In this document: piece by piece, positions 1-45,816 of the stretch | Layout of the letters: every line of letters begins with the position of its first letter | How positions within the stretch are numbered: position 1 is the stretch's first letter | Assembly (NCBI GenBank): GCA_049975765.1 | Contig: JBNGDZ010000003.1 | Location: 6,269-52,084, forward strand | Direction: 5' to 3' | DNA from: Armatimonadota bacterium | GTDB lineage: Bacteria > Armatimonadota > Zipacnadia > Zipacnadales > UBA5352 | Length of the DNA stretch: 45,816 bases | The notes under the pieces: generated by a model | What the model saw: only the letters and a program-made list of their open reading frames with translations | What the model was told of the DNA's origin: nothing | Databases searched by the model: none | Made by a program: the position numbers and the translations under genes

Positions 1-765
1 GTGCCTGACGTCCACGATGGGCAGCGCCGGCCAGAACCAGTGCAGCCCGTTGTAGAGATCGAGGCCGGCGGCCAGTAGTATGCCGATCCAGAGCACGCGG
101 TCGGCGAAGAAGCGGCGGCTGCCGCCATCCTCGGTCATCGCCAGCGGAAGCTGGACGATGGGGTAGCCCAGCTTCTCCCGCTCCGTCCACTGCCGCCGCA
201 GCAGCACGCAGATGCCCACCATCACCAGCCCCACGGCCAGCACGACCGCCACCCACCACAGCACCGGCCACAGCCATGCCGTCACCCGGCCGGGCCGGTA
301 CAGCGTATCGTGGCCCTCGTAGAAGGGCTCCACAACACTGAGGTCGTTGACCGTGGCGAACTCCGGCAGATACGGCTGGATGAGGTTCTCCCAGTCGTTG
401 GCCTCGGTGGCAAACCACGCGACGTGGCTGAGATTCGGCACGCCGAGCTGCAGAGTATCGTGGCCCGCGAGCATCACGGCGATACAGACCATGACGTAGA
501 CGGTCACCAGCTCTGCCTGCGTGAACGCCCACCGAGGCTGCACGAGGCGGATGAGGGCGTTGACCAGCAGCAGGACGATGATGTTGAAGACCACGCCCCA
601 GGGCAGGGCCATGACGCTAGGGTGGCCCGTGTGCCAGATGCCCTCCACCATCATGACCCAGTAGACGTTGAAGGGGATCAGCACCGCGCCGAGCACCAGC
701 GCCCTGGTGGTCACCGCGGGGCGGTGGACCTGCGCCGATGTCTTCGTCAAAGCGTCACGGGGCAT
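1..765 (-). CDS. Polytopic integral membrane protein, N-terminal 255 aa (gene runs off the left edge); function unknown, possibly a DUF6785-like family
   Basis: My own translation of the minus strand from ATG 765..763 stays open to position 1: MPRDALTKTSAQVHRPAVTTRALVLGAVLIPFNVYWVMMVEGIWHTGHPSVMALPWGVVFNIIVLLLVNALIRLV...WLWPVLWWVAVVLAVGLVMVGICVLLRRQWTEREKLGYPIVQLPL. It has several hydrophobic helices and GC-rich third codon positions. It is absent from the ORF track because no stop lies inside the window. The + ORF 310..1137 is its antisense shadow. The family assignment is from memory only. Confidence 0.65.
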   Translation of the reverse strand, partial: MPRDALTKTSAQVHRPAVTTRALVLGAVLIPFNVYWVMMVEGIWHTGHPSVMALPWGVVFNIIVLLLVNALIRLVQPRWAFTQAELVTVYVMVCIAVMLAGHDTLQLGVPNLSHVAWFATEANDWENLIQPYLPEFATVNDLSVVEPFYEGHDTLYRPGRVTAWLWPVLWWVAVVLAVGLVMVGICVLLRRQWTEREKLGYPIVQLPLAMTEDGGSRRFFADRVLWIGILLAAGLDLYNGLHWFWPALPIVDVRH

Positions 766-1238
766 CAGGTGGATCCTTTGATGTGGTCACGGAGCGTCCG
801 CCCGGCCTTCAGCACCAGCCCAGAGCCTCACAGTCCTCAGGGCCGGTGCCTCTCGGACGAGGCGAAGTGCGGTCCCCACCGGCGAGCCACGACCGGCAGT
901 CGAAAGCACCGGCTGCTTGATGGCGCCAACCGCATTGGCAGATGCCTTGAAGTTGGGGCGCTCCGCCCGCATTCGCTGAGAGAATCTGTGCTGTGCACAC
1001 CGCTGCAGGATGCTCTTTTCATGAGGACGCTTCTCTACACCTGCGTGCCCGCGGTATCATATCACTATGGAGGACCTGAGTATTCGAGACCACGTCACGA
1101 CCCCGGCGCCTTGTGTGGGCGAGTGCAAACAGTGTAGACTGCTGTTCGGAAGGGAAAGCAGGCGTTCCCGGCGAAGACAGGGCAGCCACGTGTGACGAAT
1201 CCTCAGGGCGGTCCGTACTCAGAGTGTGGAGGGCAGTA

Positions 1239-2129
1239 ATGTCTGTGGGAGACCTGCCTGACAGTCCGGATGAGATCTGCCGCATCTGCATGAACGCAGT
1301 GAATGAGGACAACAGCGTGGCGGATGATGTTGCTGCACTGCTGCAGGAATGTGAGAGCATCGAGGAGCGCGCCGCCTACTGCCATGACCTGAGGGGTCTC
1401 CTCTGTCCGTTCCGCAATGTTGAGGATATCTGCGATGCCGGCGCCCGCGGATACTGCTATGCCATCTGCAAGAGGGCCGTTGATCTACTGGGAGGTCTGG
1501 TCGGTTCGGTAGTCGTGGCGGTGTTACTGCCCTTCGTCGCTGTGGCCATCAAACTCCAGTCCCGTGGTCCAGTTTTCTTCAGCCAGAAGCGGATCGGGCT
1601 GCATGGGAAGCCGTTCTCGATGGTCAAGTTCCGAACCATGCACGAGAGGACCAGCGAGGAAGCCCGGTGGGCCAACGAGGAGGAGGAGCGGATCTTCGGG
1701 TTCGGCGCCTTCATGCGGCGGTTTCACATCGACGAGTTCCCCCAGTTCTTCAGTGTGCTGGTGGGTCACATGAGTCTCGTCGGGCCCCGTCCCGAGCAGG
1801 TTCCGATCGTGGAGCGCCTGAGGAAGAAAATCCCGCACTACGACGCCCGCCACTGTGTGCCGCCGGGCATCACGGGTTGGGCCCAGGTGAGGCACGGCTA
1901 CGCGGGCTGTGAGCTGAGCAGTTGGATCAAGACAGCGTCTGACCTCTACTACGTCGCCCGCCGAAGCCTGTGGCTGGACATGTCGATCCTCTTCCGCACG
2001 CTGCTCGCCGTAGCGGCGGCGGAGGGCAGCCGGGATACCGAGGGCGAGCATGCCCGCGAAGCGAGCGTGGCTCTGGAAGGCCAGAGGGGCGATGCCGGAT
2101 CGGCGAAAGCACGAGGCCACGGCCTGTAG
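1239..2129 (+). CDS. Polyprenyl-phosphate sugar-1-phosphate transferase (Bac_transf family; WbaP/PglC-type priming enzyme)
   Basis: Track ORF 1113..2129. The C-terminal ~200 aa carry family hallmarks: KRAVDLLGGLVGSVVV (TM helix), PVFFSQKRIGLHGKPFSMVKFRTM, DEFPQFFSVLVGHMSLVGPRP, PGITGWAQV. Start trimmed to ATG 1239, which has GGAGGG about 8 nt upstream. No in-frame ATG/GTG/TTG lies immediately before the KRAVD helix, so a Cys-rich N-terminal extension of at least 50 aa is real. Confidence 0.85.
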   Translation: MSVGDLPDSPDEICRICMNAVNEDNSVADDVAALLQECESIEERAAYCHDLRGLLCPFRNVEDICDAGARGYCYAICKRAVDLLGGLVGSVVVAVLLPFVAVAIKLQSRGPVFFSQKRIGLHGKPFSMVKFRTMHERTSEEARWANEEEERIFGFGAFMRRFHIDEFPQFFSVLVGHMSLVGPRPEQVPIVERLRKKIPHYDARHCVPPGITGWAQVRHGYAGCELSSWIKTASDLYYVARRSLWLDMSILFRTLLAVAAAEGSRDTEGEHAREASVALEGQRGDAGSAKARGHGL

Positions 2130-2181
2130 TGAGGGAGCGCCCCCCGCATGCGGGAGCGGCCAACGGGTCGGCTACTTCCCT

Positions 2182-3384
2182 CTACTCCTGCGGCACCGGC
2201 ATCGGCAGCCCCTTCTCGCGCAGGAGTCTGAGGTACTCCGAGTGGAGGGCGTTCCAGACCATCTCGTTCCGGAACTGGTCGCATACGCGCTCTCGGGCTG
2301 CCCGGCCGTGACGCAGTCGCAGGTCCGGATCCTCGACGTAGGTGAGTATGGCCTCCCGCAGTGATTCGACGGCTCCCACGGGAACCTGCAGGCCGGTGAC
2401 TCCATCCTCGACAGCGTCGATGCAGCCCAGTGCATCAGTAGTTACCAGTGGCAGGCCCATGGCCCCGGCCTCCAGTGCTATGGTGGGGAGGCCCTCGCGA
2501 TAGCTCGGTGCCAGGCAGAAGTCCATGGCGCCGTAGAGCGGAACCACCTCATCAACCCAGCCCGTGAGCTTGATCCGCGGGTCCTCCTCCACGACGCGGC
2601 GTGTGTCCGGGCTGACCGGATCGGTCTCATCGAAATCCCCGACCAGCAGTAGGTAGAGATCGGTGACCTCTTCGCGGAGCAGTGACCACGCCTCGACGAT
2701 CTCCTCGATCCCCTTGTCCCGCACTATGCGGCCGAGGAAGCCCGCCACGACGGCGTTCTCGGGCACGCCGAGGTGCTGACGGACGCGAGCGCGAGATCCC
2801 GGTTCGAGGCGCTCAGGATTGAACCTGTGTTCCACATCCACCCCGTTACCGTGCCCACTGGCCAGGACTCTGGCACGCTCGGCGGTGCAGACGCCGTTCT
2901 CGATCATAGCCTGACGGACGGACGGGCTGACACAGAGGACGCTGTCGGCGAGTCGGCAGGCCACCTTCTCAGCCTGCATCACCATCAACCGCTGCAGACC
3001 GGTCAGGGTCCACCATCTGAGCCCGTTAGCATGGTAGATCCTCACCGGCACGCCGGTTGACCAGCCCGCCATCATGGTCAGATAGCCGGCTTTTGGGGTG
3101 CTGCTATGCACTACAAGGGGCTGGAGGTCGGTGAAGATGCGCCGCAAAGCACTCAAGCCGTGCAGATCCCGCGCGGGAGATATGCTACGGAACATCTCTA
3201 CCTCGTGGACAGCCACCTGCTCGCGCTCAGCAAACTTCTCCAGGAACTCCCCGGGAGGCGCCACCACATGCACGTCCCAACCTCGGCTGCGGAGAAACCT
3301 CCCCTGTCCATCCATGAAGTTCCAGAAGTGGTAGGCATCGGTGGCCACTCGAATCAGCAGAGGCTGCCCGTTGGAGTCACTCAT
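2182..3384 (-). CDS. Glycosyltransferase, GT4 family (Glycos_transf_1)
   Basis: Track ORF 2182..3450. GT-B C-terminal domain motifs: LLLVGDFDETD, APSYREGLPTIALEAGAMGLPLVTTDALGCIDAVEDGVTGLQVP. Start trimmed to ATG 3384 (MSDSNGQPLLIRV...), which has GGGGAG upstream. Confidence 0.85.
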   Translation of the reverse strand: MSDSNGQPLLIRVATDAYHFWNFMDGQGRFLRSRGWDVHVVAPPGEFLEKFAEREQVAVHEVEMFRSISPARDLHGLSALRRIFTDLQPLVVHSSTPKAGYLTMMAGWSTGVPVRIYHANGLRWWTLTGLQRLMVMQAEKVACRLADSVLCVSPSVRQAMIENGVCTAERARVLASGHGNGVDVEHRFNPERLEPGSRARVRQHLGVPENAVVAGFLGRIVRDKGIEEIVEAWSLLREEVTDLYLLLVGDFDETDPVSPDTRRVVEEDPRIKLTGWVDEVVPLYGAMDFCLAPSYREGLPTIALEAGAMGLPLVTTDALGCIDAVEDGVTGLQVPVGAVESLREAILTYVEDPDLRLRHGRAARERVCDQFRNEMVWNALHSEYLRLLREKGLPMPVPQE

Positions 3385-3467
3385 CCCAGATGCTCCCCTA
3401 TCAACAGCTACCATCCCGCGCCAGAGGCCCCCGGCCGGTGCCCCGTGCACCCCACAGGGACCGCAAT

Positions 3468-4676
3468 CTACCGCCGATCACTCAGCCACTGCTGTGTTCT
3501 CTCGCGCACGTGCTGATACATCTCGTTTCGCCGCACATCCATGCGCTCGTCACGGTACTCCCGGGCCTTCTCCAGATTCCTCTGCGACATCCGGGTCATA
3601 CGTTCCGGATCTCTGGTCACCTCGCAGATCTTATCCGCCAGCGCGCGGGCATCGCCTGCAGGAACGAGGTCCTCTTCGTGAAGCAACTCAGGGATGCCTC
3701 CCACGGTCGAGCCTATGCACGGAAGGCCTCTGGCCATGGCCTCAACCAGTGCCTTCGGCAGTCCCTCGGCTCGGGATGGGAATGCGAAGAGGTCGGCTGC
3801 GTCCAGATGCTCCATAACTGCTTTGCCAGCCGGCACCTGCCCAATGAAGTGGACTCGGTCGCCGACGCCGCGCTGCTGGGCCCTTTGCTGCATCTCTGCG
3901 CGGTGTGGGCCGTCTCCCAGCCAGGTCATGCTCACATCAAGGCCCCTCTCGACACACTGCGCCACGGCGTCAACCAGAACGTCAGGGCCTTTGTAGAGGC
4001 GCCGGAGCGTGCCTACTGAGACCAGGGAGAGCCTGGAGGGAGAGTCAAACTGCCGTGGTTGCGCGAGCAGGTCATCGTCGGAGAGAACCAGTTGCGAGTA
4101 GTAGGTCACGAAGGCATCCCCAGCCGGGGGATACCTCAGTCGCTGCGCCTGGCTGCAATATGCGACGGCGCAAGCGCCGGCACACTGCAGGCGCACCTGC
4201 CTGGTGAAGTGCCATCTCAACAGCGGCTGGAAGGGGTGCTTGTTGCCCTCTGGTGCATATGTGTTGTAGGGGTCGCCAGCGACCTCCACACCGTAGGGGT
4301 GACCGGTCTTGCGCAGCCTCCTCCACAGCAGGTCACTTACGAGGCTGGGAAGCCGAAGGATGTAGGCGCTGTCAGGGGAAAAGGCCCGCTCTATACCTCT
4401 GTTGATCTGGCGGTAGTTGGCCAGCAGGGCAAGCGGGCCCCGGAAGCCGGGAAGCTCGATCACAGACACATCGGGGCCTCTCACCGGCTTTGCGCAGGGA
4501 TCCTCCTCCTCGAAGACCCGTCCGACTACGGTGACGTGATCGAAGACAGCCAGGTACCTGCGCCAGAGTCTCTCGTAGTTCTTGACGTTGGAGGCTGGCT
4601 GGCCGTTATTGCGCACGAATCGGGCTTGAGCACCAATGACACAATGCACAGTGTTTGCTCCAGTCGAGGATGGCAT
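3468..4676 (-). CDS. Glycosyltransferase, GT4 family (Glycos_transf_1)
   Basis: 402-aa ORF. C-terminal motifs: FPSRAEGLPKALVEAMARGLPCIGSTVGGIPELL and HFIGQVP. Same strand and cluster as the neighbouring GT4. Confidence 0.85.
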   Translation of the reverse strand: MPSSTGANTVHCVIGAQARFVRNNGQPASNVKNYERLWRRYLAVFDHVTVVGRVFEEEDPCAKPVRGPDVSVIELPGFRGPLALLANYRQINRGIERAFSPDSAYILRLPSLVSDLLWRRLRKTGHPYGVEVAGDPYNTYAPEGNKHPFQPLLRWHFTRQVRLQCAGACAVAYCSQAQRLRYPPAGDAFVTYYSQLVLSDDDLLAQPRQFDSPSRLSLVSVGTLRRLYKGPDVLVDAVAQCVERGLDVSMTWLGDGPHRAEMQQRAQQRGVGDRVHFIGQVPAGKAVMEHLDAADLFAFPSRAEGLPKALVEAMARGLPCIGSTVGGIPELLHEEDLVPAGDARALADKICEVTRDPERMTRMSQRNLEKAREYRDERMDVRRNEMYQHVRERTQQWLSDRR

Positions 4677-4983
4677 GTCAACTACAGATCCGTGGGGCGC
4701 CGGCGGTGCTGCGCCGGCTGCTCCACCGACACCACGAGCATTCAGATTGGCAACGGCTCATAAGGCCCAAGGGAACGCCGGAGCGCGCGTGCGGCAGACC
4801 ACGGGGGCTAGAGAGTTATGCTCGAACGCGACCAGTCCTCTGAGCTCAATACCGCCAGGCTATTGAACCGCCGGAATCGTAGCAGATGGGCCTCGTCAGG
4901 TAAACACCATGCGCGATTCCCCGCTTGACGGCGGACAGGCCGAGAAGCGAGCTGCAGCAGGCGGCCGACATGCACTACGAGTC

Positions 4984-6018
4984 TCATTCCGCCCCCGCCC
5001 CCGTAGCTGCTGGCGCCGTCGCCCGCGCCGCCTCCAGCATAGTCATGCTCATCATGCCGCGCTCCTCACGCAGCCGCTGCAGGGCCGCGATAACCTCCTC
5101 CAGGAGCCTCAGCTTTCGCTCCGTGTCGAGGGCGAAGTTGTGCGGGTGCCACCACAGGTGGTAGACGAGGCCCCGCCTGGCGGCGTGGCTCATGCTCCTC
5201 GTGATGCGTCTGACCAGCAGCCTGTCGAACGTCTCCCCCCGCACCCGCCCCGGCCGGAACAGGCGACTGGCGGTCACGTCCCAAGGGACCCCGTTGCCGA
5301 CGCTGGCCGGGGGATGGCAATTGCATCCCGACAGCGGCAGCACCTCGTCGAGAACGCGTAGGACGCGGCGCAACGCGCGGGCCCGCTCCCTGCTGCTGCG
5401 GGGCCGCGCCAGCCAGCCCGGCGCATTGCCGCGATACGCCACGATACCGTGGTCTGCGCAGACGCGCAGGCAGTCCTCAGCGACCTGGTTCTTCGGGAAG
5501 ATGATGCTCTGTGGGCGGGGCCCGATCCGGCCCAGCACATGCAGCGAGGCGACCAGATCGGCCTCGAAGGCGGCGGTCGTGTGCCCCGGCTCGGTGCAGT
5601 GGTAGTGCAGGAAGGTGTGTGTGGCCAGCTCCTGTCCGGGCGCGTTGACGATACTGCGCACCAGATCCGGCGCGAAATGCAGTTGCTTTTCTCCGTCACC
5701 GCCCTCTACCTGACGAATGTACTGGTACGGACACAGATCAGGGCCCTTGAAGTCGCTCCTCACCTTCGGCAGGTTCGCTCGCAGCTCATCCCAGTCCTGC
5801 AGCGCCAGCGCCCCAACGGTGCCCCAGGTGGCGTGCACGTCGCGGCTGACGAAGAGGTCGAGGAGGCGCGGGACCACCTCCCGCGCTCCGCGTATCCTGG
5901 CCGGCCAGTCTGAGTCCCCCCTCGACCCGCGCAGACCCCAGCCAAGCTCGAAGTCCAGCGAGATCACCATGATCCCGCCCGACGGCCCTGAGGGGGGTGC
6001 GGATGCCTCCCTACTCAT
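4984..6018 (-). CDS. Polysaccharide deacetylase-family (CE4-like) protein
   Basis: 344-aa ORF. Contains IMVISLDFELGWG, DVHATWGTVGAL and ELATHTFLHYHC, matching the NodB-type Asp/His motif layout. Its start overlaps the sulfotransferase stop by 8 nt (ATGAGTAG), indicating translational coupling. Confidence 0.7.
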   Translation of the reverse strand: MSREASAPPSGPSGGIMVISLDFELGWGLRGSRGDSDWPARIRGAREVVPRLLDLFVSRDVHATWGTVGALALQDWDELRANLPKVRSDFKGPDLCPYQYIRQVEGGDGEKQLHFAPDLVRSIVNAPGQELATHTFLHYHCTEPGHTTAAFEADLVASLHVLGRIGPRPQSIIFPKNQVAEDCLRVCADHGIVAYRGNAPGWLARPRSSRERARALRRVLRVLDEVLPLSGCNCHPPASVGNGVPWDVTASRLFRPGRVRGETFDRLLVRRITRSMSHAARRGLVYHLWWHPHNFALDTERKLRLLEEVIAALQRLREERGMMSMTMLEAARATAPAATGAGAE

Positions 6019-6889
6019 CCCAGCCCATGTCCCTGCCCAGCAGATCGCTGAGGCGCTCGTTGTGTGGTGCGAAGAGTTCGGTCAGTCGCCGCCTGATTGC
6101 CGGGGGCATGTCGCCCGGCCGCGCTCTGTTGAAGGCCCTGTAGTCCCCCCTCCACTCGTCCAGCCCGATGAACGCGCCGACCTGGGGCATCACCCGCCCG
6201 GGCTCGGCGAACATGTCCTCGCTGCGCACGATCATGATCTGCTCCCGCGGAAAGCGCTCAAACCAGGCCGCCAGATGGTCGGCATAGATGCCCTGCGAGA
6301 TGTAGGCGAAATCCTGATACGTCCGGTCATAGTAATCCTCGGACCGCATTCGAGCCAGCGCCCCGTCGAGCCGCCGGCTCTCCTGCTCCAGGGCGTCCTC
6401 AAAGGTCAGAGTCTCGACCCCAATGCGCACGGCGTGCTTGTAGTGCGACCAGGCACGCTCCACAGGATCGCGCGTCAGAGCGATGAGCTTTACCTCCGGC
6501 AGCGTCTCGGCGATCCGCCCCGGCGCCAGCGGGTGGAAGATGTACTCGGGGCTTGCCTCCCCGGTGAAAGCCCCTCCCAACTCCCGCCGCAGACGGGCCA
6601 TCTCGGCCCGCAGTGGGAAGTGAGCGCGGTACCATCCCAGCCCGCGCCCGAAGTCGCGGTCGAAGAATCTCAGTTGCTTGCGGAAGGCCTGCAGCACCTG
6701 CGGGTGGCTGGTGAGGTTGTAGTAGAGCGACGATGTCCCGCACCTCATGGCGCCGAATACGATGAAGTCGGGCAGCACGCGCCTGTGACTCGTCATCAGG
6801 CGCGGCAGGCGCCTGGCGCTGTGTACCGCCTCCTTTACCGGCCTGGGAATGTGTGCCTTGACTCGGGCTATGAGCGGCTTGCTCACCAC
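6011..6889 (-). CDS. Sulfotransferase-family protein (PAPS-dependent)
   Basis: 292-aa ORF with a GTG start preceded by AGGGGA. The 5'-phosphosulfate binding loop FIVFGAMRCGTSSLYYNL is followed by a KLIALTRDPVERAWSHY (3'-PB-like) region. Confidence 0.8.
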   Translation of the reverse strand: MVSKPLIARVKAHIPRPVKEAVHSARRLPRLMTSHRRVLPDFIVFGAMRCGTSSLYYNLTSHPQVLQAFRKQLRFFDRDFGRGLGWYRAHFPLRAEMARLRRELGGAFTGEASPEYIFHPLAPGRIAETLPEVKLIALTRDPVERAWSHYKHAVRIGVETLTFEDALEQESRRLDGALARMRSEDYYDRTYQDFAYISQGIYADHLAAWFERFPREQIMIVRSEDMFAEPGRVMPQVGAFIGLDEWRGDYRAFNRARPGDMPPAIRRRLTELFAPHNERLSDLLGRDMGWDE

Positions 6890-7056
6890 GTTTGTCCCCT
6901 ATTCGGCCCGCCGCCAAACATTACGCTGATCCGTCAGGGCCCGGCGGGGAGAGCACGACTACCGGCAGAGCGGTAGGGATGTGACGGGCGCCGGAACGGA
7001 GCTGCCTCAGGCGCTATGAAACATCACAGGCACGGCGCGGTCCACAACAGCGGCCA

Positions 7057-10000
7057 TCAGTCCTCCGCCCTCTCCGCAGGAACGACGCTGATGACCACGT
7101 CCGCACTCGTGTCCCCGAAGTCCAACTCGATACCTTCCCGGAGCTTCCCCTCCCGCACCAGCGCCGCCGTTGCCGCATCCCAAACGCGATAACGACAGGG
7201 GCCATCGAAGCCGCGAAGCGTCACGCGCAGGCGCCTCCGTCGGTCGGGCATTCGACAGCGCTCCACGGCGTGGATGTCGCACTCCATGATCTCATAGCGC
7301 GTGGCGTTACGCACGTAAGCGACCATCCAGCGCCGGTCGGACGACAGGGCGTAGGTGGTGTGGTTGCCCTCGCTTACGCGCACCGGCGAGGCCGCCTCCG
7401 CCGCCCGCCGCAGCGCGTCCTCAGCCGCCGGCCCGATCTCCTCGCGCGCGTCGAGCGTCACCAGGTAGCCGGCGCGGTCCGCCTCCGACCCGATGTACTC
7501 GCAGTCCACGGCCTGCGCCTGGAGCATCTCCTCGCACGCCACCAGGCGGCGGGCCGTCTCGGCGTCTATCTCGTCAAAGACCACGGCCACCGGCGGCTGT
7601 GCTCGACGGAACCGCGTCCAGTCTACCAGATTCCCGGCCTCGGCGAAAGCCCTCCGCAGCTCCTCCAGGGGCGGGGCCGACCACGAGATGGCCATCGTCT
7701 GCTGCAGCGTCAGCGCCAGGCCCATGGCGTCGCGGAGCTTGACCTGGAATTGCGGTGTCACCTTGATGCCGCACGCGACCTCCCCGTGATAGCTGGGAGG
7801 CGCCAGGTCGTAGAAGCGCGCGCAGACCGCCATGAAGCAGTCGGTGGGATACTGATGGGTCTGATAGGCCCGATAGCCGACGCCACCGTCGGTAGCCGGG
7901 GCGAACTCGGCGTAGCTTGCGGGGTGCCCCTCCCGGCAGTTGAGGATACCGCCGCCCTGCTCCAGCACCACCATCTGCTGCGGCGCGTGCCGCTTGATGA
8001 GGCTGTAGGCTCGGTTGATCCACTCCACCGGCAGAGCCTGGTCGTTCTCGCCCATGATGGTATAGGCCATGACCGCCGGATCGGAGCCGATGAAGCCCAG
8101 CAGCTCGTTGAGGTACTGCGACAGCAGCGCCCACATCTCGTCGTTGCGCCACTGCATCTGCTCCGGGTAGCCGGCCTCGAAGTAGGCGCTGACCGGCGGT
8201 CCGAACTGATTGTAGGGGTAGTGGAAGAGGTTGATGACCGCCCGAATGCCGTGGCGGCGAGCCGCGTCGAGAATGTAGCTGAGCTGCTCCAGGCCATGCA
8301 TCGCCAGGTGCCCGCCCGCGTCCAGGTAGTACTCGCGCACTTGGACGTTCGGGGTGATTCGGATGACCTCGACGCCGCTGTCCGCCAGGTGCGCCACGTA
8401 GCGCTGTATGTCCGCCCGTGGCATGACCCGCCATTTGGTGTGGGAGAGGTCTGCGCCCGCCCCCACGGCGCCCGAATAGTCGTCCAGGCCGGTGATCATG
8501 CGCCGGTCAGCAGCGCCGAGCTTCTCGTAGAGCACCCATGCGAACAGGTCCCCCAGCAGCGGGCCGGACGCCTCGCCATCGGGGGTGCAGTAGCTGCGCC
8601 TGGCGCGGTCGTAGCGGCTGAGGAAGTCCAGGTCGGTGACAGTGACTACGGCGCTGCCGGTGGCGAGCGTTCCACCTCCCTCACTCGCCGCCCGGAGCGA
8701 GATCTCGTGGCGACCGACCGGCAGTCCGACCAGCTCCGCCCGCCTCAGGCCGCTCTCGCCGACCGACGTCAGCTCGACGGGTCGGCCGTTGACGGTCGCG
8801 TAGAGCTGCCCTTCGTGCCCAATCGCACCATCGGCTCCGACGACGATCGCCTCCAGGGGCACCCCCTGCCTGGCGACATCCAGGGGGACGACAACCGGAG
8901 TGCGAGGGAGCACGGCGGCGGCCCCCGGCACGGTCAGGCGCAATGTCAGCCCCGGCCGCTGCGGGCCCTCGTCAGTGGCGCGGACCGTGACCACGAAGTC
9001 CATCTCGGCGCGGGCGTTGGGGCGCCCGGAGGCGCGGTAGATCTTCCGGAGGTCGAGCTCCCCCTCCGAGGGCGCGTCGGTCTCCTCGGTCTCCGCCAGG
9101 CGCCACACGAATTGATGGCCGCCGTCCGTCGCGCTCACGGCCAGCGACCAGGACACACCCCGTGGCTGAGCCGACCATCGCAGCCGGGGATGCTGGTCCA
9201 GGTTCCACTGCAGGGCCCGCAGCGCGAAGGTGGCCTCCGTCTCGCCTTCGGGCAGCAGGAACTCGGTCGTCTGCGCATCCACGTGCCGGATGGTGGGCTG
9301 GTCCGGCCAGCGTGGAACCTTGGGCAGCACCCAGCGGCGCAGCCGCAGCCAGCGGGAGACGCCGGACTCGCCCGTGAGCGGCATCTCGCCGGACGCCTCC
9401 CACGCGATGCAGCCGCCCGAGAGCCCCTCCTCGCTCGTCAGCCACCGCGTGGCCTGGTTGTAGACCACGGGGATCGCCAGCGGGTCGCTGGTCCCCGGTG
9501 GCGGAGGCGACGCCACCGGGAGCTTCTGCGCCTCGATCTGCAGGTCGTCTATGCAGGTGGCACCGCGGTTCTGCTCGTACTCGTCGGGCAGGTCCGGTCC
9601 GAGACGGTGCGAGTTCTGGAAGAAGCGCAGGAAGTAGGGCCCTCGCGTCAGGGCCCGGTGCTCCCGGAGAGTCGCCAGCGGCCGGTCTGACCCATCAGAC
9701 GTCACCTCGAGGACCTGCTCGGTGGATGAGAGCGTGAGAGCCATCCGATACCATCGGCCCTCCCGCACCTGCCCCTGTGCCGCCCGCTGGCTTCCCAGGA
9801 CAACGCAATCGTCCAGGCCGCCGCCCCCCAGTCCCACGTTGAGCCCCGACCATTCCCCGGAGCGCCGCAGCAGGGCCAGACCGCAGAAGTAGGTGTTGGG
9901 GCTGTCCTGCGCGAGCTGCTGGCGCCACCGTACCGTGGCGGGGAGGGCGATCGAGCGGTGCAGCAGCGCCCACGCCCACTTCCCCGTCTCGGGCGTGGTA

Positions 10001-10164
10001 AGGTCGAGCACAAGCCGGCCATCCTCGAATGCCGCCCGGCCCGGCTCATTGCTGCTCAGCTCCCACGCATCGCCCGGGCCATCCTCGAACTCCTCGACGA
10101 AGCTCTCCGCGCGAGCGCCTGTCGTCGGCACCAGCAGACATGCAAGCAGTAGCAGACAGCGCAT
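7057..10164 (-). CDS. Large secreted multidomain protein: ConA-like/LamG-type N-domain, Ig-like middle region, TIM-barrel glycoside-hydrolase-like domain (GH5/GH42-like)
   Basis: Track ORF 7057..10461 trimmed to ATG 10164 (MRCLLLLACLLVPTTGARAESF, a signal peptide; AGGGAG upstream). TIM-barrel-like stretch: HGIRAVINLFHYPYNQF...AYTIMGENDQALPVEWINRAYSLIKRHAPQQMVVLEQGG. The 99 codons upstream of Met-100 are Arg/Gly-rich junk. The GH family cannot be fixed by eye. Confidence 0.7.
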   Translation of the reverse strand: MRCLLLLACLLVPTTGARAESFVEEFEDGPGDAWELSSNEPGRAAFEDGRLVLDLTTPETGKWAWALLHRSIALPATVRWRQQLAQDSPNTYFCGLALLRRSGEWSGLNVGLGGGGLDDCVVLGSQRAAQGQVREGRWYRMALTLSSTEQVLEVTSDGSDRPLATLREHRALTRGPYFLRFFQNSHRLGPDLPDEYEQNRGATCIDDLQIEAQKLPVASPPPPGTSDPLAIPVVYNQATRWLTSEEGLSGGCIAWEASGEMPLTGESGVSRWLRLRRWVLPKVPRWPDQPTIRHVDAQTTEFLLPEGETEATFALRALQWNLDQHPRLRWSAQPRGVSWSLAVSATDGGHQFVWRLAETEETDAPSEGELDLRKIYRASGRPNARAEMDFVVTVRATDEGPQRPGLTLRLTVPGAAAVLPRTPVVVPLDVARQGVPLEAIVVGADGAIGHEGQLYATVNGRPVELTSVGESGLRRAELVGLPVGRHEISLRAASEGGGTLATGSAVVTVTDLDFLSRYDRARRSYCTPDGEASGPLLGDLFAWVLYEKLGAADRRMITGLDDYSGAVGAGADLSHTKWRVMPRADIQRYVAHLADSGVEVIRITPNVQVREYYLDAGGHLAMHGLEQLSYILDAARRHGIRAVINLFHYPYNQFGPPVSAYFEAGYPEQMQWRNDEMWALLSQYLNELLGFIGSDPAVMAYTIMGENDQALPVEWINRAYSLIKRHAPQQMVVLEQGGGILNCREGHPASYAEFAPATDGGVGYRAYQTHQYPTDCFMAVCARFYDLAPPSYHGEVACGIKVTPQFQVKLRDAMGLALTLQQTMAISWSAPPLEELRRAFAEAGNLVDWTRFRRAQPPVAVVFDEIDAETARRLVACEEMLQAQAVDCEYIGSEADRAGYLVTLDAREEIGPAAEDALRRAAEAASPVRVSEGNHTTYALSSDRRWMVAYVRNATRYEIMECDIHAVERCRMPDRRRRLRVTLRGFDGPCRYRVWDAATAALVREGKLREGIELDFGDTSADVVISVVPAERAED

Positions 10165-10232
10165 CCGGGGGCACTCCCTGTCAGTAGCCGGTCGATGTGG
10201 TGTGGTGTGCGAAGCCGCGAGGTGCCCCCGGC

Positions 10233-12320
10233 TTACCCCGGCGGCGCCTCGCCGCGATGGATGCCGATCTGTTCGATCAGCCCCACGAACCCGGGGGAGG
10301 GCGTATCCGCCACCGAGGTGCCGCCATCCGCGCCGACCTGCATCTCCTCGTTGGGGTCCTGGTAGACGGGCTCGTGGGCCTCGGCGCGAGCCACCTCCTC
10401 GCCGTCCACCCATATCATCATCTGCAGGTCCTCGCCGAGCATGGCAGTGATGGTCACCCACCCCCCGTCCAAGCGTGCCTCGCCGGCGGCCCGGCTGACG
10501 GCGCCCCCGGCGCGGATGACCAGCTCCGGCCTACCGTCGCGCAGCAGCAGCGCATAGCCGTGACTCTGCCCTCCGCGAGCCAGGACCACCCCGTCTTCGG
10601 CCTCAGGGCGGACGGTGGCGGTGATAGTGAAGGCCCTGCGCGTCGGATCCAGACTCTCGCTCTTCGGGACGCTGATGTGTTCCTCGCCCGAGAAGCGCCT
10701 GGCCGTCCCGCGCTCGGTCTCCACCAGCTCCGACCCCTCGTTGCGGCCGTGGTTGCCCTTGCCGCTGGCGTCCACCACGCGGTCGCCCTCATCGTCCTCG
10801 AAGGTGAACAGCAGCACCTGCTCGGCGGGGGCCTCGATGATGGTGAAGACATGCTCCGGGGGCGGCGTGTACCCTGTCTCCCGCTTCAGCTCCTCCAGCG
10901 CTGCGCGCATCTGAGCCAGCGTGCCGGCGTGCTCGGGAGCCAGCGCCAGGTTGGTCATCTCGTGGGGGTCATGCCGCAGATCGTACAGCTCGTCGATGTC
11001 ATCGAGGTCGGGGCAGGTGATGTACTTCCATCGGTCCGTGCGCACGGCCAGGATCGTCGGCAGCCCCGGCAGCCACCGCTCCTGATAGTACTGGTAGAAG
11101 AAGCGATCGCGCCACCCGGCCTCACGGCCCTGCAGCGGGCCGATCAGCGACCGGCCGTGCATTCCCGCCGGCACCTGCGCGCCCGCCAGCTCCAGGAGCG
11201 TCGGCGCCAGGTCGATGTTCAGAGCCATGGCCTCGATGCGGGCGCCGGCCTCGATCAGCGCCGGGTAGCGCATCAGCAGGGGGATGCGCATGGACTCCTC
11301 GTAGGCCAGGCGCTTATCGCCGCGGCGGTGCTCTCCCATGAAGTACCCGTTGTCCCCGGCGAAGGCCACCAGGGTGTTGTCCAGCTCACCGATGTCCGCC
11401 AGCGTCTCCAGCACGCGGCCGACGCTGTCGTCGATGCCAAGCATACAGCGCAGGTAGTCCAGCCGCGTGGCCTGCGTGGGGTCCCACTCCGGCGGTGGGA
11501 GGCTCTCCGGCGCCGGCTGATCCCGGTTGTCCTGGCGCGCGCCGTGAGCCATCGCGCGCCGTAGCCAGGCCGGCTTGTCAGCGAAGTCCTCGAAGAAGCT
11601 CGCGGGCGGAGGGATCTCGGCGTCGGGAAAGGCATCGCGGTGCCGGGGGGCGGGAGTGAACGGTCCGTGGGCGGCCTTGTGCGACAGCACCAGGCAGAAG
11701 GGCCCGTCCTGTCGCTGCAGCCACCGGACCGCGTAGTCGGTGAGGATGTCCGTCATATAGCCCTGGGCCTGGAAGGCTCGATGGTTCTCCTGCAGCGGCG
11801 GGTCCGTGTACTGGCCCTGCCCGACGAAGCTCAGCCAGTAATCGAAGCCCGGCCGGGGATCGGCGCTGCGCGCCATGTGCCACTTGCCGACGAAGGCCGT
11901 GCGGTAGCCCGCCCGCTGGAGCACTTGCGGGTAGGTCGGCATATCGGGGGGCACGTCCGTGCCCTCGTTGGTGCGCACGCCATGGCTGTGGGCGTGGCGG
12001 CCGGTGAGAAAGCAGGCACGGCTGGGGGAGCACAGAGAGATGGTCACGAAGGCGTTCTCGAAGCGCGCGCCCTCGCTGGCGAGCCGGTCGATGTTCGGGG
12101 TCTGCAGGAAGGGCCAGCGGTTGGGCATGTTGCTCATCGCATCCCACCGCTGGTCGTCGGTGAGGATCATCACGATGTTGGGCCTCCGCTGCTGGCTCCA
12201 GGCGCCCCGGCTCACGCCCAGACCCACGCCGGCCGCCGCCAGCGCCATCCGCTGGATTGCCTCTCGCCGGCTCATCCGCCCGCCGTCACCCATGTTACCG
12301 ACACCCTCTGCTCGCGTCAT
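10233..12320 (-). CDS. Formylglycine-type sulfatase (S1 family) with a C-terminal LamG (Laminin_G_3) domain
   Basis: Sulfatase signature: NIVMILTDDQRWD...SLCSPSRACFLTGR (C-x-P-x-R). Tat-like leader: MSRREAIQRMALAAAGVGLGVSRGAWS. The C-terminal ~190 aa (LLFTFEDDEGDRVVDASGKGNHG...WVTITAMLGEDLQMMIWVDGEEV...GLIEQIGIHRGE) are LamG-like. Start set at ATG 12320, which forms an ATGA overlap with the upstream stop. ATG 12293 and ATG 12275 are alternatives. Confidence 0.9.
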   Translation of the reverse strand: MTRAEGVGNMGDGGRMSRREAIQRMALAAAGVGLGVSRGAWSQQRRPNIVMILTDDQRWDAMSNMPNRWPFLQTPNIDRLASEGARFENAFVTISLCSPSRACFLTGRHAHSHGVRTNEGTDVPPDMPTYPQVLQRAGYRTAFVGKWHMARSADPRPGFDYWLSFVGQGQYTDPPLQENHRAFQAQGYMTDILTDYAVRWLQRQDGPFCLVLSHKAAHGPFTPAPRHRDAFPDAEIPPPASFFEDFADKPAWLRRAMAHGARQDNRDQPAPESLPPPEWDPTQATRLDYLRCMLGIDDSVGRVLETLADIGELDNTLVAFAGDNGYFMGEHRRGDKRLAYEESMRIPLLMRYPALIEAGARIEAMALNIDLAPTLLELAGAQVPAGMHGRSLIGPLQGREAGWRDRFFYQYYQERWLPGLPTILAVRTDRWKYITCPDLDDIDELYDLRHDPHEMTNLALAPEHAGTLAQMRAALEELKRETGYTPPPEHVFTIIEAPAEQVLLFTFEDDEGDRVVDASGKGNHGRNEGSELVETERGTARRFSGEEHISVPKSESLDPTRRAFTITATVRPEAEDGVVLARGGQSHGYALLLRDGRPELVIRAGGAVSRAAGEARLDGGWVTITAMLGEDLQMMIWVDGEEVARAEAHEPVYQDPNEEMQVGADGGTSVADTPSPGFVGLIEQIGIHRGEAPPG

Positions 12321-14587
12321 TCGCCCAGCGCCGCCCGCTCGGCGGGTATACGGTGCTCGACGATCTCCCGCAGTCCCTCCAGCTTGCGCTCGATCAGCTC
12401 CCGGTTGATCATGTAGCCGTACGCCTCTCCATGCCACCCCAGCCGGGAGTCCGCCTCGCACAGCGGGATCGCCGAGGAGGCGTTCTCGAGCTCGTCGCGG
12501 CAGATAAGGTCCATGCGCTCGAGAAGCGTCCGCCTCTCGGCAGGATCAGCGGAGTCGTGGAAGGCGTTGCGGGCCAGCAGAAAGTCCGTGACGTTCGCGG
12601 CGCTGACAAGCTGGGAGAGGCAGAAGCGCGCCACGCCGATCTCCCGGGCGAGCTGCTCCCGGGGCCATCCCTCCGCTCGCTCGAGCGCCGGCTCCATCAG
12701 GTCCAGGCCCTCAGCCCACTGCTCGGCGACCGCCCGGTAGCACTCCACCACCTTCCCGGCGCCGAAGGGGCTCACCCAGTCCAGCAGATCGCCCTTCACG
12801 TCGGTGTCGAGCATCCATGAGCGGGGGAACTTGCGGTCGATCTGATCGAAGACGAAGTGGAAGGCCGGGCCGCGGGAGACCGGTCCGTAGTACATCACCG
12901 GGATGCTGGTGGGGAAGTCATCCTGGGCCCGGCAGAGCCTCTCCCAGCCCGCGACCATGATCTCGGCGGCCTCCGGGCCGAAGTGCCTCGCGGCAACGCT
13001 GGTCAGCGCCTCCTCGACCGCTGGCTGCGGCTCCCAGGTCATCTCCCCGGCTACCTCGGTGGCCAGTGAGGGCATGTTGCCGAAGTTCCAGCAGGTCATC
13101 ATGCCCGTGCAGCCGGCCTGCACCAGCGCCTGCCACTTGCGCGCTATCTTCTGCAGCGCCGGCAGGTAGGGCACGTCGGGGTTCTCGTGCGTGGTCCCGA
13201 TCTGGACCTTGGCGTAGACGGGCAGGTTCCGCTCGCGCTGGAAGTCGGCAACCCCTGTGAAGCGCGGTGAGGGGCCGATGACCTTGATGGAGTACTCGTC
13301 GTTCGTGTACTCGAAGTCCAGCGCCGAGGTCGGCTGCCCGCGCTCGAAGTCGCCCATCACAATGACATCGTCCGGAAGCTGCTCCAGCACGCCGCGCTGG
13401 GGGTCGGGCTCGTACATGTTCCAGCTCCAGTTCCAGGCGATGACCTCGGCCCCGGGCCTGGCGGCCTTCACGCCGTCGCGGATGAGGGTGATGATCTCAC
13501 CGACGACCTCCTGCGGCGTGCGCTGGGCGCAACGCGGGCAGAGCTGGCCCTCCTCGATCATCTCCTCAAGCTGCTCGGCGCTGCCGGGGCGCTTGGTGTG
13601 GCAGTAGCAGTGGCTGGGGTACTCCGACGCGGTGATCAGCAGCACCCCGGCGAGCTCCGGGACCTGCGTGAAGACGTACTCGCAGGACTGGGACAGGTAG
13701 TCCTTGACCTCCTGGGTGCTGCTGCACAGGTAGTTGACCGGCTTGAGGTGGCACAGGGGCCCCTTGACCTGCGGGTGCCGCTGCCAGAACGGGTCGTCCT
13801 CATCCAGGCCCATGGGCTCATTGAGGTAGAGGAAGACGCGGATGCCGAAGCGCGCGGCTCGCCGGCAGAGGCGCTGCAGCTCGGACAGGATGCGCTCGGC
13901 GTCCGCCCCGAACTCCGGGAAGACCTCGCACTTCGCGAACTTGCGCAGGGCGCCGCGGATCCAGATGCCGTTGAAGCCGTGCATCGCCAGCCGCAGCAGC
14001 AGGTTGTCGTCGTAGAAGGAGTCGGGTCCTGCATCCTCCTCGATCCACGCCGGGTACTCGCACTTCGTCTCCCGCCACCTGCTCTCGAAGGGCGGGCCGG
14101 CATAGCCGGTCAGCTCCTCGACGTAGAACGGTGACAGCGGCGAGCGGTGGATCCGGTGCCGGAACAGCGGCCTGCGCGTCTCCTCCACGGCCGGCACGAA
14201 GGGCCCGCCGCGCTCGCGCATCAGCCCGATGAGTCGGAAGACGCCGTGCAGCACCCCGGCCCGCCCGGCCCCGCACACCTGGATGCCGTCCTCGGAGATG
14301 TACAGGGCGTGGGCCTCCGGATCGTCGCCCGTATCCGGCTCGATGCGCAGCACGATCCGGCGCTCGGCGGCTCGGGCCCTGGGAACGCCGTATGACAGGT
14401 GCAGGACGTCCTCGAGCGTGTCCGCGGCGGCGGCAACGGCCGGCTCCTCGGCTTCGGCCACCACCTCCCATGAGCCATCGATGCGCACATCACCCGCCTG
14501 GGGCCGCGCGCCCGGGCGGTAGGCGATCTCAGTCCACAGCGGCGAGCGAAGGTCGGTCGAGAACGGGATGGTATCAGCCAGCTTCAT
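12317..14587 (-). CDS. Putative glycoside hydrolase: GH20b/GH67N-like N-terminal domain plus TIM-barrel-like core; family unknown
   Basis: Track ORF 12317..14659 trimmed to ATG 14587 (MKLADTIPF...), which has GGAGGA 8 nt upstream. The N-domain pattern (RRIVLRIEPDTGDDPEAHALYISEDGIQVCGAGRAGVLHGVFRLIGLM) is typical of hexosaminidase/glucuronidase N-domains. The core contains FNGIWIRG, RVFLYLNEP, and a Cys cluster (SHCYCH...CPRC) reminiscent of the DUF4838 cluster at 21714..24146. Confidence 0.6.
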   Translation of the reverse strand: MKLADTIPFSTDLRSPLWTEIAYRPGARPQAGDVRIDGSWEVVAEAEEPAVAAAADTLEDVLHLSYGVPRARAAERRIVLRIEPDTGDDPEAHALYISEDGIQVCGAGRAGVLHGVFRLIGLMRERGGPFVPAVEETRRPLFRHRIHRSPLSPFYVEELTGYAGPPFESRWRETKCEYPAWIEEDAGPDSFYDDNLLLRLAMHGFNGIWIRGALRKFAKCEVFPEFGADAERILSELQRLCRRAARFGIRVFLYLNEPMGLDEDDPFWQRHPQVKGPLCHLKPVNYLCSSTQEVKDYLSQSCEYVFTQVPELAGVLLITASEYPSHCYCHTKRPGSAEQLEEMIEEGQLCPRCAQRTPQEVVGEIITLIRDGVKAARPGAEVIAWNWSWNMYEPDPQRGVLEQLPDDVIVMGDFERGQPTSALDFEYTNDEYSIKVIGPSPRFTGVADFQRERNLPVYAKVQIGTTHENPDVPYLPALQKIARKWQALVQAGCTGMMTCWNFGNMPSLATEVAGEMTWEPQPAVEEALTSVAARHFGPEAAEIMVAGWERLCRAQDDFPTSIPVMYYGPVSRGPAFHFVFDQIDRKFPRSWMLDTDVKGDLLDWVSPFGAGKVVECYRAVAEQWAEGLDLMEPALERAEGWPREQLAREIGVARFCLSQLVSAANVTDFLLARNAFHDSADPAERRTLLERMDLICRDELENASSAIPLCEADSRLGWHGEAYGYMINRELIERKLEGLREIVEHRIPAERAALGE

Positions 14588-14658
14588 ATGGTGATCCTCC
14601 AGATGCGGTCCCCGAGTCGGGAGCCAGCGGCGGTAGGCTCGATGGGCCGACAACGGCA

Positions 14659-15036
14659 TCAGCCGCTGCCGAAGCCTATAGTGGTGTAGTAGGCCAGCCT
14701 CTCCTGGCGGACGTCGGCGCGCCCGATCTGCGCCACCACGTTCACGGTGGAGCGCAGCCGCAGGGCGTACTGCCCGAAGGGGATCTCGAAGCCCCGGTCG
14801 CCCACCGGCCGGTCGAGCCGGAAGCAGCGCACCCGGCGCGCGGGCACCTCGACCTTCAGGCCCTCCTCGGGCTCCCGCTCGGCGAAGTAGACGTCGATCT
14901 CGATCTGCGCTCTCTCATCGCCAGTGTTGAGCACGATCAGGGACTCGTGCCCCTCCAGCGGCAGGTCGGGCTGGCCCCTGGGCGGGAGGTCCCCGTCGGG
15001 GAAGATCCACACGCGATGCCCCTCGCCGGCGCTCAT
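14659..15036 (-). CDS. Sensory rhodopsin transducer (ASRT) family protein
   Basis: 125 aa with AGGAGGG 7 nt upstream of the ATG. It aligns by eye along its whole length with Anabaena ASRT: GDLPPRG..HESLIVLNTGDERAQIEIDVYFAEREPE....VPARRV..FRLD........IP....YALRLRSTVNVVAQIGRADVRQ...AYYTTIGF. Confidence 0.8.
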   Translation of the reverse strand: MSAGEGHRVWIFPDGDLPPRGQPDLPLEGHESLIVLNTGDERAQIEIDVYFAEREPEEGLKVEVPARRVRCFRLDRPVGDRGFEIPFGQYALRLRSTVNVVAQIGRADVRQERLAYYTTIGFGSG

Positions 15037-15066
15037 CGAAATCCCTCCTGTCTCGCCGCTGCCCGG

Positions 15067-15951
15067 TCAGTCCCAGCTCGCGGCAAGGTCGCGGGCGGTG
15101 GTGAAGTCCGCGCCGCGCTCATCGAGCAGGGTCAGCAGAACGCCGAGCTGCTCCAGCGCGTACTCGCCGCAGTTCTCCACCAGGAAGTAGTCGGGGATCA
15201 CGGTGCCCTCCCCGTAGTGCATCCTGGTGGGCATCTCGACGAACTCCCAGGGGTGGAAGTAGAAGCACAGGACCACGGGCTGCTCTCGCTCGCGCACGTA
15301 GCCGATGAAGGCGTCGATGTGGGTCATGAGACGGTCGGCGCTCTCGGTGCGGAACAGCGGCCACTGGTCGCGGTCTCGGCCGTACTGATCGGTGCTGTCG
15401 ATGGTCATGTCGGCGAAGTTGGGGATCTCCAAGATCCCCATCTCGCCCGGCTGCGTCCAGTCGTCGCGACTGGGGTGATACGGTGCCAGCCGCTCCTCGT
15501 AGTAGTAGAGCGGGTAGGAGGCGTCGGCGACGTACCCGAGCTCCTCCAGGGCGCTGATCACCGCCGTGCTGCCCCACAGACGCGGAGCCCGGAAGGACAC
15601 CGGCGAACTCCCCAGGCTCTCGGCCACCCACTGTGTGGCGACGCGCAGCCGCAGCGGCACCTCCTCGGGCAGCAGCGGCTTGACACCCGGGATCTCGAAG
15701 ATGGGGTCGCCGACCGTCTCGTGGTACAGGGAGTGGCAGCCCACCTCGTGGCCGCCGTCATCCACCGTCCGGACGATGTCAGGGAACTGGCGGGCGGCAT
15801 CGCCGGTGAAGAAGAACGTGCCGGTGGCCACGTGCTCCTCGAGCAGCTCCAGGATCAGCGGGGTTCCCTGCTGGATGCCCTCGTAGTAGGGCGACCAGCT
15901 ACCCACATCGGTCTCCATGTCAAAGCCCAGGACGACCGTGATGTCAGACAT
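15067..15951 (-). CDS. Polysaccharide deacetylase (CE4 / NodB homology domain)
   Basis: 294 aa. Contains VVLGFDMETDVG (Asp motif), TGTFFFTG and GHEVGCHSLYHE (His motif). GGAGA lies 6 nt upstream of the ATG. Confidence 0.85.
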   Translation of the reverse strand: MSDITVVLGFDMETDVGSWSPYYEGIQQGTPLILELLEEHVATGTFFFTGDAARQFPDIVRTVDDGGHEVGCHSLYHETVGDPIFEIPGVKPLLPEEVPLRLRVATQWVAESLGSSPVSFRAPRLWGSTAVISALEELGYVADASYPLYYYEERLAPYHPSRDDWTQPGEMGILEIPNFADMTIDSTDQYGRDRDQWPLFRTESADRLMTHIDAFIGYVREREQPVVLCFYFHPWEFVEMPTRMHYGEGTVIPDYFLVENCGEYALEQLGVLLTLLDERGADFTTARDLAASWD

Positions 15952-16069
15952 GATGGTCTCCAGTCTCCAGCGTAGCAGTCCTCAGCCGCCGGCTGACGGC
16001 AACCGCGGCAGCTTCCCACCGCCGCCGTTCGCGGCGGGCACTGGCGTTGCTCGCAGCTCCAGACCGCCG

Positions 16070-17233
16070 TTAGAGCTCGATGACCTCCAGGAAGCGGTCC
16101 GACAGCATCTCCACGCCGTCGCTGGTGACGCGCACGCCATCCTCCCACCGCAGGCCGAAGTCCTCGGTGTAGAAGAAGGTATCCACCTGGAAGGTCATGT
16201 TCTCCTCGAGGAGGTACTCCGAGCTGCTCTCCATCCAGGGGCGCTCCACCTCCATCAGCCCGATGGAGTGGCAGGGCCCGTAGAGCATGTTCTCGGTGTA
16301 GCCCTTCTGCTCGACGAACTCCTCGTACTTGATGACGACCTGCTTCGCGGGGATGCCGGCCCGCATCAGCTCCATGGTCTTGTGGTGGGCCTCCAGCCCC
16401 ACCTCCACCAGCTCACGCATGGCGTCGGGCATCGGGCCGAAGCACACGGGCCGGCCCACGGAGGAGGAGTAGCCGCTGACGAGGGCCCCGATGTTGAGCT
16501 GGATCATCTCGCCCTCGCAAAGCTCCGCGGCGCTGGGCCGGCCGATGGCGTGGGTGCTCGCCTCCCCGCTGAGCACGTAGGTGGGATGGCCCTCGTACTC
16601 CGCGCCGGCGGCGTACATGGCCCCCTGGGCGATGCCCACCACCTGCTGCTCGGTCATCCCCGGCTTCATCTGCTCCAGGACCACCTCGGTGGCCTCCTCG
16701 CTGATGCGGAAGGCCTCGCGCATGCAGGCGATCTCGTTCTCGCTCTTGACCTGGCGCATCTCGGTCAGCAGGTCGTCGGCCCGCACCACCTCTGCGTCGC
16801 CCGCCGCCGCCTCGATGGCGCTGTAGATGGTCATGGGCATGACCGACAGCCCCGCGATGCCGCTGCGGCTCACCTCGCCGTCGGCCACCGCGGCGAAGAC
16901 GTCCTCGAAGGTGTCCAGCTTCATGCCGGGGTAGTCCGGCTCCGCGGACTCCCGGTACTGGAGGATCTGCATGATCGTCGAGATGCGGCTGCGGTCCTCG
17001 GCGAAGGTGAGACTCTCCGGGCCGATGAGCAGCGCCGGCTCGCCGCTGCGCCCGATGGCCACTCCTCCGGTCTCGAACAGCGGCCAGTAGTCCGAGAGGT
17101 AGCGCACGTTGGCCGGGTCGGCCTCGTGACCGTGGGCGATGACCACATCGAGGTCCTGCTCGGCCATCTTCTCCTGCAGCCTATGCCATCGCTGTTCGAA
17201 CTCGGAATCAGGGATCGACGGTGTCGGTGCCAT
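16070..17233 (-). CDS. M24-family metallopeptidase (Xaa-Pro peptidase/creatinase fold)
   Basis: Track ORF 16070..17449 trimmed to ATG 17233 (MAPTPSIPDSEFEQRWHRLQEKMAEQDLDVVIAHG), which has AGGAGG 8 nt upstream. Creatinase-N-like N-domain, then a pita-bread domain: GMTEQQVVG...GHPTYVLSGEAS...GEMIQLNIGALVSGYSSSVGRPV...HSIGLMEVERPW. Confidence 0.85.
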   Translation of the reverse strand: MAPTPSIPDSEFEQRWHRLQEKMAEQDLDVVIAHGHEADPANVRYLSDYWPLFETGGVAIGRSGEPALLIGPESLTFAEDRSRISTIMQILQYRESAEPDYPGMKLDTFEDVFAAVADGEVSRSGIAGLSVMPMTIYSAIEAAAGDAEVVRADDLLTEMRQVKSENEIACMREAFRISEEATEVVLEQMKPGMTEQQVVGIAQGAMYAAGAEYEGHPTYVLSGEASTHAIGRPSAAELCEGEMIQLNIGALVSGYSSSVGRPVCFGPMPDAMRELVEVGLEAHHKTMELMRAGIPAKQVVIKYEEFVEQKGYTENMLYGPCHSIGLMEVERPWMESSSEYLLEENMTFQVDTFFYTEDFGLRWEDGVRVTSDGVEMLSDRFLEVIEL

Positions 17234-17472
17234 GCTCGTGGCCTCCTGATGGTGAGATTCGGCGCCGGCCGCCTGGCTGGGGCCGGTCCGGGAGTTCTGC
17301 CTCGTCGCGTGACTCACCTGGTGTCGAAACACGACCATCTGTCGGGGGCCTACTTTCGCCGACGCATCGGCTGTCTCCTGCCCGCACCCGGCGCCGGGAG
17401 AAGGGGATTGGAGGCGGAGCCGCGAAGTCCGTCCCACCCGCCCCATCACATCGAACAGGGAGAGAGCGGATA

Positions 17473-18600
17473 TTGGAGCTTGAGGGCGACGGTTGGAGAT
17501 ACTGGCAGCCGACTGAGATCGTGTTCGGTCCCGGGGTTCGACGGCAGCTTCCCGGAGTCATCTCGGAGCTTGGCGAATCGCCGGTGCTCGTGACCGACAG
17601 CGGGCTCGCCGAGCTTCCGCTCATCGAGGAGATCCGCGGCATACTCGGCCCCGGGACCCCCGTGTTCGCGGAGGTCGAGCCCAACCCCACGGTCGGGATG
17701 GTGGACGCGCTGGCGCGGACCATCCGCGAGCAGGATATCGACGTCGTCGTGGCCGCAGGCGGCGGAAGCTCCATGGACTGCGCGAAGGTCGCCTGCTCCG
17801 TGGCGGTGCAGGGCGGTCTCGCCCGGCAGTATCACTCCGAGGGGGCCACGCTCGACGACAGGCATCTGCCGCTTGTCGCCATGCCGACCACCGCCGGCAC
17901 CGGCAGCGAGGTGACGCCCAACGCGGTGCTCGGCGACCCGGAGAAGGGCGTCAAGGCCCCGCTGGTGCATGAGAACTTCTACCCCACCGTGGCGCTGATC
18001 GACGCCGAGGTGACGGCCTCCATGCCGCCGACGGTGACCGCCTCCACCGGCTTTGATGCCCTGGCCCACGCGGTGGAGGGCTACTGGTCGAAGAACCACC
18101 AGCCCATCTGCGACCTCTTCGCGCGGGAGGCGGTGAGGCTGGTCTTCGACTACCTGCCCCGGGCGCTGGAGGAGCCGGCGGACACGGAGGCCCGGGAGGG
18201 CATGTCGATGGCGGCGCTGTTCGGCGGGCTCGCCTTCCAGGCGCCCCAGAACGCGGCCGTGCATGCCTGCTCATTCCCGTTCTCCGCTACATATCACCTG
18301 CCGCACGGAACGGCCTGCGCCATGACGCTGGATCACTTCATCCGCTTCAACGCCCCGGCCATGGGTGAGCGGGGGCAGGCGCTGGCGCGGGCGGCCGGCT
18401 GCCAGGACATGCTGGAGTTCGCCGACGAGGTGGCGCGGATGAAGGCCGCCTCGCCCCTGCCCACGACGCTGGGCGAGATCGGCGTGACGGAGGAGGACAT
18501 CGACGACATCGTTGAGAGCAGCTTCCACCCGCTGATGGACAACAACCCGCGAGAGGTCACCCGCGACGACCTCCGCGAGATCTACCGCAGCATGCTGTGA
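17473..18600 (+). CDS. Iron-containing (group III) alcohol dehydrogenase
   Basis: Fe-ADH motifs: VVAAGGGSSMDCAKV, PLVAMPTTAGTGSEVTPNAV, GFDALAHAVEGY, HACSFPFSATYHLPHGTACA. The track ORF (17221..18600) has no Met near the conserved N-terminus. I chose in-frame TTG 17473 (LELEGDGWRYWQPTEIVFGPG), which has GGGAGAGAG upstream. The start is uncertain by tens of nt. Confidence 0.85.
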   Translation: MELEGDGWRYWQPTEIVFGPGVRRQLPGVISELGESPVLVTDSGLAELPLIEEIRGILGPGTPVFAEVEPNPTVGMVDALARTIREQDIDVVVAAGGGSSMDCAKVACSVAVQGGLARQYHSEGATLDDRHLPLVAMPTTAGTGSEVTPNAVLGDPEKGVKAPLVHENFYPTVALIDAEVTASMPPTVTASTGFDALAHAVEGYWSKNHQPICDLFAREAVRLVFDYLPRALEEPADTEAREGMSMAALFGGLAFQAPQNAAVHACSFPFSATYHLPHGTACAMTLDHFIRFNAPAMGERGQALARAAGCQDMLEFADEVARMKAASPLPTTLGEIGVTEEDIDDIVESSFHPLMDNNPREVTRDDLREIYRSML

Positions 18601-18611
18601 GGAGAGGTCAC

Positions 18612-19475
18612 ATGCCGGAACGATTCGACAGAGAGAGGTTCGATGACCTGGCGGGCGAGTTCCGCTACGTCATGACCGACATGATCTGCCGCTCCGGCTC
18701 CGGCCACCTGGGCGGGTCGCTGAGCCTGGTGGAGATCATGATCACGCTCTACTGGCGGATCATGAGGTATGATCCCGACAACCCGAAGTGGGAGGGCCGC
18801 GACCGCCTGGTGCTCTCCAAGGGCCACGCCGGGCCGGTGCTCTACGTGGCCCTGGCCTACCAGGGCTTCTTCCCCAAGGAGGAGCTGAAGACCATCAATG
18901 CCAACGGCACGCGGCTGCCAAGCCACGTAGATCGGCTGCAGACGCCGGGCGTGGACATGACCGCCGGGTCGCTGGGGCAGGGGCTGTCATGCGCCTGCGG
19001 CTTCGCCATGGCCGGGCGCATCCGGAAGCAGGACCACACGGTGTTCTGCATCGTGGGCGACGGCGAGAGCGACGAGGGCATGATCTGGGAGGCCGCCATG
19101 TTCGCCGGCCACAAGGGGCTCGACAACCTCGTGGCGATCACCGACTACAACAAGCTGCAGATCGACGGCTTCACGGACGAGGTCATCACCCTCGAGCCGC
19201 TCGTGGACAAGTGGCGGGCCTTCAACTGGGAGGTCATGGAGATGGACGGCCATGACTGGGACGACATCTACGACACCATCACCGCCGCCCAGCAGGTTGC
19301 CGGCAAGCCCACCATGATCATCGCCCACACCTGCAAGGCCCGTGACTGCACGGTGGCCGAGAATCGCCCGGAGAGCCACAACATCAAGATCCCGGACGAG
19401 GAGACCTTCGAGAGGTACATGTGCGGCCTGAGGCGCCAGGACTACACTCTCCCCTACGAGGTCGAACAGTCATGA
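18612..19475 (+). CDS. Transketolase, N-terminal (TPP-binding) subunit of a split enzyme
   Basis: Contains SGSGHLGGSLSLVEIM, DRLVLSKGHAGPVLY and CIVGDGESDEGMIWEA..FAGHKGLDNLVAITDYNKLQIDG. ATG 18612 has GGAGAGG upstream. Confidence 0.9.
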   Translation: MPERFDRERFDDLAGEFRYVMTDMICRSGSGHLGGSLSLVEIMITLYWRIMRYDPDNPKWEGRDRLVLSKGHAGPVLYVALAYQGFFPKEELKTINANGTRLPSHVDRLQTPGVDMTAGSLGQGLSCACGFAMAGRIRKQDHTVFCIVGDGESDEGMIWEAAMFAGHKGLDNLVAITDYNKLQIDGFTDEVITLEPLVDKWRAFNWEVMEMDGHDWDDIYDTITAAQQVAGKPTMIIAHTCKARDCTVAENRPESHNIKIPDEETFERYMCGLRRQDYTLPYEVEQS

Positions 19476-20428
19476 CCGATGTCCCGCTGCACGAGCTTGA
19501 GATGCGCGAGGTCTACGCCCTGACGCTGGTGGACCTGGCGGACAGCGACCCCGACATCGTCGTCGTGGAGGCCGACCTGGGCAAGGCCTCCGGCACCATC
19601 CCGACCTACTCGGAGGCCCACCCGGAGCGCTTCATCGACACCGGGGTGGCCGAGGCCGACATGATCGGTATCGGGGCCGGCCTGGCGGTGGATGGGATGA
19701 TCCCCTTCTGCGCCAGCTTCACACCCTTCGCCACCCGGCGGACCTACGACGCCATCACCATCTCGGTGGCCTACGCCGACGCCAACGTGAAGATCGTTGG
19801 CACCGCACCGGGCATCACCACAGGGGCCAACGGCGGCACCCACATGTGCTTCCAGGACTTGGCGATCATGCGGGTGATGCCCAACATGGTAGTCTTCTCG
19901 CCCTGTGACGTCTACGAGCTGTCATCGTGTGTGCGATGGATGGCGGAGTACGCCCACCCGGCCTACATGCAGATGATCCGCCCGGTGCAGCCGCAGATCT
20001 TCGACGAGGACTACGTCTTCGACCCCGAGACGGCGGTGCGACTGAGCGAGGGCGACGCGGCCACGCTGGTAAGCACCGGATGGACCACGCAGTTCGCGAA
20101 GCAGGCCGCCGAGGAGCTTGCTGAGGAGGGCATCGCCGTCGATCACCTCCACTACGCCTCCGTCAAGCCCTTCGATGAGGAGAGCCTGCTCGAGTCGGCG
20201 CGCAGGACCGGCTGGGTGGTGACCGTCGAGAACCAGAGCGTGATCGGCGGCCTCGGCGGCGCGGTCTGCGAGGTGCTCTCCGAGAGGCTGCCCACTCCGG
20301 TGAAGCGCCTGGGCGTCCACGACCAGTTCGGGGAGGTCGCCACCGAGGAGTACCTTCTCAATAAACACGAGATGAACGTCGAGCACATCAAGCGAGCCTG
20401 CAAACAGGGAGAGGGAAAACCACAATGA
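19472..20428 (+). CDS. Transketolase, C-terminal (pyrimidine-binding) subunit
   Basis: Contains FIDTGVAEADMIGIGAGLA.DGMIPFCASFTPFATRRTYD and GGTHMCFQDLAIMRVMPNMVVFSPCD. ATG 19472 forms an ATGA overlap with the upstream stop. Confidence 0.9.
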   Translation: MTDVPLHELEMREVYALTLVDLADSDPDIVVVEADLGKASGTIPTYSEAHPERFIDTGVAEADMIGIGAGLAVDGMIPFCASFTPFATRRTYDAITISVAYADANVKIVGTAPGITTGANGGTHMCFQDLAIMRVMPNMVVFSPCDVYELSSCVRWMAEYAHPAYMQMIRPVQPQIFDEDYVFDPETAVRLSEGDAATLVSTGWTTQFAKQAAEELAEEGIAVDHLHYASVKPFDEESLLESARRTGWVVTVENQSVIGGLGGAVCEVLSERLPTPVKRLGVHDQFGEVATEEYLLNKHEMNVEHIKRACKQGEGKPQ

Positions 20429-20925
20429 GGGTCGTCGTCGGCTCAGTCGTCAAGGGCTTCCTGCTCAAGAGCGCCGTCAGGGAGTGGCTGGAGGAGAACG
20501 GGCACGAGGTGATCGACGTCGGCTGCCACGACACCTCGACCTTCGTGAAGTTCCCGTCGATCGCCGAGCGCGCCGCGCGTGTGCTGCAGCAGGGCGAGGC
20601 CGAGCGCGGCATCCTCTGCTGCGGCTCCGGCACCGGAATGGGCCTGGCCGCGGGCAAGTTCGAGGGGATCTGCGCCGTCCCATGCGAGAGCCCCATGGCC
20701 GCGGAGTTTGCACGCACGGTGAACGACGCCAACGTCATGTGCATGGGCGAGAGCCTGGTCACGCCGGACATGGGCTGCCGGATGGCTGAGATCTTTCTGA
20801 CCGCCCAGTTCCAGGACGTGCCCGGCATCCCGCAGGAGGTCCTGGACTTCTGGGCGGAGGCCCGCGATGAGATCTGCGCTCGCGGCGATCTGGCCCGGGA
20901 GCGGGAGATGGAGACCCTGCAGTAG
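20425..20925 (+). CDS. RpiB/LacA/LacB-family sugar(-phosphate) isomerase
   Basis: 166 aa. Contains GILCCGSGTGMGLAAGKF.GI.A and NDANVMCMGE. Its start forms an ATGA overlap with the transketolase stop. Confidence 0.85.
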   Translation: MRVVVGSVVKGFLLKSAVREWLEENGHEVIDVGCHDTSTFVKFPSIAERAARVLQQGEAERGILCCGSGTGMGLAAGKFEGICAVPCESPMAAEFARTVNDANVMCMGESLVTPDMGCRMAEIFLTAQFQDVPGIPQEVLDFWAEARDEICARGDLAREREMETLQ

Positions 20926-20937
20926 CGGGTTGCGCAC

Positions 20938-21693
20938 GTGAGCGAGTTCACACGCTACGGGCTGGTCTTCCTGGTCGTCTTCCTGTCCAACTTCCAGGGC
21001 AGCATCACCGGCTTCGGAGCCACGGTGCTGTCGCTGCCCTTTGTGACGCTGCTCATCGGCCTGGACATGGCCGTGCCCGTGCTCGTGATGCAGGCCTGGC
21101 TGCTCGCCGTGCTCATCGTCATCGAGGCCTGGCGGCACATCCGCTGGCCCGCCTTCGGCAAGCTCTTGGGCTTCGTGGTAGTTGGGCTGCCAGTGGGCAT
21201 GTGGATGTCGGGCTACATGCCGGAGGGGCCGCTGAAGCTGGTCCTGGGGCTGTTCACGCTGGGGGTGGGTGTCCACGGCCTCATCCATCCGATGCCTGCA
21301 GACGTGGGCGCTGATGGACTGGACGGCTGGAAGGGTCGGGGCATTACCGCCCTGCTGCCGCTGGGTGGCGTCATCCACGGGGCCTTCGGCGCCGGGGGGC
21401 CGCTGATGGTCGTCTACTGCGCTCGGGCGCTTCCTGACAAGAGCCTCTTCCGCGTCACGATGAGCCTGCTGTGGCTGGTGCTGAACACGATCCTGATCGG
21501 CCGCTGGGCGGTCGCCGGGACGCTGACCATCGATGTCCTGCGCGTCGCCGGGATGTGCGTTCCCTTCACGCTCGCTGGACTGGCGCTGGGGGCGCCCGCG
21601 CATTACCGGGTGGATGAGCTGCTCTTTCGCCGGGTGGTCTACGGCGTGCTCATTGCCGCGGCGGTCGTGCTCCTGATCTCGGTCTTCAGATAG
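20938..21693 (+). CDS. TauE/SafE (TSUP) family anion exporter/permease
   Basis: 251 aa with a GTG start. Multi-pass membrane protein with an internally duplicated pattern (GSITGFGATVLSLPF ... GGVIHGAFGAGGPLMVVY) typical of TSUP/TauE proteins. Confidence 0.8.
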   Translation: MSEFTRYGLVFLVVFLSNFQGSITGFGATVLSLPFVTLLIGLDMAVPVLVMQAWLLAVLIVIEAWRHIRWPAFGKLLGFVVVGLPVGMWMSGYMPEGPLKLVLGLFTLGVGVHGLIHPMPADVGADGLDGWKGRGITALLPLGGVIHGAFGAGGPLMVVYCARALPDKSLFRVTMSLLWLVLNTILIGRWAVAGTLTIDVLRVAGMCVPFTLAGLALGAPAHYRVDELLFRRVVYGVLIAAAVVLLISVFR

Positions 21694-21713
21694 CGTCACC
21701 AGAGGTGCCTCTC

Positions 21714-24146
21714 ATGCAGACGCCGCCGCTCGCCGCGACCGTCACGATCGTCCTGCTGGCCGTGTCGGCGGGCCTCGCCACTGCCAGCGTCACACCGGTC
21801 GAGAACCGCCGGCCACGCGGGGCCATACTGATCTCCCCCGATCCGTCGCCCACCGAGCAGTTCGCCGCGGAGGAGATTCAGCGCGTCGCGCGCCAGGCCA
21901 CCGGGGCTGAGCTGCCGATCGTGAGCCAACCGCCTGACGGCCCGTTCATCTCCGTGGGGCGCACCGAACCGGCCGCCGATCTCGGCTACGAGGCTGACGC
22001 CGCCTCCCCTGACCCATATCTCATCCGCACTCTCGGGGAGGGCGTCTTCGTAATAGGCCGTGGCGATCGTGGCACCATCTATGCGGCCTATGACCTCCTG
22101 CGTCGCTTCCTCGGCGTGCGGTGGATCATGCCCGGCGACGCCGGCGAGATCATCCCGCAGAGCGATGACTTCACGGTGCCTGACGTGGACATCGACGAGT
22201 CGCCCGCCTTCAGATTCCGCATCGCCTCGGGCTTCCGCAGCCCGGAGTACGTGGACTGGGCGATCAGGAACCGGCTGCATATCCTGTCGCAGACCCCGGC
22301 GAGCTGGGGCGACCCCGAGATGGCCAAACGCGGCGGGTATATGAAGGGAACGATGCACCACGCCTTCGACGGCCTGCTCCCCGAGGCAGAGTACTTCGAG
22401 GAGCACCCGGAGTGCTACGCCCTCCGCGATGGTGTGCGCCGGGCGGGCCGGGGCACGCAGATCTGCGTCTCCAACCCCGACGTGAGGCGGATCGTCGCCG
22501 AGAAGGCCGTCGAGTACTTCGACCAGCACCCGGAGGCCACGTTCTTCTCGCTGTGCCCCAACGACAATCAGAACTGGTGCGAGTGCGACGCCTGCACCGC
22601 CTATGACACCGAGACCATGGAGCGCTGGGGCAGGACCTTCCCGGTCGTCAGCGACCGCTACTTCGCCTTCGTCAACGAGGTGGCGGACAGACTCGCGCAG
22701 GAGCATCCCGGCAAGCTCCTTTACACCTTCGCCTACCAGAACTACACCTGGCCGCCGAAGACGCACCTGCCGCGCCCCAACGTCATCGTCAGCCTCTGCC
22801 ACATGGTTCCGGCGTGCTACTCGCATCCGCTGACCGACGAGGAGTGCGAGAGGAACCGGCAGTTCAACGCGCTTCTTTCGGACTGGGCCGGGGTGCACGA
22901 GAACATGTGGTACTACGCCTACACCTGTAAGTCGATGTGGGAGCAGATGCCGTGGCCCATCGCTCGCCGGCTGGCGGCTGACATCCGGCGGCTGCACGAG
23001 GCCGGCTTCCAGGGCTTCTTCTCCCAGGGCTGGGAGTGGGTCTGGGGCCAGCTCGGCGTAAACTTCCGGGTGATGGCGCAGATGCTGTGGGACCCGGAGA
23101 CCGACGTTGAGGCCGCGCTGGACGAGTACTTCGACCTGGCCTTCGGCCCGGCGTCGCCGGCGATGCACGAGTTCTACCAGGCCGTGGAGGAGGCCTTCAC
23201 CGCGCCGGACGTTCACGTCCACCACGAGGTCGGCGAGTGGGGCGAGAAGGTCCTGCCGCCCCAGACGCGACGGAGGGCCACGGCCGCTCTGGAGCGGGCG
23301 CGTGAGCTGGCCGGCGGCGACCAGACGCTGCTGACGCGCATCGCGCCGGTGGCGGCGGCATACCGCTACGCCGAGCTGCGCGTGGAGGGGCTGGAGGCCG
23401 AGCGGCGCTGGCGCCGGACCGGGGACGTCGAGGCCCTCCAGCGCGCCACCGAGGCCTACTCCGAGATCATGCAGATCGCGGAGGCCAACCCCGGCGGCGA
23501 GGCGCTGCGGATCCACTCGGTCAACCGCTACGTGCGGCCCCGCTACGAGGCGATGCTGCTGCCCTATGACGCGCTGATCGCTCCGGAGGACCGGCGGCGC
23601 TACGAGTGGACGGAGGTCATGGCGGAGTCCTTCGAGCTCACCCCGGCCCAGCTCGCGGGTCGGTGGCAGATCCCCGACGAGGAGGATGCGGAGTACGGCA
23701 TCGAGCTTTCGACCTCGCGGGCCTCTGATGGCGAGACGTCGCTGCGGCTGTGGTCGGCGGTGCAGTCCGAGAACTCCGATCGCTGGACGGCGCTGCAGAG
23801 CGACTGGGTCATCGTGAACGCCATCAGCGAGCGCATCCCGGTCGAGCCCGGCGAGGCGATCCTGGTCACCGCCCGGGTGTTCGTGCCCGAGGACCTGCAG
23901 ATGACCTCGCGCGGAGCGACGCTTGGGCTCATCGGCTGGGACGAGCAGGGCGGCAATCCCAGGGGGTGGAGCGCCGGCTCCACCGAGGTCACGCAGCAGC
24001 CGCATACAGAGGGCTGGCGGCAGATGGCCGTCGGGCGGATCGTCCCGGGCAACGTCGAGAGGCTGGCCGTGCGCCTGGCCATCTGCGGGCTGGGAGAGTG
24101 CTACGTGGACCAGGTCCGCGTTCTGCGTGGAGCACCCGTACAGTAG
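21714..24146 (+). CDS. DUF4838-type putative glycoside hydrolase (GH20b-like N-domain), secreted
   Basis: Signal peptide. N-domain: AAEEIQRVARQATGAELPIV...YLIRTLGEGVFVIGRGDRGTIYAAYDLLRRFLGVRW. Also has the characteristic FFSLCPNDNQNWCECDACTAYD cluster. ATG 21714 has AGAGG 8 nt upstream; the track start 21705 is GTG. The 823-aa antisense ORF 21696..24167 is rejected. Confidence 0.75.
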   Translation: MQTPPLAATVTIVLLAVSAGLATASVTPVENRRPRGAILISPDPSPTEQFAAEEIQRVARQATGAELPIVSQPPDGPFISVGRTEPAADLGYEADAASPDPYLIRTLGEGVFVIGRGDRGTIYAAYDLLRRFLGVRWIMPGDAGEIIPQSDDFTVPDVDIDESPAFRFRIASGFRSPEYVDWAIRNRLHILSQTPASWGDPEMAKRGGYMKGTMHHAFDGLLPEAEYFEEHPECYALRDGVRRAGRGTQICVSNPDVRRIVAEKAVEYFDQHPEATFFSLCPNDNQNWCECDACTAYDTETMERWGRTFPVVSDRYFAFVNEVADRLAQEHPGKLLYTFAYQNYTWPPKTHLPRPNVIVSLCHMVPACYSHPLTDEECERNRQFNALLSDWAGVHENMWYYAYTCKSMWEQMPWPIARRLAADIRRLHEAGFQGFFSQGWEWVWGQLGVNFRVMAQMLWDPETDVEAALDEYFDLAFGPASPAMHEFYQAVEEAFTAPDVHVHHEVGEWGEKVLPPQTRRRATAALERARELAGGDQTLLTRIAPVAAAYRYAELRVEGLEAERRWRRTGDVEALQRATEAYSEIMQIAEANPGGEALRIHSVNRYVRPRYEAMLLPYDALIAPEDRRRYEWTEVMAESFELTPAQLAGRWQIPDEEDAEYGIELSTSRASDGETSLRLWSAVQSENSDRWTALQSDWVIVNAISERIPVEPGEAILVTARVFVPEDLQMTSRGATLGLIGWDEQGGNPRGWSAGSTEVTQQPHTEGWRQMAVGRIVPGNVERLAVRLAICGLGECYVDQVRVLRGAPVQ

Positions 24147-24191
24147 CCCCAGCCGACGGGGGCGCACATCTCGTCGAACGGAGGCAGGACG

Positions 24192-25736
24192 ATGAGGCCG
24201 ATGGCCGGTATCGTCGTGACGCTGGCGGCGGCGATCTCAGCGACCGGCAGCACATGGGCCAATGACGCGCGCGAGATCGGCGGGAATAAGCAACTCTTCA
24301 TCGATGAGGACTTCATTGAGGCGATGGAGGGGGTCCGGTTCACGCTCAACCCCGCGCGCAGGGCAGGCGAGGTGCTGCGCGCTGACGCACCCTGGGAGCC
24401 GACGGGACTTGGATACGTCACTGTCCTTCGCGATGCTGACCGATTCCGGATGTACTATGGGAGCTGGTACTGGCACCCCGACATCAAGGGCCACTGGATG
24501 GACAGGGTGGCGTATGCGGAGTCCGAGGACGGAATCCACTGGGAGAAGCCGAGCCTGGGACAGGTCGAGTTCGAGGGATCCGCGGACAATAACCTCATCA
24601 TGGTCGGGAAGTGCGGCGGTTACGTGCACGGAGGCTCCGTCCTCATCGACCCGCACGCGGCCTCGCCAGATGAGAGGTACAAGATGATCTTCGGGGACTT
24701 CTATCGGATCTACCCCTATGAGGGCTGCCCTCAGCACACCAGCATCAGCGGCGCCGTCTCCGCCGACGGGATTCACTGGAGATCCATCGACACCCCCCAC
24801 GGCCTGCTGTTCCCCTCAGGCGGCACCGACACCCAGAACGTGTGCTTCTGGGACCCGTACATCGAGAGGTACGTCGCCTACGTCCGCGTTAACGTCTATC
24901 GCCGCGACGAGGAGGGCAGGCCCGTCGGTCAGGCATCGCGGCGCATCGGCCGCAGCGAATCCGAGGTGTTCCGGGAGTTTCCGCCGGCGGTGGAGATCGC
25001 CGCTCCCGACGCGGACGATCCCGGCGGTGAGTGGGGCTGCGGTCTCTACAACTCCGCCGCCAGCATCTATCCCTTCGCGCCGGGCGTCTACCTCTTCTTC
25101 CCCTCAGTCCATCACTACGACACGGGGCTATGCGAGATCATGTTCGCCAGCAGCCGCGACGGCATTCACCTCGACCGCCGCTTCCGGCAGGCGTACGTGC
25201 CCATCGATCCCGGCGCCAGGCGGCTCGGCGAGCAGATCGGCTACTCGGCGTACATGGGCCCGGGCATGATCCGCGTCGGCGATGAGCTGTGGATGTACGG
25301 CGTGGAACACGAGACCCCGCACAACGGCCGGTGGTACGGCCGGAGGATCCCGGGCGCCATCCACCGCTACGCGCAGCGGCTCGATGGCTTCGTCTCCCTC
25401 GATGCTGCCGGAAGGCCAGGCACGGTGACGACGAAGCCCTTCGTGCTCCGGGGAACGCGGCTTGAGATCAACGCGAACGCCGATGTGGCCCCGCCCAACC
25501 CGCCAGACGAGGTCGGCAGCTCCATCACCGTGGAGCTTCTCGACCTCGATGGCGAGGTGCTCGCTACCTCGGAGGCGATCCATGGCGACGGCGTGGCGCT
25601 TACGCCCGTGTGGCGTGAGGGCGCCGACCTCTCCCAGCACCTTGGGCAGGCGGTCCGCCTGCGCTTCCGGCTGGACATGGCGAAGCTCTACGCCATCCAG
25701 ATCGCGGACGCCGAGCCGGTCGCCATCCGGCGGTAG
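24192..25736 (+). CDS. Secreted beta-propeller glycoside-hydrolase-like protein (GH32/43/117 clan-like)
   Basis: Signal peptide MRPMAGIVVTLAAAISATGSTWA. Contains KQLFIDEDFIE, RMYYGSWY, AYAESEDGIHWEKP and SADGIHWRS, a pattern of repeated buried Asp/Trp blades. The exact family is undeterminable by eye. Confidence 0.6.
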   Translation: MRPMAGIVVTLAAAISATGSTWANDAREIGGNKQLFIDEDFIEAMEGVRFTLNPARRAGEVLRADAPWEPTGLGYVTVLRDADRFRMYYGSWYWHPDIKGHWMDRVAYAESEDGIHWEKPSLGQVEFEGSADNNLIMVGKCGGYVHGGSVLIDPHAASPDERYKMIFGDFYRIYPYEGCPQHTSISGAVSADGIHWRSIDTPHGLLFPSGGTDTQNVCFWDPYIERYVAYVRVNVYRRDEEGRPVGQASRRIGRSESEVFREFPPAVEIAAPDADDPGGEWGCGLYNSAASIYPFAPGVYLFFPSVHHYDTGLCEIMFASSRDGIHLDRRFRQAYVPIDPGARRLGEQIGYSAYMGPGMIRVGDELWMYGVEHETPHNGRWYGRRIPGAIHRYAQRLDGFVSLDAAGRPGTVTTKPFVLRGTRLEINANADVAPPNPPDEVGSSITVELLDLDGEVLATSEAIHGDGVALTPVWREGADLSQHLGQAVRLRFRLDMAKLYAIQIADAEPVAIRR

Positions 25737-25797
25737 CAGTGGAATCCGCCGGCAGCGGGTCCGCCCCAGCACACCGGTCCGCCGCTGAGGCCCTCCC

Positions 25798-27441
25798 TCA
25801 CCGCTGCGCCAGAGCGGCAATCTCGCTGCCGCTCAGCGCACGTCGGTAGATGCGAAGGTCGCTGATCGATCCGCTGAAGTAGTCGTGCTGGCCGAAGCCG
25901 ATGCGCAGAGGCATGGCGCTGTCGATGTCGTAGTCCGCGGGCTGCCCCGCAGCGGACTGGCTGACGGGCTCCCCGTCCACGAACAGATTCAGCACCTCGC
26001 CCTCGCGCAGGGCGGCTACATGGCACCACCCCGCCGGCAGCGGATGGTCGTAGGTCGCCGCGGTGCCGGCCTGCATCCGGTAGACGCGGCCTGAGGGCAG
26101 CGTGCCGGCGTAGAGCCAGCCGTTGTGGATGGCCATGGTCCAAACGCGGCGATAGGTGACGTCGGGCGTGGTATCGAGCTGTCCGGTGAGGGTCCACGTG
26201 TCGGGGCCGTCGAAGCGATAGACCTGACCCAGCGGCAGCGTCCCCGCATAGATCCGCCCATTGTAGACCGCCATAGCCATGACCTCCTTCTCCCGACCCA
26301 GGCGGCCGACGTTCGTCCACCGGCCGCCTCCGTCGTAGCGATGGACCGAGCCGTCCGGCCACGTTCCCACGTACATCTCGCCCTCGTGAATCGCGAATGA
26401 GTAGGTCTGGGTGTTGTCCTCCTGCCTGCCGCAGAACTCCCAGTCCTCGCCGCCGAGATAGCGATGAACGCCTGCACTGCCGTTGCCGCTGGCCCACAGG
26501 GAGCCGTTGTGCACGGCCAATGCCATGGAGCGCTGGTCCCCCGGAGTGCCGCAGTAGGTCCAGTCCGTGCCTCCATCGTAGCGGTAGACGCCCGGGACGT
26601 ACATCGCTATGCCGTAAAGCTCGCCCCGGTAGACGGTGAGGCAGTAGGTTGCCCTGGCCTCGGGGATCTGGCCGCAGTCGATCCAGCTCCCGTCGTCTGC
26701 CATGCGGAAGACGTGCCCGCCGGGCGTGGTGTTCTCAGCCGCCGGCAGCAGCGAGCCCCTCGTGTTATAGGCTGCCGAGCCCACGTAGAGATCGCCGTCG
26801 TGCACCGCCATCGCCATTACGGAGTTGCTGTCGTCGGGGCTGCCGCAGTCCTCCCACTCGCCACCGCCGAGGCAGCGGTAGACGTGGCCCGCCTGGCCCT
26901 CGCCGGGCTCGCAGGTGCCGACGTAGAGGTCCCCGTCGTGGGCCGCCATGGAGGCAATGAACACCGCCTGACCCGGCCGGCCGCAGTCCTGCCAGCCGGT
27001 CATGCGCCCGTCGTCGATGCCGAACTGCAGCGTCCGGTAGTTGCTCTGGCTGGAGGTCATCCCGGCATGGTTGACGATAGTGAAGTTGAATCCGCGGCGG
27101 CGTGCAGGATCGTAGCTGGAACAGATGTCCCCGATGACATCGTCAAGCAGCTCGTCGGTGCGAACCCATGCCGCGATCGTGAGGTCGCCGCTGCCGAGGC
27201 GCAGGCTCGCATCATTCGGCACTTCCAGCCAGCTCGACAGGCCGTCAAACAGCGCCTCCTCCTCGCCGTCGGGGCCCGCGGAGTGCAGATTCACACCGTG
27301 GTTGACCGCATCGTTCCCGTGCCCTGAGTGGTCACGGCAATCGCCCGCAAGCGGCCAGTGTCCGACCAGCCCATCATCAATCGACGCCATGGTCGCACTC
27401 TCCAGCAGAAGCGGAGTAATGAGAATCAGCCGCCAGCGCAT
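25798..27441 (-). CDS. LamG (Laminin_G_3) domain protein with an inserted ~7-blade beta-propeller
   Basis: N-terminal LamG half: LVGHWPLAGDCRDHSGHGNDAVNHG...FDGLSSWLEVPND...LTIAAWVRTDE. Seven ~40-50-aa repeats follow (AHDGDLYVGT, VHDGDLYVGS, VYRGELYGIA, VHNGSLWASG, IHEGEMYVGT, VYNGRIYAGT, IHNGWLYAGT). C-terminal LamG half: WCHVAALREGEVLNLFVDGEPV...FSGSISDLRIYRRALSGSEIAAL. Start set at ATG 27441 (GGAG 8 nt upstream); ATG 27447 is also possible. Confidence 0.75.
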   Translation of the reverse strand: MRWRLILITPLLLESATMASIDDGLVGHWPLAGDCRDHSGHGNDAVNHGVNLHSAGPDGEEEALFDGLSSWLEVPNDASLRLGSGDLTIAAWVRTDELLDDVIGDICSSYDPARRRGFNFTIVNHAGMTSSQSNYRTLQFGIDDGRMTGWQDCGRPGQAVFIASMAAHDGDLYVGTCEPGEGQAGHVYRCLGGGEWEDCGSPDDSNSVMAMAVHDGDLYVGSAAYNTRGSLLPAAENTTPGGHVFRMADDGSWIDCGQIPEARATYCLTVYRGELYGIAMYVPGVYRYDGGTDWTYCGTPGDQRSMALAVHNGSLWASGNGSAGVHRYLGGEDWEFCGRQEDNTQTYSFAIHEGEMYVGTWPDGSVHRYDGGGRWTNVGRLGREKEVMAMAVYNGRIYAGTLPLGQVYRFDGPDTWTLTGQLDTTPDVTYRRVWTMAIHNGWLYAGTLPSGRVYRMQAGTAATYDHPLPAGWCHVAALREGEVLNLFVDGEPVSQSAAGQPADYDIDSAMPLRIGFGQHDYFSGSISDLRIYRRALSGSEIAALAQR

Positions 27442-27488
27442 GACCATGCTCCTCTCTCGTCGCCGGCGCTCCTACGTCTGGCGCCGCT

Positions 27489-28589
27489 TCACTGCGCGTG
27501 CAGCAGCAGGTCCGCCGCGATCGTCGCCACCTCCCGCCGCAGCGGGCCGACCTCTCGATCCCGGCCCAGGTGGACCCGGTTCGTCAGCAGGATCACGTAC
27601 ACCCCGCTGGCCGGATCGGCCCAGATCGAGGTGCCGGTGTAGCCACTGTGCCCGATGCCTCCCGGCGGGAAGCCGCCCCGGACCTGCGGCGAGTGGGAGC
27701 TGGCGATGTCCCAGCCCAGCCCCCGTCTGGTCTCGCCCAGCTCAAGCTGCGGCGAGATCATCCGCCGCACACTCTCTTCGGTCAGGATGCGCGCGCCGTC
27801 GAGCTGCCCGCCGCCCAGGATCGCCTGCATGAAGCGCGACAGATCACGCGCAGTCGAGAACAGCCCCGCGTTGCCGCCCACGCCACCGAGGTATCTCGCG
27901 TTCTCGTCATGCACGACCCCGCACAGCACCCCGTCGGAGAGCTGCTCCGTGGCAGCGCAGCGGAGCGCACGCTCCGGTCGGGGGTTGAAGCAGGTGTCAG
28001 CCATGCCCAGCGGCCGGAATACACTCTCTTCCGCCAGCTCATCCAGGGTCGTGTCGGCGACCGCCTCGACGACCGAGGCCAGCAGGATGTAGCCCAGGCA
28101 CGAGTACAGGAAGCCCTCGCCGGGCGCATGTTCCAGCGGCAGGCAGCAGATGTCGTCGACCACGCGCCTGCGCCGCTGGGCGGGCGGGACGTCCTCGCCC
28201 AGCGCATCGAGGTAGTTGCGGTACGCCGGCAGCCCGGCCGAATGCGTAAGGAGGTGCCGGACCGTCGCTGCCGCCCGGCCGTCGCCGGTGAAGCCGGGCA
28301 GGATCGCCCGCACCGGTGTGTCCAGCGAGAGGTCCCCGCGCTCGATGAGCTGCAGCACGCACGGCGCGGTCGCCACCGGCTTGGTCAGCGATGCCAGGTC
28401 GAAGATGGCGTCGAGCTGCATCGGGCGCCGCTCCGGCTGCAGCATCCGATGCCCGCGGGCCTCGTGGCACAGCACCTCATCCCCGCGGCCGACGAGGACC
28501 ACTGCGCCGGGCGTCACCTCATCCCGGATCGCGGCCTCGATGGCGCTGGCTGTCCGGCGCCGAAGCTCCTCCCGGACGTCGCCTGTCAT
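27489..28589 (-). CDS. Serine hydrolase, beta-lactamase/transpeptidase-like family
   Basis: 366 aa. SxxK nucleophile motif FDLASLTKPVAT; also YSCLGYILL and a C-terminal HSGYTGTSIWADP (KTG-like HxG box). Confidence 0.8.
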   Translation of the reverse strand: MTGDVREELRRRTASAIEAAIRDEVTPGAVVLVGRGDEVLCHEARGHRMLQPERRPMQLDAIFDLASLTKPVATAPCVLQLIERGDLSLDTPVRAILPGFTGDGRAAATVRHLLTHSAGLPAYRNYLDALGEDVPPAQRRRRVVDDICCLPLEHAPGEGFLYSCLGYILLASVVEAVADTTLDELAEESVFRPLGMADTCFNPRPERALRCAATEQLSDGVLCGVVHDENARYLGGVGGNAGLFSTARDLSRFMQAILGGGQLDGARILTEESVRRMISPQLELGETRRGLGWDIASSHSPQVRGGFPPGGIGHSGYTGTSIWADPASGVYVILLTNRVHLGRDREVGPLRREVATIAADLLLHAQ

Positions 28590-28702
28590 GACAGCCTCCA
28601 GACCCGTCCGTCACCGCTCAATGTCTCGTGTGTGCGACTGCGCTTGTCCTGCTCCGCGCTACGTGTCGCCCTCGCACCTCAATCGGCCCGCATGTGAAGC
28701 GC

Positions 28703-29683
28703 TCACTCAGGGAGGTAGGCCTTCGGGAAGCGGGCGACCACCGAGTAGTTGGGGTCCACGACGTTGCCGATCCGCGTCGTGCCCACCTGCGAGAGCACCT
28801 GCCAGGCCTCGAGGCGGTCGAAGCCGTAGCCGGCGACCAGCCAGTCGAGCAGCTCCACCTGGGCCGCCGCGAGGGCCGCGCGCAGAGGCCGGACGCTGCC
28901 GATGGTCATAATGTGCCTGTCATCCTCGGCACGAGGCCAGCGGATCGTCCAGCCGTCCAGGACCTCCACCCTCAGCCGCACCTGGCAGCTCACCTCCAGC
29001 CCTACCCCGCACAGCTCGCCATCGCCTTGGGCCGCGTGGCAGTCGCCCATGGCGAGCAGGCCGCCCTCCTCGAACACCGGGAAGCAGACCGTGGTGCCTG
29101 GGCGGATCTGCGGGCAGTCCATATTCCCACCGTGACGGCCCGGGGTCATGGTCATCCTGGACTCGCCACGCTCCGGCGCCACCCCCAAACAGCCCAGAAA
29201 CGGCGAGAGGGGCAGCTCCACCGCAGGGAGGCGGCTGTGCTGCAGCTCCAGCCGCCCGGTGCCTCGCTGGAGGTCCAGATCCCAGCGGAACTCGCAGCGC
29301 TCCCGATCGGGCCACTGCGGCGGGGCGAAGGTGGTCGGTCCGTAGATGTCCTCGGTGCTGAAGAGACCGAAGTCGCTATGGGCCGCCGACCACGCCCAGG
29401 GGCGGGTCGGCTGCACGTCGAGCAGATGCACCGCCAGAGCGTCGCCCGGCTGGGCGCCCTCGACGTAGATAGGGCCCGTCACCGGGTTGCTAATCTGTCG
29501 GCGGGCGCCGGGCGGGCCGGCGAGGTCCTCGACGCCGATGGCCTCGCCGCTCTCGTCCAGACCACGGGCATCGACACACCACACGACAGCCTCCTGCCCC
29601 TGTCGGATCCGGGCGAGCGGATCGTGGGGCCCGAAGGTGCAGTAATAGCGCTCCGGTCTGATCTCCGCCACGTCGTCGGTCAT
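28703..29683 (-). CDS. Acetamidase/formamidase (FmdA_AmdA) family amidohydrolase
   Basis: Contains NPVTGPIYVEGAQPGDALAVHLLDV, HGGNMDCPQIRPGTTVCFPV and AMGDCHAAQGDGELCG. The track start 29698 is TTG. ATG 29683 has GGGAGG 8 nt upstream. Confidence 0.85.
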   Translation of the reverse strand: MTDDVAEIRPERYYCTFGPHDPLARIRQGQEAVVWCVDARGLDESGEAIGVEDLAGPPGARRQISNPVTGPIYVEGAQPGDALAVHLLDVQPTRPWAWSAAHSDFGLFSTEDIYGPTTFAPPQWPDRERCEFRWDLDLQRGTGRLELQHSRLPAVELPLSPFLGCLGVAPERGESRMTMTPGRHGGNMDCPQIRPGTTVCFPVFEEGGLLAMGDCHAAQGDGELCGVGLEVSCQVRLRVEVLDGWTIRWPRAEDDRHIMTIGSVRPLRAALAAAQVELLDWLVAGYGFDRLEAWQVLSQVGTTRIGNVVDPNYSVVARFPKAYLPE

Positions 29684-29704
29684 GGCAGTGCCTCCCAATC
29701 GCCC

Positions 29705-31654
29705 TCAGGCCGATCTGGGCCCGAAGAGCAGGACGCGCTCGTCGATGGTCAGCGCCAGCAGGTCCTGGCCCTCAGGCGAGCGCCTCAGCACGCTGCAGCG
29801 CACCTCTGTGGCCGGGCGATCGCCCCAGGCGCCTTTCAGCGCCTCCAGCTCCCGGATGGGCCTGCCGCGGCCGTCGTACAGGGCGAGGGTCTGCCGCGTG
29901 GGGCAGATCCACAGGTGCTGCGGCCCCTCCGGGAGCCACTGCACCGGTCTGGTGCCGGGGATGAAGTGCGGCTGTATGGTCCAGAGCCTGTCGCCGAGGC
30001 CGGACAGGAGCGTCGTGATGCCCATGTTCCCCCAGCGGGTGTGGGCAAGAGCCTGTCGGCCGGGCATGTCCTGCCGCACGCGGCACTCCTGCACGCCCTG
30101 AGCGTGGCCGATGCGTTGCACCGCCCGCGTCCTGCCCGTAAGCGGGTTGGTGACGTAGACGCCGGCGCTGCCGCCGATCAGGAATGCCACCGGGTCGCGG
30201 TCAGGGTCGCAGCCGAAGTGCCCCACGGCCACCGCGTCGTAGTGCCCGGCCCCGCGGATGGCGCGCATCTCGTGCGCCAGGTCGTGAACGGCGATGACCT
30301 CGCCGTCAGCGGACAGCGTGGTACCGCCCGCGACGACCTCCGACCGGCCGTCGCCCGTCAGGTCTACGAGGTGGACGGCATTGTGGTGGCCGTAGGGCGG
30401 ATCCACCTCCGCGTGCCACAGCAGGTCCAGGTTCCCGTTGAAGGCCCACAGGTCGCGACCCCCGTGCCCCAGGTCCTGCCGCCAGTGGCGGACGATGATG
30501 TCCACGGGCTCGTCGCCGCTCAGGCGGCCGGTCTCGTTCGAGAGATCATACTGGCGGAGCACATCGAGGTGCGGGTCCTCGGGCAGCTCCCTGCGCGCCA
30601 ACTCCTCGCCGGTGGCGCCATCCAGCACCACGATCTGCGAGGCCACCGTCCAGACATTGGGGTCGCCGCGCACGCTGACCTGCTGGTACGCCCGCTGCCG
30701 ACCGACCAGCGCATAGATGCGCCGCGAGCCGCCGGTGGGCTCCGATGCGATCTTGACCTGCGCCACATCATCGGCGAAGCGCCACAGCTCCTTGCCCGAC
30801 CAGTCCGTCGCCAGCAGGCCGCCGGGACCGCGCAGCAGCAGCTCGTTGTCCTTCCCAGACCGCAGGTTGATGGCCTCCAGGAGACGGTGGCCGGCGGGGA
30901 GGCGCAGCTCATCGACCTGCTCCGCTGGCGGCAGGGCCCCGCGCTCCGCCGCGACCAGCCGGCGGCGCCCCTCCGCCAGTCGCCGGTTCGTGCGCCGCTG
31001 CGAGGGAGTCATGTGCACGGAGGGGGACAGCAGTCGCGAGCCCCCCAGTGAGCGGAAGCCGGCCCGTCCGCACCGGATGGTGGTGTCCGTGGCGAACATC
31101 TCCACCCCAAGCTCCGGGCAGGAGGCCCTCATGCCGTCGCCGTCAAGCTCGACGCGCAGGGTGATGGCCTGCCCATCGTAGTCCACTGGTGCGGAGGCCA
31201 GCTCCAGCCACTCCTGGTCGATGCGGCGGTAAATGACCAGCCGCTGCAGGCCCTCCAGGCACAGGAAGTAGTGCCGCCGCGAAGTCGCGGCGCGAAAGAC
31301 CAGGCCCGCTCGGGCGCGCTCCACCATCCAGTCATCGTTCGTGGGGCCGGCCTCCTCCTGAAGGCCCTGCATCTCGCACTCGATGGCCAGCTCCCGCCAG
31401 GTCTCCTCGCCCGTCACCAGCGCCCGCTCAAGCGCCCCGCCACTCTCGAACTCAAGCGCCGCCCGGCCTCCGCGCTCCACACGGCGCTTCCCGGAGGGCA
31501 GGCGGTAGCCGGCTCGTGGCGCGAGCGGGTCATCCCAGCCCTCCAGCAGCGCCCATGACGGATGATCCGGCTCCATCGGCGGCGCGATCTCGCCGGCTGG
31601 CAACTGCTCGATGGGCAGCTCGATGTGCTCGACGGCCAAGGCCTCGTCAGTCAT
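29705..31654 (-). CDS. Hypothetical protein: ConA-like N-domain plus FG-GAP/PL11-like beta-propeller
   Basis: 649 aa with GGGAGGG 9 nt upstream of the ATG. No signal peptide seen. The C-terminal two thirds have propeller-like repeats, including VDLTGDGRSEVVAGG. Coding quality (GC3, length) is good. Function is not assignable. Confidence 0.6.
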   Translation of the reverse strand: MTDEALAVEHIELPIEQLPAGEIAPPMEPDHPSWALLEGWDDPLAPRAGYRLPSGKRRVERGGRAALEFESGGALERALVTGEETWRELAIECEMQGLQEEAGPTNDDWMVERARAGLVFRAATSRRHYFLCLEGLQRLVIYRRIDQEWLELASAPVDYDGQAITLRVELDGDGMRASCPELGVEMFATDTTIRCGRAGFRSLGGSRLLSPSVHMTPSQRRTNRRLAEGRRRLVAAERGALPPAEQVDELRLPAGHRLLEAINLRSGKDNELLLRGPGGLLATDWSGKELWRFADDVAQVKIASEPTGGSRRIYALVGRQRAYQQVSVRGDPNVWTVASQIVVLDGATGEELARRELPEDPHLDVLRQYDLSNETGRLSGDEPVDIIVRHWRQDLGHGGRDLWAFNGNLDLLWHAEVDPPYGHHNAVHLVDLTGDGRSEVVAGGTTLSADGEVIAVHDLAHEMRAIRGAGHYDAVAVGHFGCDPDRDPVAFLIGGSAGVYVTNPLTGRTRAVQRIGHAQGVQECRVRQDMPGRQALAHTRWGNMGITTLLSGLGDRLWTIQPHFIPGTRPVQWLPEGPQHLWICPTRQTLALYDGRGRPIRELEALKGAWGDRPATEVRCSVLRRSPEGQDLLALTIDERVLLFGPRSA

Positions 31655-31899
31655 CGTGGTCGCCCTCCCAGGTGACCTCTCTTGCTCCCGGCGGCCCTGC
31701 GGGGCTATTCGCCGCCGAGGGAAGCAGGCCTGCGTGCACAGCGCGTAGCGCGCGGGCCCAGATTGCCGCTGGGGGGCGCGGGTGCCCGCGAGGCCGCTGG
31801 CTTCCTACGACGGGCCTGGGGCGCAGGCGAGGTCGCGTGGTGCCTCCGGGCGCTCGCACGCACGCCACGGAGACCTGGGATTCGCGCCCGCGGCAGCCC

Positions 31900-31958
31900 T
31901 TGACATTTATGATACGATATGATATGCATATACACGCTCAGCAATGTTATGATACTCA
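31900..31958 (+). promoter_or_regulatory. AT-rich promoter/operator island upstream of the HTH-thioredoxin gene
   Basis: This is the only markedly AT-rich stretch in the window. Elements: TTGACA at 31900-31905; TATGATA heptamers at 31908-14, 31918-24 and 31948-54 (10- and 30-bp phasing); perfect palindrome ATATGCATAT at 31922-31931; extended -10-like TGtTATGAT at 31945-31953, ending 5 nt before ATG 31959, which has no SD sequence. Confidence 0.4.
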
Positions 31959-32579
31959 ATGGAGTGGATCGCGGTGGACTACCTGACCGTGACGGAGGCG
32001 GCGGAGGCGCTTCAGCTCAGCGTCCCCACCATCAAGCGCTATATCTACGACGGGAAGCTGAAGTCCGCCAAGCTCCCCGGGGGCCAGCACCGCATCCCCC
32101 GCAGCGAGATAGACCGCTTGCTGACACCCACCGGGGAGGAGCAAGCGGAGGCGCTATCTGAGGAGGCCTCGCCCGGCGTTGACAAGCGACTGGCGGTCAT
32201 TGAACGCTGGCTGAGCGACCTGCAGGCCGAGGTCGAGCGGCTGGATTCCACCGCGCAGGTGGTCGCATCCTTCTGCGAGCGCGTGCCGGGAGCGTTCGCC
32301 GAGCGCGCCGCCCCTGAGGGCGGGGGTCATCGCCTGTACATCCTGGGGACCGGCTGCCCCAAGTGCAATCGGCTCCATGAACTCACCACGGAGGCCCTCG
32401 ACGAGCTGGGTGTGGCGGATGCGACGGTGGAGCACATCAAGGAGCCCGCGGAGATCGCCACCTATGGGCCGGTCCTCACACCAGCGCTGGTGCTGGATGA
32501 CACGGTGCTGATCAGCGGCCGCGTTCCCTCCCCCGGTGCGCTCCGTGAGATGCTGCAGGAGCACCTGGAGTCGGCATGA
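31959..32579 (+). CDS. Fusion protein: excisionase/MerR-type HTH DNA-binding domain + coiled-coil linker + Thioredoxin_3 (CxxC) domain; putative redox-responsive regulator
   Basis: N-terminus LTVTEAAEALQLSVPTIKRYIYDGKLKSAKLPGGQHRIPRSEIDRLL is an HTH_17/excisionase pattern. C-terminus YILGTGCPKCNRLHELTTEALDELGV...YGPVLTPALVLDDTVLISGRVPS is the pattern of the small redox-active disulfide protein (Thioredoxin_3). Its stop forms an ATGA overlap with the permease gene. Confidence 0.8.
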   Translation: MEWIAVDYLTVTEAAEALQLSVPTIKRYIYDGKLKSAKLPGGQHRIPRSEIDRLLTPTGEEQAEALSEEASPGVDKRLAVIERWLSDLQAEVERLDSTAQVVASFCERVPGAFAERAAPEGGGHRLYILGTGCPKCNRLHELTTEALDELGVADATVEHIKEPAEIATYGPVLTPALVLDDTVLISGRVPSPGALREMLQEHLESA

Positions 32580-33376
32580 CCCGGCGCCGGTCGCGCGGCG
32601 CGGTCAGCAGGGCCCTGTGGGCCATTGCGCCGGTGGTGCTGGGTCTGATCATCTGGGCGGTGGTGGCAGCCGCGGTCAGGTCGCGGGCGCCCTTCCCGGG
32701 GCCAGTCGAAACCGCTGTCCGTCTCTTTGAGCTTCTTGGGGGCGAGCGCCTGCTCGACTACAGCATCTACACGCATGCGGGGGCGAGCCTCGCCCGCTGG
32801 ATCATCGGCTTCTGCATCGGGGCCTCCGCGGGCGTCACCGTAGCCGCGCTGGTGGGCTGGTCGCGGGTGGCGGAGCGGCTGATGATGCCGCTGGTCTACG
32901 TGCTGCAGCTCATCCCCGGCCTTGCCTGGATCCCCATCGCGATCCTGCTGCTCGGCATTGGGAACGAGGCCACGGTCTTCATGATTGTCATGACGGCGCT
33001 CGCCCCGGTGGCGGTGAACATGGTTGCAGGCCTCAAGAGCGCCTCCGAGCAGCATCTGCGGGTGGCGCGCATGGCCGGGGCCGGCCCCCGGGAGACCTTC
33101 TTCCACGTGCTTCTGCCCGGCTCCATCCCGCACCTGATGAGCGGCCTGCGCGTCGGGCTGGGCAACAGTTGGCGCGTGGTCGTCGCCGCTGAGATGGTCG
33201 TAGGCACCGGCTCGGGGCTGGGCTACAGCATCATCCAGTCGCGGTGGACTCTGGACTACGCTTCGGCCTTCGTCTGCATCATCCTGATCTGCCTGGTGGG
33301 ACTGGTCATCGAGTATCTGGGCTTCGCGCGGCTCGAGGAGGCCACAGTGCAGCGGTGGGGGATGGTGCGAGCCTGA
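32576..33376 (+). CDS. ABC transporter permease, NitT/TauT (nitrate/sulfonate/taurine/bicarbonate) family
   Basis: 266 aa, about 6 TM segments. EAA-loop region SASEQHLRVARMAGAGPRETFFHVLLPGSIPHLMSGLRVGLGNSWRVVVAAEM is typical of SsuC/TauC-like BPD_transp_1 permeases. Confidence 0.85.
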   Translation: MTRRRSRGAVSRALWAIAPVVLGLIIWAVVAAAVRSRAPFPGPVETAVRLFELLGGERLLDYSIYTHAGASLARWIIGFCIGASAGVTVAALVGWSRVAERLMMPLVYVLQLIPGLAWIPIAILLLGIGNEATVFMIVMTALAPVAVNMVAGLKSASEQHLRVARMAGAGPRETFFHVLLPGSIPHLMSGLRVGLGNSWRVVVAAEMVVGTGSGLGYSIIQSRWTLDYASAFVCIILICLVGLVIEYLGFARLEEATVQRWGMVRA

Positions 33377-34158
33377 TGGCGCTCATCGAGCTGTCCGACG
33401 TGGGGATGACCTTCACCGGCGCGAATGACAATGGCGCTGTCAGGGCGCTCGACGGCGTCACGCTGTCGGTTCGGGCCGGCGAGCTGGTGTGCGTGCTGGG
33501 CCCCAGCGGCTGCGGGAAGACCACGCTGCTAAACCTGGTGGCTGGCTTCATGCCCCCCACAGCGGGGAGCATTCGCTTCGACGGCAGGCCGGTGCGCAGC
33601 CCCGGACCCGACCGAGCGGTGGTCTTCCAGGACGCCGCGCTCTTCCCCTGGCTGAGCGTGGCCGGCAACATCGACTTCCCCATGCGCATGATCCACCGAC
33701 CGGAGGCTGAACGGCGCCGCGAACGCGAGCGGCTCATCGCCATGGTCGGGCTGGAGGGCTTCGAGGACGCCCATCCCCATGAGCTGAGCGGGGGGATGAA
33801 GCAGCGTGTCGCCATCGCCCGCGCGCTGGCACTGCAGCCCAGGGTGCTGCTGATGGATGAGCCCTTCGGCGCCCTCGACGCCCAGACCCGGGAGCGCCTG
33901 CAGGACGAGCTGCTCGGCATCTGGCGGCGCACGGGCACGACGATCCTGTTCGTGACCCACAACGTGGCGGAGGCGGCCTACCTCGGCGATCGGATCGTGG
34001 TATTCTCGCAACGGCCCGGACGGGTGCTGGACGACATCCCCGCCGAGCTGCCGCGGCCCCGCTCGCGCCTCTCCGACGGCGTCCGCTCCCTGGAGATGCG
34101 CCTGCTCCGGGAGCTGCCCGAGGTCCAAGACGTCAGTCCGGCGGCCGACTCCGCCTGA
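33376..34158 (+). CDS. ABC transporter ATP-binding protein, NitT/TauT family
   Basis: Track ORF 33244..34158 trimmed to ATG 33376 (TGATG overlap with the permease stop). Walker A GPSGCGKTT, Q-loop VFQD, signature LSGGMKQRVAIARAL, Walker B LLMDEPFGALD, H-loop VTHN. Confidence 0.9.
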   Translation: MALIELSDVGMTFTGANDNGAVRALDGVTLSVRAGELVCVLGPSGCGKTTLLNLVAGFMPPTAGSIRFDGRPVRSPGPDRAVVFQDAALFPWLSVAGNIDFPMRMIHRPEAERRRERERLIAMVGLEGFEDAHPHELSGGMKQRVAIARALALQPRVLLMDEPFGALDAQTRERLQDELLGIWRRTGTTILFVTHNVAEAAYLGDRIVVFSQRPGRVLDDIPAELPRPRSRLSDGVRSLEMRLLRELPEVQDVSPAADSA

Positions 34159-34179
34159 TATGATGCGAGGAGGTGCAGC

Positions 34180-35196
34180 ATGAGGCACGCACGACGTCTT
34201 CTGGTAGTGACGGTGGCGGTGAGCGCGGTGCTGACAGGCTGCGCGCGGAGGGAGCAGGCTCCTCCAGCGCCGGTCCAGATGCCGGAGCCAGTCGAGGAGG
34301 CGCGACGGCCGGTAACCGCGCGCTTCACCTACAGCGAGAAGACCTGCTACGCCCCGGTGATCGTCGCGGTCGAGAGGGGCCTTTACGCCGAGGAGGGGCT
34401 GAAGATCGAGAAGCAGGTGGTTACCGGCGGCATCGAGTCCGCGGAGGCCATCACCACCGGCCAGGCCGATCTGGCGGCGCTGGGCGACGCGCCGGCGGTC
34501 ATCTGTATGTCTCGCTCACCGAAGGTCAAGCTGCTGGCGCCGCTTGGCGACGGCGAGCGCATGCATCGCATCGTGGTCCGCTCGGACGCGGGGATCGACG
34601 AGCCCGCCGACCTGGCCGGCAGGCGCCTCGCCGTCCAGCACGGCTCCAGCACCCATGGCGCCCTGCTGCTGTATCTGAAGAAGCACAACGTGGACCCGGC
34701 CTCCGTCACCTTCGTCTCCCTCTCGCCGCGCGACTTCCCGGAGGCCATGTCGTCGGGGCAGATCGACGCCGCCGCCGGCAGCGCTCCCTGGCCTCAGAAC
34801 GTCCTGGCAACTTGTGACAATGCCGAGCTGTTCGCGAATCTGGAGGGCCTGGGCAACACCTACCCGGTGGTGATTCTCGTGCGCGGGGAGTTCGGCAGCG
34901 AGCACCCGGAGGCGGCGCGGGCCGTCGTGCGGGCGACCCAGGCCGCGGCCGACTGGATCGACGACCACCCGCAGGAGACCGCGGAGCTGCTCTCGCGCCG
35001 ATCCGGCGTCGAGCCCGACCGAGAGCGCGAGATGCTCAACGACTACCGCTTCGGCACCGATCTGACCCGGTCGGTCATCGACAGCCTGGAGATGACAGCC
35101 CACTTCCTCAAGGACCAGGGCCGCATCGACGAGGTACCGGACATCGAGGCCCAGCTCGCGCTGCCCGAGTTGCTGACTGAGGAGGAGCCTTCATGA
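34180..35196 (+). CDS. ABC transporter substrate-binding lipoprotein (NMT1/SsuA/TauA-like), copy 1
   Basis: Lipobox VLTGC. NMT1-like fold pattern: YAPVIVAVERGLYAEEGLKIE...GQADLAALGDAP...LAGRRLAVQHGSSTHG. GAGGAGG lies 6 nt upstream. Confidence 0.85.
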   Translation: MRHARRLLVVTVAVSAVLTGCARREQAPPAPVQMPEPVEEARRPVTARFTYSEKTCYAPVIVAVERGLYAEEGLKIEKQVVTGGIESAEAITTGQADLAALGDAPAVICMSRSPKVKLLAPLGDGERMHRIVVRSDAGIDEPADLAGRRLAVQHGSSTHGALLLYLKKHNVDPASVTFVSLSPRDFPEAMSSGQIDAAAGSAPWPQNVLATCDNAELFANLEGLGNTYPVVILVRGEFGSEHPEAARAVVRATQAAADWIDDHPQETAELLSRRSGVEPDREREMLNDYRFGTDLTRSVIDSLEMTAHFLKDQGRIDEVPDIEAQLALPELLTEEEPS

Positions 35197-36356
35197 CACT
35201 CAAGCTCGCGCGCCGCATCGTGCTATCCGCTGTGACGGTCGCCTCACTCGTTGCGCTAAACATGTTCTTGCCCCCCTCTGTGGAGGGCCAGTGCCCCAGA
35301 CCCGGGAGCTACTGGAAGTGCCCCGTCACCGAGCGCCCCGGCGAGCCAAGGCCGGGCGGCCTGACCGCTCGCGTGCAGGCGCGGTATTCCCACACGCAGA
35401 GCGACCCCGACCAGCCGACCTGGCTGGTGCGCGACGACCGAGCCGGCCGTGACGACTACAACACCAGGCGCCTCCGCCTCGCGTGGTCGCACCAGCCCTC
35501 CGAAGACCTGCTCGTCTTCGGCCAGATCCGCCGCGACTGGGGGGCCGACGAGTTCGAATGGCATGACCTCTACGCCACCTGGTCGGGGCTCGACTGGGGC
35601 AACCTCACCGTCGGTCAGATGATGGCGCCCTTCGACCGCCAGTTCATGACCAGCGACGTCAGGCTGCCCCTCGCGGAGCGGCCATCGTCCAGCATCCTGC
35701 TGGTTCCGGGCCGAGACATCGGCGCGCTGCTGCATGGCACGAGCAGGGATGGCTGCCTGGGCTGGTACGCCGGCCTCTACCTGGGTAACGGTAAGAACGA
35801 GCTCGACGCGACGGGCGCGCCGATGCCGGCGGCCCGAGTGGAATGGCTCGTCAGCGAGAACCTCAACCTAGGGGCGAACTGGGCACTGAACAACGGTGCC
35901 AGGACAAGCAAGTTCCGCAAATTCATCTCGGCGAACGGCGACCCCCTCGGCCTGGCGGAGCTCTACCGGGATCGGCAAGTGGACGAGGAGGCGTGGGGGC
36001 TGGATGCCATCTGGCGCGAGGGCCCGACCTCAGTCTGGGCCGGCTACAATGAGAAGAGCATCAGCGCCTCCGGCCGCCAGGGTGTCACCGCCAGCGGCTG
36101 CTACGCCCAGCTCAGCCGGTTCGTCCCGTGCAGCGGCGCTGAGGACAAGCTCGAGCTCGTGGGGGCGTGGGAGGAGTTCGATCCAGGCGCCGCGGCGCCG
36201 CCCAATCTGGAGGCCCGGTGGCTGACCCTGGGCGCGAACTACCACATCGAGGGCTGCGTGCGGCAGGTTCGGCTGCAATACATCCATCGCGACGAGGCCG
36301 CCGGGGACGTGAGCAACGACACCTTGCTGGTGCAGTACGAGCACGTGTTCAAGTAG
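35193..36356 (+). CDS. Outer-membrane porin, phosphate-selective porin O/P (OprO/OprP)-like, copy 1
   Basis: Signal peptide. Amphipathic beta-strand pattern: RVQARYSHTQ, RRLRLAWSHQPSEDLLVFGQI, LTVGQMMAPFDRQF, RDIGALLHG, WYAGLYLGNG. The C-terminus LLVQYEHVFK is a beta-barrel-type terminal aromatic. ATGA overlap with the binding-protein gene. Confidence 0.7.
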   Translation: MTLKLARRIVLSAVTVASLVALNMFLPPSVEGQCPRPGSYWKCPVTERPGEPRPGGLTARVQARYSHTQSDPDQPTWLVRDDRAGRDDYNTRRLRLAWSHQPSEDLLVFGQIRRDWGADEFEWHDLYATWSGLDWGNLTVGQMMAPFDRQFMTSDVRLPLAERPSSSILLVPGRDIGALLHGTSRDGCLGWYAGLYLGNGKNELDATGAPMPAARVEWLVSENLNLGANWALNNGARTSKFRKFISANGDPLGLAELYRDRQVDEEAWGLDAIWREGPTSVWAGYNEKSISASGRQGVTASGCYAQLSRFVPCSGAEDKLELVGAWEEFDPGAAAPPNLEARWLTLGANYHIEGCVRQVRLQYIHRDEAAGDVSNDTLLVQYEHVFK

Positions 36357-36383
36357 TGAGGGGCAAGAGGAGCATGATGCAGG

Positions 36384-36581
36384 AACGTGGCGGAGGCGGC
36401 CTACCTCGGCGATCGGATCGTGGTATTCTCGCAACGGCCCGGACGGGTGCTGGACGACATCCCCGCCGAGCTGCCGCGGCCCCGCTCGCGCCTCTCCGAC
36501 GGCGTCCGCTCCCTGGAGATGCGCCTGCTCCGGGAGCTGCCCGAGGTCCAAGACGTCAGTCCGGCGGCCGACTCCGCCTGA
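36384..36581 (+). pseudogene. 3' fragment (last ~65 codons) of the ABC ATPase gene, created by the tandem duplication
   Basis: Track ORF 36387..36581 (MAEAAYLGDRIVVFSQRPGRVLDDIPAELPRPRSRLSDGVRSLEMRLLRELPEVQDVSPAADSA) is identical to the C-terminus of 33376..34158. It lacks all nucleotide-binding motifs. Confidence 0.85.
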
Positions 36582-36602
36582 TATGATGCGAGGAGGTGCA
36601 GC

Positions 36603-37619
36603 ATGAGGCACGCACGACGTCTTCTGGTAGTGACGGTGGCGGTGAGCGCGGTGCTGACAGGCTGCGCGCGGAGGGAGCAGGCTCCTCCAGCGCCGGTCCA
36701 GATGCCGGAGCCAGTCGAGGAGGCGCGACGGCCGGTAACCGCGCGCTTCACCTACAGCGAGAAGACCTGCTACGCCCCGGTGATCGTCGCGGTCGAGAGG
36801 GGCCTTTACGCCGAGGAGGGGCTGAAGATCGAGAAGCAGGTGGTTACCGGCGGCATCGAGTCCGCGGAGGCCATCACCACCGGCCAGGCCGATCTGGCGG
36901 CGCTGGGCGACGCGCCGGCGGTCATCTGTATGTCTCGCTCACCGAAGGTCAAGCTGCTGGCGCCGCTTGGCGACGGCGAGCGCATGCATCGCATCGTGGT
37001 CCGCTCGGACGCGGGGATCGACGAGCCCGCCGACCTGGCCGGCAGGCGCCTCGCCGTCCAGCACGGCTCCAGCACCCATGGCGCCCTGCTGCTGTATCTG
37101 AAGAAGCACAACGTGGACCCGGCCTCCGTCACCTTCGTCTCCCTCTCGCCGCGCGACTTCCCGGAGGCCATGTCGTCGGGGCAGATCGACGCCGCCGCCG
37201 GCAGCGCTCCCTGGCCTCAGAACGTCCTGGCAACTTGTGACAATGCCGAGCTGTTCGCGAATCTGGAGGGCCTGGGCAACACCTACCCGGTGGTGATTCT
37301 CGTGCGCGGGGAGTTCGGCAGCGAGCACCCGGAGGCGGCGCGGGCCGTCGTGCGGGCGACCCAGGCCGCGGCCGACTGGATCGACGACCACCCGCAGGAG
37401 ACCGCGGAGCTGCTCTCGCGCCGATCCGGCGTCGAGCCCGACCGAGAGCGCGAGATGCTCAACGACTACCGCTTCGGCACCGATCTGACCCGGTCGGTCA
37501 TCGACAGCCTGGAGATGACAGCCCACTTCCTCAAGGACCAGGGCCGCATCGACGAGGTACCGGACATCGAGGCCCAGCTCGCGCTGCCCGAGTTGCTGAC
37601 TGAGGAGGAGCCTTCATGA
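36603..37619 (+). CDS. ABC transporter substrate-binding lipoprotein (NMT1/SsuA/TauA-like), copy 2
   Basis: 338-aa translation identical to 34180..35196. Confidence 0.8.
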   Translation: MRHARRLLVVTVAVSAVLTGCARREQAPPAPVQMPEPVEEARRPVTARFTYSEKTCYAPVIVAVERGLYAEEGLKIEKQVVTGGIESAEAITTGQADLAALGDAPAVICMSRSPKVKLLAPLGDGERMHRIVVRSDAGIDEPADLAGRRLAVQHGSSTHGALLLYLKKHNVDPASVTFVSLSPRDFPEAMSSGQIDAAAGSAPWPQNVLATCDNAELFANLEGLGNTYPVVILVRGEFGSEHPEAARAVVRATQAAADWIDDHPQETAELLSRRSGVEPDREREMLNDYRFGTDLTRSVIDSLEMTAHFLKDQGRIDEVPDIEAQLALPELLTEEEPS

Positions 37620-38779
37620 CACTCAAGCTCGCGCGCCGCATCGTGCTATCCGCTGTGACGGTCGCCTCACTCGTTGCGCTAAACATGTTCTTGCCCCCCT
37701 CTGTGGAGGGCCAGTGCCCCAGACCCGGGAGCTACTGGAAGTGCCCCGTCACCGAGCGCCCCGGCGAGCCAAGGCCGGGCGGCCTGACCGCTCGCGTGCA
37801 GGCGCGGTATTCCCACACGCAGAGCGACCCCGACCAGCCGACCTGGCTGGTGCGCGACGACCGAGCCGGCCGTGACGACTACAACACCAGGCGCCTCCGC
37901 CTCGCGTGGTCGCACCAGCCCTCCGAAGACCTGCTCGTCTTCGGCCAGATCCGCCGCGACTGGGGGGCCGACGAGTTCGAATGGCATGACCTCTACGCCA
38001 CCTGGTCGGGGCTCGACTGGGGCAACCTCACCGTCGGTCAGATGATGGCGCCCTTCGACCGCCAGTTCATGACCAGCGACGTCAGGCTGCCCCTCGCGGA
38101 GCGGCCATCGTCCAGCATCCTGCTGGTTCCGGGCCGAGACATCGGCGCGCTGCTGCATGGCACGAGCAGGGATGGCTGCCTGGGCTGGTACGCCGGCCTC
38201 TACCTGGGTAACGGTAAGAACGAGCTCGACGCGACGGGCGCGCCGATGCCGGCGGCCCGAGTGGAATGGCTCGTCAGCGAGAACCTCAACCTAGGGGCGA
38301 ACTGGGCACTGAACAACGGTGCCAGGACAAGCAAGTTCCGCAAATTCATCTCGGCGAACGGCGACCCCCTCGGCCTGGCGGAGCTCTACCGGGATCGGCA
38401 AGTGGACGAGGAGGCGTGGGGGCTGGATGCCATCTGGCGCGAGGGCCCGACCTCAGTCTGGGCCGGCTACAATGAGAAGAGCATCAGCGCCTCCGGCCGC
38501 CAGGGTGTCACCGCCAGCGGCTGCTACGCCCAGCTCAGCCGGTTCGTCCCGTGCAGCGGCGCTGAGGACAAGCTCGAGCTCGTGGGGGCGTGGGAGGAGT
38601 TCGATCCAGGCGCCGCGGCGCCGCCCAATCTGGAGGCCCGGTGGCTGACCCTGGGCGCGAACTACCACATCGAGGGCTGCGTGCGGCAGGTTCGGCTGCA
38701 ATACATCCATCGCGACGAGGCCGCCGGGGACGTGAGCAACGACACCTTGCTGGTGCAGTACGAGCACGTGTTCAAGTAG
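37616..38779 (+). CDS. OprO/OprP-like porin, copy 2
   Basis: 387-aa translation identical to 35193..36356. Confidence 0.7.
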   Translation: MTLKLARRIVLSAVTVASLVALNMFLPPSVEGQCPRPGSYWKCPVTERPGEPRPGGLTARVQARYSHTQSDPDQPTWLVRDDRAGRDDYNTRRLRLAWSHQPSEDLLVFGQIRRDWGADEFEWHDLYATWSGLDWGNLTVGQMMAPFDRQFMTSDVRLPLAERPSSSILLVPGRDIGALLHGTSRDGCLGWYAGLYLGNGKNELDATGAPMPAARVEWLVSENLNLGANWALNNGARTSKFRKFISANGDPLGLAELYRDRQVDEEAWGLDAIWREGPTSVWAGYNEKSISASGRQGVTASGCYAQLSRFVPCSGAEDKLELVGAWEEFDPGAAAPPNLEARWLTLGANYHIEGCVRQVRLQYIHRDEAAGDVSNDTLLVQYEHVFK

Positions 38780-38796
38780 TGAGGGGCAAGAGGAGC

Positions 38797-39843
38797 ATGA
38801 TGCAGGGCAGAGAGCGCATGCTGACGGCGCTACGAGGGGAGAGGCCGGATCGGGTGCCCATCTTCCTGCGCGACCTGACCCTCGGCCTGGACCTGTGTGA
38901 CTTCAGCACCCCTCAGGTCAGCGCCGGCTATGACGCGGACAGAGCCGCCGAGGCCGTGCTCACCAGCCGGAGGCGCTTCCATCAGGACGCGGTTGTCGGC
39001 TGCATCCACGACCTGGGGTTGGACGTCGAGCCGTTGGGCGGGCGCGTGGAGTTCCCGGAGCGCGGCATCCCGTTCATACGCGAGCATCCGCTCGCCGAGG
39101 ACGAGGCGGCGGCTGCGGCGGAGCCCTTCGACCCCGCTGAGGCCGGCCGGTGGCCGCAGGTGGAGAAGGCCTACCGGCTGGTGCGGCAGCGGCTCGGTGA
39201 CAGCGCGGCGGTGGCCGCCAACGTCGAGGGGCCGGTCACGCGGGCGGGGCTGCTGCGGGGCCTGGAGCGTCTGGCCATGGACCTGGCGACCGACCGCGGC
39301 ATGGCGCAGCGGCTCGTGGAGCTTTCGACGGAGATCGCCGTCAGGCACGTCCCCAGGCTGCTGGAGGCCGGCGCGGACTTCATCTTCATCGCCGCCGCCT
39401 CCGACGGCCCCGCCGTAATCTCGCCCCGTGACTACCTGGAGCTGACCATCCCCGGCCTGCGGCGGATTGTCCGGGCCGCGGGCGACGCGCCGGTGGTCTT
39501 TCATCCGCACGGGCGCTTCACCGACCCGCGCTTCCAGAAGCTGGTTGACGCGGCCATCGACTGCGGAATCGCCGGCTTCCAGTTCGGGGAGCACTGCGAC
39601 CTGGCGGTGGCCAGAGAGCGGTGGGGCGACCGCATCTGCATCCTGGGCGGCCCCGACATCCCGGAGGTGCTGCTGCCCGGGCCGCCCGAGCGCGTCCGAG
39701 AGGTGACCAGGGAGTGTCTCCAGCAGGCGATGGGCGATGGCGGCTACGTTCTCATGGCCTCCTGCTCCCTGCACCGCGGCGCTCCCCTGGAGCACCTGGA
39801 CGCCATGGTGCAGACGGTGCTCGATGAGGGCGGGTACGGGTAG
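38797..39843 (+). CDS. Uroporphyrinogen decarboxylase (URO-D) family protein (MtaA/CmuA-like methyltransferase/decarboxylase fold)
   Basis: Track ORF 38590..39843 trimmed to ATGATG at 38797/38800, which has AAGAGGAG upstream. N-terminus MMQGRERMLTALRGERPDRVPIF is the typical URO-D family opening. Also contains AAVAANVEGPVTRAGLLRG, AGADFIFIAAASDGPAVISPRDY and ILGGPDIPEVLLPG. Confidence 0.75.
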   Translation: MMQGRERMLTALRGERPDRVPIFLRDLTLGLDLCDFSTPQVSAGYDADRAAEAVLTSRRRFHQDAVVGCIHDLGLDVEPLGGRVEFPERGIPFIREHPLAEDEAAAAAEPFDPAEAGRWPQVEKAYRLVRQRLGDSAAVAANVEGPVTRAGLLRGLERLAMDLATDRGMAQRLVELSTEIAVRHVPRLLEAGADFIFIAAASDGPAVISPRDYLELTIPGLRRIVRAAGDAPVVFHPHGRFTDPRFQKLVDAAIDCGIAGFQFGEHCDLAVARERWGDRICILGGPDIPEVLLPGPPERVREVTRECLQQAMGDGGYVLMASCSLHRGAPLEHLDAMVQTVLDEGGYG

Positions 39844-39879
39844 CTGGCGGCGGTCAGCGAGAGGCGACTGCTATCGCAT

Positions 39880-39911
39880 CTCGGCTGCACCCAACCGCGC
39901 GGGCAGCCGAG
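39880..39911 (+). terminator. GC-rich hairpin downstream of the ABC/porin/URO-D operon (possible terminator; no U-tract)
   Basis: Perfect 9-bp inverted repeat: CTCGGCTGC (39880-39888) and GCAGCCGAG (39903-39911), with a 14-nt loop, 37 nt after the stop at 39843. It is followed by CTTCGGG rather than a T-run. Confidence 0.3.
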
Positions 39912-40045
39912 CTTCGGGACTGGTGAGGCTGACGGCAGGCTCGGGCGGCTTCTGCCTCTGCTTATCCACTTTCCCCTGAAGATGCAGTACACTATGCGCA
40001 GCCGACGCGTCCGCCAATTCCTGTTGCCATCGTTCCGCAAGGCCG

Positions 40046-42499
40046 GTGATCGTTGTGAGCTCGCTCCGACGTGGGACGCGCGCGCTTGTGCACGCTCTGC
40101 CGATGGCCGCAGTGGTGGCGCTCGCGGGCGCCGCACCTGCGGTAGCCCAGGATGCGCCCGTGAGTCGGCCCGCGCTCGTTTTCGACTTCGAGACGCAGGA
40201 GCAGATGCGGCACTGGCAGATGCTCGGCGCCGGGGCGGTCGAGCGCTCCGATGAGCGCGCCTTCTCCGGGCGCTGGTCCGCGAGGATCCAGCTCGATCCT
40301 TGGAAGGAGGGCGAGCCGTCGGGCCCGGACACGCCGGAGCTTGGCGACCTCTCGAAGTGGTCCTTCGCGCAGCTCTCCTATCCGGCGCCCTTCGACAACT
40401 GGACGTTCTGGGGGGCATGGCGCGCGCGGATGTACGCCGTGGGTGAGTCTCGCTGTTACCACGAGATCCTCGACGAGAGCGGCGCCAAGTGGTGGCGACC
40501 GATCCGGCTGGAGAGGGACAGGTGGGTGACGGTTGAGATCCCGCTTACCGGTGGGATCGACTTCGCGAACGTCGCCAGGCAGTGGTTCTACCGCGCCGAG
40601 GGGGAGCCGGCGTCAACGATCTTCATCGATGACATCGAGCTCGTCAGGCCTGGGCCCGGGTGGCTGGAGGGCGTGCAGGAGCGGCTTCCCGAGACGCCGG
40701 AGGGGAGCGCGGCCCACGAGGCCGCCGCGGAGAGCATCGCACGAGTGCGGGAGCTGGCGGACGCGGCGCGTGAGGGCTACGCGGACGAAACGCTGACGGT
40801 CGCTGAGGCCACGCGCATCTCCGAGGAGATGCAGAGGCAGGCGCGGGCCGCTCACGCCCGCGCACGCCATGCCGAGGCGCAGGGGATGCTCGGGCTTGCG
40901 CGAGTCCTGCAGCCGGATGCCCGCTTCGGCGTGGGCCTCCTGAGCTCCATGGTGCGCCCCTGCGTTCGCGACAGGTGCTTCGGCGTCGATCTGCGGCGGG
41001 GATGGCACATGCGGCTGGCGCGTGGTGAGCGGGAGAGCTTTCAGGTCATCGTCGTGCGGCCCGACGCGAGGCTGAGGGGCGTGGCGGTGCGGCTGGGAGA
41101 GCTGCGGGCCGACGACGGAGAGGTGCTGCCGGGCGATGCGTCAGGCGTGCGGACCGTCGGATCGTTCCTGCTGGGGCGGCCGGGCTACTATCAGGCGACC
41201 TACGAGGGCTGGCATGCGGATGTGCTGCTGCCCCACGACGAGCCGCTCACTGTGCCCGCCGGGGACTTCCAGGGCTTCTGGGTCACCGTCCACGCGCCCC
41301 GCGACCAGCGCCCCGGCGTCTACCGCGGCGCGGTCACGGTCTCGGCCCGCAACGCGCCGCCCGTGGAGCTGCCGCTGACCGTCACGGTGCGCGAGTTCGA
41401 CCTCCCGCGCCGACCGAGCATGCAGACGGCGCTGAGCTTCAACGACGGCGCCGTGGACGCGGTCTACGGCGGCCATGACCTCCAGCGCATCCGGCGCTTC
41501 CATCGCTTCCTGCTCGACTACTGGATCGAGCCCACCGACATCTACCGCAAGACCCCGCCGGACCTCGATTACATGGAGATGCTGGGCGAGCAGTACTGGC
41601 CGACCCGGTTCAACATCATGCAGATCAGCCGGTGGCCGCTGACCCTCAGCCCCGAGGAGCGCAAGCCCCACGTGGACTTCCTGCTCGACTCGGTCCGTCG
41701 GGTGGTGCCGGAGCTGCGCGAGCGAGGCCTGATGGAGCGTGCCTACATCTACGGCTACGACGAGGCCCGAGTGTGCGACGAGATGCTGGAGGTGCTCAAG
41801 CCGCTGCAGGAGGAGTTCCCCGACCTGGAGATCATCACCACCGCGCACGATCCATCCTACGGCGCAGACACGATCCTCGGAGACTACGTCGACAGCTTCG
41901 TTCCGGCGCAGATGCGATACGACCATCGCGCGGCCGAGGCGGCGCGGGCGCGGGGCCACGATGTCTGGTGGTACTTCTACGTCGGCCAGCAGCATCCGTT
42001 CATCAACTGGTTCCTGCAGTATCCGCTCATCGAGGTGCGAGTGCTCTTCGGGCCGATGGCGGCGAAGTACCGCCCGGATGGGATCCTCTACTGGACGATC
42101 AACGCGTGGACCTCTGGCGGGATCGAGGAGCCGCTTTCAGGCGGGCCGCTGTTCCCGCAGATCGCCCCCGGCTTCAAGGGCGATCACGGAGAGGGCATCC
42201 TGCTGTACCCGGGAGCCGATGGTCCGCTGGCGAGCATGCGGCTGGAGAACGTACGCGACGGGCTGGAGGACTATGAGTACTATCTGCTGCTGGAGCGACT
42301 GGTCTCGGAGGCGGAGGCAACTCCGACCGACCGGCTGACGCACGCGAGGATTGAGGCGGCGGAGGCCCTGCTGGCGGTCAATAGCCGGGTCGTGCGGGAT
42401 CTGGACGAGTTCACGCGCGATCCCGGACTGCTGCGGCGAGAGCGCGAGCGAGTGGCGGACGCCATCGAGCAGCTCACACGGATCGCCGGGCAAACGTGA
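40046..42499 (+). CDS. DUF4091-domain protein (GH123-like putative glycoside hydrolase), secreted
   Basis: Signal-like N-terminus ALPMAAVVALAGAAPAVAQ. Beta-sandwich region: GERESFQVIVVRPDARLRGVAVRLGEL...FQGFWVTVHAPRDQRPGVYRGAVTV...LPLTVTVREFDLP. C-terminus GEGILLYPGADGPLASMRLENVRDGLEDYEYYLLLE is typical of DUF4091. The start is ambiguous (GTG 40046, GTG 40055 or ATG 40103). Confidence 0.75.
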   Translation: MIVVSSLRRGTRALVHALPMAAVVALAGAAPAVAQDAPVSRPALVFDFETQEQMRHWQMLGAGAVERSDERAFSGRWSARIQLDPWKEGEPSGPDTPELGDLSKWSFAQLSYPAPFDNWTFWGAWRARMYAVGESRCYHEILDESGAKWWRPIRLERDRWVTVEIPLTGGIDFANVARQWFYRAEGEPASTIFIDDIELVRPGPGWLEGVQERLPETPEGSAAHEAAAESIARVRELADAAREGYADETLTVAEATRISEEMQRQARAAHARARHAEAQGMLGLARVLQPDARFGVGLLSSMVRPCVRDRCFGVDLRRGWHMRLARGERESFQVIVVRPDARLRGVAVRLGELRADDGEVLPGDASGVRTVGSFLLGRPGYYQATYEGWHADVLLPHDEPLTVPAGDFQGFWVTVHAPRDQRPGVYRGAVTVSARNAPPVELPLTVTVREFDLPRRPSMQTALSFNDGAVDAVYGGHDLQRIRRFHRFLLDYWIEPTDIYRKTPPDLDYMEMLGEQYWPTRFNIMQISRWPLTLSPEERKPHVDFLLDSVRRVVPELRERGLMERAYIYGYDEARVCDEMLEVLKPLQEEFPDLEIITTAHDPSYGADTILGDYVDSFVPAQMRYDHRAAEAARARGHDVWWYFYVGQQHPFINWFLQYPLIEVRVLFGPMAAKYRPDGILYWTINAWTSGGIEEPLSGGPLFPQIAPGFKGDHGEGILLYPGADGPLASMRLENVRDGLEDYEYYLLLERLVSEAEATPTDRLTHARIEAAEALLAVNSRVVRDLDEFTRDPGLLRRERERVADAIEQLTRIAGQT

Positions 42500-42725
42500 C
42501 ACAGACGTGTGGCCTCGAGTTGTGGGGCGTGTGAGAGCCGTCGCAACCGATGCAGATGGTGGGGCCCGCGGGTGCCCCGCTCGCGCCTTCAACGCACACT
42601 CGGAGTTCGCATCCGGCACGCCGCGCTGGGAGCTCTCACGACCGGACGAATCCCGCCGGAAGGTCGCGCGGGTGTGGCTCGGGAAGCATGGCGGCGAGCC
42701 AACACCGCGAGGGAGAGCGATCGCC

Positions 42726-43721
42726 ATGACGGTCGTGCATCGAGGAACCATCGCAGTCGTCGCCGCGGCGTGCCTCAGTGGGTCGCTTGCGGCTGACGGG
42801 GCGGGCGACCGGGAGCAGGAGGAGCTGCTGGGCTGGGTGCGTGAGCTGCAGTATCAGGCCCGCAACGACGATGCGCTGCGACTGTGCGAGGCGCTCCTGG
42901 AGGCCGATCCCCGCTGCGCCGAGGCGCGCGTGCGGCGTGGCATCATCCTACTCGGCAGGGGCCAGTACGAGGCCGCCCGCGACGAGTTCTCACGGGCGCT
43001 GGAGCTGCAGCCGGGGACTGCCATGGCCCTCGTCGGTCGAGGATACGCGCTGTCGGGCCTGGACGAGCAGCAGGCAGGCCGGCGCGATGCCCGCAGGGCC
43101 ATTCGCGTCTGCAGTCGGAGCATCGAGCGGGATGCCGGCGACGCCAACGCGCACTTCCAGCGTGGGTTGGCGAGGCTACTGGTGGAGGAGACGGCCCGAG
43201 CCTTACAGGACTTCATCACCGCCACGAGGCTGGACGAGACGCTGGTGGAAGCGTACACCGAACGGGCTCGGATCGAGCGCGCCCAGGGGCGAGTCGCGGA
43301 CGCGGTCCGGACGCTCACCACCGCGGTGACCATCCGTCCCAACTACGCGGTGGGCCACCTGGCGCTGGCCCGCGTGCGTTTCGAGAGTAGGTCTTACACC
43401 GCTGCCCTGGCTGACTGTGATCGGGCGCTGCAGATCAACCCCCTCTACGCCCAGGCCTGGCACAACCGGGGACTGGTGGACCTGCAGATCCGCGACTTCG
43501 AGCAGGCCGTCAGGGACCTCACACGCGCCGTCGAGCTGGATCCGGACTACGCCAGCGCGCACTACTACCGCGGCGAGGCCTACCTCGCCGCCGGGGACCA
43601 GGCGGCCGCACGGGCCGAATGGGAGATCGCCAGGGAGCTCGACCCGGACGGCTGGGCGGGCAAGACCGCCGCGGAGATGCTGAGCAAGCTCGAGTCCGCC
43701 GGTCGGCAGCCTCAGTCGTAG
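42726..43721 (+). CDS. Tetratricopeptide (TPR) repeat protein with N-terminal signal/anchor
   Basis: Track ORF 42351..43721 trimmed to ATG 42726 (MTVVHRGTIAVVAAACLSGSLAA; GAGGGAGAG upstream). At least 6 TPR-like 34-aa units: A..RRGIILLGRGQYEAARDEFSRALELQP, AHFQRGLA..., AWHNRGLVDLQIRDFEQAVRDLTRAVELDP, AHYYRGEAYLAAGDQAAARAEWEIARELDP. Confidence 0.8.
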   Translation: MTVVHRGTIAVVAAACLSGSLAADGAGDREQEELLGWVRELQYQARNDDALRLCEALLEADPRCAEARVRRGIILLGRGQYEAARDEFSRALELQPGTAMALVGRGYALSGLDEQQAGRRDARRAIRVCSRSIERDAGDANAHFQRGLARLLVEETARALQDFITATRLDETLVEAYTERARIERAQGRVADAVRTLTTAVTIRPNYAVGHLALARVRFESRSYTAALADCDRALQINPLYAQAWHNRGLVDLQIRDFEQAVRDLTRAVELDPDYASAHYYRGEAYLAAGDQAAARAEWEIARELDPDGWAGKTAAEMLSKLESAGRQPQS

Positions 43722-45046
43722 CTCGGCATGAAGGCCGTGACCCGCATGGCCTCCTCGATGGCAACCTGGCCGGCGAGGACCTTGCGGGCCGCGTCATGGC
43801 GCATCGGATCGCGCTTGCCGGCAGCCACGCGCTCGACCTCCCTGAGGTCCGCGTCCCCGCCGATCATCTGCCGGAGCTCGTCGTCGATCACGAGCAGCTC
43901 ATGGATCGACATGCGACCCCGATAGCCGGTGCCGCGGCAGGCCTCGCAGCCGGCCCCGCGCGTCAGGCGGTCGGGCGGGTCCTCGACGCCGGCGCTCTTC
44001 AGCCACTGCCTCTCGGACTCCGTCAGCGCGTGCTCCACGGCGCAGTGCGGGCAGAGCCTGCGCACCAGGCGCTGGGCGAGCACGCCCAGGAGTGTCTCCG
44101 CGATGAGGAAGCGCTCCAGGCCGACGTCAGCCATGCGGCGGATCGCGCGGATGGCATCGTCCGTGTGCATCGTGCTCAGGAGCAGGTGGCCGGTGATCGC
44201 CGCCGTCACGCAGAGCATCAGGGTCTCCAGGGTCCGGATCTCCGCGCACAGGATGATGTCCGGGTCCTGGCGCAGCACATGGCGCATGGCGGCGGCCGGG
44301 TCCAGCCCGGCCTTCCGGTTGACCGGGACCTGCGTCACTCCGTCGATCTGAAACTCCACCGGGTCTTCGATGGTGGAGATGGCGATCTCCGGGCGGATCA
44401 GAGACTTGATCGCGGCGTAGAGCGTGGTGCTCTTGCCCGCGCCCGTTGGGCCGGCCACCACGAGCATCCCGTTGGGGCGATGGAGCAGGTCATCGAGGGT
44501 CGCGCGGATGTCATCACTCATGCCGATGTCGTCGAGGCTGAGCGCCATGAGACTCCTGTCCAGGACCCGCATGACAACAGACTCGCCGACGGCGCTGGGC
44601 ACCGACGAGACGCGCAGATCGTAGTCCCGCTTCTGGTGCGTCACCACGATCCGCCCGTCCTGCGCGGTGTTGCGCTCGGCGGCCGACATCTGCGCCATCA
44701 GCTTGATTCGGGCCACCAGCGCCAGCCCCAACTCCTTCGCCACGGCTCGCCGATCGTGGAGCACCCCATGGATGCGGTGGCGGACGCGGTAATCCTCAGA
44801 GCGTGGCTGGACGTGGATGTCGCTCGCGCCCGCCTCCACGCCCTCCTTGATGATCTCCTTCGCCATCGAGACGATCTGGGGATCGCTGGCCCGGTCCAGC
44901 AGGGCCACCAGGCGGGCCGCGCCCTCCGCCTCGGCCTGGCAGGCAGTGCATCGCGCCAGGTGCGCCTCCACCGCCTCACGCCGTTCGTCGTCAAGCTCGC
45001 CCTTGTGATACGCCACCAGCAGCTCCCGGCATTCCTCGCACTTCAT
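43712..45046 (-). CDS. Fusion protein: zinc-binding anti-sigma (ZAS, zf-HC2) domain + GspE/PilB-type secretion ATPase core
   Basis: N-terminus MKCEECRELLVAYHKGELDDERREAVEAHLARCTACQ gives C3/C6...H29-x3-C33-x2-C36. It is followed by GASDIHVQP, Walker A GPTGAGKST, Asp box STIEDPVE, Walker B DPDIILCAEIR, His box GHLLLSTMHT and tetracysteine CPHC...CEACRGTGYRGR. The start lies 3 nt after the ECF sigma stop. Confidence 0.85.
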   Translation of the reverse strand: MKCEECRELLVAYHKGELDDERREAVEAHLARCTACQAEAEGAARLVALLDRASDPQIVSMAKEIIKEGVEAGASDIHVQPRSEDYRVRHRIHGVLHDRRAVAKELGLALVARIKLMAQMSAAERNTAQDGRIVVTHQKRDYDLRVSSVPSAVGESVVMRVLDRSLMALSLDDIGMSDDIRATLDDLLHRPNGMLVVAGPTGAGKSTTLYAAIKSLIRPEIAISTIEDPVEFQIDGVTQVPVNRKAGLDPAAAMRHVLRQDPDIILCAEIRTLETLMLCVTAAITGHLLLSTMHTDDAIRAIRRMADVGLERFLIAETLLGVLAQRLVRRLCPHCAVEHALTESERQWLKSAGVEDPPDRLTRGAGCEACRGTGYRGRMSIHELLVIDDELRQMIGGDADLREVERVAAGKRDPMRHDAARKVLAGQVAIEEAMRVTAFMPSYD

Positions 45047-45049
45047 GGC

Positions 45050-45625
45050 TCAGTCCTCCTCGGTCAGCGTCTGGCGCAGCTTGAGGTAGGCGTGGTGCAT
45101 GCGCGACTTGACCGTGCCAACCGGGATCCCGAGCAGCTCCGCGATCTGCGCGTGCGCCAGCCCCTCGAAGTGTGACAGCACGAATACCGTGCGCTGCCCC
45201 TCGGGCAGGCCGTCGATGGCCCGGCGGATGCGGAAGCGCTCGTACCCGCGCAACAGCTCCTGCTCGGGGACATCATCACGCGCGATCAGCTCACGCAGCA
45301 GCGCTCTCGCCTCCTGTCCGACCTGGCCCTGGAGCGAGATGACCGGAGGGCGACGGCTCCCGCGGTCTCTGTGATTGCGCCACCAGTTGCGGGCGCAGGC
45401 GAACAGGAAGGTGGTGAAGGCCGCAGTCGGCTCGTAGCGGTCGCGCGCCAGCCAGACGCGGACCAGGACCTCCTGGGCACCGTCCTCGGCAGCCTCGCGG
45501 TCCCACGTCATATGGTAGAGGAAGCGCTCCACCCACTGGTGGTGGCGGCGGGCCAGCTCGCAGAAGGCCTCCGCGTCGCCATCGCGCGCCAGCAGCATCA
45601 GCTCTTCATCGCTGAGCTCGCCCAT
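45050..45625 (-). CDS. ECF-type RNA polymerase sigma-70 factor
   Basis: Region 2: AFCELARRHHQWVERFLYHMTWDREAAEDGAQEVLVRVW. Region 4 HTH: LPEGQRTVFVLSHFEGLAHAQIAELLGIPVGTVKSRMHHA. ATG 45625 has GAGGA 7 nt upstream. The track start ATG 45643 has no SD sequence. Confidence 0.9.
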   Translation of the reverse strand: MGELSDEELMLLARDGDAEAFCELARRHHQWVERFLYHMTWDREAAEDGAQEVLVRVWLARDRYEPTAAFTTFLFACARNWWRNHRDRGSRRPPVISLQGQVGQEARALLRELIARDDVPEQELLRGYERFRIRRAIDGLPEGQRTVFVLSHFEGLAHAQIAELLGIPVGTVKSRMHHAYLKLRQTLTEED

Positions 45626-45816
45626 GAGGGATCCTCGGTGCATGAAACAGGCACGGCAGCAGACGGTTCACAGTGGATCGACGAATCGCGGGCCGCTGCA
45701 GAGCGAAGCGAGCGGCGGGCGCGCGCGCCGGCCTCCCAGAGTGGCCGGTCAGGGGCGTCCGCCAGCCCCTCGGGTGTTCGCCAAGGGCGACGGCGCGTGC
45801 GTCCCCAACGGTCGCG

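Follow-up and report, generated by a model that had tools for sequence, protein, structure and literature searches.

A five-gene cassette as a candidate divergent form of the sulfoglycolytic transketolase pathway

The sulfoglycolytic transketolase (sulfo-TK) pathway cuts sulfonated sugars into C2 pieces, and among its described components SqwI belongs to PF02502, SqwF belongs to PF00465 and SqwE is a sulfite/sulfonate transporter (PMC9594981, PMC11659671, PMC12890257). The canonical clusters act on sulfoquinovose (SQ), a sulfo-sugar far more abundant than any other (PMC12890257). They hold genes for a DUF4867 protein, a GH31 enzyme, an ABC transporter, a FucI-like isomerase, the two transketolase subunits TK-N and TK-C, an RpiB protein, an exporter, an aldehyde dehydrogenase (ALDH) and a ligase. 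Here we describe a cassette that is probably an undescribed relative of this pathway, found in a window comprising the whole analysed stretch of 45,816 nucleotides.

The cassette and its predicted chemistry

The following genes make up the cassette:

17473 to 18600, plus strand: Fe-dependent alcohol dehydrogenase (Fe-ADH; PF00465 and PF25137)
18612 to 19475, plus strand: TK-N, transketolase N-terminal, ThDP-binding subunit, SqwG-like (PF00456)
19472 to 20428, plus strand: TK-C, transketolase C-terminal subunit with pyrimidine-binding and C domains, SqwH-like (PF02779 and PF02780)
20425 to 20925, plus strand: RpiB/LacAB-fold aldose-ketose isomerase of a 166-aa family, SqwI-like (LacAB_rpiB, PF02502)
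20938 to 21693, plus strand: TauE/SafE (TSUP) membrane transporter (PF01925, E 9e-22)

The initial annotation had proposed a tightly packed five-gene unit, and all five open reading frames were indeed found on the plus strand with Pfam matches to the families it had named. The packing and the ATGA overlaps were read directly from the sequence, the one at 19472 coupling TK-C to TK-N and the one at 20425 coupling the isomerase to TK-C. The start codon of Fe-ADH is TTG 17473, preceded by a ribosome-binding site of GGGAGAG type. For TK-N the start is most likely ATG 18612, 11 nt past the ADH stop and with GGAGAGG 5 nt upstream, rather than the overlapping GTG 18597; its orthologs are 281-287 aa long. 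The TauE start is GTG 20938, 12 nt past the isomerase stop.

We give a probability of roughly two in three (0.68) that the cassette encodes a divergent sulfo-TK pathway with a general mechanism of five steps. A C6 sulfo ketohexose would be cleaved by the split ThDP-dependent transketolase with transfer of the C1-C2 ketol to glyceraldehyde-3-phosphate, and this first cut would yield xylulose-5-phosphate and a C4 sulfo-aldose. The RpiB-fold isomerase would turn the latter into a C4 ketose, from which a second transketolase round would leave a C2 sulfo-aldehyde. The TauF/SqwF-like dehydrogenase would reduce this aldehyde to the alcohol, for which the TauE protein is a candidate exporter; import is also possible. 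The substrates and the direction of TauE transport are those that we infer. The sulfur group is most likely, if tentatively, a C-sulfonate, in which case sulfoacetaldehyde would be reduced to isethionate.

Enzymes of the cassette compared with their relatives

The resemblance to sulfo-TK is, judged from the sequences, one of homology beyond shared Pfam names. TK-N is 47-50% and TK-C 39-44% identical to the corresponding subunits of canonical sulfo-TK loci. Against PDB 6YAK, a generic split transketolase, TK-N scored 247 bits, with about half of the residues identical by a rough count on the printed alignment. The likeness to the SqwGH type is no greater than that to generic 6YAK, a point against the sulfo-TK explanation.

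The same point favours a module free of sulfur, in which a 6-deoxy, tetrose or tetritol sugar would be converted to acetaldehyde or glycolaldehyde and TauE would be a generic membrane protein. The dehydrogenase bears on this reading from both sides. It falls far under the cutoff of every NCBIfam equivalog, yet its best PDB match is BkTauF (6JKO/6JKP; E 2e-94, 320 bits, 43% identity), with the second-best match at 198 bits and FucO at 158 bits. BkTauF is a specific sulfoacetaldehyde reductase without activity on ethanol, ethylene glycol or ethanolamine (PMC6616044). Clustering with lactaldehyde, propanediol or glycerol dehydrogenases, which had been named as evidence that would speak against the pathway, was not seen, BkTauF being the nearest solved relative by a wide margin. 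The TauF residues F252 and F265 are retained, whereas the T257 that is essential in BkTauF is replaced by Asn in 9 of 9 ADHs examined from the clade to which the cassette belongs. Fe-ADH is described here as a candidate Fe/Zn-dependent reductase of TauF/SqwF type acting on the C2 sulfo-aldehyde.

The isomerase belongs to a 166-aa family with 55-89% identity across phyla, held by only 10 loci when 185,579 species genomes were scanned. Many of its next-best matches (39-46% identity) are isomerases of canonical sulfo-TK clusters from Acholeplasma, Tenericutes, Erysipelotrichaceae and Bacillota. SqwI and housekeeping RpiB genes reach equal scores in this band, so that residue signatures, not identity, mark the SqwI type. 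At ten active-site positions in E. coli numbering (D9, H10, Y43, C66, T68, H99, N100, R133, H134 and R137) the three types read:

Housekeeping RpiB: DHYCTHNRHR
SqwI type: DKFCTINLER
166-aa isomerase family: VVFCSVN(I/V)PV

The 166-aa family retains the catalytic Cys and Asn and lacks D9, H10, Y43, H99, R133, H134 and R137, and with them the phosphate-binding and ring-opening residues of RpiB. Loss of H10, Y43, H99, R133 and H134 is common to this family and the SqwI of canonical clusters, while D9, K10 and R137 of SqwI are all replaced by Val. An RpiB-family isomerase in sulfo-TK, which the initial annotation had put forward with some doubt, agrees with the placement of SqwI in PF02502 (PMC9594981, PMC11659671, PMC12890257).

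A housekeeping pentose-phosphate tkt and rpiB pair, with an ADH gene and a gene for a membrane protein as chance neighbours, would account for the Pfam and NCBIfam names, which are transketolase and RpiB. The seven substitutions at conserved active- and phosphate-site positions make this very improbable, as do isomerase scores of 109 and 120 bits where the rpiB equivalog cutoffs are 139 and 135 bits, respectively, and the patchy occurrence of the cassette, which only 10 of 185,579 species representatives carry and which moves from one unrelated gene context to another. The missing residues settle this for the isomerase without recourse to the whole genome. For the sulfur-free module it may be added that the RpiB family includes erythrulose-4-phosphate isomerases, to whose model NF051858 the isomerase scored 74 bits; against it, the isomerase is without the phosphate-binding residues that an enzyme acting on sugar phosphates requires.

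Members of the TauE family are functionally heterogeneous and their functions poorly defined. This suits the sulfur-free module and is a point against the sulfo-TK explanation, as is locus L010, in which the isomerase-TauE pair is present with no transketolase nearby. By blastp clustering the TauE gene lies directly 3' of the isomerase gene in 13 of 15 loci, and an anion carrier (TauE or DASS) is adjacent in almost all loci, contrary to what a sulfur-free module leads one to expect. Together with the aldehyde dehydrogenase scores given below, these observations make that module quite unlikely.

Flanking genes, related loci and the entry substrate

The cassette is surrounded by the following genes, of which the M24 and CE4 genes are given for context only:

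21705 to 24146, plus strand: secreted DUF4838 glycosidase with a GH67N/GH20b-like N-domain (PF16126, E 7e-66)
24192 to 25736, plus strand: secreted five-bladed beta-propeller protein, GH130/GH43/GH32-like, with a C-terminal beta-sandwich (514 aa)
16070 to 17449, minus strand: divergent M24 creatinase/prolidase-like hydrolase (PF00557/PF01321)
15067 to 15951, minus strand: divergent CE4 deacetylase without signal peptide (PF01522)
10233 to 12461: exported sulfatase

An M24 gene is also found near the cassette in L181. The DUF4838 gene, whose product has a hydrophobic N-terminus, starts 11 nt past the TauE stop, and the 514-aa gene follows 45 nt further on. No terminator-like site was found on the plus strand between 16900 and 26200, and the transcription unit probably extends beyond TauE into the DUF4838 gene. 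The beta-propeller protein has 1228 homologs and gave no Pfam match and no PDB sequence match; its AlphaFold model (pLDDT 90) has GH130 mannoside phosphorylases, GH43 and GH32 enzymes as top Foldseek matches. Its gene is not conserved as a partner of the cassette in related loci. The flanks had been described as uncharacterised glycoside hydrolase-like proteins and a sulfatase: the genes are there and the propeller fold is confirmed, but "uncharacterised" does not hold for DUF4838, as PF16126 includes GH163 and the GH185 6-sulfo-beta-GlcNAcase (PMC10570127).

No GH31, YihS or SqvD homolog was found in the window, as the initial annotation had reported. Nor did the window yield an SQ isomerase, a sulfoquinovosidase, a DUF4867 protein or an importer, which counts against the sulfo-TK explanation. 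The DUF4838 glycosidase, a candidate for release of the substrate sugar, and the beta-propeller protein are the only candidate entry enzymes there.

We compared 31 loci of the cassette's clade with about 30 canonical sulfo-TK loci. The three genes for TK-N, TK-C and isomerase keep a collinear order in 25-28 of the 31, in at least 5 phyla and between unrelated flanks; the arrangement is not due to chance. The hosts are Armatimonadota, Verrucomicrobiota, Victivallales, WS1 and Zipacnadia. GH31 YihQ and DUF4867 occur in none of the 31 loci and are nearly universal beside the transketolase of the canonical loci. The absence of all known SQ entry genes suggests that the cassette probably takes a sulfo-sugar other than SQ, in support of the earlier proposal of a variant pathway that starts from another substrate.

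Ordinary sulfo-TK of SQ would require the SQ isomerase, sulfoquinovosidase and importer to be encoded elsewhere, or the 166-aa isomerase to perform both SQ-to-SF and SE-to-SEu conversion. The abundance of SQ favours this reading, and so do the five-gene unit moving as a self-contained block, the GFO and AP_endonuc_2 genes common to the clade and canonical L030, and distant SqvD/SftI-like isomerases encoded 3' of the isomerase gene in L020, L096, L101 and L180. The latter score 104-155 bits on NF048012 in L020, L096 and L180 (L101 was found by tblastn only), far under the 700-bit cutoff. Further neighbours are a NagB-like deaminase (8/31), Amidohydro_2 (7/31), class II aldolase (7/31) and, in several loci, cytoplasmic FGly-type sulfatases, of Cys type and in the same operon in L014 and L178. 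None of these has a role in described SQ pathways, a point against the sulfo-TK explanation as a whole, and with the active-site substitutions that set the clade apart from SQ-validated enzymes they render the SQ reading unlikely. ROK proteins (378-383 aa), candidate regulators, are present in 12 of the 31 loci with a weak HTH_24 match in L007 only; that of the canonical Bacillota locus L030 has a clear HTH domain.

The general mechanism would also serve for a 6-O-sulfated sugar, above all 6-sulfo-N-acetylglucosamine (6S-GlcNAc), the ester standing in for phosphate. This reading departs from the preferred one solely in what the sulfur group is; it is counted within the probability given above and is possible, if somewhat unlikely. 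A DUF4838 or GH20-type sulfoglycosidase would free 6S-GlcNAc, a deacetylase (CE4, PIG-L or Amidohydro_2) and a NagB-like deaminase would lead to fructose-6-sulfate, and transketolase and isomerase would remove two C2 units. The resulting sulfo-oxy-acetaldehyde would become 2-hydroxyethyl sulfate for TauE export, or lose its sulfate to a cytoplasmic sulfatase. Catalysis by PF16126 enzymes is substrate-assisted and requires a 2-acetamido group (PMC10570127). DUF4838 glycosidases (GH163/GH185-type) recur in the clade, adjoining the cassette in L016 and L021 as in the window. The NagB homolog matches GlcN6P deaminase profiles (E 9e-30) and retains the catalytic DEY and GHxxFN motifs with its ATGGTP phosphate loop changed to PVGP; in L177 it adjoins a PIG-L deacetylase and an MFS importer. 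The Amidohydro_2, ROK and Cys-type sulfatase genes, nearby heparinase II/III and KduI genes, the missing YihQ and DUF4867 and the isomerase and ADH active sites unlike the SQ type all fit, and the literature examined gave no account of the fate of released 6S-GlcNAc. On the other hand, DUF4838 is a diverse family and the GlcNAc specificity of this member is putative, no NagB-like or Amidohydro_2 gene was found in the window, and a literature search found no precedent for fructose-6-sulfate or erythrose-4-sulfate metabolism. There would also be little point in throwing away two carbons when the ester is open to hydrolysis by a sulfatase. The entry substrate may be a C-sulfonate sugar or, alternatively, a hexosamine with a 6-O-sulfate.

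Comparison with the canonical pathway

In the verrucomicrobial sister loci L007/L017 and L105, genes for ALDH, ligase subunits and a DASS carrier take the place of ADH and TauE. The ALDH scored 522 bits on SauS, the acylating sulfoacetaldehyde dehydrogenase, against 346-363 on the acetaldehyde dehydrogenase EutE, where canonical SqwD-position genes reach 503-517 bits on SauS; it is 58-63% identical to the latter genes, with the exception of the L112 gene at 68%. Between the ligase subunits and SqwKL-position genes the identity is 49-68%. This set mirrors the known oxidative variant of sulfo-TK. Resembling SauS, SqwD and SqwKL as closely as the enzymes of true SQ clusters do, the ALDH and ligase argue for sulfoacetaldehyde itself and against a sulfate ester.

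The ADH, TK-N, TK-C, isomerase and TauE of the cassette match SqwF, SqwG, SqwH, SqwI and SqwE in family and order (PMC9594981, PMC11659671, PMC12890257), and TK-N, TK-C and the isomerase stand in the same order as in canonical SQ clusters. The entry route differs from the canonical one of YihQ, SqvB and SqvD on SQ, and on the evidence of residues and gene content the cassette forms a clade separate from canonical sulfo-TK. Substrate-contacting residues of the isomerase and reductase differ systematically between this clade and the SQ-validated type, suggesting that the intermediates may differ as well.

Gene content of the probable transcription unit

The five cassette ORFs lie on the + strand at 17473-21693, in a window of about 68% G+C, and all have high third-position G+C. 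Two genes follow closely, the DUF4838 gene starting 11 nt past the TauE stop and the gene of a 514-aa protein 45 nt further on. No terminator-like site was found on the cassette strand across the unit, and the cassette transcription unit probably comprises all seven genes.

Genes of the probable transcription unit (position, strand, product)
17473-18600, +, Fe-type alcohol dehydrogenase (ADH; PF00465, PF25137)
18612-19475, +, transketolase N subunit (TK-N; PF00456)
19472-20428, +, transketolase C subunit (TK-C; PF02779, PF02780)
20425-20925, +, LacAB/RpiB isomerase (PF02502)
20938-21693, +, TauE/SafE protein (PF01925)
21705-24146, +, DUF4838 protein, full-length PF16126 (E 7e-66) preceded by a GH67N/GH20b-like domain
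24192-25736, +, secreted 514-aa protein from a family of 1228 homologs without a Pfam model

Both ATGA overlaps reported in the initial annotation (19472 and 20425) were read in the sequence, the first joining the PF00456 ORF to the PF02779/PF02780 ORF of a split ThDP-dependent transketolase. The ADH start is a TTG at 17473, and for TK-N the ATG at 18612, with a GGAGAGG site, is preferred over the overlapping GTG at 18597.

DUF4838 had been taken as uncharacterised, which no longer holds since PF16126 includes GH163 (BT1035, an endo-beta-GlcNAcase) and GH185 (Sp_0475, an exo 6-sulfo-beta-GlcNAcase) (PMC10570127). Both families employ substrate-assisted catalysis and require the 2-acetamido group; GH185 falls in the cytoplasmic SSN cluster 3 and has the catalytic residues Q174, H227, D309 and Y436 (PMC10570127). 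In contrast to this cytoplasmic cluster, the DUF4838 protein of the window has a signal-like N-terminus and appears to be secreted. The 514-aa protein gave no Pfam match and no PDB sequence match, but its AlphaFold model (41-sequence alignment, pLDDT 90) displays a five-bladed beta-propeller and a beta-sandwich resembling GH130, GH43 and GH32 enzymes, which bears out at the fold level its earlier description as a beta-propeller GH-like protein. It is no conserved partner of the cassette. The window itself contributes five genes and two secreted glycosidase-like proteins to the evidence; accessory genes are known mainly from sister loci.

Elsewhere in the window, a 780-aa protein (12317-14659) is matched only by the GH20 domain-2 model, at its N-terminus. 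It aligns weakly but collinearly with the DUF4838 protein and could be a further glycosidase distantly related to GH20/DUF4838. Between its gene and that of a CE4 deacetylase, in a carbohydrate-type operon, lies an Anabaena sensory rhodopsin transducer homolog (14659-15036; PF07100, E 2e-30). An exopolysaccharide-biosynthesis-like block (1113-6889) encodes a Bac_transf priming transferase, two GT4 glycosyltransferases, a CE4-like protein and a sulfotransferase, so that the bacterium could itself produce a sulfated glycan. A NitT/TauT-type ABC importer (permease, ATPase and NMT1/SsuA-like binding protein) with a phosphate-porin-like gene occupies 31953-36356, at a distance of 11 kb from the cassette, with the gene of a MerR-HTH/thioredoxin_3 fusion protein in front of it. 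Substrates of this transporter family are aliphatic sulfonates, taurine or nitrate. The binding-protein and porin genes are doubled by an exact 2,423-bp tandem duplication (33961-36383 = 36384-38806). The copies are 100% identical, pointing either to an artefact of assembly or to a duplication that happened very recently.

Isomerase, transketolase and the C2 end

The make-up of the sulfoglycolytic transketolase (sulfo-TK) route, as outlined in the initial annotation, is confirmed by the literature. The route comprises the FucI-like sulfoquinovose (SQ) isomerase SqvD, the split transketolase SqwGH, SqwI (PF02502, with predicted activity), SqwF (PF00465) and the exporter SqwE, and in an oxidative variant the CoA-acylating aldehyde dehydrogenase SqwD and the ADP-forming ligase SqwKL (PMC9594981, PMC11659671, PMC12890257). 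Here, 31 loci of the window's clade (F-type) were compared with about 30 canonical sulfoquinovose loci (S-type; L028-L050 and L109-L123), chosen by full gene content as stand-ins for characterised Sqw sequences.

Isomerase residues at ten positions were tabulated in E. coli RpiB numbering, using what we take to be the E. coli reference sequence, which agrees with PDB alignments.

Isomerase residues at ten positions (E. coli RpiB numbering)
Housekeeping RpiB without adjacent transketolase, about 45 loci: D9 H10 Y43 C66 T68 H99 N100 R133 H134 R137
S-type SqwI, about 25 loci: D K F C T I N L E R
F-type including the window, 11 loci: V V F C S V N I/V P V

The F-type isomerase keeps the catalytic Cys66, Asn100 and the NDAN motif, and T68 is replaced by Ser. 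D9, H10, Y43, H99, R133, H134 and R137 are all seven replaced by hydrophobic residues or Pro; every phosphate-binding and furanose ring-opening residue is lost. The losses of H10, Y43, H99, R133 and H134 are common to SqwI, as are the motifs NDANxLCMG and CES, whereas the signature VV..V of the F-type stands against DK..R in the SqwI type. The window isomerase scores below the rpiB equivalog cutoffs; it has the same PF02502 fold as C. thermocellum RpiB (3HE8, 88 bits), but compared with RpiB/LacAB isomerases (E. coli RpiB, 3HE8, DerI/LerI) the F-type is longer by 35 residues at the C-terminus, where a FWAEARDE motif is conserved. It belongs to a highly conserved 166-aa family, the best 120 database clusters being 67-100% identical to it. 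Outside this family, identity in the species-genome scan described below falls abruptly to 46% or less, and many of the next-best matches are from loci of Acholeplasma, Tenericutes, Izemoplasmatales, Erysipelotrichaceae and Bacillota. Since housekeeping RpiB reaches equal identities, it is the residue signatures that tie the F-type to SqwI. Family and position, immediately 3' of the transketolase, also match SqwI. Judged by its residues, the window isomerase cannot be a housekeeping ribose-5-phosphate isomerase and is most plausibly a SqwI relative that has undergone further remodelling; that the cassette merely consists of housekeeping genes is very improbable.

The transketolase subunits of the window are 47-50% (TK-N) and 39-44% (TK-C) identical to those of canonical loci, and TK-N scores 247 bits against the generic split transketolase 6YAK. 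Being no closer to the S-type than to 6YAK, the transketolase is uninformative on sulfo-TK kinship, and so is its phosphate site, since the acceptor is phosphorylated in any model.

The best solved relative of the window ADH is 6JKO/6JKP (320 bits), followed by a match at 198 and FucO at 158 bits. 6JKO/6JKP is BkTauF, a sulfoacetaldehyde reductase without activity on ethanol, ethylene glycol or ethanolamine (PMC6616044). The window ADH is 43% identical to BkTauF over the full length and about 42% identical to the ADH in the SqwF position of a canonical locus. It keeps F252 and F265 of BkTauF, while the metal ligand Gln196 is His, a replacement reported as common (PMC6616044). T257, whose change to Ala nearly abolishes TauF activity (PMC6616044), is Asn in all nine F-type ADHs compared, in contrast to the SqwF-position ADH of one S-type locus, which keeps the Thr and is 51% identical to TauF. 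The TauE protein (PF01925) is conserved beside the F-type isomerase, the two forming the tightest unit among F-type loci, and is a candidate exporter; SqwE is itself described only as a sulfite/sulfonate transporter (PMC12890257).

Instead of ADH and TauE, the F-type loci L007/L017 and L105 of Verrucomicrobia encode an aldehyde dehydrogenase (ALDH), a two-subunit ligase and a DASS carrier. On the NCBIfam model for the acylating sulfoacetaldehyde dehydrogenase SauS these ALDHs score 522 bits, and S-type genes in the SqwD position 503-517 bits. The F-type ALDHs are 58-63% identical to the latter (68% to the one in L112), and the ligase subunits 49-68% identical to their S-type counterparts. With reductive ADH and TauE loci and oxidative ALDH and ligase loci, the F-type reproduces both sulfo-TK endings with homologous parts, and this is the strongest argument for a predicted C2 sulfo-aldehyde product. 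A sulfur-free transketolase module is unlikely.

Homology, synteny and the parallel oxidative variant together give good support to a sulfo-TK-type reading at the level of mechanism, to which we assign a probability of about 0.68. The transketolase would take two C2 units off a terminally sulfo-substituted ketose with a SqwI-like isomerisation between the two cleavages, a TauF/SqwF-like enzyme would reduce the C2 product, and the TauE protein would export it.

Distribution, neighbours and candidate substrates

When 185,579 species were scanned, each represented by one genome, the 166-aa isomerase family turned up in 10 of them only. All ten genomes are MAGs and belong to Armatimonadota, Verrucomicrobia, Victivallales and Candidatus Zipacnadia. 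The F-type also occurs in WS1 and is common in metagenomes, with at least 120 protein clusters at least 67% identical to the window isomerase; at least 13 F-type loci, mostly short, were among the matches listed in the metagenome scan.

Eroded cassettes were observed in WS1 (L004-L006: TK-C, isomerase and TauE, without TK-N) and in Armatimonadetes (L010-L013), L010 being an isomerase and TauE pair with a divergent sulfatase. Their isomerases are 71-75% identical to the window copy, and an identity held at this level suggests that the F-type isomerase is under selection independently of an adjacent transketolase.

Nearly all S-type loci contain SqvD, and most have the GH31 sulfoquinovosidase YihQ, DUF4867 and a solute-binding protein (SBP) beside the transketolase. 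YihQ and DUF4867 (SqvB) were found in 0 of 31 F-type loci, and tblastn gave no match in the window to the FucI-like SQ isomerase SqvD/SftI. A distant SqvD-like gene is present in only 4 of the 31; three such proteins score 104-155 bits on NF048012, compared with 204-428 for the S-type and a cutoff of 700. The proposal in the initial annotation of a variant pathway with another entry substrate is supported by these counts, and the active-site changes are consistent with it.

Neighbours within 10 kb of the 31 F-type loci (number of loci)
ROK proteins, 378-383 aa, probable regulators: 12
GFO/Idh/MocA: 9
NagB homolog: 8
Sulfatase: 7
Class II aldolase: 7
Amidohydro_2: 7
AP_endonuc_2: 5
SSF carrier: 4
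EamA carrier: 3
MFS carrier: 1
DUF4838: 3
KduI: 3

The NagB homologs match GlcN6P deaminases by profile (E 9e-30) and keep the DEY and GHxxFN catalytic motifs, while the ATGGTP phosphate loop is changed to PVGP. Some loci hold two copies, usually beside the class II aldolase and the transketolase cassette. The Cys-type sulfatases in or beside the cassette operon all carry a formylglycine motif and, having no signal peptide, are likely to be cytoplasmic. The sulfatase of the window (10233-12461) has a twin-arginine-like signal and lies in a separate operon.

NagB homologs and Cys-type sulfatases at F-type loci
NagB homologs: L021:1107-2069, L178:11285-12136, L177:13628-14467, L181:4735-5601, L102, L105, L020
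Sulfatases with CCPMR, operon-internal: L014:3381-4775, L178:1656-3029
Sulfatases with CNPSR: L010:8283-9803, L004:7314-8876

Two assignments were considered and dropped. The GFO/Idh/MocA proteins were not retained as NAD-dependent sulfoquinovosidases, their PDB matches, including 8QC2 and 8QC3, reflecting generic NAD-domain similarity only. ROK proteins as kinases for the class II aldolase were abandoned in favour of probable regulators; HTH evidence is a weak HTH_24 match in L007 only, and a clear HTH domain is present in the canonical L030.

The longest operon of the clade, L177:4879-18350, holds, in this order, GFO, ROK, ADH, TK-N, TK-C, isomerase, TauE, AP_endonuc_2, MFS, NagB-like, PIG-L deacetylase, KduI, GFO and GDSL lipase genes, and may encode a complete import-to-export route. 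Also recurrent near F-type cassettes are M24 creatinase/prolidase-like (L181), beta-lactamase-family (L006, L010, L018) and URO-D-like (L010, L181) proteins, with window members at 16070-17449, 27489-28589 and 38590-39843, respectively; these could be further pathway parts or merely reflect shared ancestry.

Free sulfoquinovose does not seem to be the substrate, judging from the consistent active-site changes and from the NagB-like, deacetylase, sulfatase and DUF4838 neighbours. Candidates are a natural C-sulfonate sugar that would be new, and 6-O-sulfated hexosamines. That the substrate is a C-sulfonate has, all variants counted, a little less than an even chance. On the SauS model, true SQ clusters and sister loci cannot be told apart by their ALDH and ligase, and a carbon-wasting route is sensible only if the sulfur group is non-hydrolysable; both points favour a C-sulfonate. 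Plain sulfoquinovose on the canonical route, counted within this estimate, is rather unlikely and a poor fit, the SQ entry genes being wholly absent.

A 6-O-sulfated hexosamine such as 6S-GlcNAc is a possible though less probable substrate. It would account for a number of features that have no explanation under a C-sulfonate, namely the DUF4838 gene, the NagB-like deaminase with its altered anion loop, the deacetylases, the cytoplasmic sulfatases, heparinase and KduI as neighbours, the active-site residues that differ systematically and, if NagC-like, the ROK proteins. Literature searches gave no precedent for such chemistry, and no report of fructose-6-sulfate or erythrose-4-sulfate metabolism; nor did they return a natural 6-sulfonated GlcNAc, or sulfo-TK in Verrucomicrobia. 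Tentatively, the cassette and its relatives could supply the cytoplasmic route, so far missing, by which 6-O-sulfated sugars are used intact, including 6-sulfo-GlcNAc freed by GH20 BbhII or GH185/DUF4838 sulfoglycosidases and heparan-type GlcNS6S, with the sulfate ester as a phosphate surrogate. Deacetylation and NagB-like deamination would yield fructose-6-sulfate, transketolase and RpiB-fold isomerase would remove two C2 units as xylulose-5-phosphate, and the leftover C2 sulfate ester would be reduced or oxidised and then exported. If true, this would be the sulfate-ester counterpart of sulfoglycolysis and would give a function to widespread NagB homologs without the phosphate loop.

A new C-sulfonate sugar or a 6-O-sulfated hexosamine would either way open a new branch of organosulfur carbohydrate metabolism, and the fate of 6S-GlcNAc after sulfoglycosidase release would become directly testable. 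Sulfo-TK clusters were first found via gene neighbourhoods of YihQ (PMC9594981, PMC12890257), and the F-type clade would escape such screens. One recent survey required an SQ isomerase match to call a sulfo-TK pathway, and surveys with this demand would under-count sulfo-sugar turnover and isethionate/sulfoacetate production in communities that harbour the F-type.

Comparison with known sulfo-TK systems

By gene order, loci like L048 and L030 are the canonical oxidative and reductive sulfo-TK clusters.

Gene order of two S-type loci
L048, oxidative: DUF4867, GH31, ABC permeases, SBP, FucI-like isomerase, TK-N, TK-C, RpiB, CitMHS, ALDH, ligase-beta, ligase-alpha
L030, reductive: EamA, Fe-ADH, ROK, FucI-like isomerase, DUF4867, TK-N, TK-C, RpiB, GFO ... 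GH31

Among the closest described likenesses of the cassette is the reductive sulfo-TK of Clostridium sp. MSTE9 (Liu et al. 2021), as outlined in PMC9594981, PMC11659671 and PMC12890257. Shared with that outline are a split transketolase directly followed by a PF02502 isomerase, a PF00465 protein as candidate reductase and a candidate exporter of sulfite/sulfonate type, and the implied logic is alike, with two C2 removals, an isomerisation between them and an excreted C2 sulfo-alcohol. The window cassette differs from it in having no FucI-like SQ isomerase, GH31 sulfoquinovosidase, DUF4867 protein or ABC importer. Its isomerase is 39-46% identical to those of canonical-type loci, and substrate-contact residues are altered in both isomerase and reductase. 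The hosts differ as well, the F-type being found in Armatimonadota, Verrucomicrobiota and Lentisphaerota and the canonical type in Firmicutes, Spirochaetes and Thermotogae.

The oxidative counterpart is the sulfo-TK of Acholeplasma sp. with SqwD and SqwKL (Chu et al. 2023, as cited in PMC11659671). L007/L017 and L105 resemble loci of this type, since the genes directly upstream of TK-N, TK-C and the isomerase encode an ALDH, a two-subunit ligase and an anion carrier, with 58-68% (ALDH) and 49-68% (ligase) identity and equal scores on the SauS model. In contrast to the Acholeplasma variant, ADH and TauE make the window cassette one of the reductive form, its sister loci use DASS and not CitMHS as carrier, and the entry genes differ.

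Follow-up and report, generated by a model that had tools for sequence, protein, structure and literature searches.

Thiol-based transcription switches have been built on several scaffolds, including OxyR, OhrR, Spx, ArsR and the MerR-type regulators NmlR and SoxR. In Spx, which has the thioredoxin-like fold of the ArsC family, the state of a CxxC motif governs transcription through the alpha subunit of RNA polymerase, and the promoters of MerR-type regulators typically have a spacer of 19-20 bp. To our knowledge, no DNA-binding protein carries a separate thioredoxin-fold domain as its sensor. Proteins of the MtH895/ArsE type (PDB 1ilo, TIGR00412, PF13192) stand alone, with a length of ~77-85 aa and no DNA-binding part. 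ArsE/Trx_3, DGC and DUF5714 are three poorly understood protein groups, found in many anaerobes together with small thioredoxin-like proteins. Among DNA-binding proteins, BldC of Streptomyces assembles head-to-tail, as cooperative multimers, on 9-bp AT-containing direct repeats whose number varies (Schumacher et al. 2018, PMC5859096).

Here we analyze a gene located in a 45,816-nucleotide stretch of Armatimonadota DNA, referred to below as the window. The gene belongs to a rare and uncharacterised family whose members consist of a DNA-binding head, a coiled coil and a thioredoxin-like CxxC domain (Table 1). Genome comparison provides what is new here, namely a candidate operator and the probable target operons of this regulator.

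Table 1. Features of the regulator gene, its upstream island and the genes that follow, in window coordinates
Feature	Position	Strand	Evidence
-35-like box, TTGACA	31900..31905	+	read from sequence
Two tandem 10-bp candidate operator units, TGATACGATA TGATATGCAT	31910..31929	+	PWM, strain comparison, relatives
TTATGATAC, a third repeat copy 40 bp downstream of the first	31947..31955	+	repeat search; conserved in sister strain
ORF of 206 aa; probable CDS 31974-32579, 201 aa, GTG start	31959..32579	+	homologues and sister strain
GGAG, Shine-Dalgarno-like, 9 nt 5' of GTG 31974	31961..31964	+	read from sequence
Winged HTH, HTH_17/excisionase type, residues 8-55	31980..32123	+	Pfam, NCBIfam, PDB search, Foldseek
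Variable low-confidence linker, residues 56-73	32124..32177	+	AlphaFold2, alignment
Long helix of about four heptads, residues 74-108	32178..32282	+	AlphaFold2, conservation
Cys106 codon, at the helix end, in heptad 'a' register	32274..32276	+	alignment
MTH895/ArsE-type thioredoxin fold, residues 125-205	32331..32573	+	Pfam, NCBIfam, PDB search, Foldseek
CPKC, Cys133 and Cys136	32355..32366	+	homologue alignment
Thr174-Pro175	32478..32483	+	invariant in homologue alignment
ATGA, in which the stop codon overlaps the permease start	32576..32579	+	ORF list, sequence
Importer operon: permease 32576-33376, ATPase 33376-34158, binding protein 34180-35196, porin 35193-36356	32576..36356	+	ORFs, Pfam, NCBIfam
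URO-D-family, MtaA/CmuA-like methyltransferase gene, after a duplicated unit; operon membership uncertain	38797..39843	+	profile search

Architecture and distribution of the family

The reading frame is open over its whole length of 206 codons, from which all residue numbers given here are counted, starting at ATG 31959. This ATG, taken as the start in the original prediction, is less likely to be the true one than the GTG 15 nt downstream, because the sister strain reads ATG AGG TGA, with an in-frame stop, at the corresponding place, and because the N-termini of homologues (M-x-x-L-T) begin five codons later. A leaderless start at the ATG is not supported, on the same grounds, and the sister strain carries AGGTGA at the position of the Shine-Dalgarno-like GGAG. 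The frame itself stands, as does the translational coupling to the permease gene that had been read from the overlap of stop and start codons.

The N-terminal domain scores above the cut-offs of Pfam HTH_17 (PF12728; residues 8-55, E 1.2e-14, 54.7 bits for a cut-off of 27) and of the NCBIfam model TIGR01764 'excise' (46.5 bits, cut-off 28.8). Sequence search of the PDB retrieved BldC (6ama/6amk) and the mycobacteriophage Xis protein 4j2n, and by Foldseek the domain superposes on 6ama with a TM-score of 0.86 on target length, an rmsd of 1.0 Å and 33% identity. Residues T24, K26, R27, Y28 and the stretch KLPGGxHR are invariant among homologues.

The C-terminal domain likewise exceeds the cut-offs of Thioredoxin_3 (PF13192; residues 127-199, E 2.1e-19, 69.8 bits, cut-off 24.8) and of TIGR00412 MTH895/ArsE (74.5 bits, cut-off 62). 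It matches 1ilo both in sequence (E 8.8e-12) and in fold (Foldseek TM-score 0.79 on target length, 39% identity). Both cysteines of its CxxC motif are conserved in all 33 homologues, the CPKC of the window protein being atypical with respect to a family consensus C(R/K)(R/K)C. Together with Cys133 and Cys136, Thr174 and Pro175 are invariant; they presumably occupy the cis-proline position of the fold. By the match to 1ilo and by these invariant residues, the domain has the layout of a thioredoxin fold with a CxxC at the N-terminus of helix 1 and a cis-Pro loop.

An AlphaFold2 model built with 33 homologues (mean pLDDT 89) connects the two domains by a linker (residues 56-73, pLDDT 50-76), whose length and sequence vary among homologues, and by a single 35-residue helix. 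The hydrophobic residues at the a and d positions of this helix (78, 81, 85, 88, 92, 95, 99 and 102) are kept in 85-100% of homologues, suggesting that it probably forms a dimerising coiled coil. Near its end, Cys106 is a cysteine in 29 of 33 homologues (88%), and a cysteine lies at the equivalent place in four of six divergent members; by the heptad register, Cys106 would fall at an 'a' position. The original prediction had thus correctly recognized the coiled coil at residues ~75-105 and the Thioredoxin_3-type fold at ~125-200. Its description of residues ~8-55 as an excisionase-family HTH also agrees with the profile scores. Its MerR-type label needs widening: the Pfam MerR model stays below its cut-off, and the domain is closest to BldC rather than to classical MerR.

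This architecture is rare. It was retrieved in 142 protein clusters drawn from many studies, with both Pfam domains present in all clusters listed, and full-length representatives number 12 among 1.84 billion. Approximately 31 loci were found in 185,579 species-representative genomes, nearly all from Armatimonadota, with a few labelled Bacillota, and the gene is present in single copy in 23 of the 79 genomes of the class. Contigs from four independent metagenome runs span the ORF and differ by substitutions only, with no indels. Other Trx_3 proteins of ~165 aa found in the representative search have an unrelated, non-HTH N-terminal region and represent a different architecture. The original prediction could name no characterised member, and we found none either: the literature on the architecture, on ArsE and on DGC proteins yielded no study of an HTH-thioredoxin fusion. 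A search for transcript evidence returned the sequence only in DNA metagenomes (brine, oil field, sludge).

The upstream island and the operons behind it

The gene follows an AT-rich island in which TATGATA occurs at positions 31908, 31918 and 31948, and in which the repeat search reported no inverted repeat. For TGATAYNNNNTGATA the window contains a single match, with 0.09 expected. Bases 31906-31925 are identical in the sister strain, and the next 23 bases carry 13 substitutions. The arrangement in two tandem units recurs in five related loci, and the conserved layout consists of a TTGACN box followed by two to four strand-specific direct repeats of TGATACGNTA in a 5/10-bp phase. In most related loci the box, inspected by eye, lies 3-15 nt 5' of the repeats. 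A canonical sigma-70 promoter was not recovered, a promoter scan of the island finding no -35/-10 pair.

Three types of analysis associate phased, strand-specific direct repeats with the gene: a PWM scan, class-wide pattern counts and the comparison of 41 operon-upstream regions. In the 5.16-Mb genome the scan gave two outliers, the gene's own promoter (30.7), whose site was part of the training set, and that of a DGC-MIP operon (29.6), whose site was not; the next best score was 19.4. A strict version of the motif has 20 matches in the class, against one for a reversed control, and is found in 10 of the 23 genomes with the gene vs 4 of the 56 without it (Fisher p = 3.7e-4, a test that overstates independence, as the genomes are phylogenetically related). 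In the 41 regions, some of which had already been seen to carry repeats, the core G[AC]TA[CT] lies almost solely on the sense strand, and its spacings are nearly all multiples of 5 (5 bp, 22 times; 10, 19; 15, 8; 20, 8; 25, 5; 30, 7), compared with ~0.1 per spacing in shuffles. Extending the motif search to the whole phylum gave 34 matches vs 11 for the control, mostly attributable to chance in lower-GC genomes; the signal does not extend beyond the class in which the gene occurs. About one third of the family loci are stand-alone genes with no recognisable upstream repeat array.

Downstream of the regulator, the window contains genes for a NitT/TauT-family ABC importer with an NMT1/SsuA-like binding protein and an OprO/P-like porin. 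These genes are found together behind the regulator in eight loci of the family, and the association of the regulator with an importer of this type and a porin holds in at least 11 loci. It is not limited to the closest relatives, since the most divergent members, 31-39% identical to the window protein, show either the importer and porin or an equivalent of the TAXI-TRAP type. The TTGACN box and 10-bp repeats precede the regulator-importer operon in six loci and regulator-TRAP transporter operons in two, in members that are as little as 31-39% identical to the window protein. The tie to an uptake operon and the phased repeats of the island, both part of the original prediction, are therefore recurrent features, the second being a conserved site beside the gene across relatives.

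The same box and repeats are also found upstream of pseudopilin-TlpA-(CcdA)-regulator operons, and of DGC-DGC-MIP operons with or without the regulator gene. Two genomes show reciprocal arrangements. In G000 the gene lies beside the importer, and a DGC-MIP operon located elsewhere bears the candidate operator. In G223 it is the importer, located elsewhere, that bears it, and the gene, which a contig end truncates, lies beside DGC. The gene is the last one of pseudopilin-TlpA-CcdA operons in at least seven genomes, and DGC or DUF5714 genes lie immediately 3' of it in many family loci. Conservation of the phased repeats beside the gene, in relatives as distant as 31-39% identity, makes it very probable that the protein binds DNA and regulates its own operon. 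The repeats of the island are a candidate operator, which the regulator itself probably binds, and the regulon probably extends beyond the importer to the DGC-DGC-MIP and pseudopilin-TlpA-CcdA operons. Classical oxidative-stress genes are absent from these probable targets.

A putative cysteine-controlled switch and its alternatives

The reading that we favour, with a probability of roughly 55%, is that of an autoregulated one-component regulator that binds DNA head-to-tail as BldC does and is switched through its cysteines, with a signal and a sign that are deduced indirectly. Winged helices would sit side by side on the strand-specific direct repeats of TGATACGNTA, which, lying just 3' of the TTGACN box, would overlap the core promoter. 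The four-heptad coiled coil would make dimers. It is not obvious how a symmetric coiled-coil dimer would suit direct repeats, and the flexibility of the 18-residue linker is the way round this difficulty that we propose. Also weighing against the reading are the family loci that lack a repeat array, the occurrence of the strict motif in fewer than half of the gene-bearing genomes, the lack of classical oxidative-stress genes among the probable targets, and the departure of CPKC from the family consensus. Within its own genome, the regulator would act on the regulator-importer-porin operon and on the unlinked DGC-DGC-MIP channel operon, and in other genomes also on pseudopilin-TlpA-CcdA operons behind the same operator.

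The sensor would consist of the C-terminal thioredoxin fold, including the invariant CxxC and cis-Pro motif, and of the nearly invariant Cys106. From these features (the third cysteine being kept in 88% of homologues) and from gene context, we infer that DNA binding may, as the original prediction proposed, be controlled by the state of the CxxC thiols. The reduced protein would occupy the repeats and repress. Either a disulfide, formed within the CxxC or by the CxxC or Cys106 with a partner or a small thiol, or the capture of a thiophilic ligand would then alter geometry or oligomeric state and release the promoter. As no canonical -35/-10 pair was found, it is uncertain where the operator lies with respect to the transcription start, and hence whether the protein represses or activates.

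A more specific version, put forward tentatively, is that the protein is the first DNA-binding regulator with an ArsE-type CxxC sensor, that its coiled-coil dimers bind head-to-tail on repeats in 5/10-bp phase, and that its regulon serves a single compound. The ligand of a three-Cys site formed by Cys106 and the CxxC might then be a metalloid, a persulfide, or an organosulfur or selenium solute with a thiol group, and the regulon, not recognised before, might comprise the NMT1-type importer and anion porin, the DGC, DUF5714 and radical-SAM proteins, the MIP channel and TlpA-CcdA.

The same regulator and operator could instead respond to As(III), Sb(III) or MAs(III), bound in three-coordinate fashion by Cys133, Cys136 and Cys106, which would give an ArsR-like function on a different scaffold. 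We regard such a metalloid signal as unlikely, though several observations point towards it. The sensor domain exceeds the MTH895/ArsE cut-off and the third cysteine is widely kept. Among the probable targets are two DGC proteins and a MIP channel in which the second NPA box, NPMRDFAPR, looks GlpF-like, and aquaglyceroporins conduct As(OH)3; however, NCBIfam places the MIP protein in the general MIP model only, the best equivalog being AqpZ, below its cut-off. In the window's own genome, a TlpA-CcdA pair clusters with a lone Trx_3 protein and with an ArsP_1-like permease and an ArsM-like methyltransferase, the last two assigned by eye. In P. mercurii ND132, stand-alone PF13192 'ArsE' proteins share an operon with ArsP and a DGC-domain protein, and one study lists this operon among those differentially expressed with arsenic (bioRxiv 10.1101/2022.10.17.512643). 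On the other hand, Acr3/ArsB, ArsC and ArsR genes are absent from the regulator operons examined, DGC operons exist in 8 of the 56 genomes without the gene, and the commonest partner, an importer with binding protein and porin, would be odd for a response to a toxic metalloid.

It is less plausible still that the thioredoxin domain is catalytic, serving as cytoplasmic reductant for CcdA or for Cys-rich DGC/DUF5714 proteins, with the HTH providing autoregulation or a tether and no switch. CcdA receives electrons from cytoplasmic thioredoxin, and both the terminal position of the gene in pseudopilin-TlpA-CcdA operons and the DGC or DUF5714 genes directly 3' of it would fit such a role, as would the CxxC and cis-Pro motif, kept as in an active oxidoreductase. 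Yet there is no obvious rationale for placing a diffusible redox carrier on a DNA-binding head and a coiled coil, and many loci, the window included, have no CcdA, DGC or DUF5714 beside the regulator. Moreover, turnover itself would shift the thiol state, so that this proposal shades into the sensor model.

A recombination directionality factor, or an architectural protein of a mobile element for which the repeats are recombination or packaging sites, is very improbable. The N-terminal domain does match TIGR01764 and 4j2n, and Xis proteins too bind phased direct repeats, but the ORFs and Pfam domains surveyed between ~27.5 and 42.5 kb in the window include no integrase or phage genes, the chromosomal metabolic and transport neighbourhoods are conserved across genera, and the repeats always lie upstream of operons, sense-oriented and near a TTGACN box. 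Finally, a chance joining of an HTH gene and a small thioredoxin gene by assembly or sequencing error, a weakness that the original prediction had itself named, is refuted by the clusters, the loci and the indel-free independent contigs reported above, and the fusion is genuine.

If the favoured cysteine-switched mechanism is true, it would enlarge the repertoire by a new sensor module, extend BldC-type binding of direct repeats to a signal-responsive regulator, and give a first functional handle on ArsE/Trx_3, DGC and DUF5714. The importance of the system is limited by the rarity of the family, which occurs only in uncultured Armatimonadota and in a few MAGs assigned to Bacillota. Genome comparison leaves a system open to direct testing: the protein is defined, three cysteines are candidates, the candidate operator unit is 10 bp long, and one genome offers two predicted target promoters.

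Relation to known regulators

Classical MerR regulators (SoxR, CueR, NmlR; PDB 5d90) share with the window protein the order of a winged helix, a long dimerising helix and a C-terminal sensor, and some members of that family are thiol or redox sensors. The window protein reaches only 19.4 bits with Pfam MerR (PF00376), for a cut-off of 28.2, and HiNmlR aligns poorly with its model by Foldseek (rmsd 8.5 Å, TM-score 0.38 on target length). The tight hinge of MerR is replaced by an 18-residue flexible linker, and the palindromic operator by conserved direct repeats. If TTGACA is paired with a -10 picked by eye, the resulting 17-bp spacer is unlike the 19-20 bp of MerR promoters. The score below cut-off and the direct repeats lead us to reject a classical MerR mechanism.

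ArsR/SmtB, OxyR, OhrR, SqrR/BigR and CstR are similar in being one-component regulators that use cysteine chemistry with metalloids, disulfides or polysulfides, as we propose here. Their folds are unrelated, and their sensor cysteines lie in the scaffold of DNA binding and dimerisation, with no separate thioredoxin-fold domain. Spx, for its part, has no DNA-binding domain, and neither ArsC nor Spx models in Pfam and NCBIfam match the window protein.

BldC (6ama/6amk) is the closest solved structure to the N-terminal domain. Its GG-H/Q-x-R wing and the arginine of its recognition helix align with those of the window protein, and the two to four phased direct repeats would fit its binding mode. 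The unit is 10 bp and differs in sequence from the 9-bp repeat of BldC, and the score with the BldC family model NF033787 (25.2 bits, cut-off 77) places the window protein outside that family. BldC is also much shorter, with 68 aa and neither coiled coil nor effector domain, compared with 201-206 aa and two further modules. The second of these modules is a member of the MtH895/ArsE group by score, sequence and fold, with CxxC and cis-Pro (TP) motif kept, and this otherwise stand-alone domain is here the C-terminal part of a 200-aa regulator.

Domain architecture and distribution of the regulator

The regulator combines two domains that both score well over the Pfam gathering threshold, HTH_17 (residues 8-55, E 1.2e-14) and Thioredoxin_3 (residues 127-199, E 2.1e-19). 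In NCBIfam, it matches the 'excise' DNA-binding domain and the MTH895/ArsE family (74.5 bits for a cut-off of 62). In an AlphaFold2 model obtained with 33 homologues as input (mean pLDDT 89), the N-domain superposes on DNA-bound BldC (6ama; TM 0.86 on target length, rmsd 1.0 A) and the C-domain on MtH895 (1ilo; TM 0.79 on target length, 39% identity) according to Foldseek, and a PDB-sequence profile search returned both again, together with a mycobacteriophage Xis. These results bear out the excisionase-family HTH and the thioredoxin-like C-terminal domain of the original prediction. The coiled coil proposed between them agrees with the long modelled helix, whose positions 78, 81, 85, 88, 92, 95, 99 and 102 are hydrophobic in 85-100% of sequences, in a clean a/d heptad register.

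A thioredoxin-fold site for thiol-disulfide exchange consists of a CxxC plus a cis-Pro. In a 33-sequence alignment, C133, C136, T174 and P175 are invariant, as are the wing motif KLPGG-x-HR and the recognition-helix residues T24, K26, R27 and Y28. The inner CxxC dipeptide is basic in the family, with R/K at both positions, and the CPKC of the window protein is the sole Pro-bearing version in the alignment. The next 'a' position of this register, 106, is a Cys in 29 of the 33 sequences and in four of six very divergent members; Cys106 could pair with its counterpart in a parallel dimer, or complete a three-thiol site with the CxxC.

Homologues open with M-x-x-L-T, the sister strain (96% identical) has ATG AGG TGA at the ATG GAG TGG of the window and ATA at the position of GTG 31974, and a GGAG lies 9 nt ahead of this GTG; the coding sequence therefore more probably starts there. 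ATG 31959 has no Shine-Dalgarno box, and a leaderless start at this codon is not supported, given the same comparisons.

Features of the regulator locus and of related loci (residues and cysteines numbered on the 206-aa ORF)
Feature	Position	Remark
TTGACA box	31900-31905	read from window sequence
TGATACGATA TGATATGCAT	31910-31929	two repeat units after TTGACA
TTATGATAC	31947-31955	further copy
Identical in strain comparison	31906-31925, 31949-31961	
Variable in strain comparison	within 31926-31948	13 substitutions
Insertion GATCTCCACCCTT	31813	13 nt, brine-metagenome strain
Regulator ORF (+)	31959-32579	206 aa
GGAG	31961-31964	
More probable CDS, GTG start	31974-32579	201 aa
ATGA	32576-32579	stop codon overlapping permease start
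Tandem unit	33961-38806	ORFs 34180-36356 and 36603-38779
URO-D-family gene	38797-39843	
Winged helix	residues 8-55	AlphaFold2 model
Linker, low-confidence	residues 56-73	AlphaFold2 model
Single unbroken helix	residues 74-108	AlphaFold2 model
Second linker	between helix 74-108 and thioredoxin fold	AlphaFold2 model
Beta-alpha thioredoxin fold	residues 125-205	AlphaFold2 model
Arrays of divergent members		L090 four units; L091 three; L093 three (Syntrophomonadaceae); L099 two
DGC-DGC-MIP operon, G000	contig C26 ~5645-7470	L031 2145-3970, minus strand
DUF5714 genes	L092 5656-6279; L098 5645-6301	equivalents in L094-L099
BioB/PylB-like genes	L088 1592-2692; L090 5632-6618	L088 = G176 contig C146
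Stand-alone Trx_3-like ORF, G257	L003 8299-8517	
ArsP-like cluster, G000	contig C18 1-4720	L032
Truncated regulator, G223	contig C199 1-66	L173

The architecture is rare. Searching 5.8 billion proteins with a word index gave 142 clusters; those listed all combine the two Pfam domains and are ~190-230 aa long. Of 1.84 billion representatives at 50% identity, searched exhaustively, only 12 were full-length matches, the remaining hits being lone Trx_3 or lone HTH proteins. Among 185,579 species (one genome each), we found a close subfamily of 24 loci, all in Armatimonadota, and seven further full-length loci of a divergent subfamily, including MAGs labelled Syntrophomonadaceae and Bacillota. Contigs from four independent brine/oil-field metagenomes span the ORF and differ from it by substitutions, never by indels, which, together with the 142 clusters, rules out a fusion by sequencing or assembly error. 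In the class to which the window belongs, 23 of 79 genomes carry the gene, always as a single copy, and these are spread over 17 of 38 genera; such tallies from draft MAGs undercount, because the homologue of G223, whose C-terminus directly precedes a DGC gene, is cut at a contig start and was scored absent. Database annotation of the regulator is generic only, and literature searches retrieved no paper on this architecture.

A conserved array and the operons behind it

The AT-rich island with phased repeats noted ahead of the gene, like the ATGA overlap at its end, was confirmed, and it is a conserved operator-like array: a TTGACN box, then two to four 10-bp direct repeats of consensus TGATACGNTA. 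This layout precedes the regulator in L001, L002, L004 and L005, occurs also in L068 and L069, and is kept in divergent members, which share just 31-39% identity with the window protein and whose genomes range from 44 to 65% G+C. Where the regulator is last in its operon, the array sits upstream of the first gene. Across 41 operon-upstream regions, some picked after repeats had already been noticed in them, core G[AC]TA[CT] repeats lie almost exclusively on the sense strand, with spacings that are nearly all multiples of five (spacing:count 5:22, 10:19, 15:8, 20:8, 25:5, 30:7), as against two antisense-strand pairs and ~0.1 per spacing in shuffles. The 13-nt insertion of the brine-metagenome strain falls in a GC-rich intergenic part upstream of the TTGACA box.

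A scan of the entire 5.16-Mb assembly with a weight matrix derived from the repeats gave two outliers: the regulator's own promoter (30.7, in the training set) and a site on contig C26 (29.6, not in the training set), the next best site scoring 19.4. The second, made of TTGACT and TGATACGCTT TGATGCGCTA, is the sole other strong operator-like site of the genome and precedes genes for two DGC-domain proteins and a MIP-family channel with NPMRDFAPR as second NPA box. Across the class (79 genomes), the strict pattern TGATACGNTNTGAT has 20 matches versus one for the reversed control, and at least 13 of the 20 lie directly ahead of an operon belonging to one of three types. It is present in 10 of 23 gene-bearing genomes versus 4 of 56 without the gene (Fisher p = 3.7e-4, no true probability, as the genomes are related).

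In the first type (the window, G241, G104, G176, L090, L092, L094-L097 and L099), downstream of the regulator come a permease and an ATPase of NitT/TauT type, NMT1/SsuA-like binding proteins (one or two) and an OprO/P-like porin, with a DUF5714 or BioB-like radical-SAM gene intervening in some loci; in L091 and L093, a fused DctM plus a TAXI (NMT1_3) binding protein replaces the importer. In the second (L006, L007, L011, L013, L014, L015 and L029), the regulator comes last, after an N_methyl/SBP_bac_10 pseudopilin-like protein, a TlpA-like thioredoxin and, in some loci, CcdA; unlike these, L009 has it upstream of the pseudopilin gene. In the third (G257, G149 and G221), it precedes two DGC genes and the MIP channel. 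About one third of family loci are stand-alone regulator genes with no recognisable array.

In G000, the genome of the window, and in G241, the DGC-DGC-MIP operon carries the operator and is unlinked to the regulator. G000 has the regulator beside the importer and DGC-MIP elsewhere with an operator, and G223 has it beside DGC and the importer elsewhere with an operator. No other single argument speaks as strongly as this reciprocal arrangement for one factor, most simply the regulator protein, tying these operons together.

Other genes of these loci deserve mention. The DUF5714 gene lies directly after the regulator in the divergent subfamily, and its product aligns with part of the 'metal-binding double selenoprotein MbdU' model and shows a weak match to a putative redox-active family, C_GCAxxG_C_C. 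A BioB/PylB-like radical-SAM gene occurs twice in the probable regulon, behind a stand-alone operator in G176 and between regulator and importer genes in L090. G257 has a second, stand-alone Trx_3-like ORF ~2 kb downstream of its regulator-DGC-DGC-MIP operon. In the window, the binding-protein and porin genes and the ATPase 3' end are doubled as an identical tandem unit, single-copy in the sister strain L001; the doubling could reflect a genuine recent duplication or an error of assembly. Directly after these genes comes a URO-D-family gene whose product best matches MtaA/CmuA methylcobamide:thiol methyltransferases, below equivalog cut-offs, which hints at a thiol or a methylated compound as the imported solute.

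Nature of the signal and proposed mechanism

We favour disulfide chemistry over a metalloid as the signal, with a probability of about 0.4-0.5. A dithiol-disulfide switch, including mixed disulfide or persulfide, is consistent with the canonical redox motif and with TlpA-CcdA and the Cys-rich DGC and DUF5714 proteins as neighbours.

A trivalent metalloid or organoarsenical is a less probable signal, to which we would give about one chance in four. The sensor domain falls within the ArsE family, three cysteines are conserved, and the probable targets include a MIP channel with a GlpF-like box. An ArsR-ArsP-ArsE(PF13192)-DGC operon is listed among those differentially expressed with arsenic (bioRxiv 10.1101/2022.10.17.512643). 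On one contig of the same genome as the window, an ArsP_1-type permease gene is clustered with genes for a lone Trx_3 protein (also CPKC), a reductase-like protein, a thioredoxin of TlpA type, CcdA and a Cys-rich, ArsM-like SAM methyltransferase; this contig begins inside the first gene, leaving the promoter out of view. However, no Acr3, ArsB or ArsC gene is present in any regulator operon examined, and an importer is what most often accompanies the regulator. That a thiol-bearing sulfonate is both imported and sensed is speculation, prompted by the SsuA-like binding protein and the MtaA/CmuA-like gene.

BldC, the nearest structure to the N-domain, occupies direct repeats of 9 bp head-to-tail, in varying number, through its winged helix alone (PMC5859096). 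The regulator would dimerise via its coiled coil, and the 18-residue flexible linker may allow two heads to lie head-to-tail on successive decamers. Because the array would overlap the core promoter, binding would most simply repress; the sign is uncertain, as no canonical -10 is assignable at the regulator promoter. Modification of the CxxC and Cys106 would then alter geometry or oligomeric state, freeing the DNA.

Relation to known regulators

No other DNA-binding regulator is known to have a thioredoxin-fold domain as its sensor, the role predicted here, and the system can now be put to a direct experimental test; its significance is limited by the rarity of the family and its uncultured hosts. 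By score, the regulator belongs to HTH_17 and to Thioredoxin_3/TIGR00412, but not to the BldC family model (25.2 bits versus 77) or the MerR family (19.4 versus 28.2), for which it falls below threshold. An excisionase is improbable, as a survey of roughly 27.5-42.5 kb of the window showed none of the integrase or mobile-element context to be expected of one. We class it as a putative thiol-based one-component regulator. The likeness to BldC lies in the DNA-binding mode that we attribute to it, and that to MerR-type modular sensors in its domain order. By analogy, it may work like a hybrid of the two, with a thioredoxin fold of the MtH895/ArsE type as the predicted sensor.

Follow-up and report, generated by a model that had tools for sequence, protein, structure and literature searches.

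A perfect head-to-tail tandem duplication of binding-protein and porin genes in the assembly of an Armatimonadota genome

Described tandem duplications and the present locus

[quoted passage not shown] That preprint names Ku/LigD end joining or template switching as the source of the class of junctions with 0-4 bp. The duplication analysed here, in a short-read metagenome-assembled genome (MAG) of an Armatimonadota bacterium, is like the SBW25 cases in its head-to-tail arrangement, the lack of flanking direct repeats, the 0 nt of junction microhomology and the position of its breakpoints inside genes. Furthermore, the host encodes Ku (177 bits) and a pair of LigD Prim-Pol proteins, which score 305 and 302 bits. 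The SBW25 duplications span 285-767 kb in cultured isolates and are documented by junction reads, whereas the present one is 2.4 kb long, belongs to a MAG and is known from the assembly alone.

The citT tandem duplication of the E. coli LTEE (Blount et al. 2012, as recounted in PMC4718724) is likewise small, involves a transport gene and has its breakpoints in neighbouring genes. As far as that account goes, the citT duplication is unstable, can collapse to one copy and acts by promoter capture at the new junction. In contrast, the junction here brings no outside promoter, since a single co-directional operon contains both of its partners, and only dosage could change. If selected, the present duplication would also resemble the SUL1 amplification in sulfate-limited yeast, as outlined in PMC13515017, in providing extra copies of an uptake component for a scarce anion. 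Compared with SUL1 as outlined there, only the binding protein and the porin are doubled here, not the permease or the ATPase. The transported anion is probably sulfonate-like, a putative substrate suggested by the SsuA/TauA-like binding protein.

A perfect repeat that exceeds the read length and appears as exactly two copies is also the product of loop handling in short-read assembly (PMC6052550; Chen et al. 2020, PMC7111523), and the k=55 overlap signature and N-gap conventions of the present assembly fit this. These studies concern the copy number of repeats with a real junction, or concatenated circular genomes, not a large duplication invented in a single-copy region of a chromosome.

Gene content and junction of the duplicated unit

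The window is the whole stretch of 45,816 nucleotides that was analysed. The features of the cluster, all on the forward (+) strand, are as follows.

31959..32579, +, DNA-binding domain of HTH_17/excisionase type, fused to a Thioredoxin_3 domain (Pfam, NCBIfam); opens the cluster and lies outside the unit
32576..33376, +, ABC permease (BPD_transp_1; NitT/TauT-type; Pfam, NCBIfam); single copy, outside the unit
33244..34158, +, ABC ATPase, intact (Pfam ABC_tran 1.6e-34; NCBIfam SaoA/TauB/NtrCD-like)
33961..36383, +, duplication unit, copy 1 (2,423 bp); 0 mismatches to 36384-38806
34180..35196, +, substrate-binding protein copy 1, NMT1/SsuA family (Pfam NMT1 1.3e-28; PDB TauA 6ssy 8e-18)
35193..36356, +, OprO/P-like porin copy 1 (Pfam Porin_O_P 24.8 bits, cut-off 20.9)
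36374..36393, +, novel head-to-tail junction ...ATGATGCAGG/AACGTGGCGG..., joined between 36383 and 36384; 0 nt microhomology, no filler bases
36374..36586, +, chimeric 70-codon ORF (translation); ATGATGCAGG leads into the ATPase remnant in a different frame
36384..38806, +, duplication unit, copy 2 (2,423 bp); string comparison, repeat search, assembly search
36384..36581, +, 3' remnant of the ATPase gene (198 bp) at the head of copy 2; identical to 33961-34158
36603..37619, +, substrate-binding protein copy 2 (identity to copy 1, ORF list)
37616..38779, +, porin copy 2 (identity to copy 1, ORF list)
38797..39843, +, URO-D/MtaA-family gene, intact (Pfam URO-D 6.4e-51; PDB 4ay7 5.3e-26)

Direct string comparison of 33961-36383 with 36384-38806 reveals two identical units of 2,423 bp. 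This bears out the perfect head-to-tail duplication described in the first-pass annotation and supplies the self-alignment that it had named as a check for 100% identity. The match cannot be extended by one base on either side, giving exactly 2.00 copies. The repeat search of the window and the search of the whole assembly recover the same two places and no third copy, even partial. A perfect repeat of this length cannot have arisen by chance. The G+C content of the unit is 0.687, and that of its surroundings 0.682.

The left breakpoint lies between 33960 and 33961, at a codon boundary just after ...FVTH of the ABC ATPase, and the right one between 38806 and 38807, 10 nt inside the URO-D/MtaA-family gene. 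As described before, each unit holds the last 198 bp of the ATPase gene (33961-34158 in copy 1), the whole binding-protein gene, the whole porin gene and, at its 3' end, the ribosome-binding site of the URO-D gene followed by ATGATGCAGG. The junction strings quoted earlier (cccac/aacgtgg, gcagg/aacgtgg and gcagg/gcagag) are also those of the sequence.

Neither side has any microhomology (0 nt), and within 60 nt the two breakpoints share no word longer than 7 nt, which is at the shuffle mean of 6.9. The shared-word comparison finds no att-like homology at the breakpoints. Similarly, the repeat search and breakpoint comparison find no flanking direct repeats or repeat family at the unit boundaries, and the ORF, Pfam and repeat searches find no transposase gene or long inverted repeat there, in agreement with the earlier statement that these elements are absent. 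The locus thus combines the features of homology-independent tandem duplications, namely adjacent head-to-tail copies with one novel junction, no extended flanking repeats and microhomology within 0-4 bp. Homologous recombination between flanking repeats is rejected, since there are no such repeats. IS-, transposon- or integron-mediated duplication would involve a transposase or integrase, terminal inverted repeats or shared breakpoint sequence, none of which is found.

The cluster has the gene content of a NitT/TauT-type ABC importer operon with an OprO/P-like porin (NMT1/SsuA/TauA, BPD_transp_1, ABC_tran and Porin_O_P). The binding protein has TauA (6ssy) and SsuA (2x26/3uif) as PDB relatives and scores 157.7 bits against TIGR01728 SsuA_fam, below the cut-off of 163.5; its N-terminus, MRHARRLLVVTVAVSAVLTGC, looks like a lipoprotein signal. 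The porin start overlaps the binding-protein stop (ATGA), and the porin assignment passes only just (24.8 versus 20.9 bits), with a weak PDB match to Porin O (E=0.004). The coordinates of the ATPase are those of the longest ORF, the true start being probably further downstream. The URO-D/MtaA-family gene scores 136 bits against TIGR01463 mtaA_cmuA, under its cut-off. At the chimeric ORF, the URO-D ribosome-binding site and ATGATGCAGG together precede the ATPase remnant, and the ORF stops 16 nt before the start of binding-protein copy 2.

A scan of 31600-40200 finds no sigma-70-type promoter-like site, by a consensus that may not fit this phylum, and the same scan finds no terminator within the unit. 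Promoter capture at the junction is not supported, with no sigma-70-like site in the unit and both partners in one co-directional operon.

A MAG of the same genus (88-91% nucleotide identity) is collinear and single-copy over this region. Its sequence maps onto both copies and is uninterrupted across both parental breakpoints, the arrangement expected of the single-copy ancestor; the doubling is therefore specific to the genome under study. Four more distant relatives have the order permease-ATPase-SBP-porin-URO-D, with one SBP and one porin each. On this comparison of sequences, the doubling is a derived, clean event.

In public protein sets, the exact SBP, porin, URO-D protein, 70-aa chimeric ORF and a 139-aa junction ORF are recorded nowhere outside this scaffold. 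An exact 33-mer from the unit start has 0 matches in JGI metagenome contigs. Protein-based scans of metagenome and genome contigs, as well as a search of 5.8 billion proteins, return only relatives at <=87% identity, and no independent assembly of this population was found in the collections searched.

Assembly signature and copy number

The genome is fragmented, with an N50 of 8.5 kb and a total of 5.16 Mb. Where piece ends overlap exactly, the most frequent length is 55 nt, with 45 cases and no longer overlap. Gaps consist of 10 N (155 times) or 100 N (17 times), and at three of the 100-N gaps the same 55-mer stands on the flanks, a sign of unresolved loops. From these signatures we infer a de Bruijn graph assembler with k=55 working on short reads, including its probable identity and settings.

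As a repeat of 2.4 kb exceeds any short read, both copies would be one graph edge spelled twice. Zero divergence then follows by construction and says nothing about the recency of the event. In addition, metaSPAdes collapses small differences into a consensus (PMC5411777). The first-pass annotation had offered either a very recent amplification or an assembly artefact: real duplication versus artefact is the right choice to pose, but a very recent date does not follow from identical copies in such an assembly. Copy number is affected in a similar manner. Loops that exceed the insert size are reconstructed by SPAdes, invariably as 2 copies, including for simulated arrays truly of 3, 4 or 5 copies (PMC6052550). 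Since two copies are emitted for any simple loop, the two copies here are a lower bound, a convention and not a measurement.

The nature of the join is more informative. The assembler writes Ns where the graph has no path, as it did at 176 gaps, and the join is gapless, which implies a real graph edge of junction k-mers; these k-mers would then have been present in the reads. metaSPAdes disconnects edges with <1/10 of the neighbouring coverage (PMC5411777), and if its defaults were used, junction coverage would be at least about 10% of that of the unit.

The 5.16 Mb contain 11 perfect tandem duplications with a period >=15. Apart from the unit described here, all have a period <=63 and are simple repeats, with no large perfect duplication elsewhere in the assembly and no other contig sharing the unit. 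The flanks overlap at 8 of the 176 N-gaps, and all 8 joins carry Ns. Beyond the simple repeats, the assembly thus lacks the further perfect or join duplications expected of assembler error. Systematic duplication at scaffold joins is rejected, this being the only large perfect duplication and ungapped joins elsewhere being clean.

Origin of the duplication and its meaning

The evidence favours, with some confidence, a real head-to-tail junction formed by an end-joining-type tandem duplication and present in the sampled population or a large share of it. Illegitimate, homology-independent joining would have connected base 10 of the URO-D-family gene with the final 198 bp of the ABC ATPase gene; candidate routes are end joining of the Ku/LigD type between sister chromosomes and template switching during replication. 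The binding-protein and porin genes would thereby have been tandemly duplicated, or amplified to a higher number. The assembler would have seen a simple loop and walked it once, leaving two letter-identical copies. We infer both the joining mechanism and the dosage effect; the 0 nt of microhomology and the absence of flanking repeats match the 0-4 bp junction class. The event is ordinary in kind.

An artefact of assembly or pipeline would leave one copy per cell, the second having entered through a spurious loop edge (from chimeric reads, e.g. of whole-genome amplification) or a faulty merge or re-assembly after the primary assembly. Perfect identity and a repeat beyond short-read span would equally result, and metagenome scaffolds are known to contain wrong repeat numbers and, rarely, identical sequence that was artificially concatenated (PMC7111523). 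The duplication is also absent from all relatives examined and from the other public assemblies searched, and in a MAG of such low N50 coverage may be low, so that few reads could carry the junction edge. However, a single-copy region is unbranched in a de Bruijn graph, where a separate edge needs junction k-mers, and Ns would be inserted where a path is lacking, yet the join is gapless and exact. Random chimeric reads should mostly join unrelated genomes and rarely two like-oriented points at a distance of 2.4 kb, metaSPAdes disconnects low-coverage edges, and the lack of any other large perfect duplication leaves no systematic error process visible. We therefore regard an artefact as unlikely. 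An extrachromosomal circle of 2,423 bp beside a single-copy chromosome, either an intermediate excised during amplification or a mobile element of small size, would give the same junction k-mers and, from graph topology, the same loop as a tandem duplication. The unit, however, lacks genes for replication, integrase or transposase as well as terminal repeats and att-like homology, it ends inside two genes, and its G+C matches the surroundings. A mobile element or circle is rejected on these grounds and is very improbable.

The junction may also be real but polymorphic or of higher order, carried by a minority of cells (at least about 11%, with metaSPAdes defaults) or by carriers with at least three copies. 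The deposited two-copy sequence would then match no single typical genome. This is a sub-case of the favoured real junction and does not contradict it. The two copies written by SPAdes for true arrays of 3-5 (PMC6052550) agree with it, as does the metaSPAdes weak-edge rule, which tolerates junction coverage down to 1/10 of that of the unit. Tandem duplications are, moreover, unstable and collapse readily; citT in the LTEE, in the account of PMC4718724, reverted spontaneously. The record is equally compatible with a two-copy state that is fixed, and we hold the polymorphic or higher-order state to be possible, if on the unlikely side.

A perfect long tandem duplication in a k-mer graph assembly is uninformative on age or copy number. 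Gene counts drawn from this record, with its two binding proteins and two porins, its ATPase fragment and its 70-codon ORF, are unfit for use unless the reads are checked. That the event is fixed, selected or expressed is not implied by the record, which is assembly sequence alone.

If the real junction is accepted, all flanking genes remain intact, the URO-D gene lies 2.4 kb further from the promoter, and the event leaves behind an ATPase remnant of 198 bp and an out-of-frame ORF of 70 codons. Higher dosage of the binding protein and porin within the same operon is a reasonable consequence. The duplication would then be a small case in nature of gene dosage altered through homology-independent tandem duplication, from a phylum that has received little study, and would hint at substrate capture as the limit on this transporter; in kind, neither is new. 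A further reading, which we consider doubtful, is that the duplication was selected in nature: under substrate scarcity, an uncultured population would have used a blunt join of the Ku/LigD type to amplify only the envelope 'capture' parts of a sulfonate-like uptake operon, its lipoprotein binding protein and its anion-type porin. If true, this would make the locus a natural counterpart of laboratory nutrient-limitation amplifications.

Identity, extent and gene content of the duplicated unit

The window corresponds to the piece C3:6269-52084 of the source MAG and spans precisely the interval between two 10-N gaps, in the longest scaffold. A direct string comparison of 33961-36383 and 36384-38806 reveals 0 mismatches over 2,423 bases, bearing out the identical tandem units described in the first-pass annotation. 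The match ends exactly at both boundaries, not one base further. Hence, the copy number in the record is exactly two, with no fragment of a third on either side. A repeat search and a whole-assembly search of this MAG revealed no further copies elsewhere, and none of its other contigs resembles the unit. The gene and family assignments agree with the content annotated earlier, each unit containing:

ABC ATPase gene, 3' end (last 198 bp)
NMT1/SsuA-type substrate-binding protein (SBP) gene, complete; its lipoprotein-like signal ends in LTGC
OprO/P-like porin gene, complete, its start overlapping the SBP stop
URO-D/MtaA-family gene, ribosome-binding site and first 10 nt

The SBP is nearest to TauA and SsuA, and the G+C content of the unit is that of its surroundings.

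Ancestral state and conservation of the locus

A MAG of the same genus (G001) is collinear with the window, the nucleotide identity being 88-91%. It has one copy, which aligns to each of the two in the window, and it is continuous across both parental breakpoints (33960/33961 and 38806/38807). The order permease-ATPase-SBP-porin-URO-D is kept in G001 and in the loci of four more distant relatives (L007, L013, L014, and L016), each of which has one SBP and one porin. As these comparisons read, the ancestral state is one copy. Given the single-copy relatives and the continuity of G001 across the breakpoints, the doubling is derived and constitutes a clean, filler-free head-to-tail join present in this record only. 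In the public collections searched, the exact products of the locus were seen on this scaffold only and no independent assembly of the same population was found; an exact 33-mer from the unit had no match in metagenome contigs. The nearest public porin is that of G001, with 87% identity.

Between window positions 32576 and 39843, the five-gene order of permease, ATPase, SsuA-like SBP, OprO/P-like porin, and MtaA/URO-D-family enzyme is shared with L007, L013, L014, L015, and L016. The order persists among Armatimonadota-type contigs whose proteins are as little as 45-65% identical, which suggests a functional unit that couples the uptake of an anion to an enzyme resembling a methyltransferase or decarboxylase. 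Nucleotide collinearity with G001 ends just past the URO-D gene, at ~39858. In the 18-kb G001 stretch compared, which reaches ~7.5 kb beyond URO-D, blastn (E<=1e-10) finds no counterpart of the GH123-family gene at 40046-42499; thus, gene content differs there between the window and G001.

Assembler signature and the reading of the two copies

The MAG comprises 770 scaffolds (5.16 Mb, N50 8.5 kb, 83.6% estimated completeness). Exact suffix-prefix overlaps between its pieces show a sharp peak at 55 nt (n=45), with none longer. The 176 N-gaps measure 10 N (n=155), 100 N (n=17), or, in a few cases, odd lengths. Three of the 100-N gaps (C69:11358, C176:5004, and C248:2559) bear an identical 55-mer on both flanks; these probably mark unresolved loops or short tandem repeats, where sequence is missing or miscounted. 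Together, the overlaps, gap lengths, and repeated flanking 55-mers form a de Bruijn graph signature, from which we infer that short reads were assembled at a final k=55 and then scaffolded by a program of the SPAdes/metaSPAdes type.

Because no read bridges a perfect repeat of 2.4 kb, both copies represent a single graph edge that was output two times; small differences are, in addition, deliberately collapsed into a consensus by metaSPAdes (PMC5411777). Identity thus arises by construction and does not date the event, and the earlier argument from zero divergence to a very recent origin does not hold. The dnaasm benchmark found that SPAdes recovered two-copy repeats even where they exceeded the insert size, and that simulated arrays of true 3, 4, or 5 copies were written as two (PMC6052550, Tables 4-6). 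On this analysis, two copies is a lower bound. The main lesson of the locus is how perfect long duplications in graph assemblies should be read.

We consider it probable, with some reserve, that the head-to-tail junction is real and carried by a sizeable share of the population, the two identical copies being an assembler convention. An artefact, with a second copy that is not real, is rather unlikely. Known assembly errors include incorrect repeat counts and, in rare cases, identical sequence being concatenated artificially (PMC7111523), which keeps an artefact a live, if less likely, reading. A single-copy region has no graph branch and therefore cannot yield the unit as an edge used twice. 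In this assembly a missing path is written as Ns, so the join without N implies that the k-mers spelling GCAGG/AACGTGG were present in the reads. Nor is the assembly visibly prone to such an error: the other 10 of the 11 perfect tandem duplications with period >=15 genome-wide are simple or REP-like repeats whose periods lie between 15 and 63 bp.

An extrachromosomal circle as the source of the junction appears very improbable. Within the favored reading of a real junction, a polymorphic or higher-copy state is a possibility of some weight. Edges with less than 1/10 of the neighboring coverage are disconnected by metaSPAdes (PMC5411777, section 24); by our own arithmetic for this inferred assembler under its defaults, the two-copy allele would be needed in at least about 1/9 of cells.

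Other repeats occur in the same MAG. A second letter-perfect direct repeat of 635 bp (C431:1748-2382 and 2706-3340, offset 958) falls within a pair of neighboring paralogues on the minus strand, both with a prepilin-type N-terminus; the flanks differ, as does the 323-bp spacer. It could reflect gene conversion or a single graph edge common to two paralogues. Short perfect tandem repeats with periods of 19-56 (C474:13, C138:5405, C170:36, and C458:2392-2470) centre on a palindromic motif (TAGGTCGGGC...GCCCGACCTA) and look like a REP-like dispersed hairpin family.

Possible origin and consequences of the junction

Junction microhomology is 0 nt on both sides, and the longest common word within 60 nt of the two breakpoints (7 nt) equals the shuffle mean. 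The three junction strings quoted in the first-pass annotation were recovered by string comparison and, as it had stated, no inverted repeats flanking the unit and no transposase at the unit were found. Flanking direct repeats are likewise absent. These junction features assign the event to the homology-independent class (0-4 bp microhomology), which is ascribed to either end joining by Ku/LigD or template switching during replication (preprint 10.64898/2026.05.22.727201). A Ku homologue (177 bits, C137:9418-9903) and two LigD Prim-Pol domain proteins (C134:1973-2737 and C15:21615-22382), one within an 847-residue open frame, are encoded by the MAG, so that the bacterial NHEJ toolkit is apparently complete in this Armatimonadota genome. 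Either Ku/LigD end joining or template switching may have formed the junction. The event is ordinary in kind and adds one more case to a known class.

If real, the duplication keeps an intact copy of both boundary genes (ATPase, 33244-34158; URO-D, 38797-39843) and doubles the SBP and porin genes within a single cluster of closely spaced, co-directional genes. On its coding strand, neither a promoter-like site (sigma-70-type scan of 31600-40200; the promoter consensus of the host phylum may differ) nor a terminator-like site was found. At the junction, a 198-bp piece of the ATPase gene would be left behind and a 70-codon out-of-frame ORF would arise, opening with the start codon of URO-D and ending 16 nt short of the second SBP gene. 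The citT duplication of the LTEE works through promoter capture and is readily lost by collapse (PMC4718724), whereas the junction described here carries in no foreign promoter. A true duplication would likely provide a higher dosage of two envelope capture components of an uptake system for sulfonate-like or other anions.

Follow-up and report, generated by a model that had tools for sequence, protein, structure and literature searches.

Organization of the locus

The analysed stretch of Armatimonadota DNA (45,816 nucleotides, hereafter the window) carries on its minus strand a predicted ECF (group IV) sigma factor gene and, downstream of it, an ORF of 444 amino acids (43712..45046) that joins a predicted zinc-binding anti-sigma (ZAS) domain to the core of a GspE/PilB-type ATPase (Table 1). 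The two ORFs delimited by the sequence-only reading (45050..45643 and 43712..45046) were both present with a spacer of 3 nt (45047-45049), and its annotation as an ECF sigma factor paired with a ZAS-ATPase fusion was upheld by the Pfam models zf-HC2 and T2SSE. The Shine-Dalgarno of the fusion gene, read within the sigma codons, indicates putative translational coupling of the two genes. The convergent TPR gene described downstream was likewise seen, with 10 bp (43712-43721) shared between its 3' end and that of the fusion gene.

Table 1. Features of the sigma/ZAS-ATPase locus in the window
Feature	Position	Strand	Basis or detail
Predicted ECF-type operon promoter TGAACCGTCTGCTGCCGTGCCTGTTTCA	45643..45670	-	-35 TGAACC 45670-45665; -10 region CTGTTTCA 45650-45643
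Shine-Dalgarno GAGGA of sigma gene	45632..45636	-	Read from sequence; 6 nt to ATG at 45625
Predicted ECF (group IV) sigma gene, 191 aa + TGA stop	45050..45625	-	Pfam Sigma70_r2 + r4_2, TIGR02937
Shine-Dalgarno GAGGAGGA of fusion gene, inside final sigma codons	45054..45061	-	Read from sequence
ZAS, three-helix, putatively zinc-binding anti-sigma domain, fusion residues 1-55	44882..45046	-	Pfam zf-HC2, AlphaFold2
N2E-type N-terminal domain of secretion ATPase, residues 56-170	44537..44881	-	TIGR02533, AlphaFold2, Foldseek
C-terminal RecA-like ATPase domain, residues 171-444 + stop	43712..44536	-	Pfam T2SSE, motif conservation
Convergent TPR protein gene, probable start 42726, 331 aa	42726..43721	+	Pfam TPR families

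The sigma factor matched Sigma70_r2 (residues 30-97) and r4_2 (residues 137-189) with no Sigma70 r3 match in the Pfam search, and scored 96.2 bits with TIGR02937 (cut-off 42.9). Its closest solved relatives were PDB 6in7_B (deposited as sigma-H factor), SigW, and RpoE, the first of which we take to be AlgU in complex with MucA. Its start had been placed at 45643, probably 18 nt upstream of the true start. Translation most likely begins at M7, the start used in NCBI protein P0121 and in all orthologues, and the resulting product of 191 residues is identical to P0121. The M7 start is further supported by the GAGGA 6 nt ahead of its ATG; the upstream ATG falls within the promoter's -10 element and probably does not serve as a start.

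Domain architecture of the fusion protein

The N-terminal domain of the fusion protein was recognized by the Pfam zf-HC2 model (residues 3-37, 36.4 bits against a gathering cut-off of 22.2, E = 5e-9), as well as by the NCBIfam anti-sigma, RsrA, and ChrR models (E values from 1e-6 to 2e-5), the RsrA model TIGR03988 scoring 24-27 bits, far under its cut-off of 62.5. In addition, a family profile of the domain matched RslA (3hug_B, E = 3e-5), ChrR, DdvA, and RsiW. The zinc ligand pattern is C3-x25-H29-x3-C33-x2-C36. In the signature proposed earlier, C3 and C6 were offered as alternatives alongside H29, C33, and C36; the combination with C3 stood, whereas C6 was not conserved (21/43 sequences), and the fourth zinc ligand is predicted to be C3. 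All four residues were invariant in 26 homology-derived sequences and in 43/43 of a larger set, where the search pattern itself accounts for part of the invariance at loci L009-L082.

AlphaFold2 placed helices at residues 3-15, 20-32, and 34-53 (domain pLDDT 95.4), in agreement with the three helices guessed from the letters. In a Foldseek comparison of this model with the PDB, the best 12 matches were all anti-sigma domains (ChrR, RskA, RslA, RsiW, and DdvA; TM 0.53-0.75, rmsd 1.2-2.7 Å), with weak E values (0.3-3) because the domain is short; matches to ChrR and RslA reached TM 0.69-0.75 with rmsd 1.2-1.6 Å. Previous work has demonstrated that class I anti-sigma domains carry, after a flexible linker, a fourth helix that binds sigma-2 and makes most of the co-evolving contacts (PMC7406223). 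Only helices 1-3 of such a domain occur in the AlphaFold2 model, with no separate helix 4: helix 3 is followed by two residues and then by helix 56-71, the conserved first helix of the N2E domain.

The remainder of the protein is a secretion-type ATPase core. Pfam T2SSE covers residues 54-435 (370.8 bits), and positions 109-230 of TIGR02533 match the N2E-type domain (120 bits). The catalytic motifs and CxxC pairs reported as intact in the window protein were all confirmed, namely the Walker A motif GPTGAGKST (G199-T207), the Asp box TIEDPVE (E227-E231), the catalytic (Walker B) E269 in AEIR, the His box GHLLLSTMHT (H287/H294), and the tetra-Cys zinc motif (C332/C335/C367/C370), the first position of which is His in 10/43 relatives. 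The core shares about 40-45% identity with EpsE, PilF, and PilB, and its monomer model (AlphaFold2, pLDDT 93.6, pTM 0.82) superposes on PilF and PilB at TM 0.8 in Foldseek, where EpsE was also matched. The protein nevertheless missed the NCBIfam equivalog cut-offs (TIGR02533, 441 vs 630; TIGR02538, 387 vs 676). The claim that it has no transmembrane segment held, as the maximum Kyte-Doolittle mean over 19 residues was 1.6 and lay in a core beta strand.

It had also been proposed that the ZAS domain sits where GspE, PilB, and MshE carry their N1E or MshEN domain. This is borne out by the alignments, which begin at model position 84 of GspE and at residue 110 of PDB 4pht, that is, past N1E, so that N1E is the part replaced. 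PF05157 (T2SSE_N/MshEN) had no Pfam match in the fusion protein, and it was present in all of the nearest non-fusion relatives.

Conservation of the gene pair and its promoter

The fusion architecture was recovered in 73 unique sequences representing about 64 lineages, which are essentially all Armatimonadota, and in about 30 protein clusters down to 43% identity. Among the best 150 matches in 1.84 billion proteins clustered at 50% identity, 12 were full-length representatives, and the DNA signature matched 24 of 185,579 species genomes and 50 metagenome contigs, all of which were true family members. The cassette is apparently confined to Armatimonadota. Given that the window derives from a metagenome-assembled genome, an assembly error or frameshift merging two genes, one for a small anti-sigma protein and one for an ATPase, had to be considered; it is refuted by the orthologues, in which the same uninterrupted architecture and the same junction recur in all 73 sequences from independent assemblies and projects, leaving this explanation a negligible probability and the fusion genuine.

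Orthologous pairs, a search for which had been suggested, showed a near-universal adjacency across the lineages. The sigma gene lay immediately upstream of the fusion gene in 30 of 31 earlier loci with enough flanking DNA (the window included), and it lay upstream in 49/49 metagenome loci having upstream DNA. Spacings among orthologues ran from -11 to +127 nt, covering overlaps as well as gaps. The sigma and fusion families were the only ones conserved around the locus in the roughly 64 lineages. Platform, secretin, pilin, and prepilin peptidase genes, noted earlier as missing nearby, were indeed found nowhere among 30 large ORFs of the window (which ends at 45816), and no linkage to genes for a platform protein (GspF/PilC), pilin, secretin, or peptidase was conserved beside the fusion gene in any of these lineages. 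The TPR gene is kept only in the clade of the window, in about 4-5 lineages, and is a lineage-specific neighbour outside the core module. A canonical thioredoxin gene (WCGPC) stands divergently adjacent to the sigma gene in six lineages. Distances within the sigma family correlated about equally with those of the ZAS domain (r = 0.77) and the ATPase (0.76), and the two values are not separable.

The motif TGAACC-N16/17-YGTT (core GAAC-N16/17-YGTT) preceded the sigma gene in 22/22 non-redundant loci, and the window version reads TGAACC-N16-TGTT. With a position weight matrix trained on 22 orthologous sigma upstream regions, the operon promoter scored 18.6 bits and was the sole match of at least 13 bits in the entire 45.8-kb window; no sigma-70-type promoter was present in the operon promoter region. 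Across about 340 kb from the first 33 sequences (L001-L032 and the window), 54 matches of at least 14 bits were obtained, compared with 5-11 in shuffled controls. A second copy of the promoter occurred directly ahead of the fusion gene in L003, L015, L016, L024, L010, and L028, where the two genes are either widely spaced or unlinked. This promoter is most probably recognized by the cassette's own sigma factor.

Taken together, the adjacency, the shared ECF-type promoter where the genes are separated, and the anti-sigma fold matches indicate that the sigma factor and the fusion protein are functionally paired. This pairing could also be read without any anti-sigma function, the sigma factor merely activating a specialised motor ATPase and the zinc bundle acting as a structural N1E substitute that docks another partner. 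The sigma-type promoter that the fusion gene has of its own in several lineages, as expected of a plain target gene, fits such a reading. However, all significant matches of residues 1-55 were to anti-sigma domains solved with their sigma factors, an operon in which the sigma gene precedes its partner is the canonical arrangement for sigma and anti-sigma factors, and the pair is the sole unit conserved over the lineages. Moreover, catalytic ATPase residues were substituted in 21 of the 73 sequences, mostly within one clade, and the ZAS domain was kept there. We therefore regard this explanation as quite improbable. The decay of the ATPase residues beside invariant ZAS ligands indicates that the ZAS/sigma function is the one kept everywhere, and hydrolysis cannot be universally required.

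Proposed regulation and relation to known systems

The reading that we prefer, with a probability of roughly two in three, is an autoregulated two-gene sigma/anti-sigma cassette in which the secretion-type ATPase serves as a sensor or scaffold module. The two genes would be co-transcribed from the TGAACC-N16-TGTT promoter. By analogy with RslA, the most probable target of the putatively zinc-binding, class-I-type ZAS domain is the sigma factor, contacted through sigma-4 at a minimum and thereby held away from RNA polymerase. A precedent for such binding is PDB 3hug, in which an RslA chain of about 60 visible residues (presumably the three-helix ZAS bundle) is in complex with just the sigma-4 domain. 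The body of the ATPase is probably hexameric and would be the input or scaffold module, in the role that the cupin domain has in ChrR. A shift in the nucleotide or oligomeric state of this module, or a different docking partner, could change the ZAS domain so that the sigma factor is let go, and oxidation of the zinc thiolates in the ZAS domain is a further possible route of release; the freed sigma factor would then increase transcription of its own operon, giving both positive and negative feedback, and of a regulon.

A more specific version, which we hold only tentatively, takes the hexameric ATPase ring as the sensor. Up to six sigma factors could be held on ZAS domains at its rim and released upon nucleotide change, assembly or disassembly, or docking onto a pilus or secretion platform whose genes lie elsewhere. 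If true, this would link the state of an envelope nanomachine, or the energy state of the cell, directly and covalently to an ECF regulon, with a checkpoint logic like that of FlgM/sigma-28 exerted through the motor itself.

RsrA/SigR and RshA/SigH are cytoplasmic redox-sensing ZAS systems with C-H-C-C ligands and a GTT-type -10 element in their autoregulated promoter. The fusion protein resembles these anti-sigma factors in being cytoplasmic, in its equal ligand spacing, and in the GTT-type -10, whereas they are stand-alone proteins of about 100 residues, and the family model gives 27 bits on the fusion against the required 62.5. This resemblance raises the alternative of an RsrA-type redox switch, in which the sigma factor is freed only on zinc thiolate oxidation and the ATPase has a separate motor job for a pilus or T2SS-like machine whose genes lie elsewhere, with the fusion tying their stoichiometry or letting sigma binding regulate the motor. 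RsrA zinc ligands include C11 and H37, the spacing of which equals the 26 residues between C3 and H29 in the ZAS domain, itself aligned to positions 1-51 of TIGR03988; C3, C33, and C36 are invariant; SigR/SigH-type promoters have GTT at -10, as does the cassette promoter; and both the divergent thioredoxin genes and the fully intact ATPase motifs of the window protein would suit such a switch. On the other hand, no sigma-type promoter was found facing those thioredoxin genes, the RsrA model score is low, a pilus or T2SS partner gene was linked in no lineage, and one clade has decayed catalytic residues. Furthermore, a zinc motif does not predict redox sensing, as that of RsiW is structural and anti-sigma groups are mixed for zinc motifs (PMC7406223). 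A redox switch with an independent motor is accordingly considered unlikely.

Among known systems, ChrR/sigma-E of Rhodobacter sphaeroides (2q1z) is similar to the cassette in that a soluble protein with an N-terminal zinc anti-sigma domain and a C-terminal sensor is encoded beside an ECF sigma factor, and residues 1-56 of the fusion find their best fold match in ChrR (TM 0.75, rmsd 1.6 Å). It differs in its cupin C-terminal module and fourth anti-sigma helix, whereas the fusion protein continues into about 390 residues of secretion-type ATPase straight after helix 3. RslA of the RslA/SigL pair of M. tuberculosis, the best sequence-profile match (fold rmsd 1.2-1.4 Å), shares the H-x3-C-x2-C zinc site, but it is membrane-bound, extends outside the cytoplasm, and has no enzymatic domain. 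Of the ATPases, GspE/EpsE, PilB/PilF, and MshE share with the fusion the N2E domain and C-terminal core, the catalytic motifs, the tetra-Cys, and the presence of an N-terminal regulatory domain, which is the GspL-binding N1E or the c-di-GMP-binding MshEN in place of the anti-sigma domain; compared with GspE and PilB, moreover, the fusion protein falls under the equivalog cut-offs, and its family is never linked to machine genes and includes catalytically degenerate members. Conceptual precedents for gene expression that follows the state of a secretion or pilus machine, or of the machine's ATPase, are FlgM/sigma-28, SpoIIIA-SpoIIQ/sigma-G (PMC2703783), and, in Myxococcus, PilB in a signalling capacity (PMC5544727). 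In these, the signal or anti-sigma factor resides in a protein of its own, and none of the ATPases has an anti-sigma domain, whereas the cassette would, hypothetically, link machine and sigma factor covalently.

The statement that this architecture is unknown among characterised anti-sigma factors agrees with our full-text literature search, which retrieved no paper describing a fusion of an anti-sigma domain to a pilus or secretion ATPase. ECF sigma/anti-sigma pairs are among the main signalling devices of bacteria. The short catalogue of inputs for soluble anti-sigma factors comprises redox, partner switching, and one case of mechanosensing (PMC8999054), and, if true, an input module in the form of a secretion or pilus motor ATPase would constitute a new class. 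Likewise, the ATPase fold would prove recruitable as a regulatory scaffold, to which the catalytic decay in one clade with retention of ZAS domain and sigma factor also points. Since the cassette is compact (two genes and a defined promoter), it should be readily testable in a heterologous host and might serve as an orthogonal switch. The main text of an ECF classification paper (PMC7826278) mentions neither T2SSE nor Armatimonadetes. Moreover, a large anti-sigma survey dropped subgroups with extra Pfam domains unlike anti-sigma factors (PMC7406223), and ZAS fusions may therefore have been systematically missed; in public databases, members of the present family are named only 'ATPase, T2SS/T4P/T4SS family' or 'GspE/PulE family protein'.

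Fold and domain composition of the 444-aa protein

Two co-oriented minus-strand ORFs occupy the last 2 kb of the window (G+C = 68%), one encoding an ECF sigma factor and the other a 444-aa protein that joins a zinc anti-sigma (ZAS) domain to a secretion ATPase core (hereafter the fusion). The Pfam check proposed in the sequence-only reading recovered both domains, with zf-HC2 above its cut-off and T2SSE at 370.8 bits (see the table). Among solved structures, the profile of residues 1-56 matched RslA (3hug_B, E = 3e-5), ChrR, DdvA, and RsiW, and the N-terminal segment alone gave E-values of 1e-6 to 2e-5 with the NCBIfam models for anti-sigma, RsrA, and ChrR, reaching the equivalog cut-off of none of them. 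AlphaFold2 gave the three N-terminal helices that had been predicted (residues 3-15, 20-32, and 34-53), with a ZAS pLDDT of 95 when modelled alone and ~90 within the full-length model. A Foldseek search of the whole PDB with this ZAS model returned anti-sigma domains crystallised with their sigma factors as 12 of the 12 best matches (ChrR, TM 0.75 and rmsd 1.6 A; RslA, rmsd 1.2-1.4 A), although the E-values were weak because the domain is short. Judged by sequence and predicted fold, the N-terminal domain is an anti-sigma domain.

The linker-separated helix 4 of class I anti-sigma domains, which normally contacts sigma-2 (PMC7406223), is absent from the fusion protein. Helix 3 is followed after 2 residues by the conserved first helix of N2E, an N-terminal domain of secretion ATPases, and this near-absence of a linker in the model suggests a rigid, mechanical connection. 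In 3hug, the partner of RslA is the sigma-4 domain of SigL alone; RslA itself is visible as a chain of ~60 residues, which we take to form the zinc bundle of three helices.

For the ATPase part, alignment to GspE began only at model position 84 and alignment to full-length Vibrio GspE (4pht) only at residue 110, indicating that the N2E and C-terminal domains are present and N1E is absent. This agrees with the earlier proposal that the ZAS domain sits in place of N1E/MshEN, and the catalytic motifs listed in that proposal were all found, as was the lack of any hydrophobic, potentially transmembrane segment. The full-length model (pLDDT 93.6, pTM 0.82) superposed on Thermus PilF, Geobacter PilB, and Vibrio EpsE with a TM of ~0.8 across ~390 residues; the GspE and PilB equivalog cut-offs were not reached by the ATPase part. 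By homology and modelling, the PilB/GspE core is complete in this part. The fusion coding sequence also contains a hairpin that resembles a terminator, with a weak T tract, and that probably arose by chance in DNA rich in G+C.

Features of the window and of the thioredoxin-bearing loci (window positions unless a locus is named)
Feature	Position	Strand	Remarks
Sigma gene	45050..45625	-	Sigma70_r2 and Sigma70_r4_2 by Pfam, region 3 absent; TIGR02937 96 bits (cut-off 42.9)
Fusion gene	43712..45046	-	444 aa; zf-HC2 residues 3-37 (36.4 bits, cut-off 22.2); T2SSE residues 54-435 (370.8 bits)
Predicted ECF-type promoter TGAACCGTCTGCTGCCGTGCCTGTTTCA	45670..45643	-	only match >=13 bits in 45.8 kb, both strands
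Convergent TPR gene	probable start 42726		conservation limited to the clade of the window
Terminator-like hairpin	44582-44609	-	within fusion coding sequence
Tandem duplication, 2,423 bp	33961-36383 and 36384-38806		copies 100% identical
206-aa ORF	31959-32579	+	HTH_17 and Thioredoxin_3
Thioredoxin gene beside sigma	L020 606-1037		
Thioredoxin gene beside sigma	L037 274-648		
Thioredoxin gene beside sigma	L042 2372-2755		
Thioredoxin gene beside sigma	L055 5788-6123		
Thioredoxin gene beside sigma	L009 ~1717-2100		

Distribution of the family and conservation of its residues

A search of 5.8 billion proteins revealed ~30 clusters sharing the PF13490 + PF00437 architecture and length of the fusion, down to 43% identity, and the next-best matches were ordinary PilB/GspE proteins with T2SSE_N, many of them from Armatimonadota. 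Among the best 150 matches in 1.84 billion sequences clustered at 50% identity, at least 12 representatives matched the profile along its full length, starting at residue 1. In addition, a degenerate DNA signature spanning C3...L18...H-L-x2-C-x2-C-x2-E...A53...D-x-H78 picked out 50 metagenome contigs as well as 24 of 185,579 genomes, each representing a species, and every match proved to be a true family member. In total, 73 unique sequences from ~64 lineages (at 90% N-terminal identity) were obtained, and the recurrence of the same architecture in all of them excludes an assembly artefact; the fusion is genuine, and not two genes wrongly joined.

The carrier genomes belonged to Armatimonadota (Armatimonadia, 'Zipacnadia', and Fimbriimonadaceae) except for three records, namely L026 ('bacterium') and L030 ('metagenome'), for which no phylum is named, and one labelled Desulfobulbus. 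The family is small and apparently phylum-restricted. The last of these records is L009 (NZ_CAXXTL010000002.1), a 3.25-Mb contig labelled 'uncultured Desulfobulbus sp.' that carries the module; its label is doubtful because its fusion shares a 90%-identity cluster with an Armatimonadota MAG protein. Complete or near-complete carriers of the module are OY970325.1, OW818698.1, CAXXNR010000002.1, JAUWAU010000005.1, and L009 itself. Several fusion ORFs ended prematurely at 142-251 aa (L017, 688-1155; L033; L043; L068) and represent either pseudogenes or frameshift errors of metagenome assembly, and in L005/L011 the sigma gene was split and the fusion C-terminus frameshifted.

Conservation differed between the two halves of the protein. 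Of the zinc signature described earlier, C3, H29, C33, and C36 were invariant, whereas C6 was not conserved; this invariance was forced by the search pattern for the pattern-derived loci, whereas the 26 sequences obtained by homology were under no such constraint. In 21 of the 73 sequences the ATPase motifs were altered (Walker A Lys, Asp box, catalytic Glu, or His box), mostly in the 'MKCEEVRDE...' clade, where E269 is replaced by A/G/D/Q/K and H294 by L/S/D. Every catalytic residue was intact in the fusion protein of the window. Since the ZAS-sigma pairing stays where these residues are lost, hydrolysis is dispensable in part of the family, and the pattern of substitution favours the ATPase fold as a putative sensor or scaffold for anti-sigma function over the ZAS domain as a mere motor accessory.

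Pairing with the sigma gene and promoter layout

The start of the sigma gene had been placed at 45643, the ATG of the longest ORF, but this position falls within the -10 element of its predicted ECF-type promoter. The M7 codon (45625), which is preceded by a GAGGA Shine-Dalgarno sequence and is the start common to every orthologue and to the 191-aa NCBI record, is almost certainly the true start by these sequence signals, and replaces it. Signals of co-transcription were evident in the window, where, as noted before, the fusion ORF directly follows sigma, beginning 3 nt past its stop codon.

The proposed search for orthologous pairs showed that this adjacency is general. The sigma gene directly preceded the fusion on the same strand, separated from it by -11 to +127 nt, in 46 of the 50 metagenome loci and, within the first set of loci, in 30 of the 31 whose flanking DNA was long enough (window included). 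The apparent gap was explained in three further metagenome loci. In L045, an IS-like gene with a helix-turn-helix transposase N-terminus (1159-2361, oriented) lies on the opposite strand between sigma and the fusion; in L067 (909-2330, oriented), a segment of ~160 residues, Clp_N-like by eye, precedes the ZAS domain in the same ORF, in which the ATPase no longer carries the Thr of Walker A, the Asp of the Asp box, the catalytic Glu, or the His of the His box; and in L065 (1891-2925, oriented), a single ORF holds two successive ZAS-N2E units, the first with degenerate motifs, followed by the ATPase core. The duplication in L065 suggests that ZAS and N2E behave as one evolutionary module. The order was inverted in L028 (317-2639), with the fusion first and sigma 360 nt downstream, and in L010 of the same lineage (274-1685, oriented) no sigma gene was detected within the flanking DNA covered. 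The distance matrix of sigma correlated equally with those of ZAS (0.77) and the ATPase (0.76), a comparison that does not tell the two apart. According to all-against-all clustering of neighbouring ORFs, no family other than sigma and the fusion occurred in more than 6 of the ~64 lineages. The TPR gene was rejected as a third component because it is limited to the window's own clade.

A bipartite motif, tGAACCttt-N11-gCGTTcta (GAAC-N16/17-YGTT), was shared by 22 of 22 non-redundant loci, in which it precedes sigma by 40-170 nt, and no sigma-70-type promoter was found ahead of the sigma gene of the window. In the first 33 sequences (~340 kb, L001-L032 plus the window), 54 matches of at least 14 bits were observed versus 5-11 in shuffles. 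Where the sigma-fusion gap was long or the genes were unlinked, a second copy occurred directly upstream of the fusion (18-26 bits in L003, L015, L016, L024, L010, and L028), such that L028/L010 have a high-scoring TGAACC...CGTT promoter, one copy per gene. When the promoter matrix was run over the window and every locus, sigma and the fusion were the only recurrent targets. The predicted promoters and the synteny have the layout expected of an autoregulated sigma/anti-sigma pair; a much less likely alternative is that the fusion gene is a mere target of sigma and its product not an anti-sigma factor. In L003 (8161-9294), the sigma-type promoter was located upstream of a URO-D-family gene preceding sigma, giving a three-gene operon, and URO-D-family genes were present within a few kb in L005 and L007 as well.

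Possible mode of action and relation to known systems

If the protein acts as an anti-sigma factor, the ZAS bundle would bind the sigma factor and the ATPase would form a hexamer, and a change in the latter, whether in its nucleotide state, in its assembly, or in its docking to machinery encoded at another site, would free sigma. In PilB-type motors, the ATPase cycle involves a movement of N2E relative to the C-terminal domain. Alternatively, oxidation of the ZAS zinc thiolates could trigger release, a redox-only mechanism being a less likely rival; in one clade (6 of the ~64 lineages), a canonical thioredoxin gene (WCGPC) next to sigma in divergent orientation gives it a weak hint, but no sigma-type promoter faces these genes, and thioredoxin was accordingly rejected as a sigma target. 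The thioredoxin genes of that clade adjoin a MalK-like ABC ATPase.

ChrR is likewise a soluble protein with an N-terminal ZAS and a C-terminal sensor domain, and PilB/GspE proteins share the core, whereas their regulatory N-terminal slot, normally occupied by N1E binding GspL or by MshEN binding c-di-GMP, holds an anti-sigma domain in the fusion. FlgM/sigma-28 provides a conceptual precedent for machine-to-sigma coupling. Further precedents are the SpoIIIA ATPase with sigma-G (PMC2703783) and PilB as a signalling protein (PMC5544727); unlike the fusion, none of the three joins both functions in one polypeptide. Full-text literature searches returned no paper combining an anti-sigma domain with T2SSE, GspE, or PilB, the supplements of the ECF reclassification being outside their scope and possibly holding a passing mention, and a review of soluble anti-sigma factors contained nothing resembling the fusion. 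The earlier statement that no anti-sigma factor of this architecture has been characterised therefore held in these searches. Database names for the protein refer to a T2SS/T4P ATPase only, and a survey of class I anti-sigma domains discarded 132 subgroups with atypical Pfam domains, which went unreported (PMC7406223). The sigma/anti-sigma module is of a known kind, and its partner domain is, by these searches, unprecedented.

Among the 30 large ORFs scanned in the window, no pilus or type II secretion gene was found, as had been stated for the vicinity of the module. The other genes encode glycosyltransferases, a sulfotransferase, a sulfatase, GH20- and GH123-like enzymes, an Fe-ADH, a split transketolase, a beta-lactamase-fold protein, and an ABC transporter. 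A link to anti-phage defence was discarded, PADLOC having given only weak P-loop noise. The unit of the perfect tandem duplication holds a gene for an NMT1-type substrate-binding protein and a 387-aa ORF without a Pfam match, and reflects either a very recent event or an assembly artefact. Directly upstream of the ABC transporter genes, the 206-aa ORF has an HTH_17 (excisionase/MerR-like) DNA-binding domain at its N-terminus and Thioredoxin_3 at its C-terminus, and may encode a redox-linked regulator.
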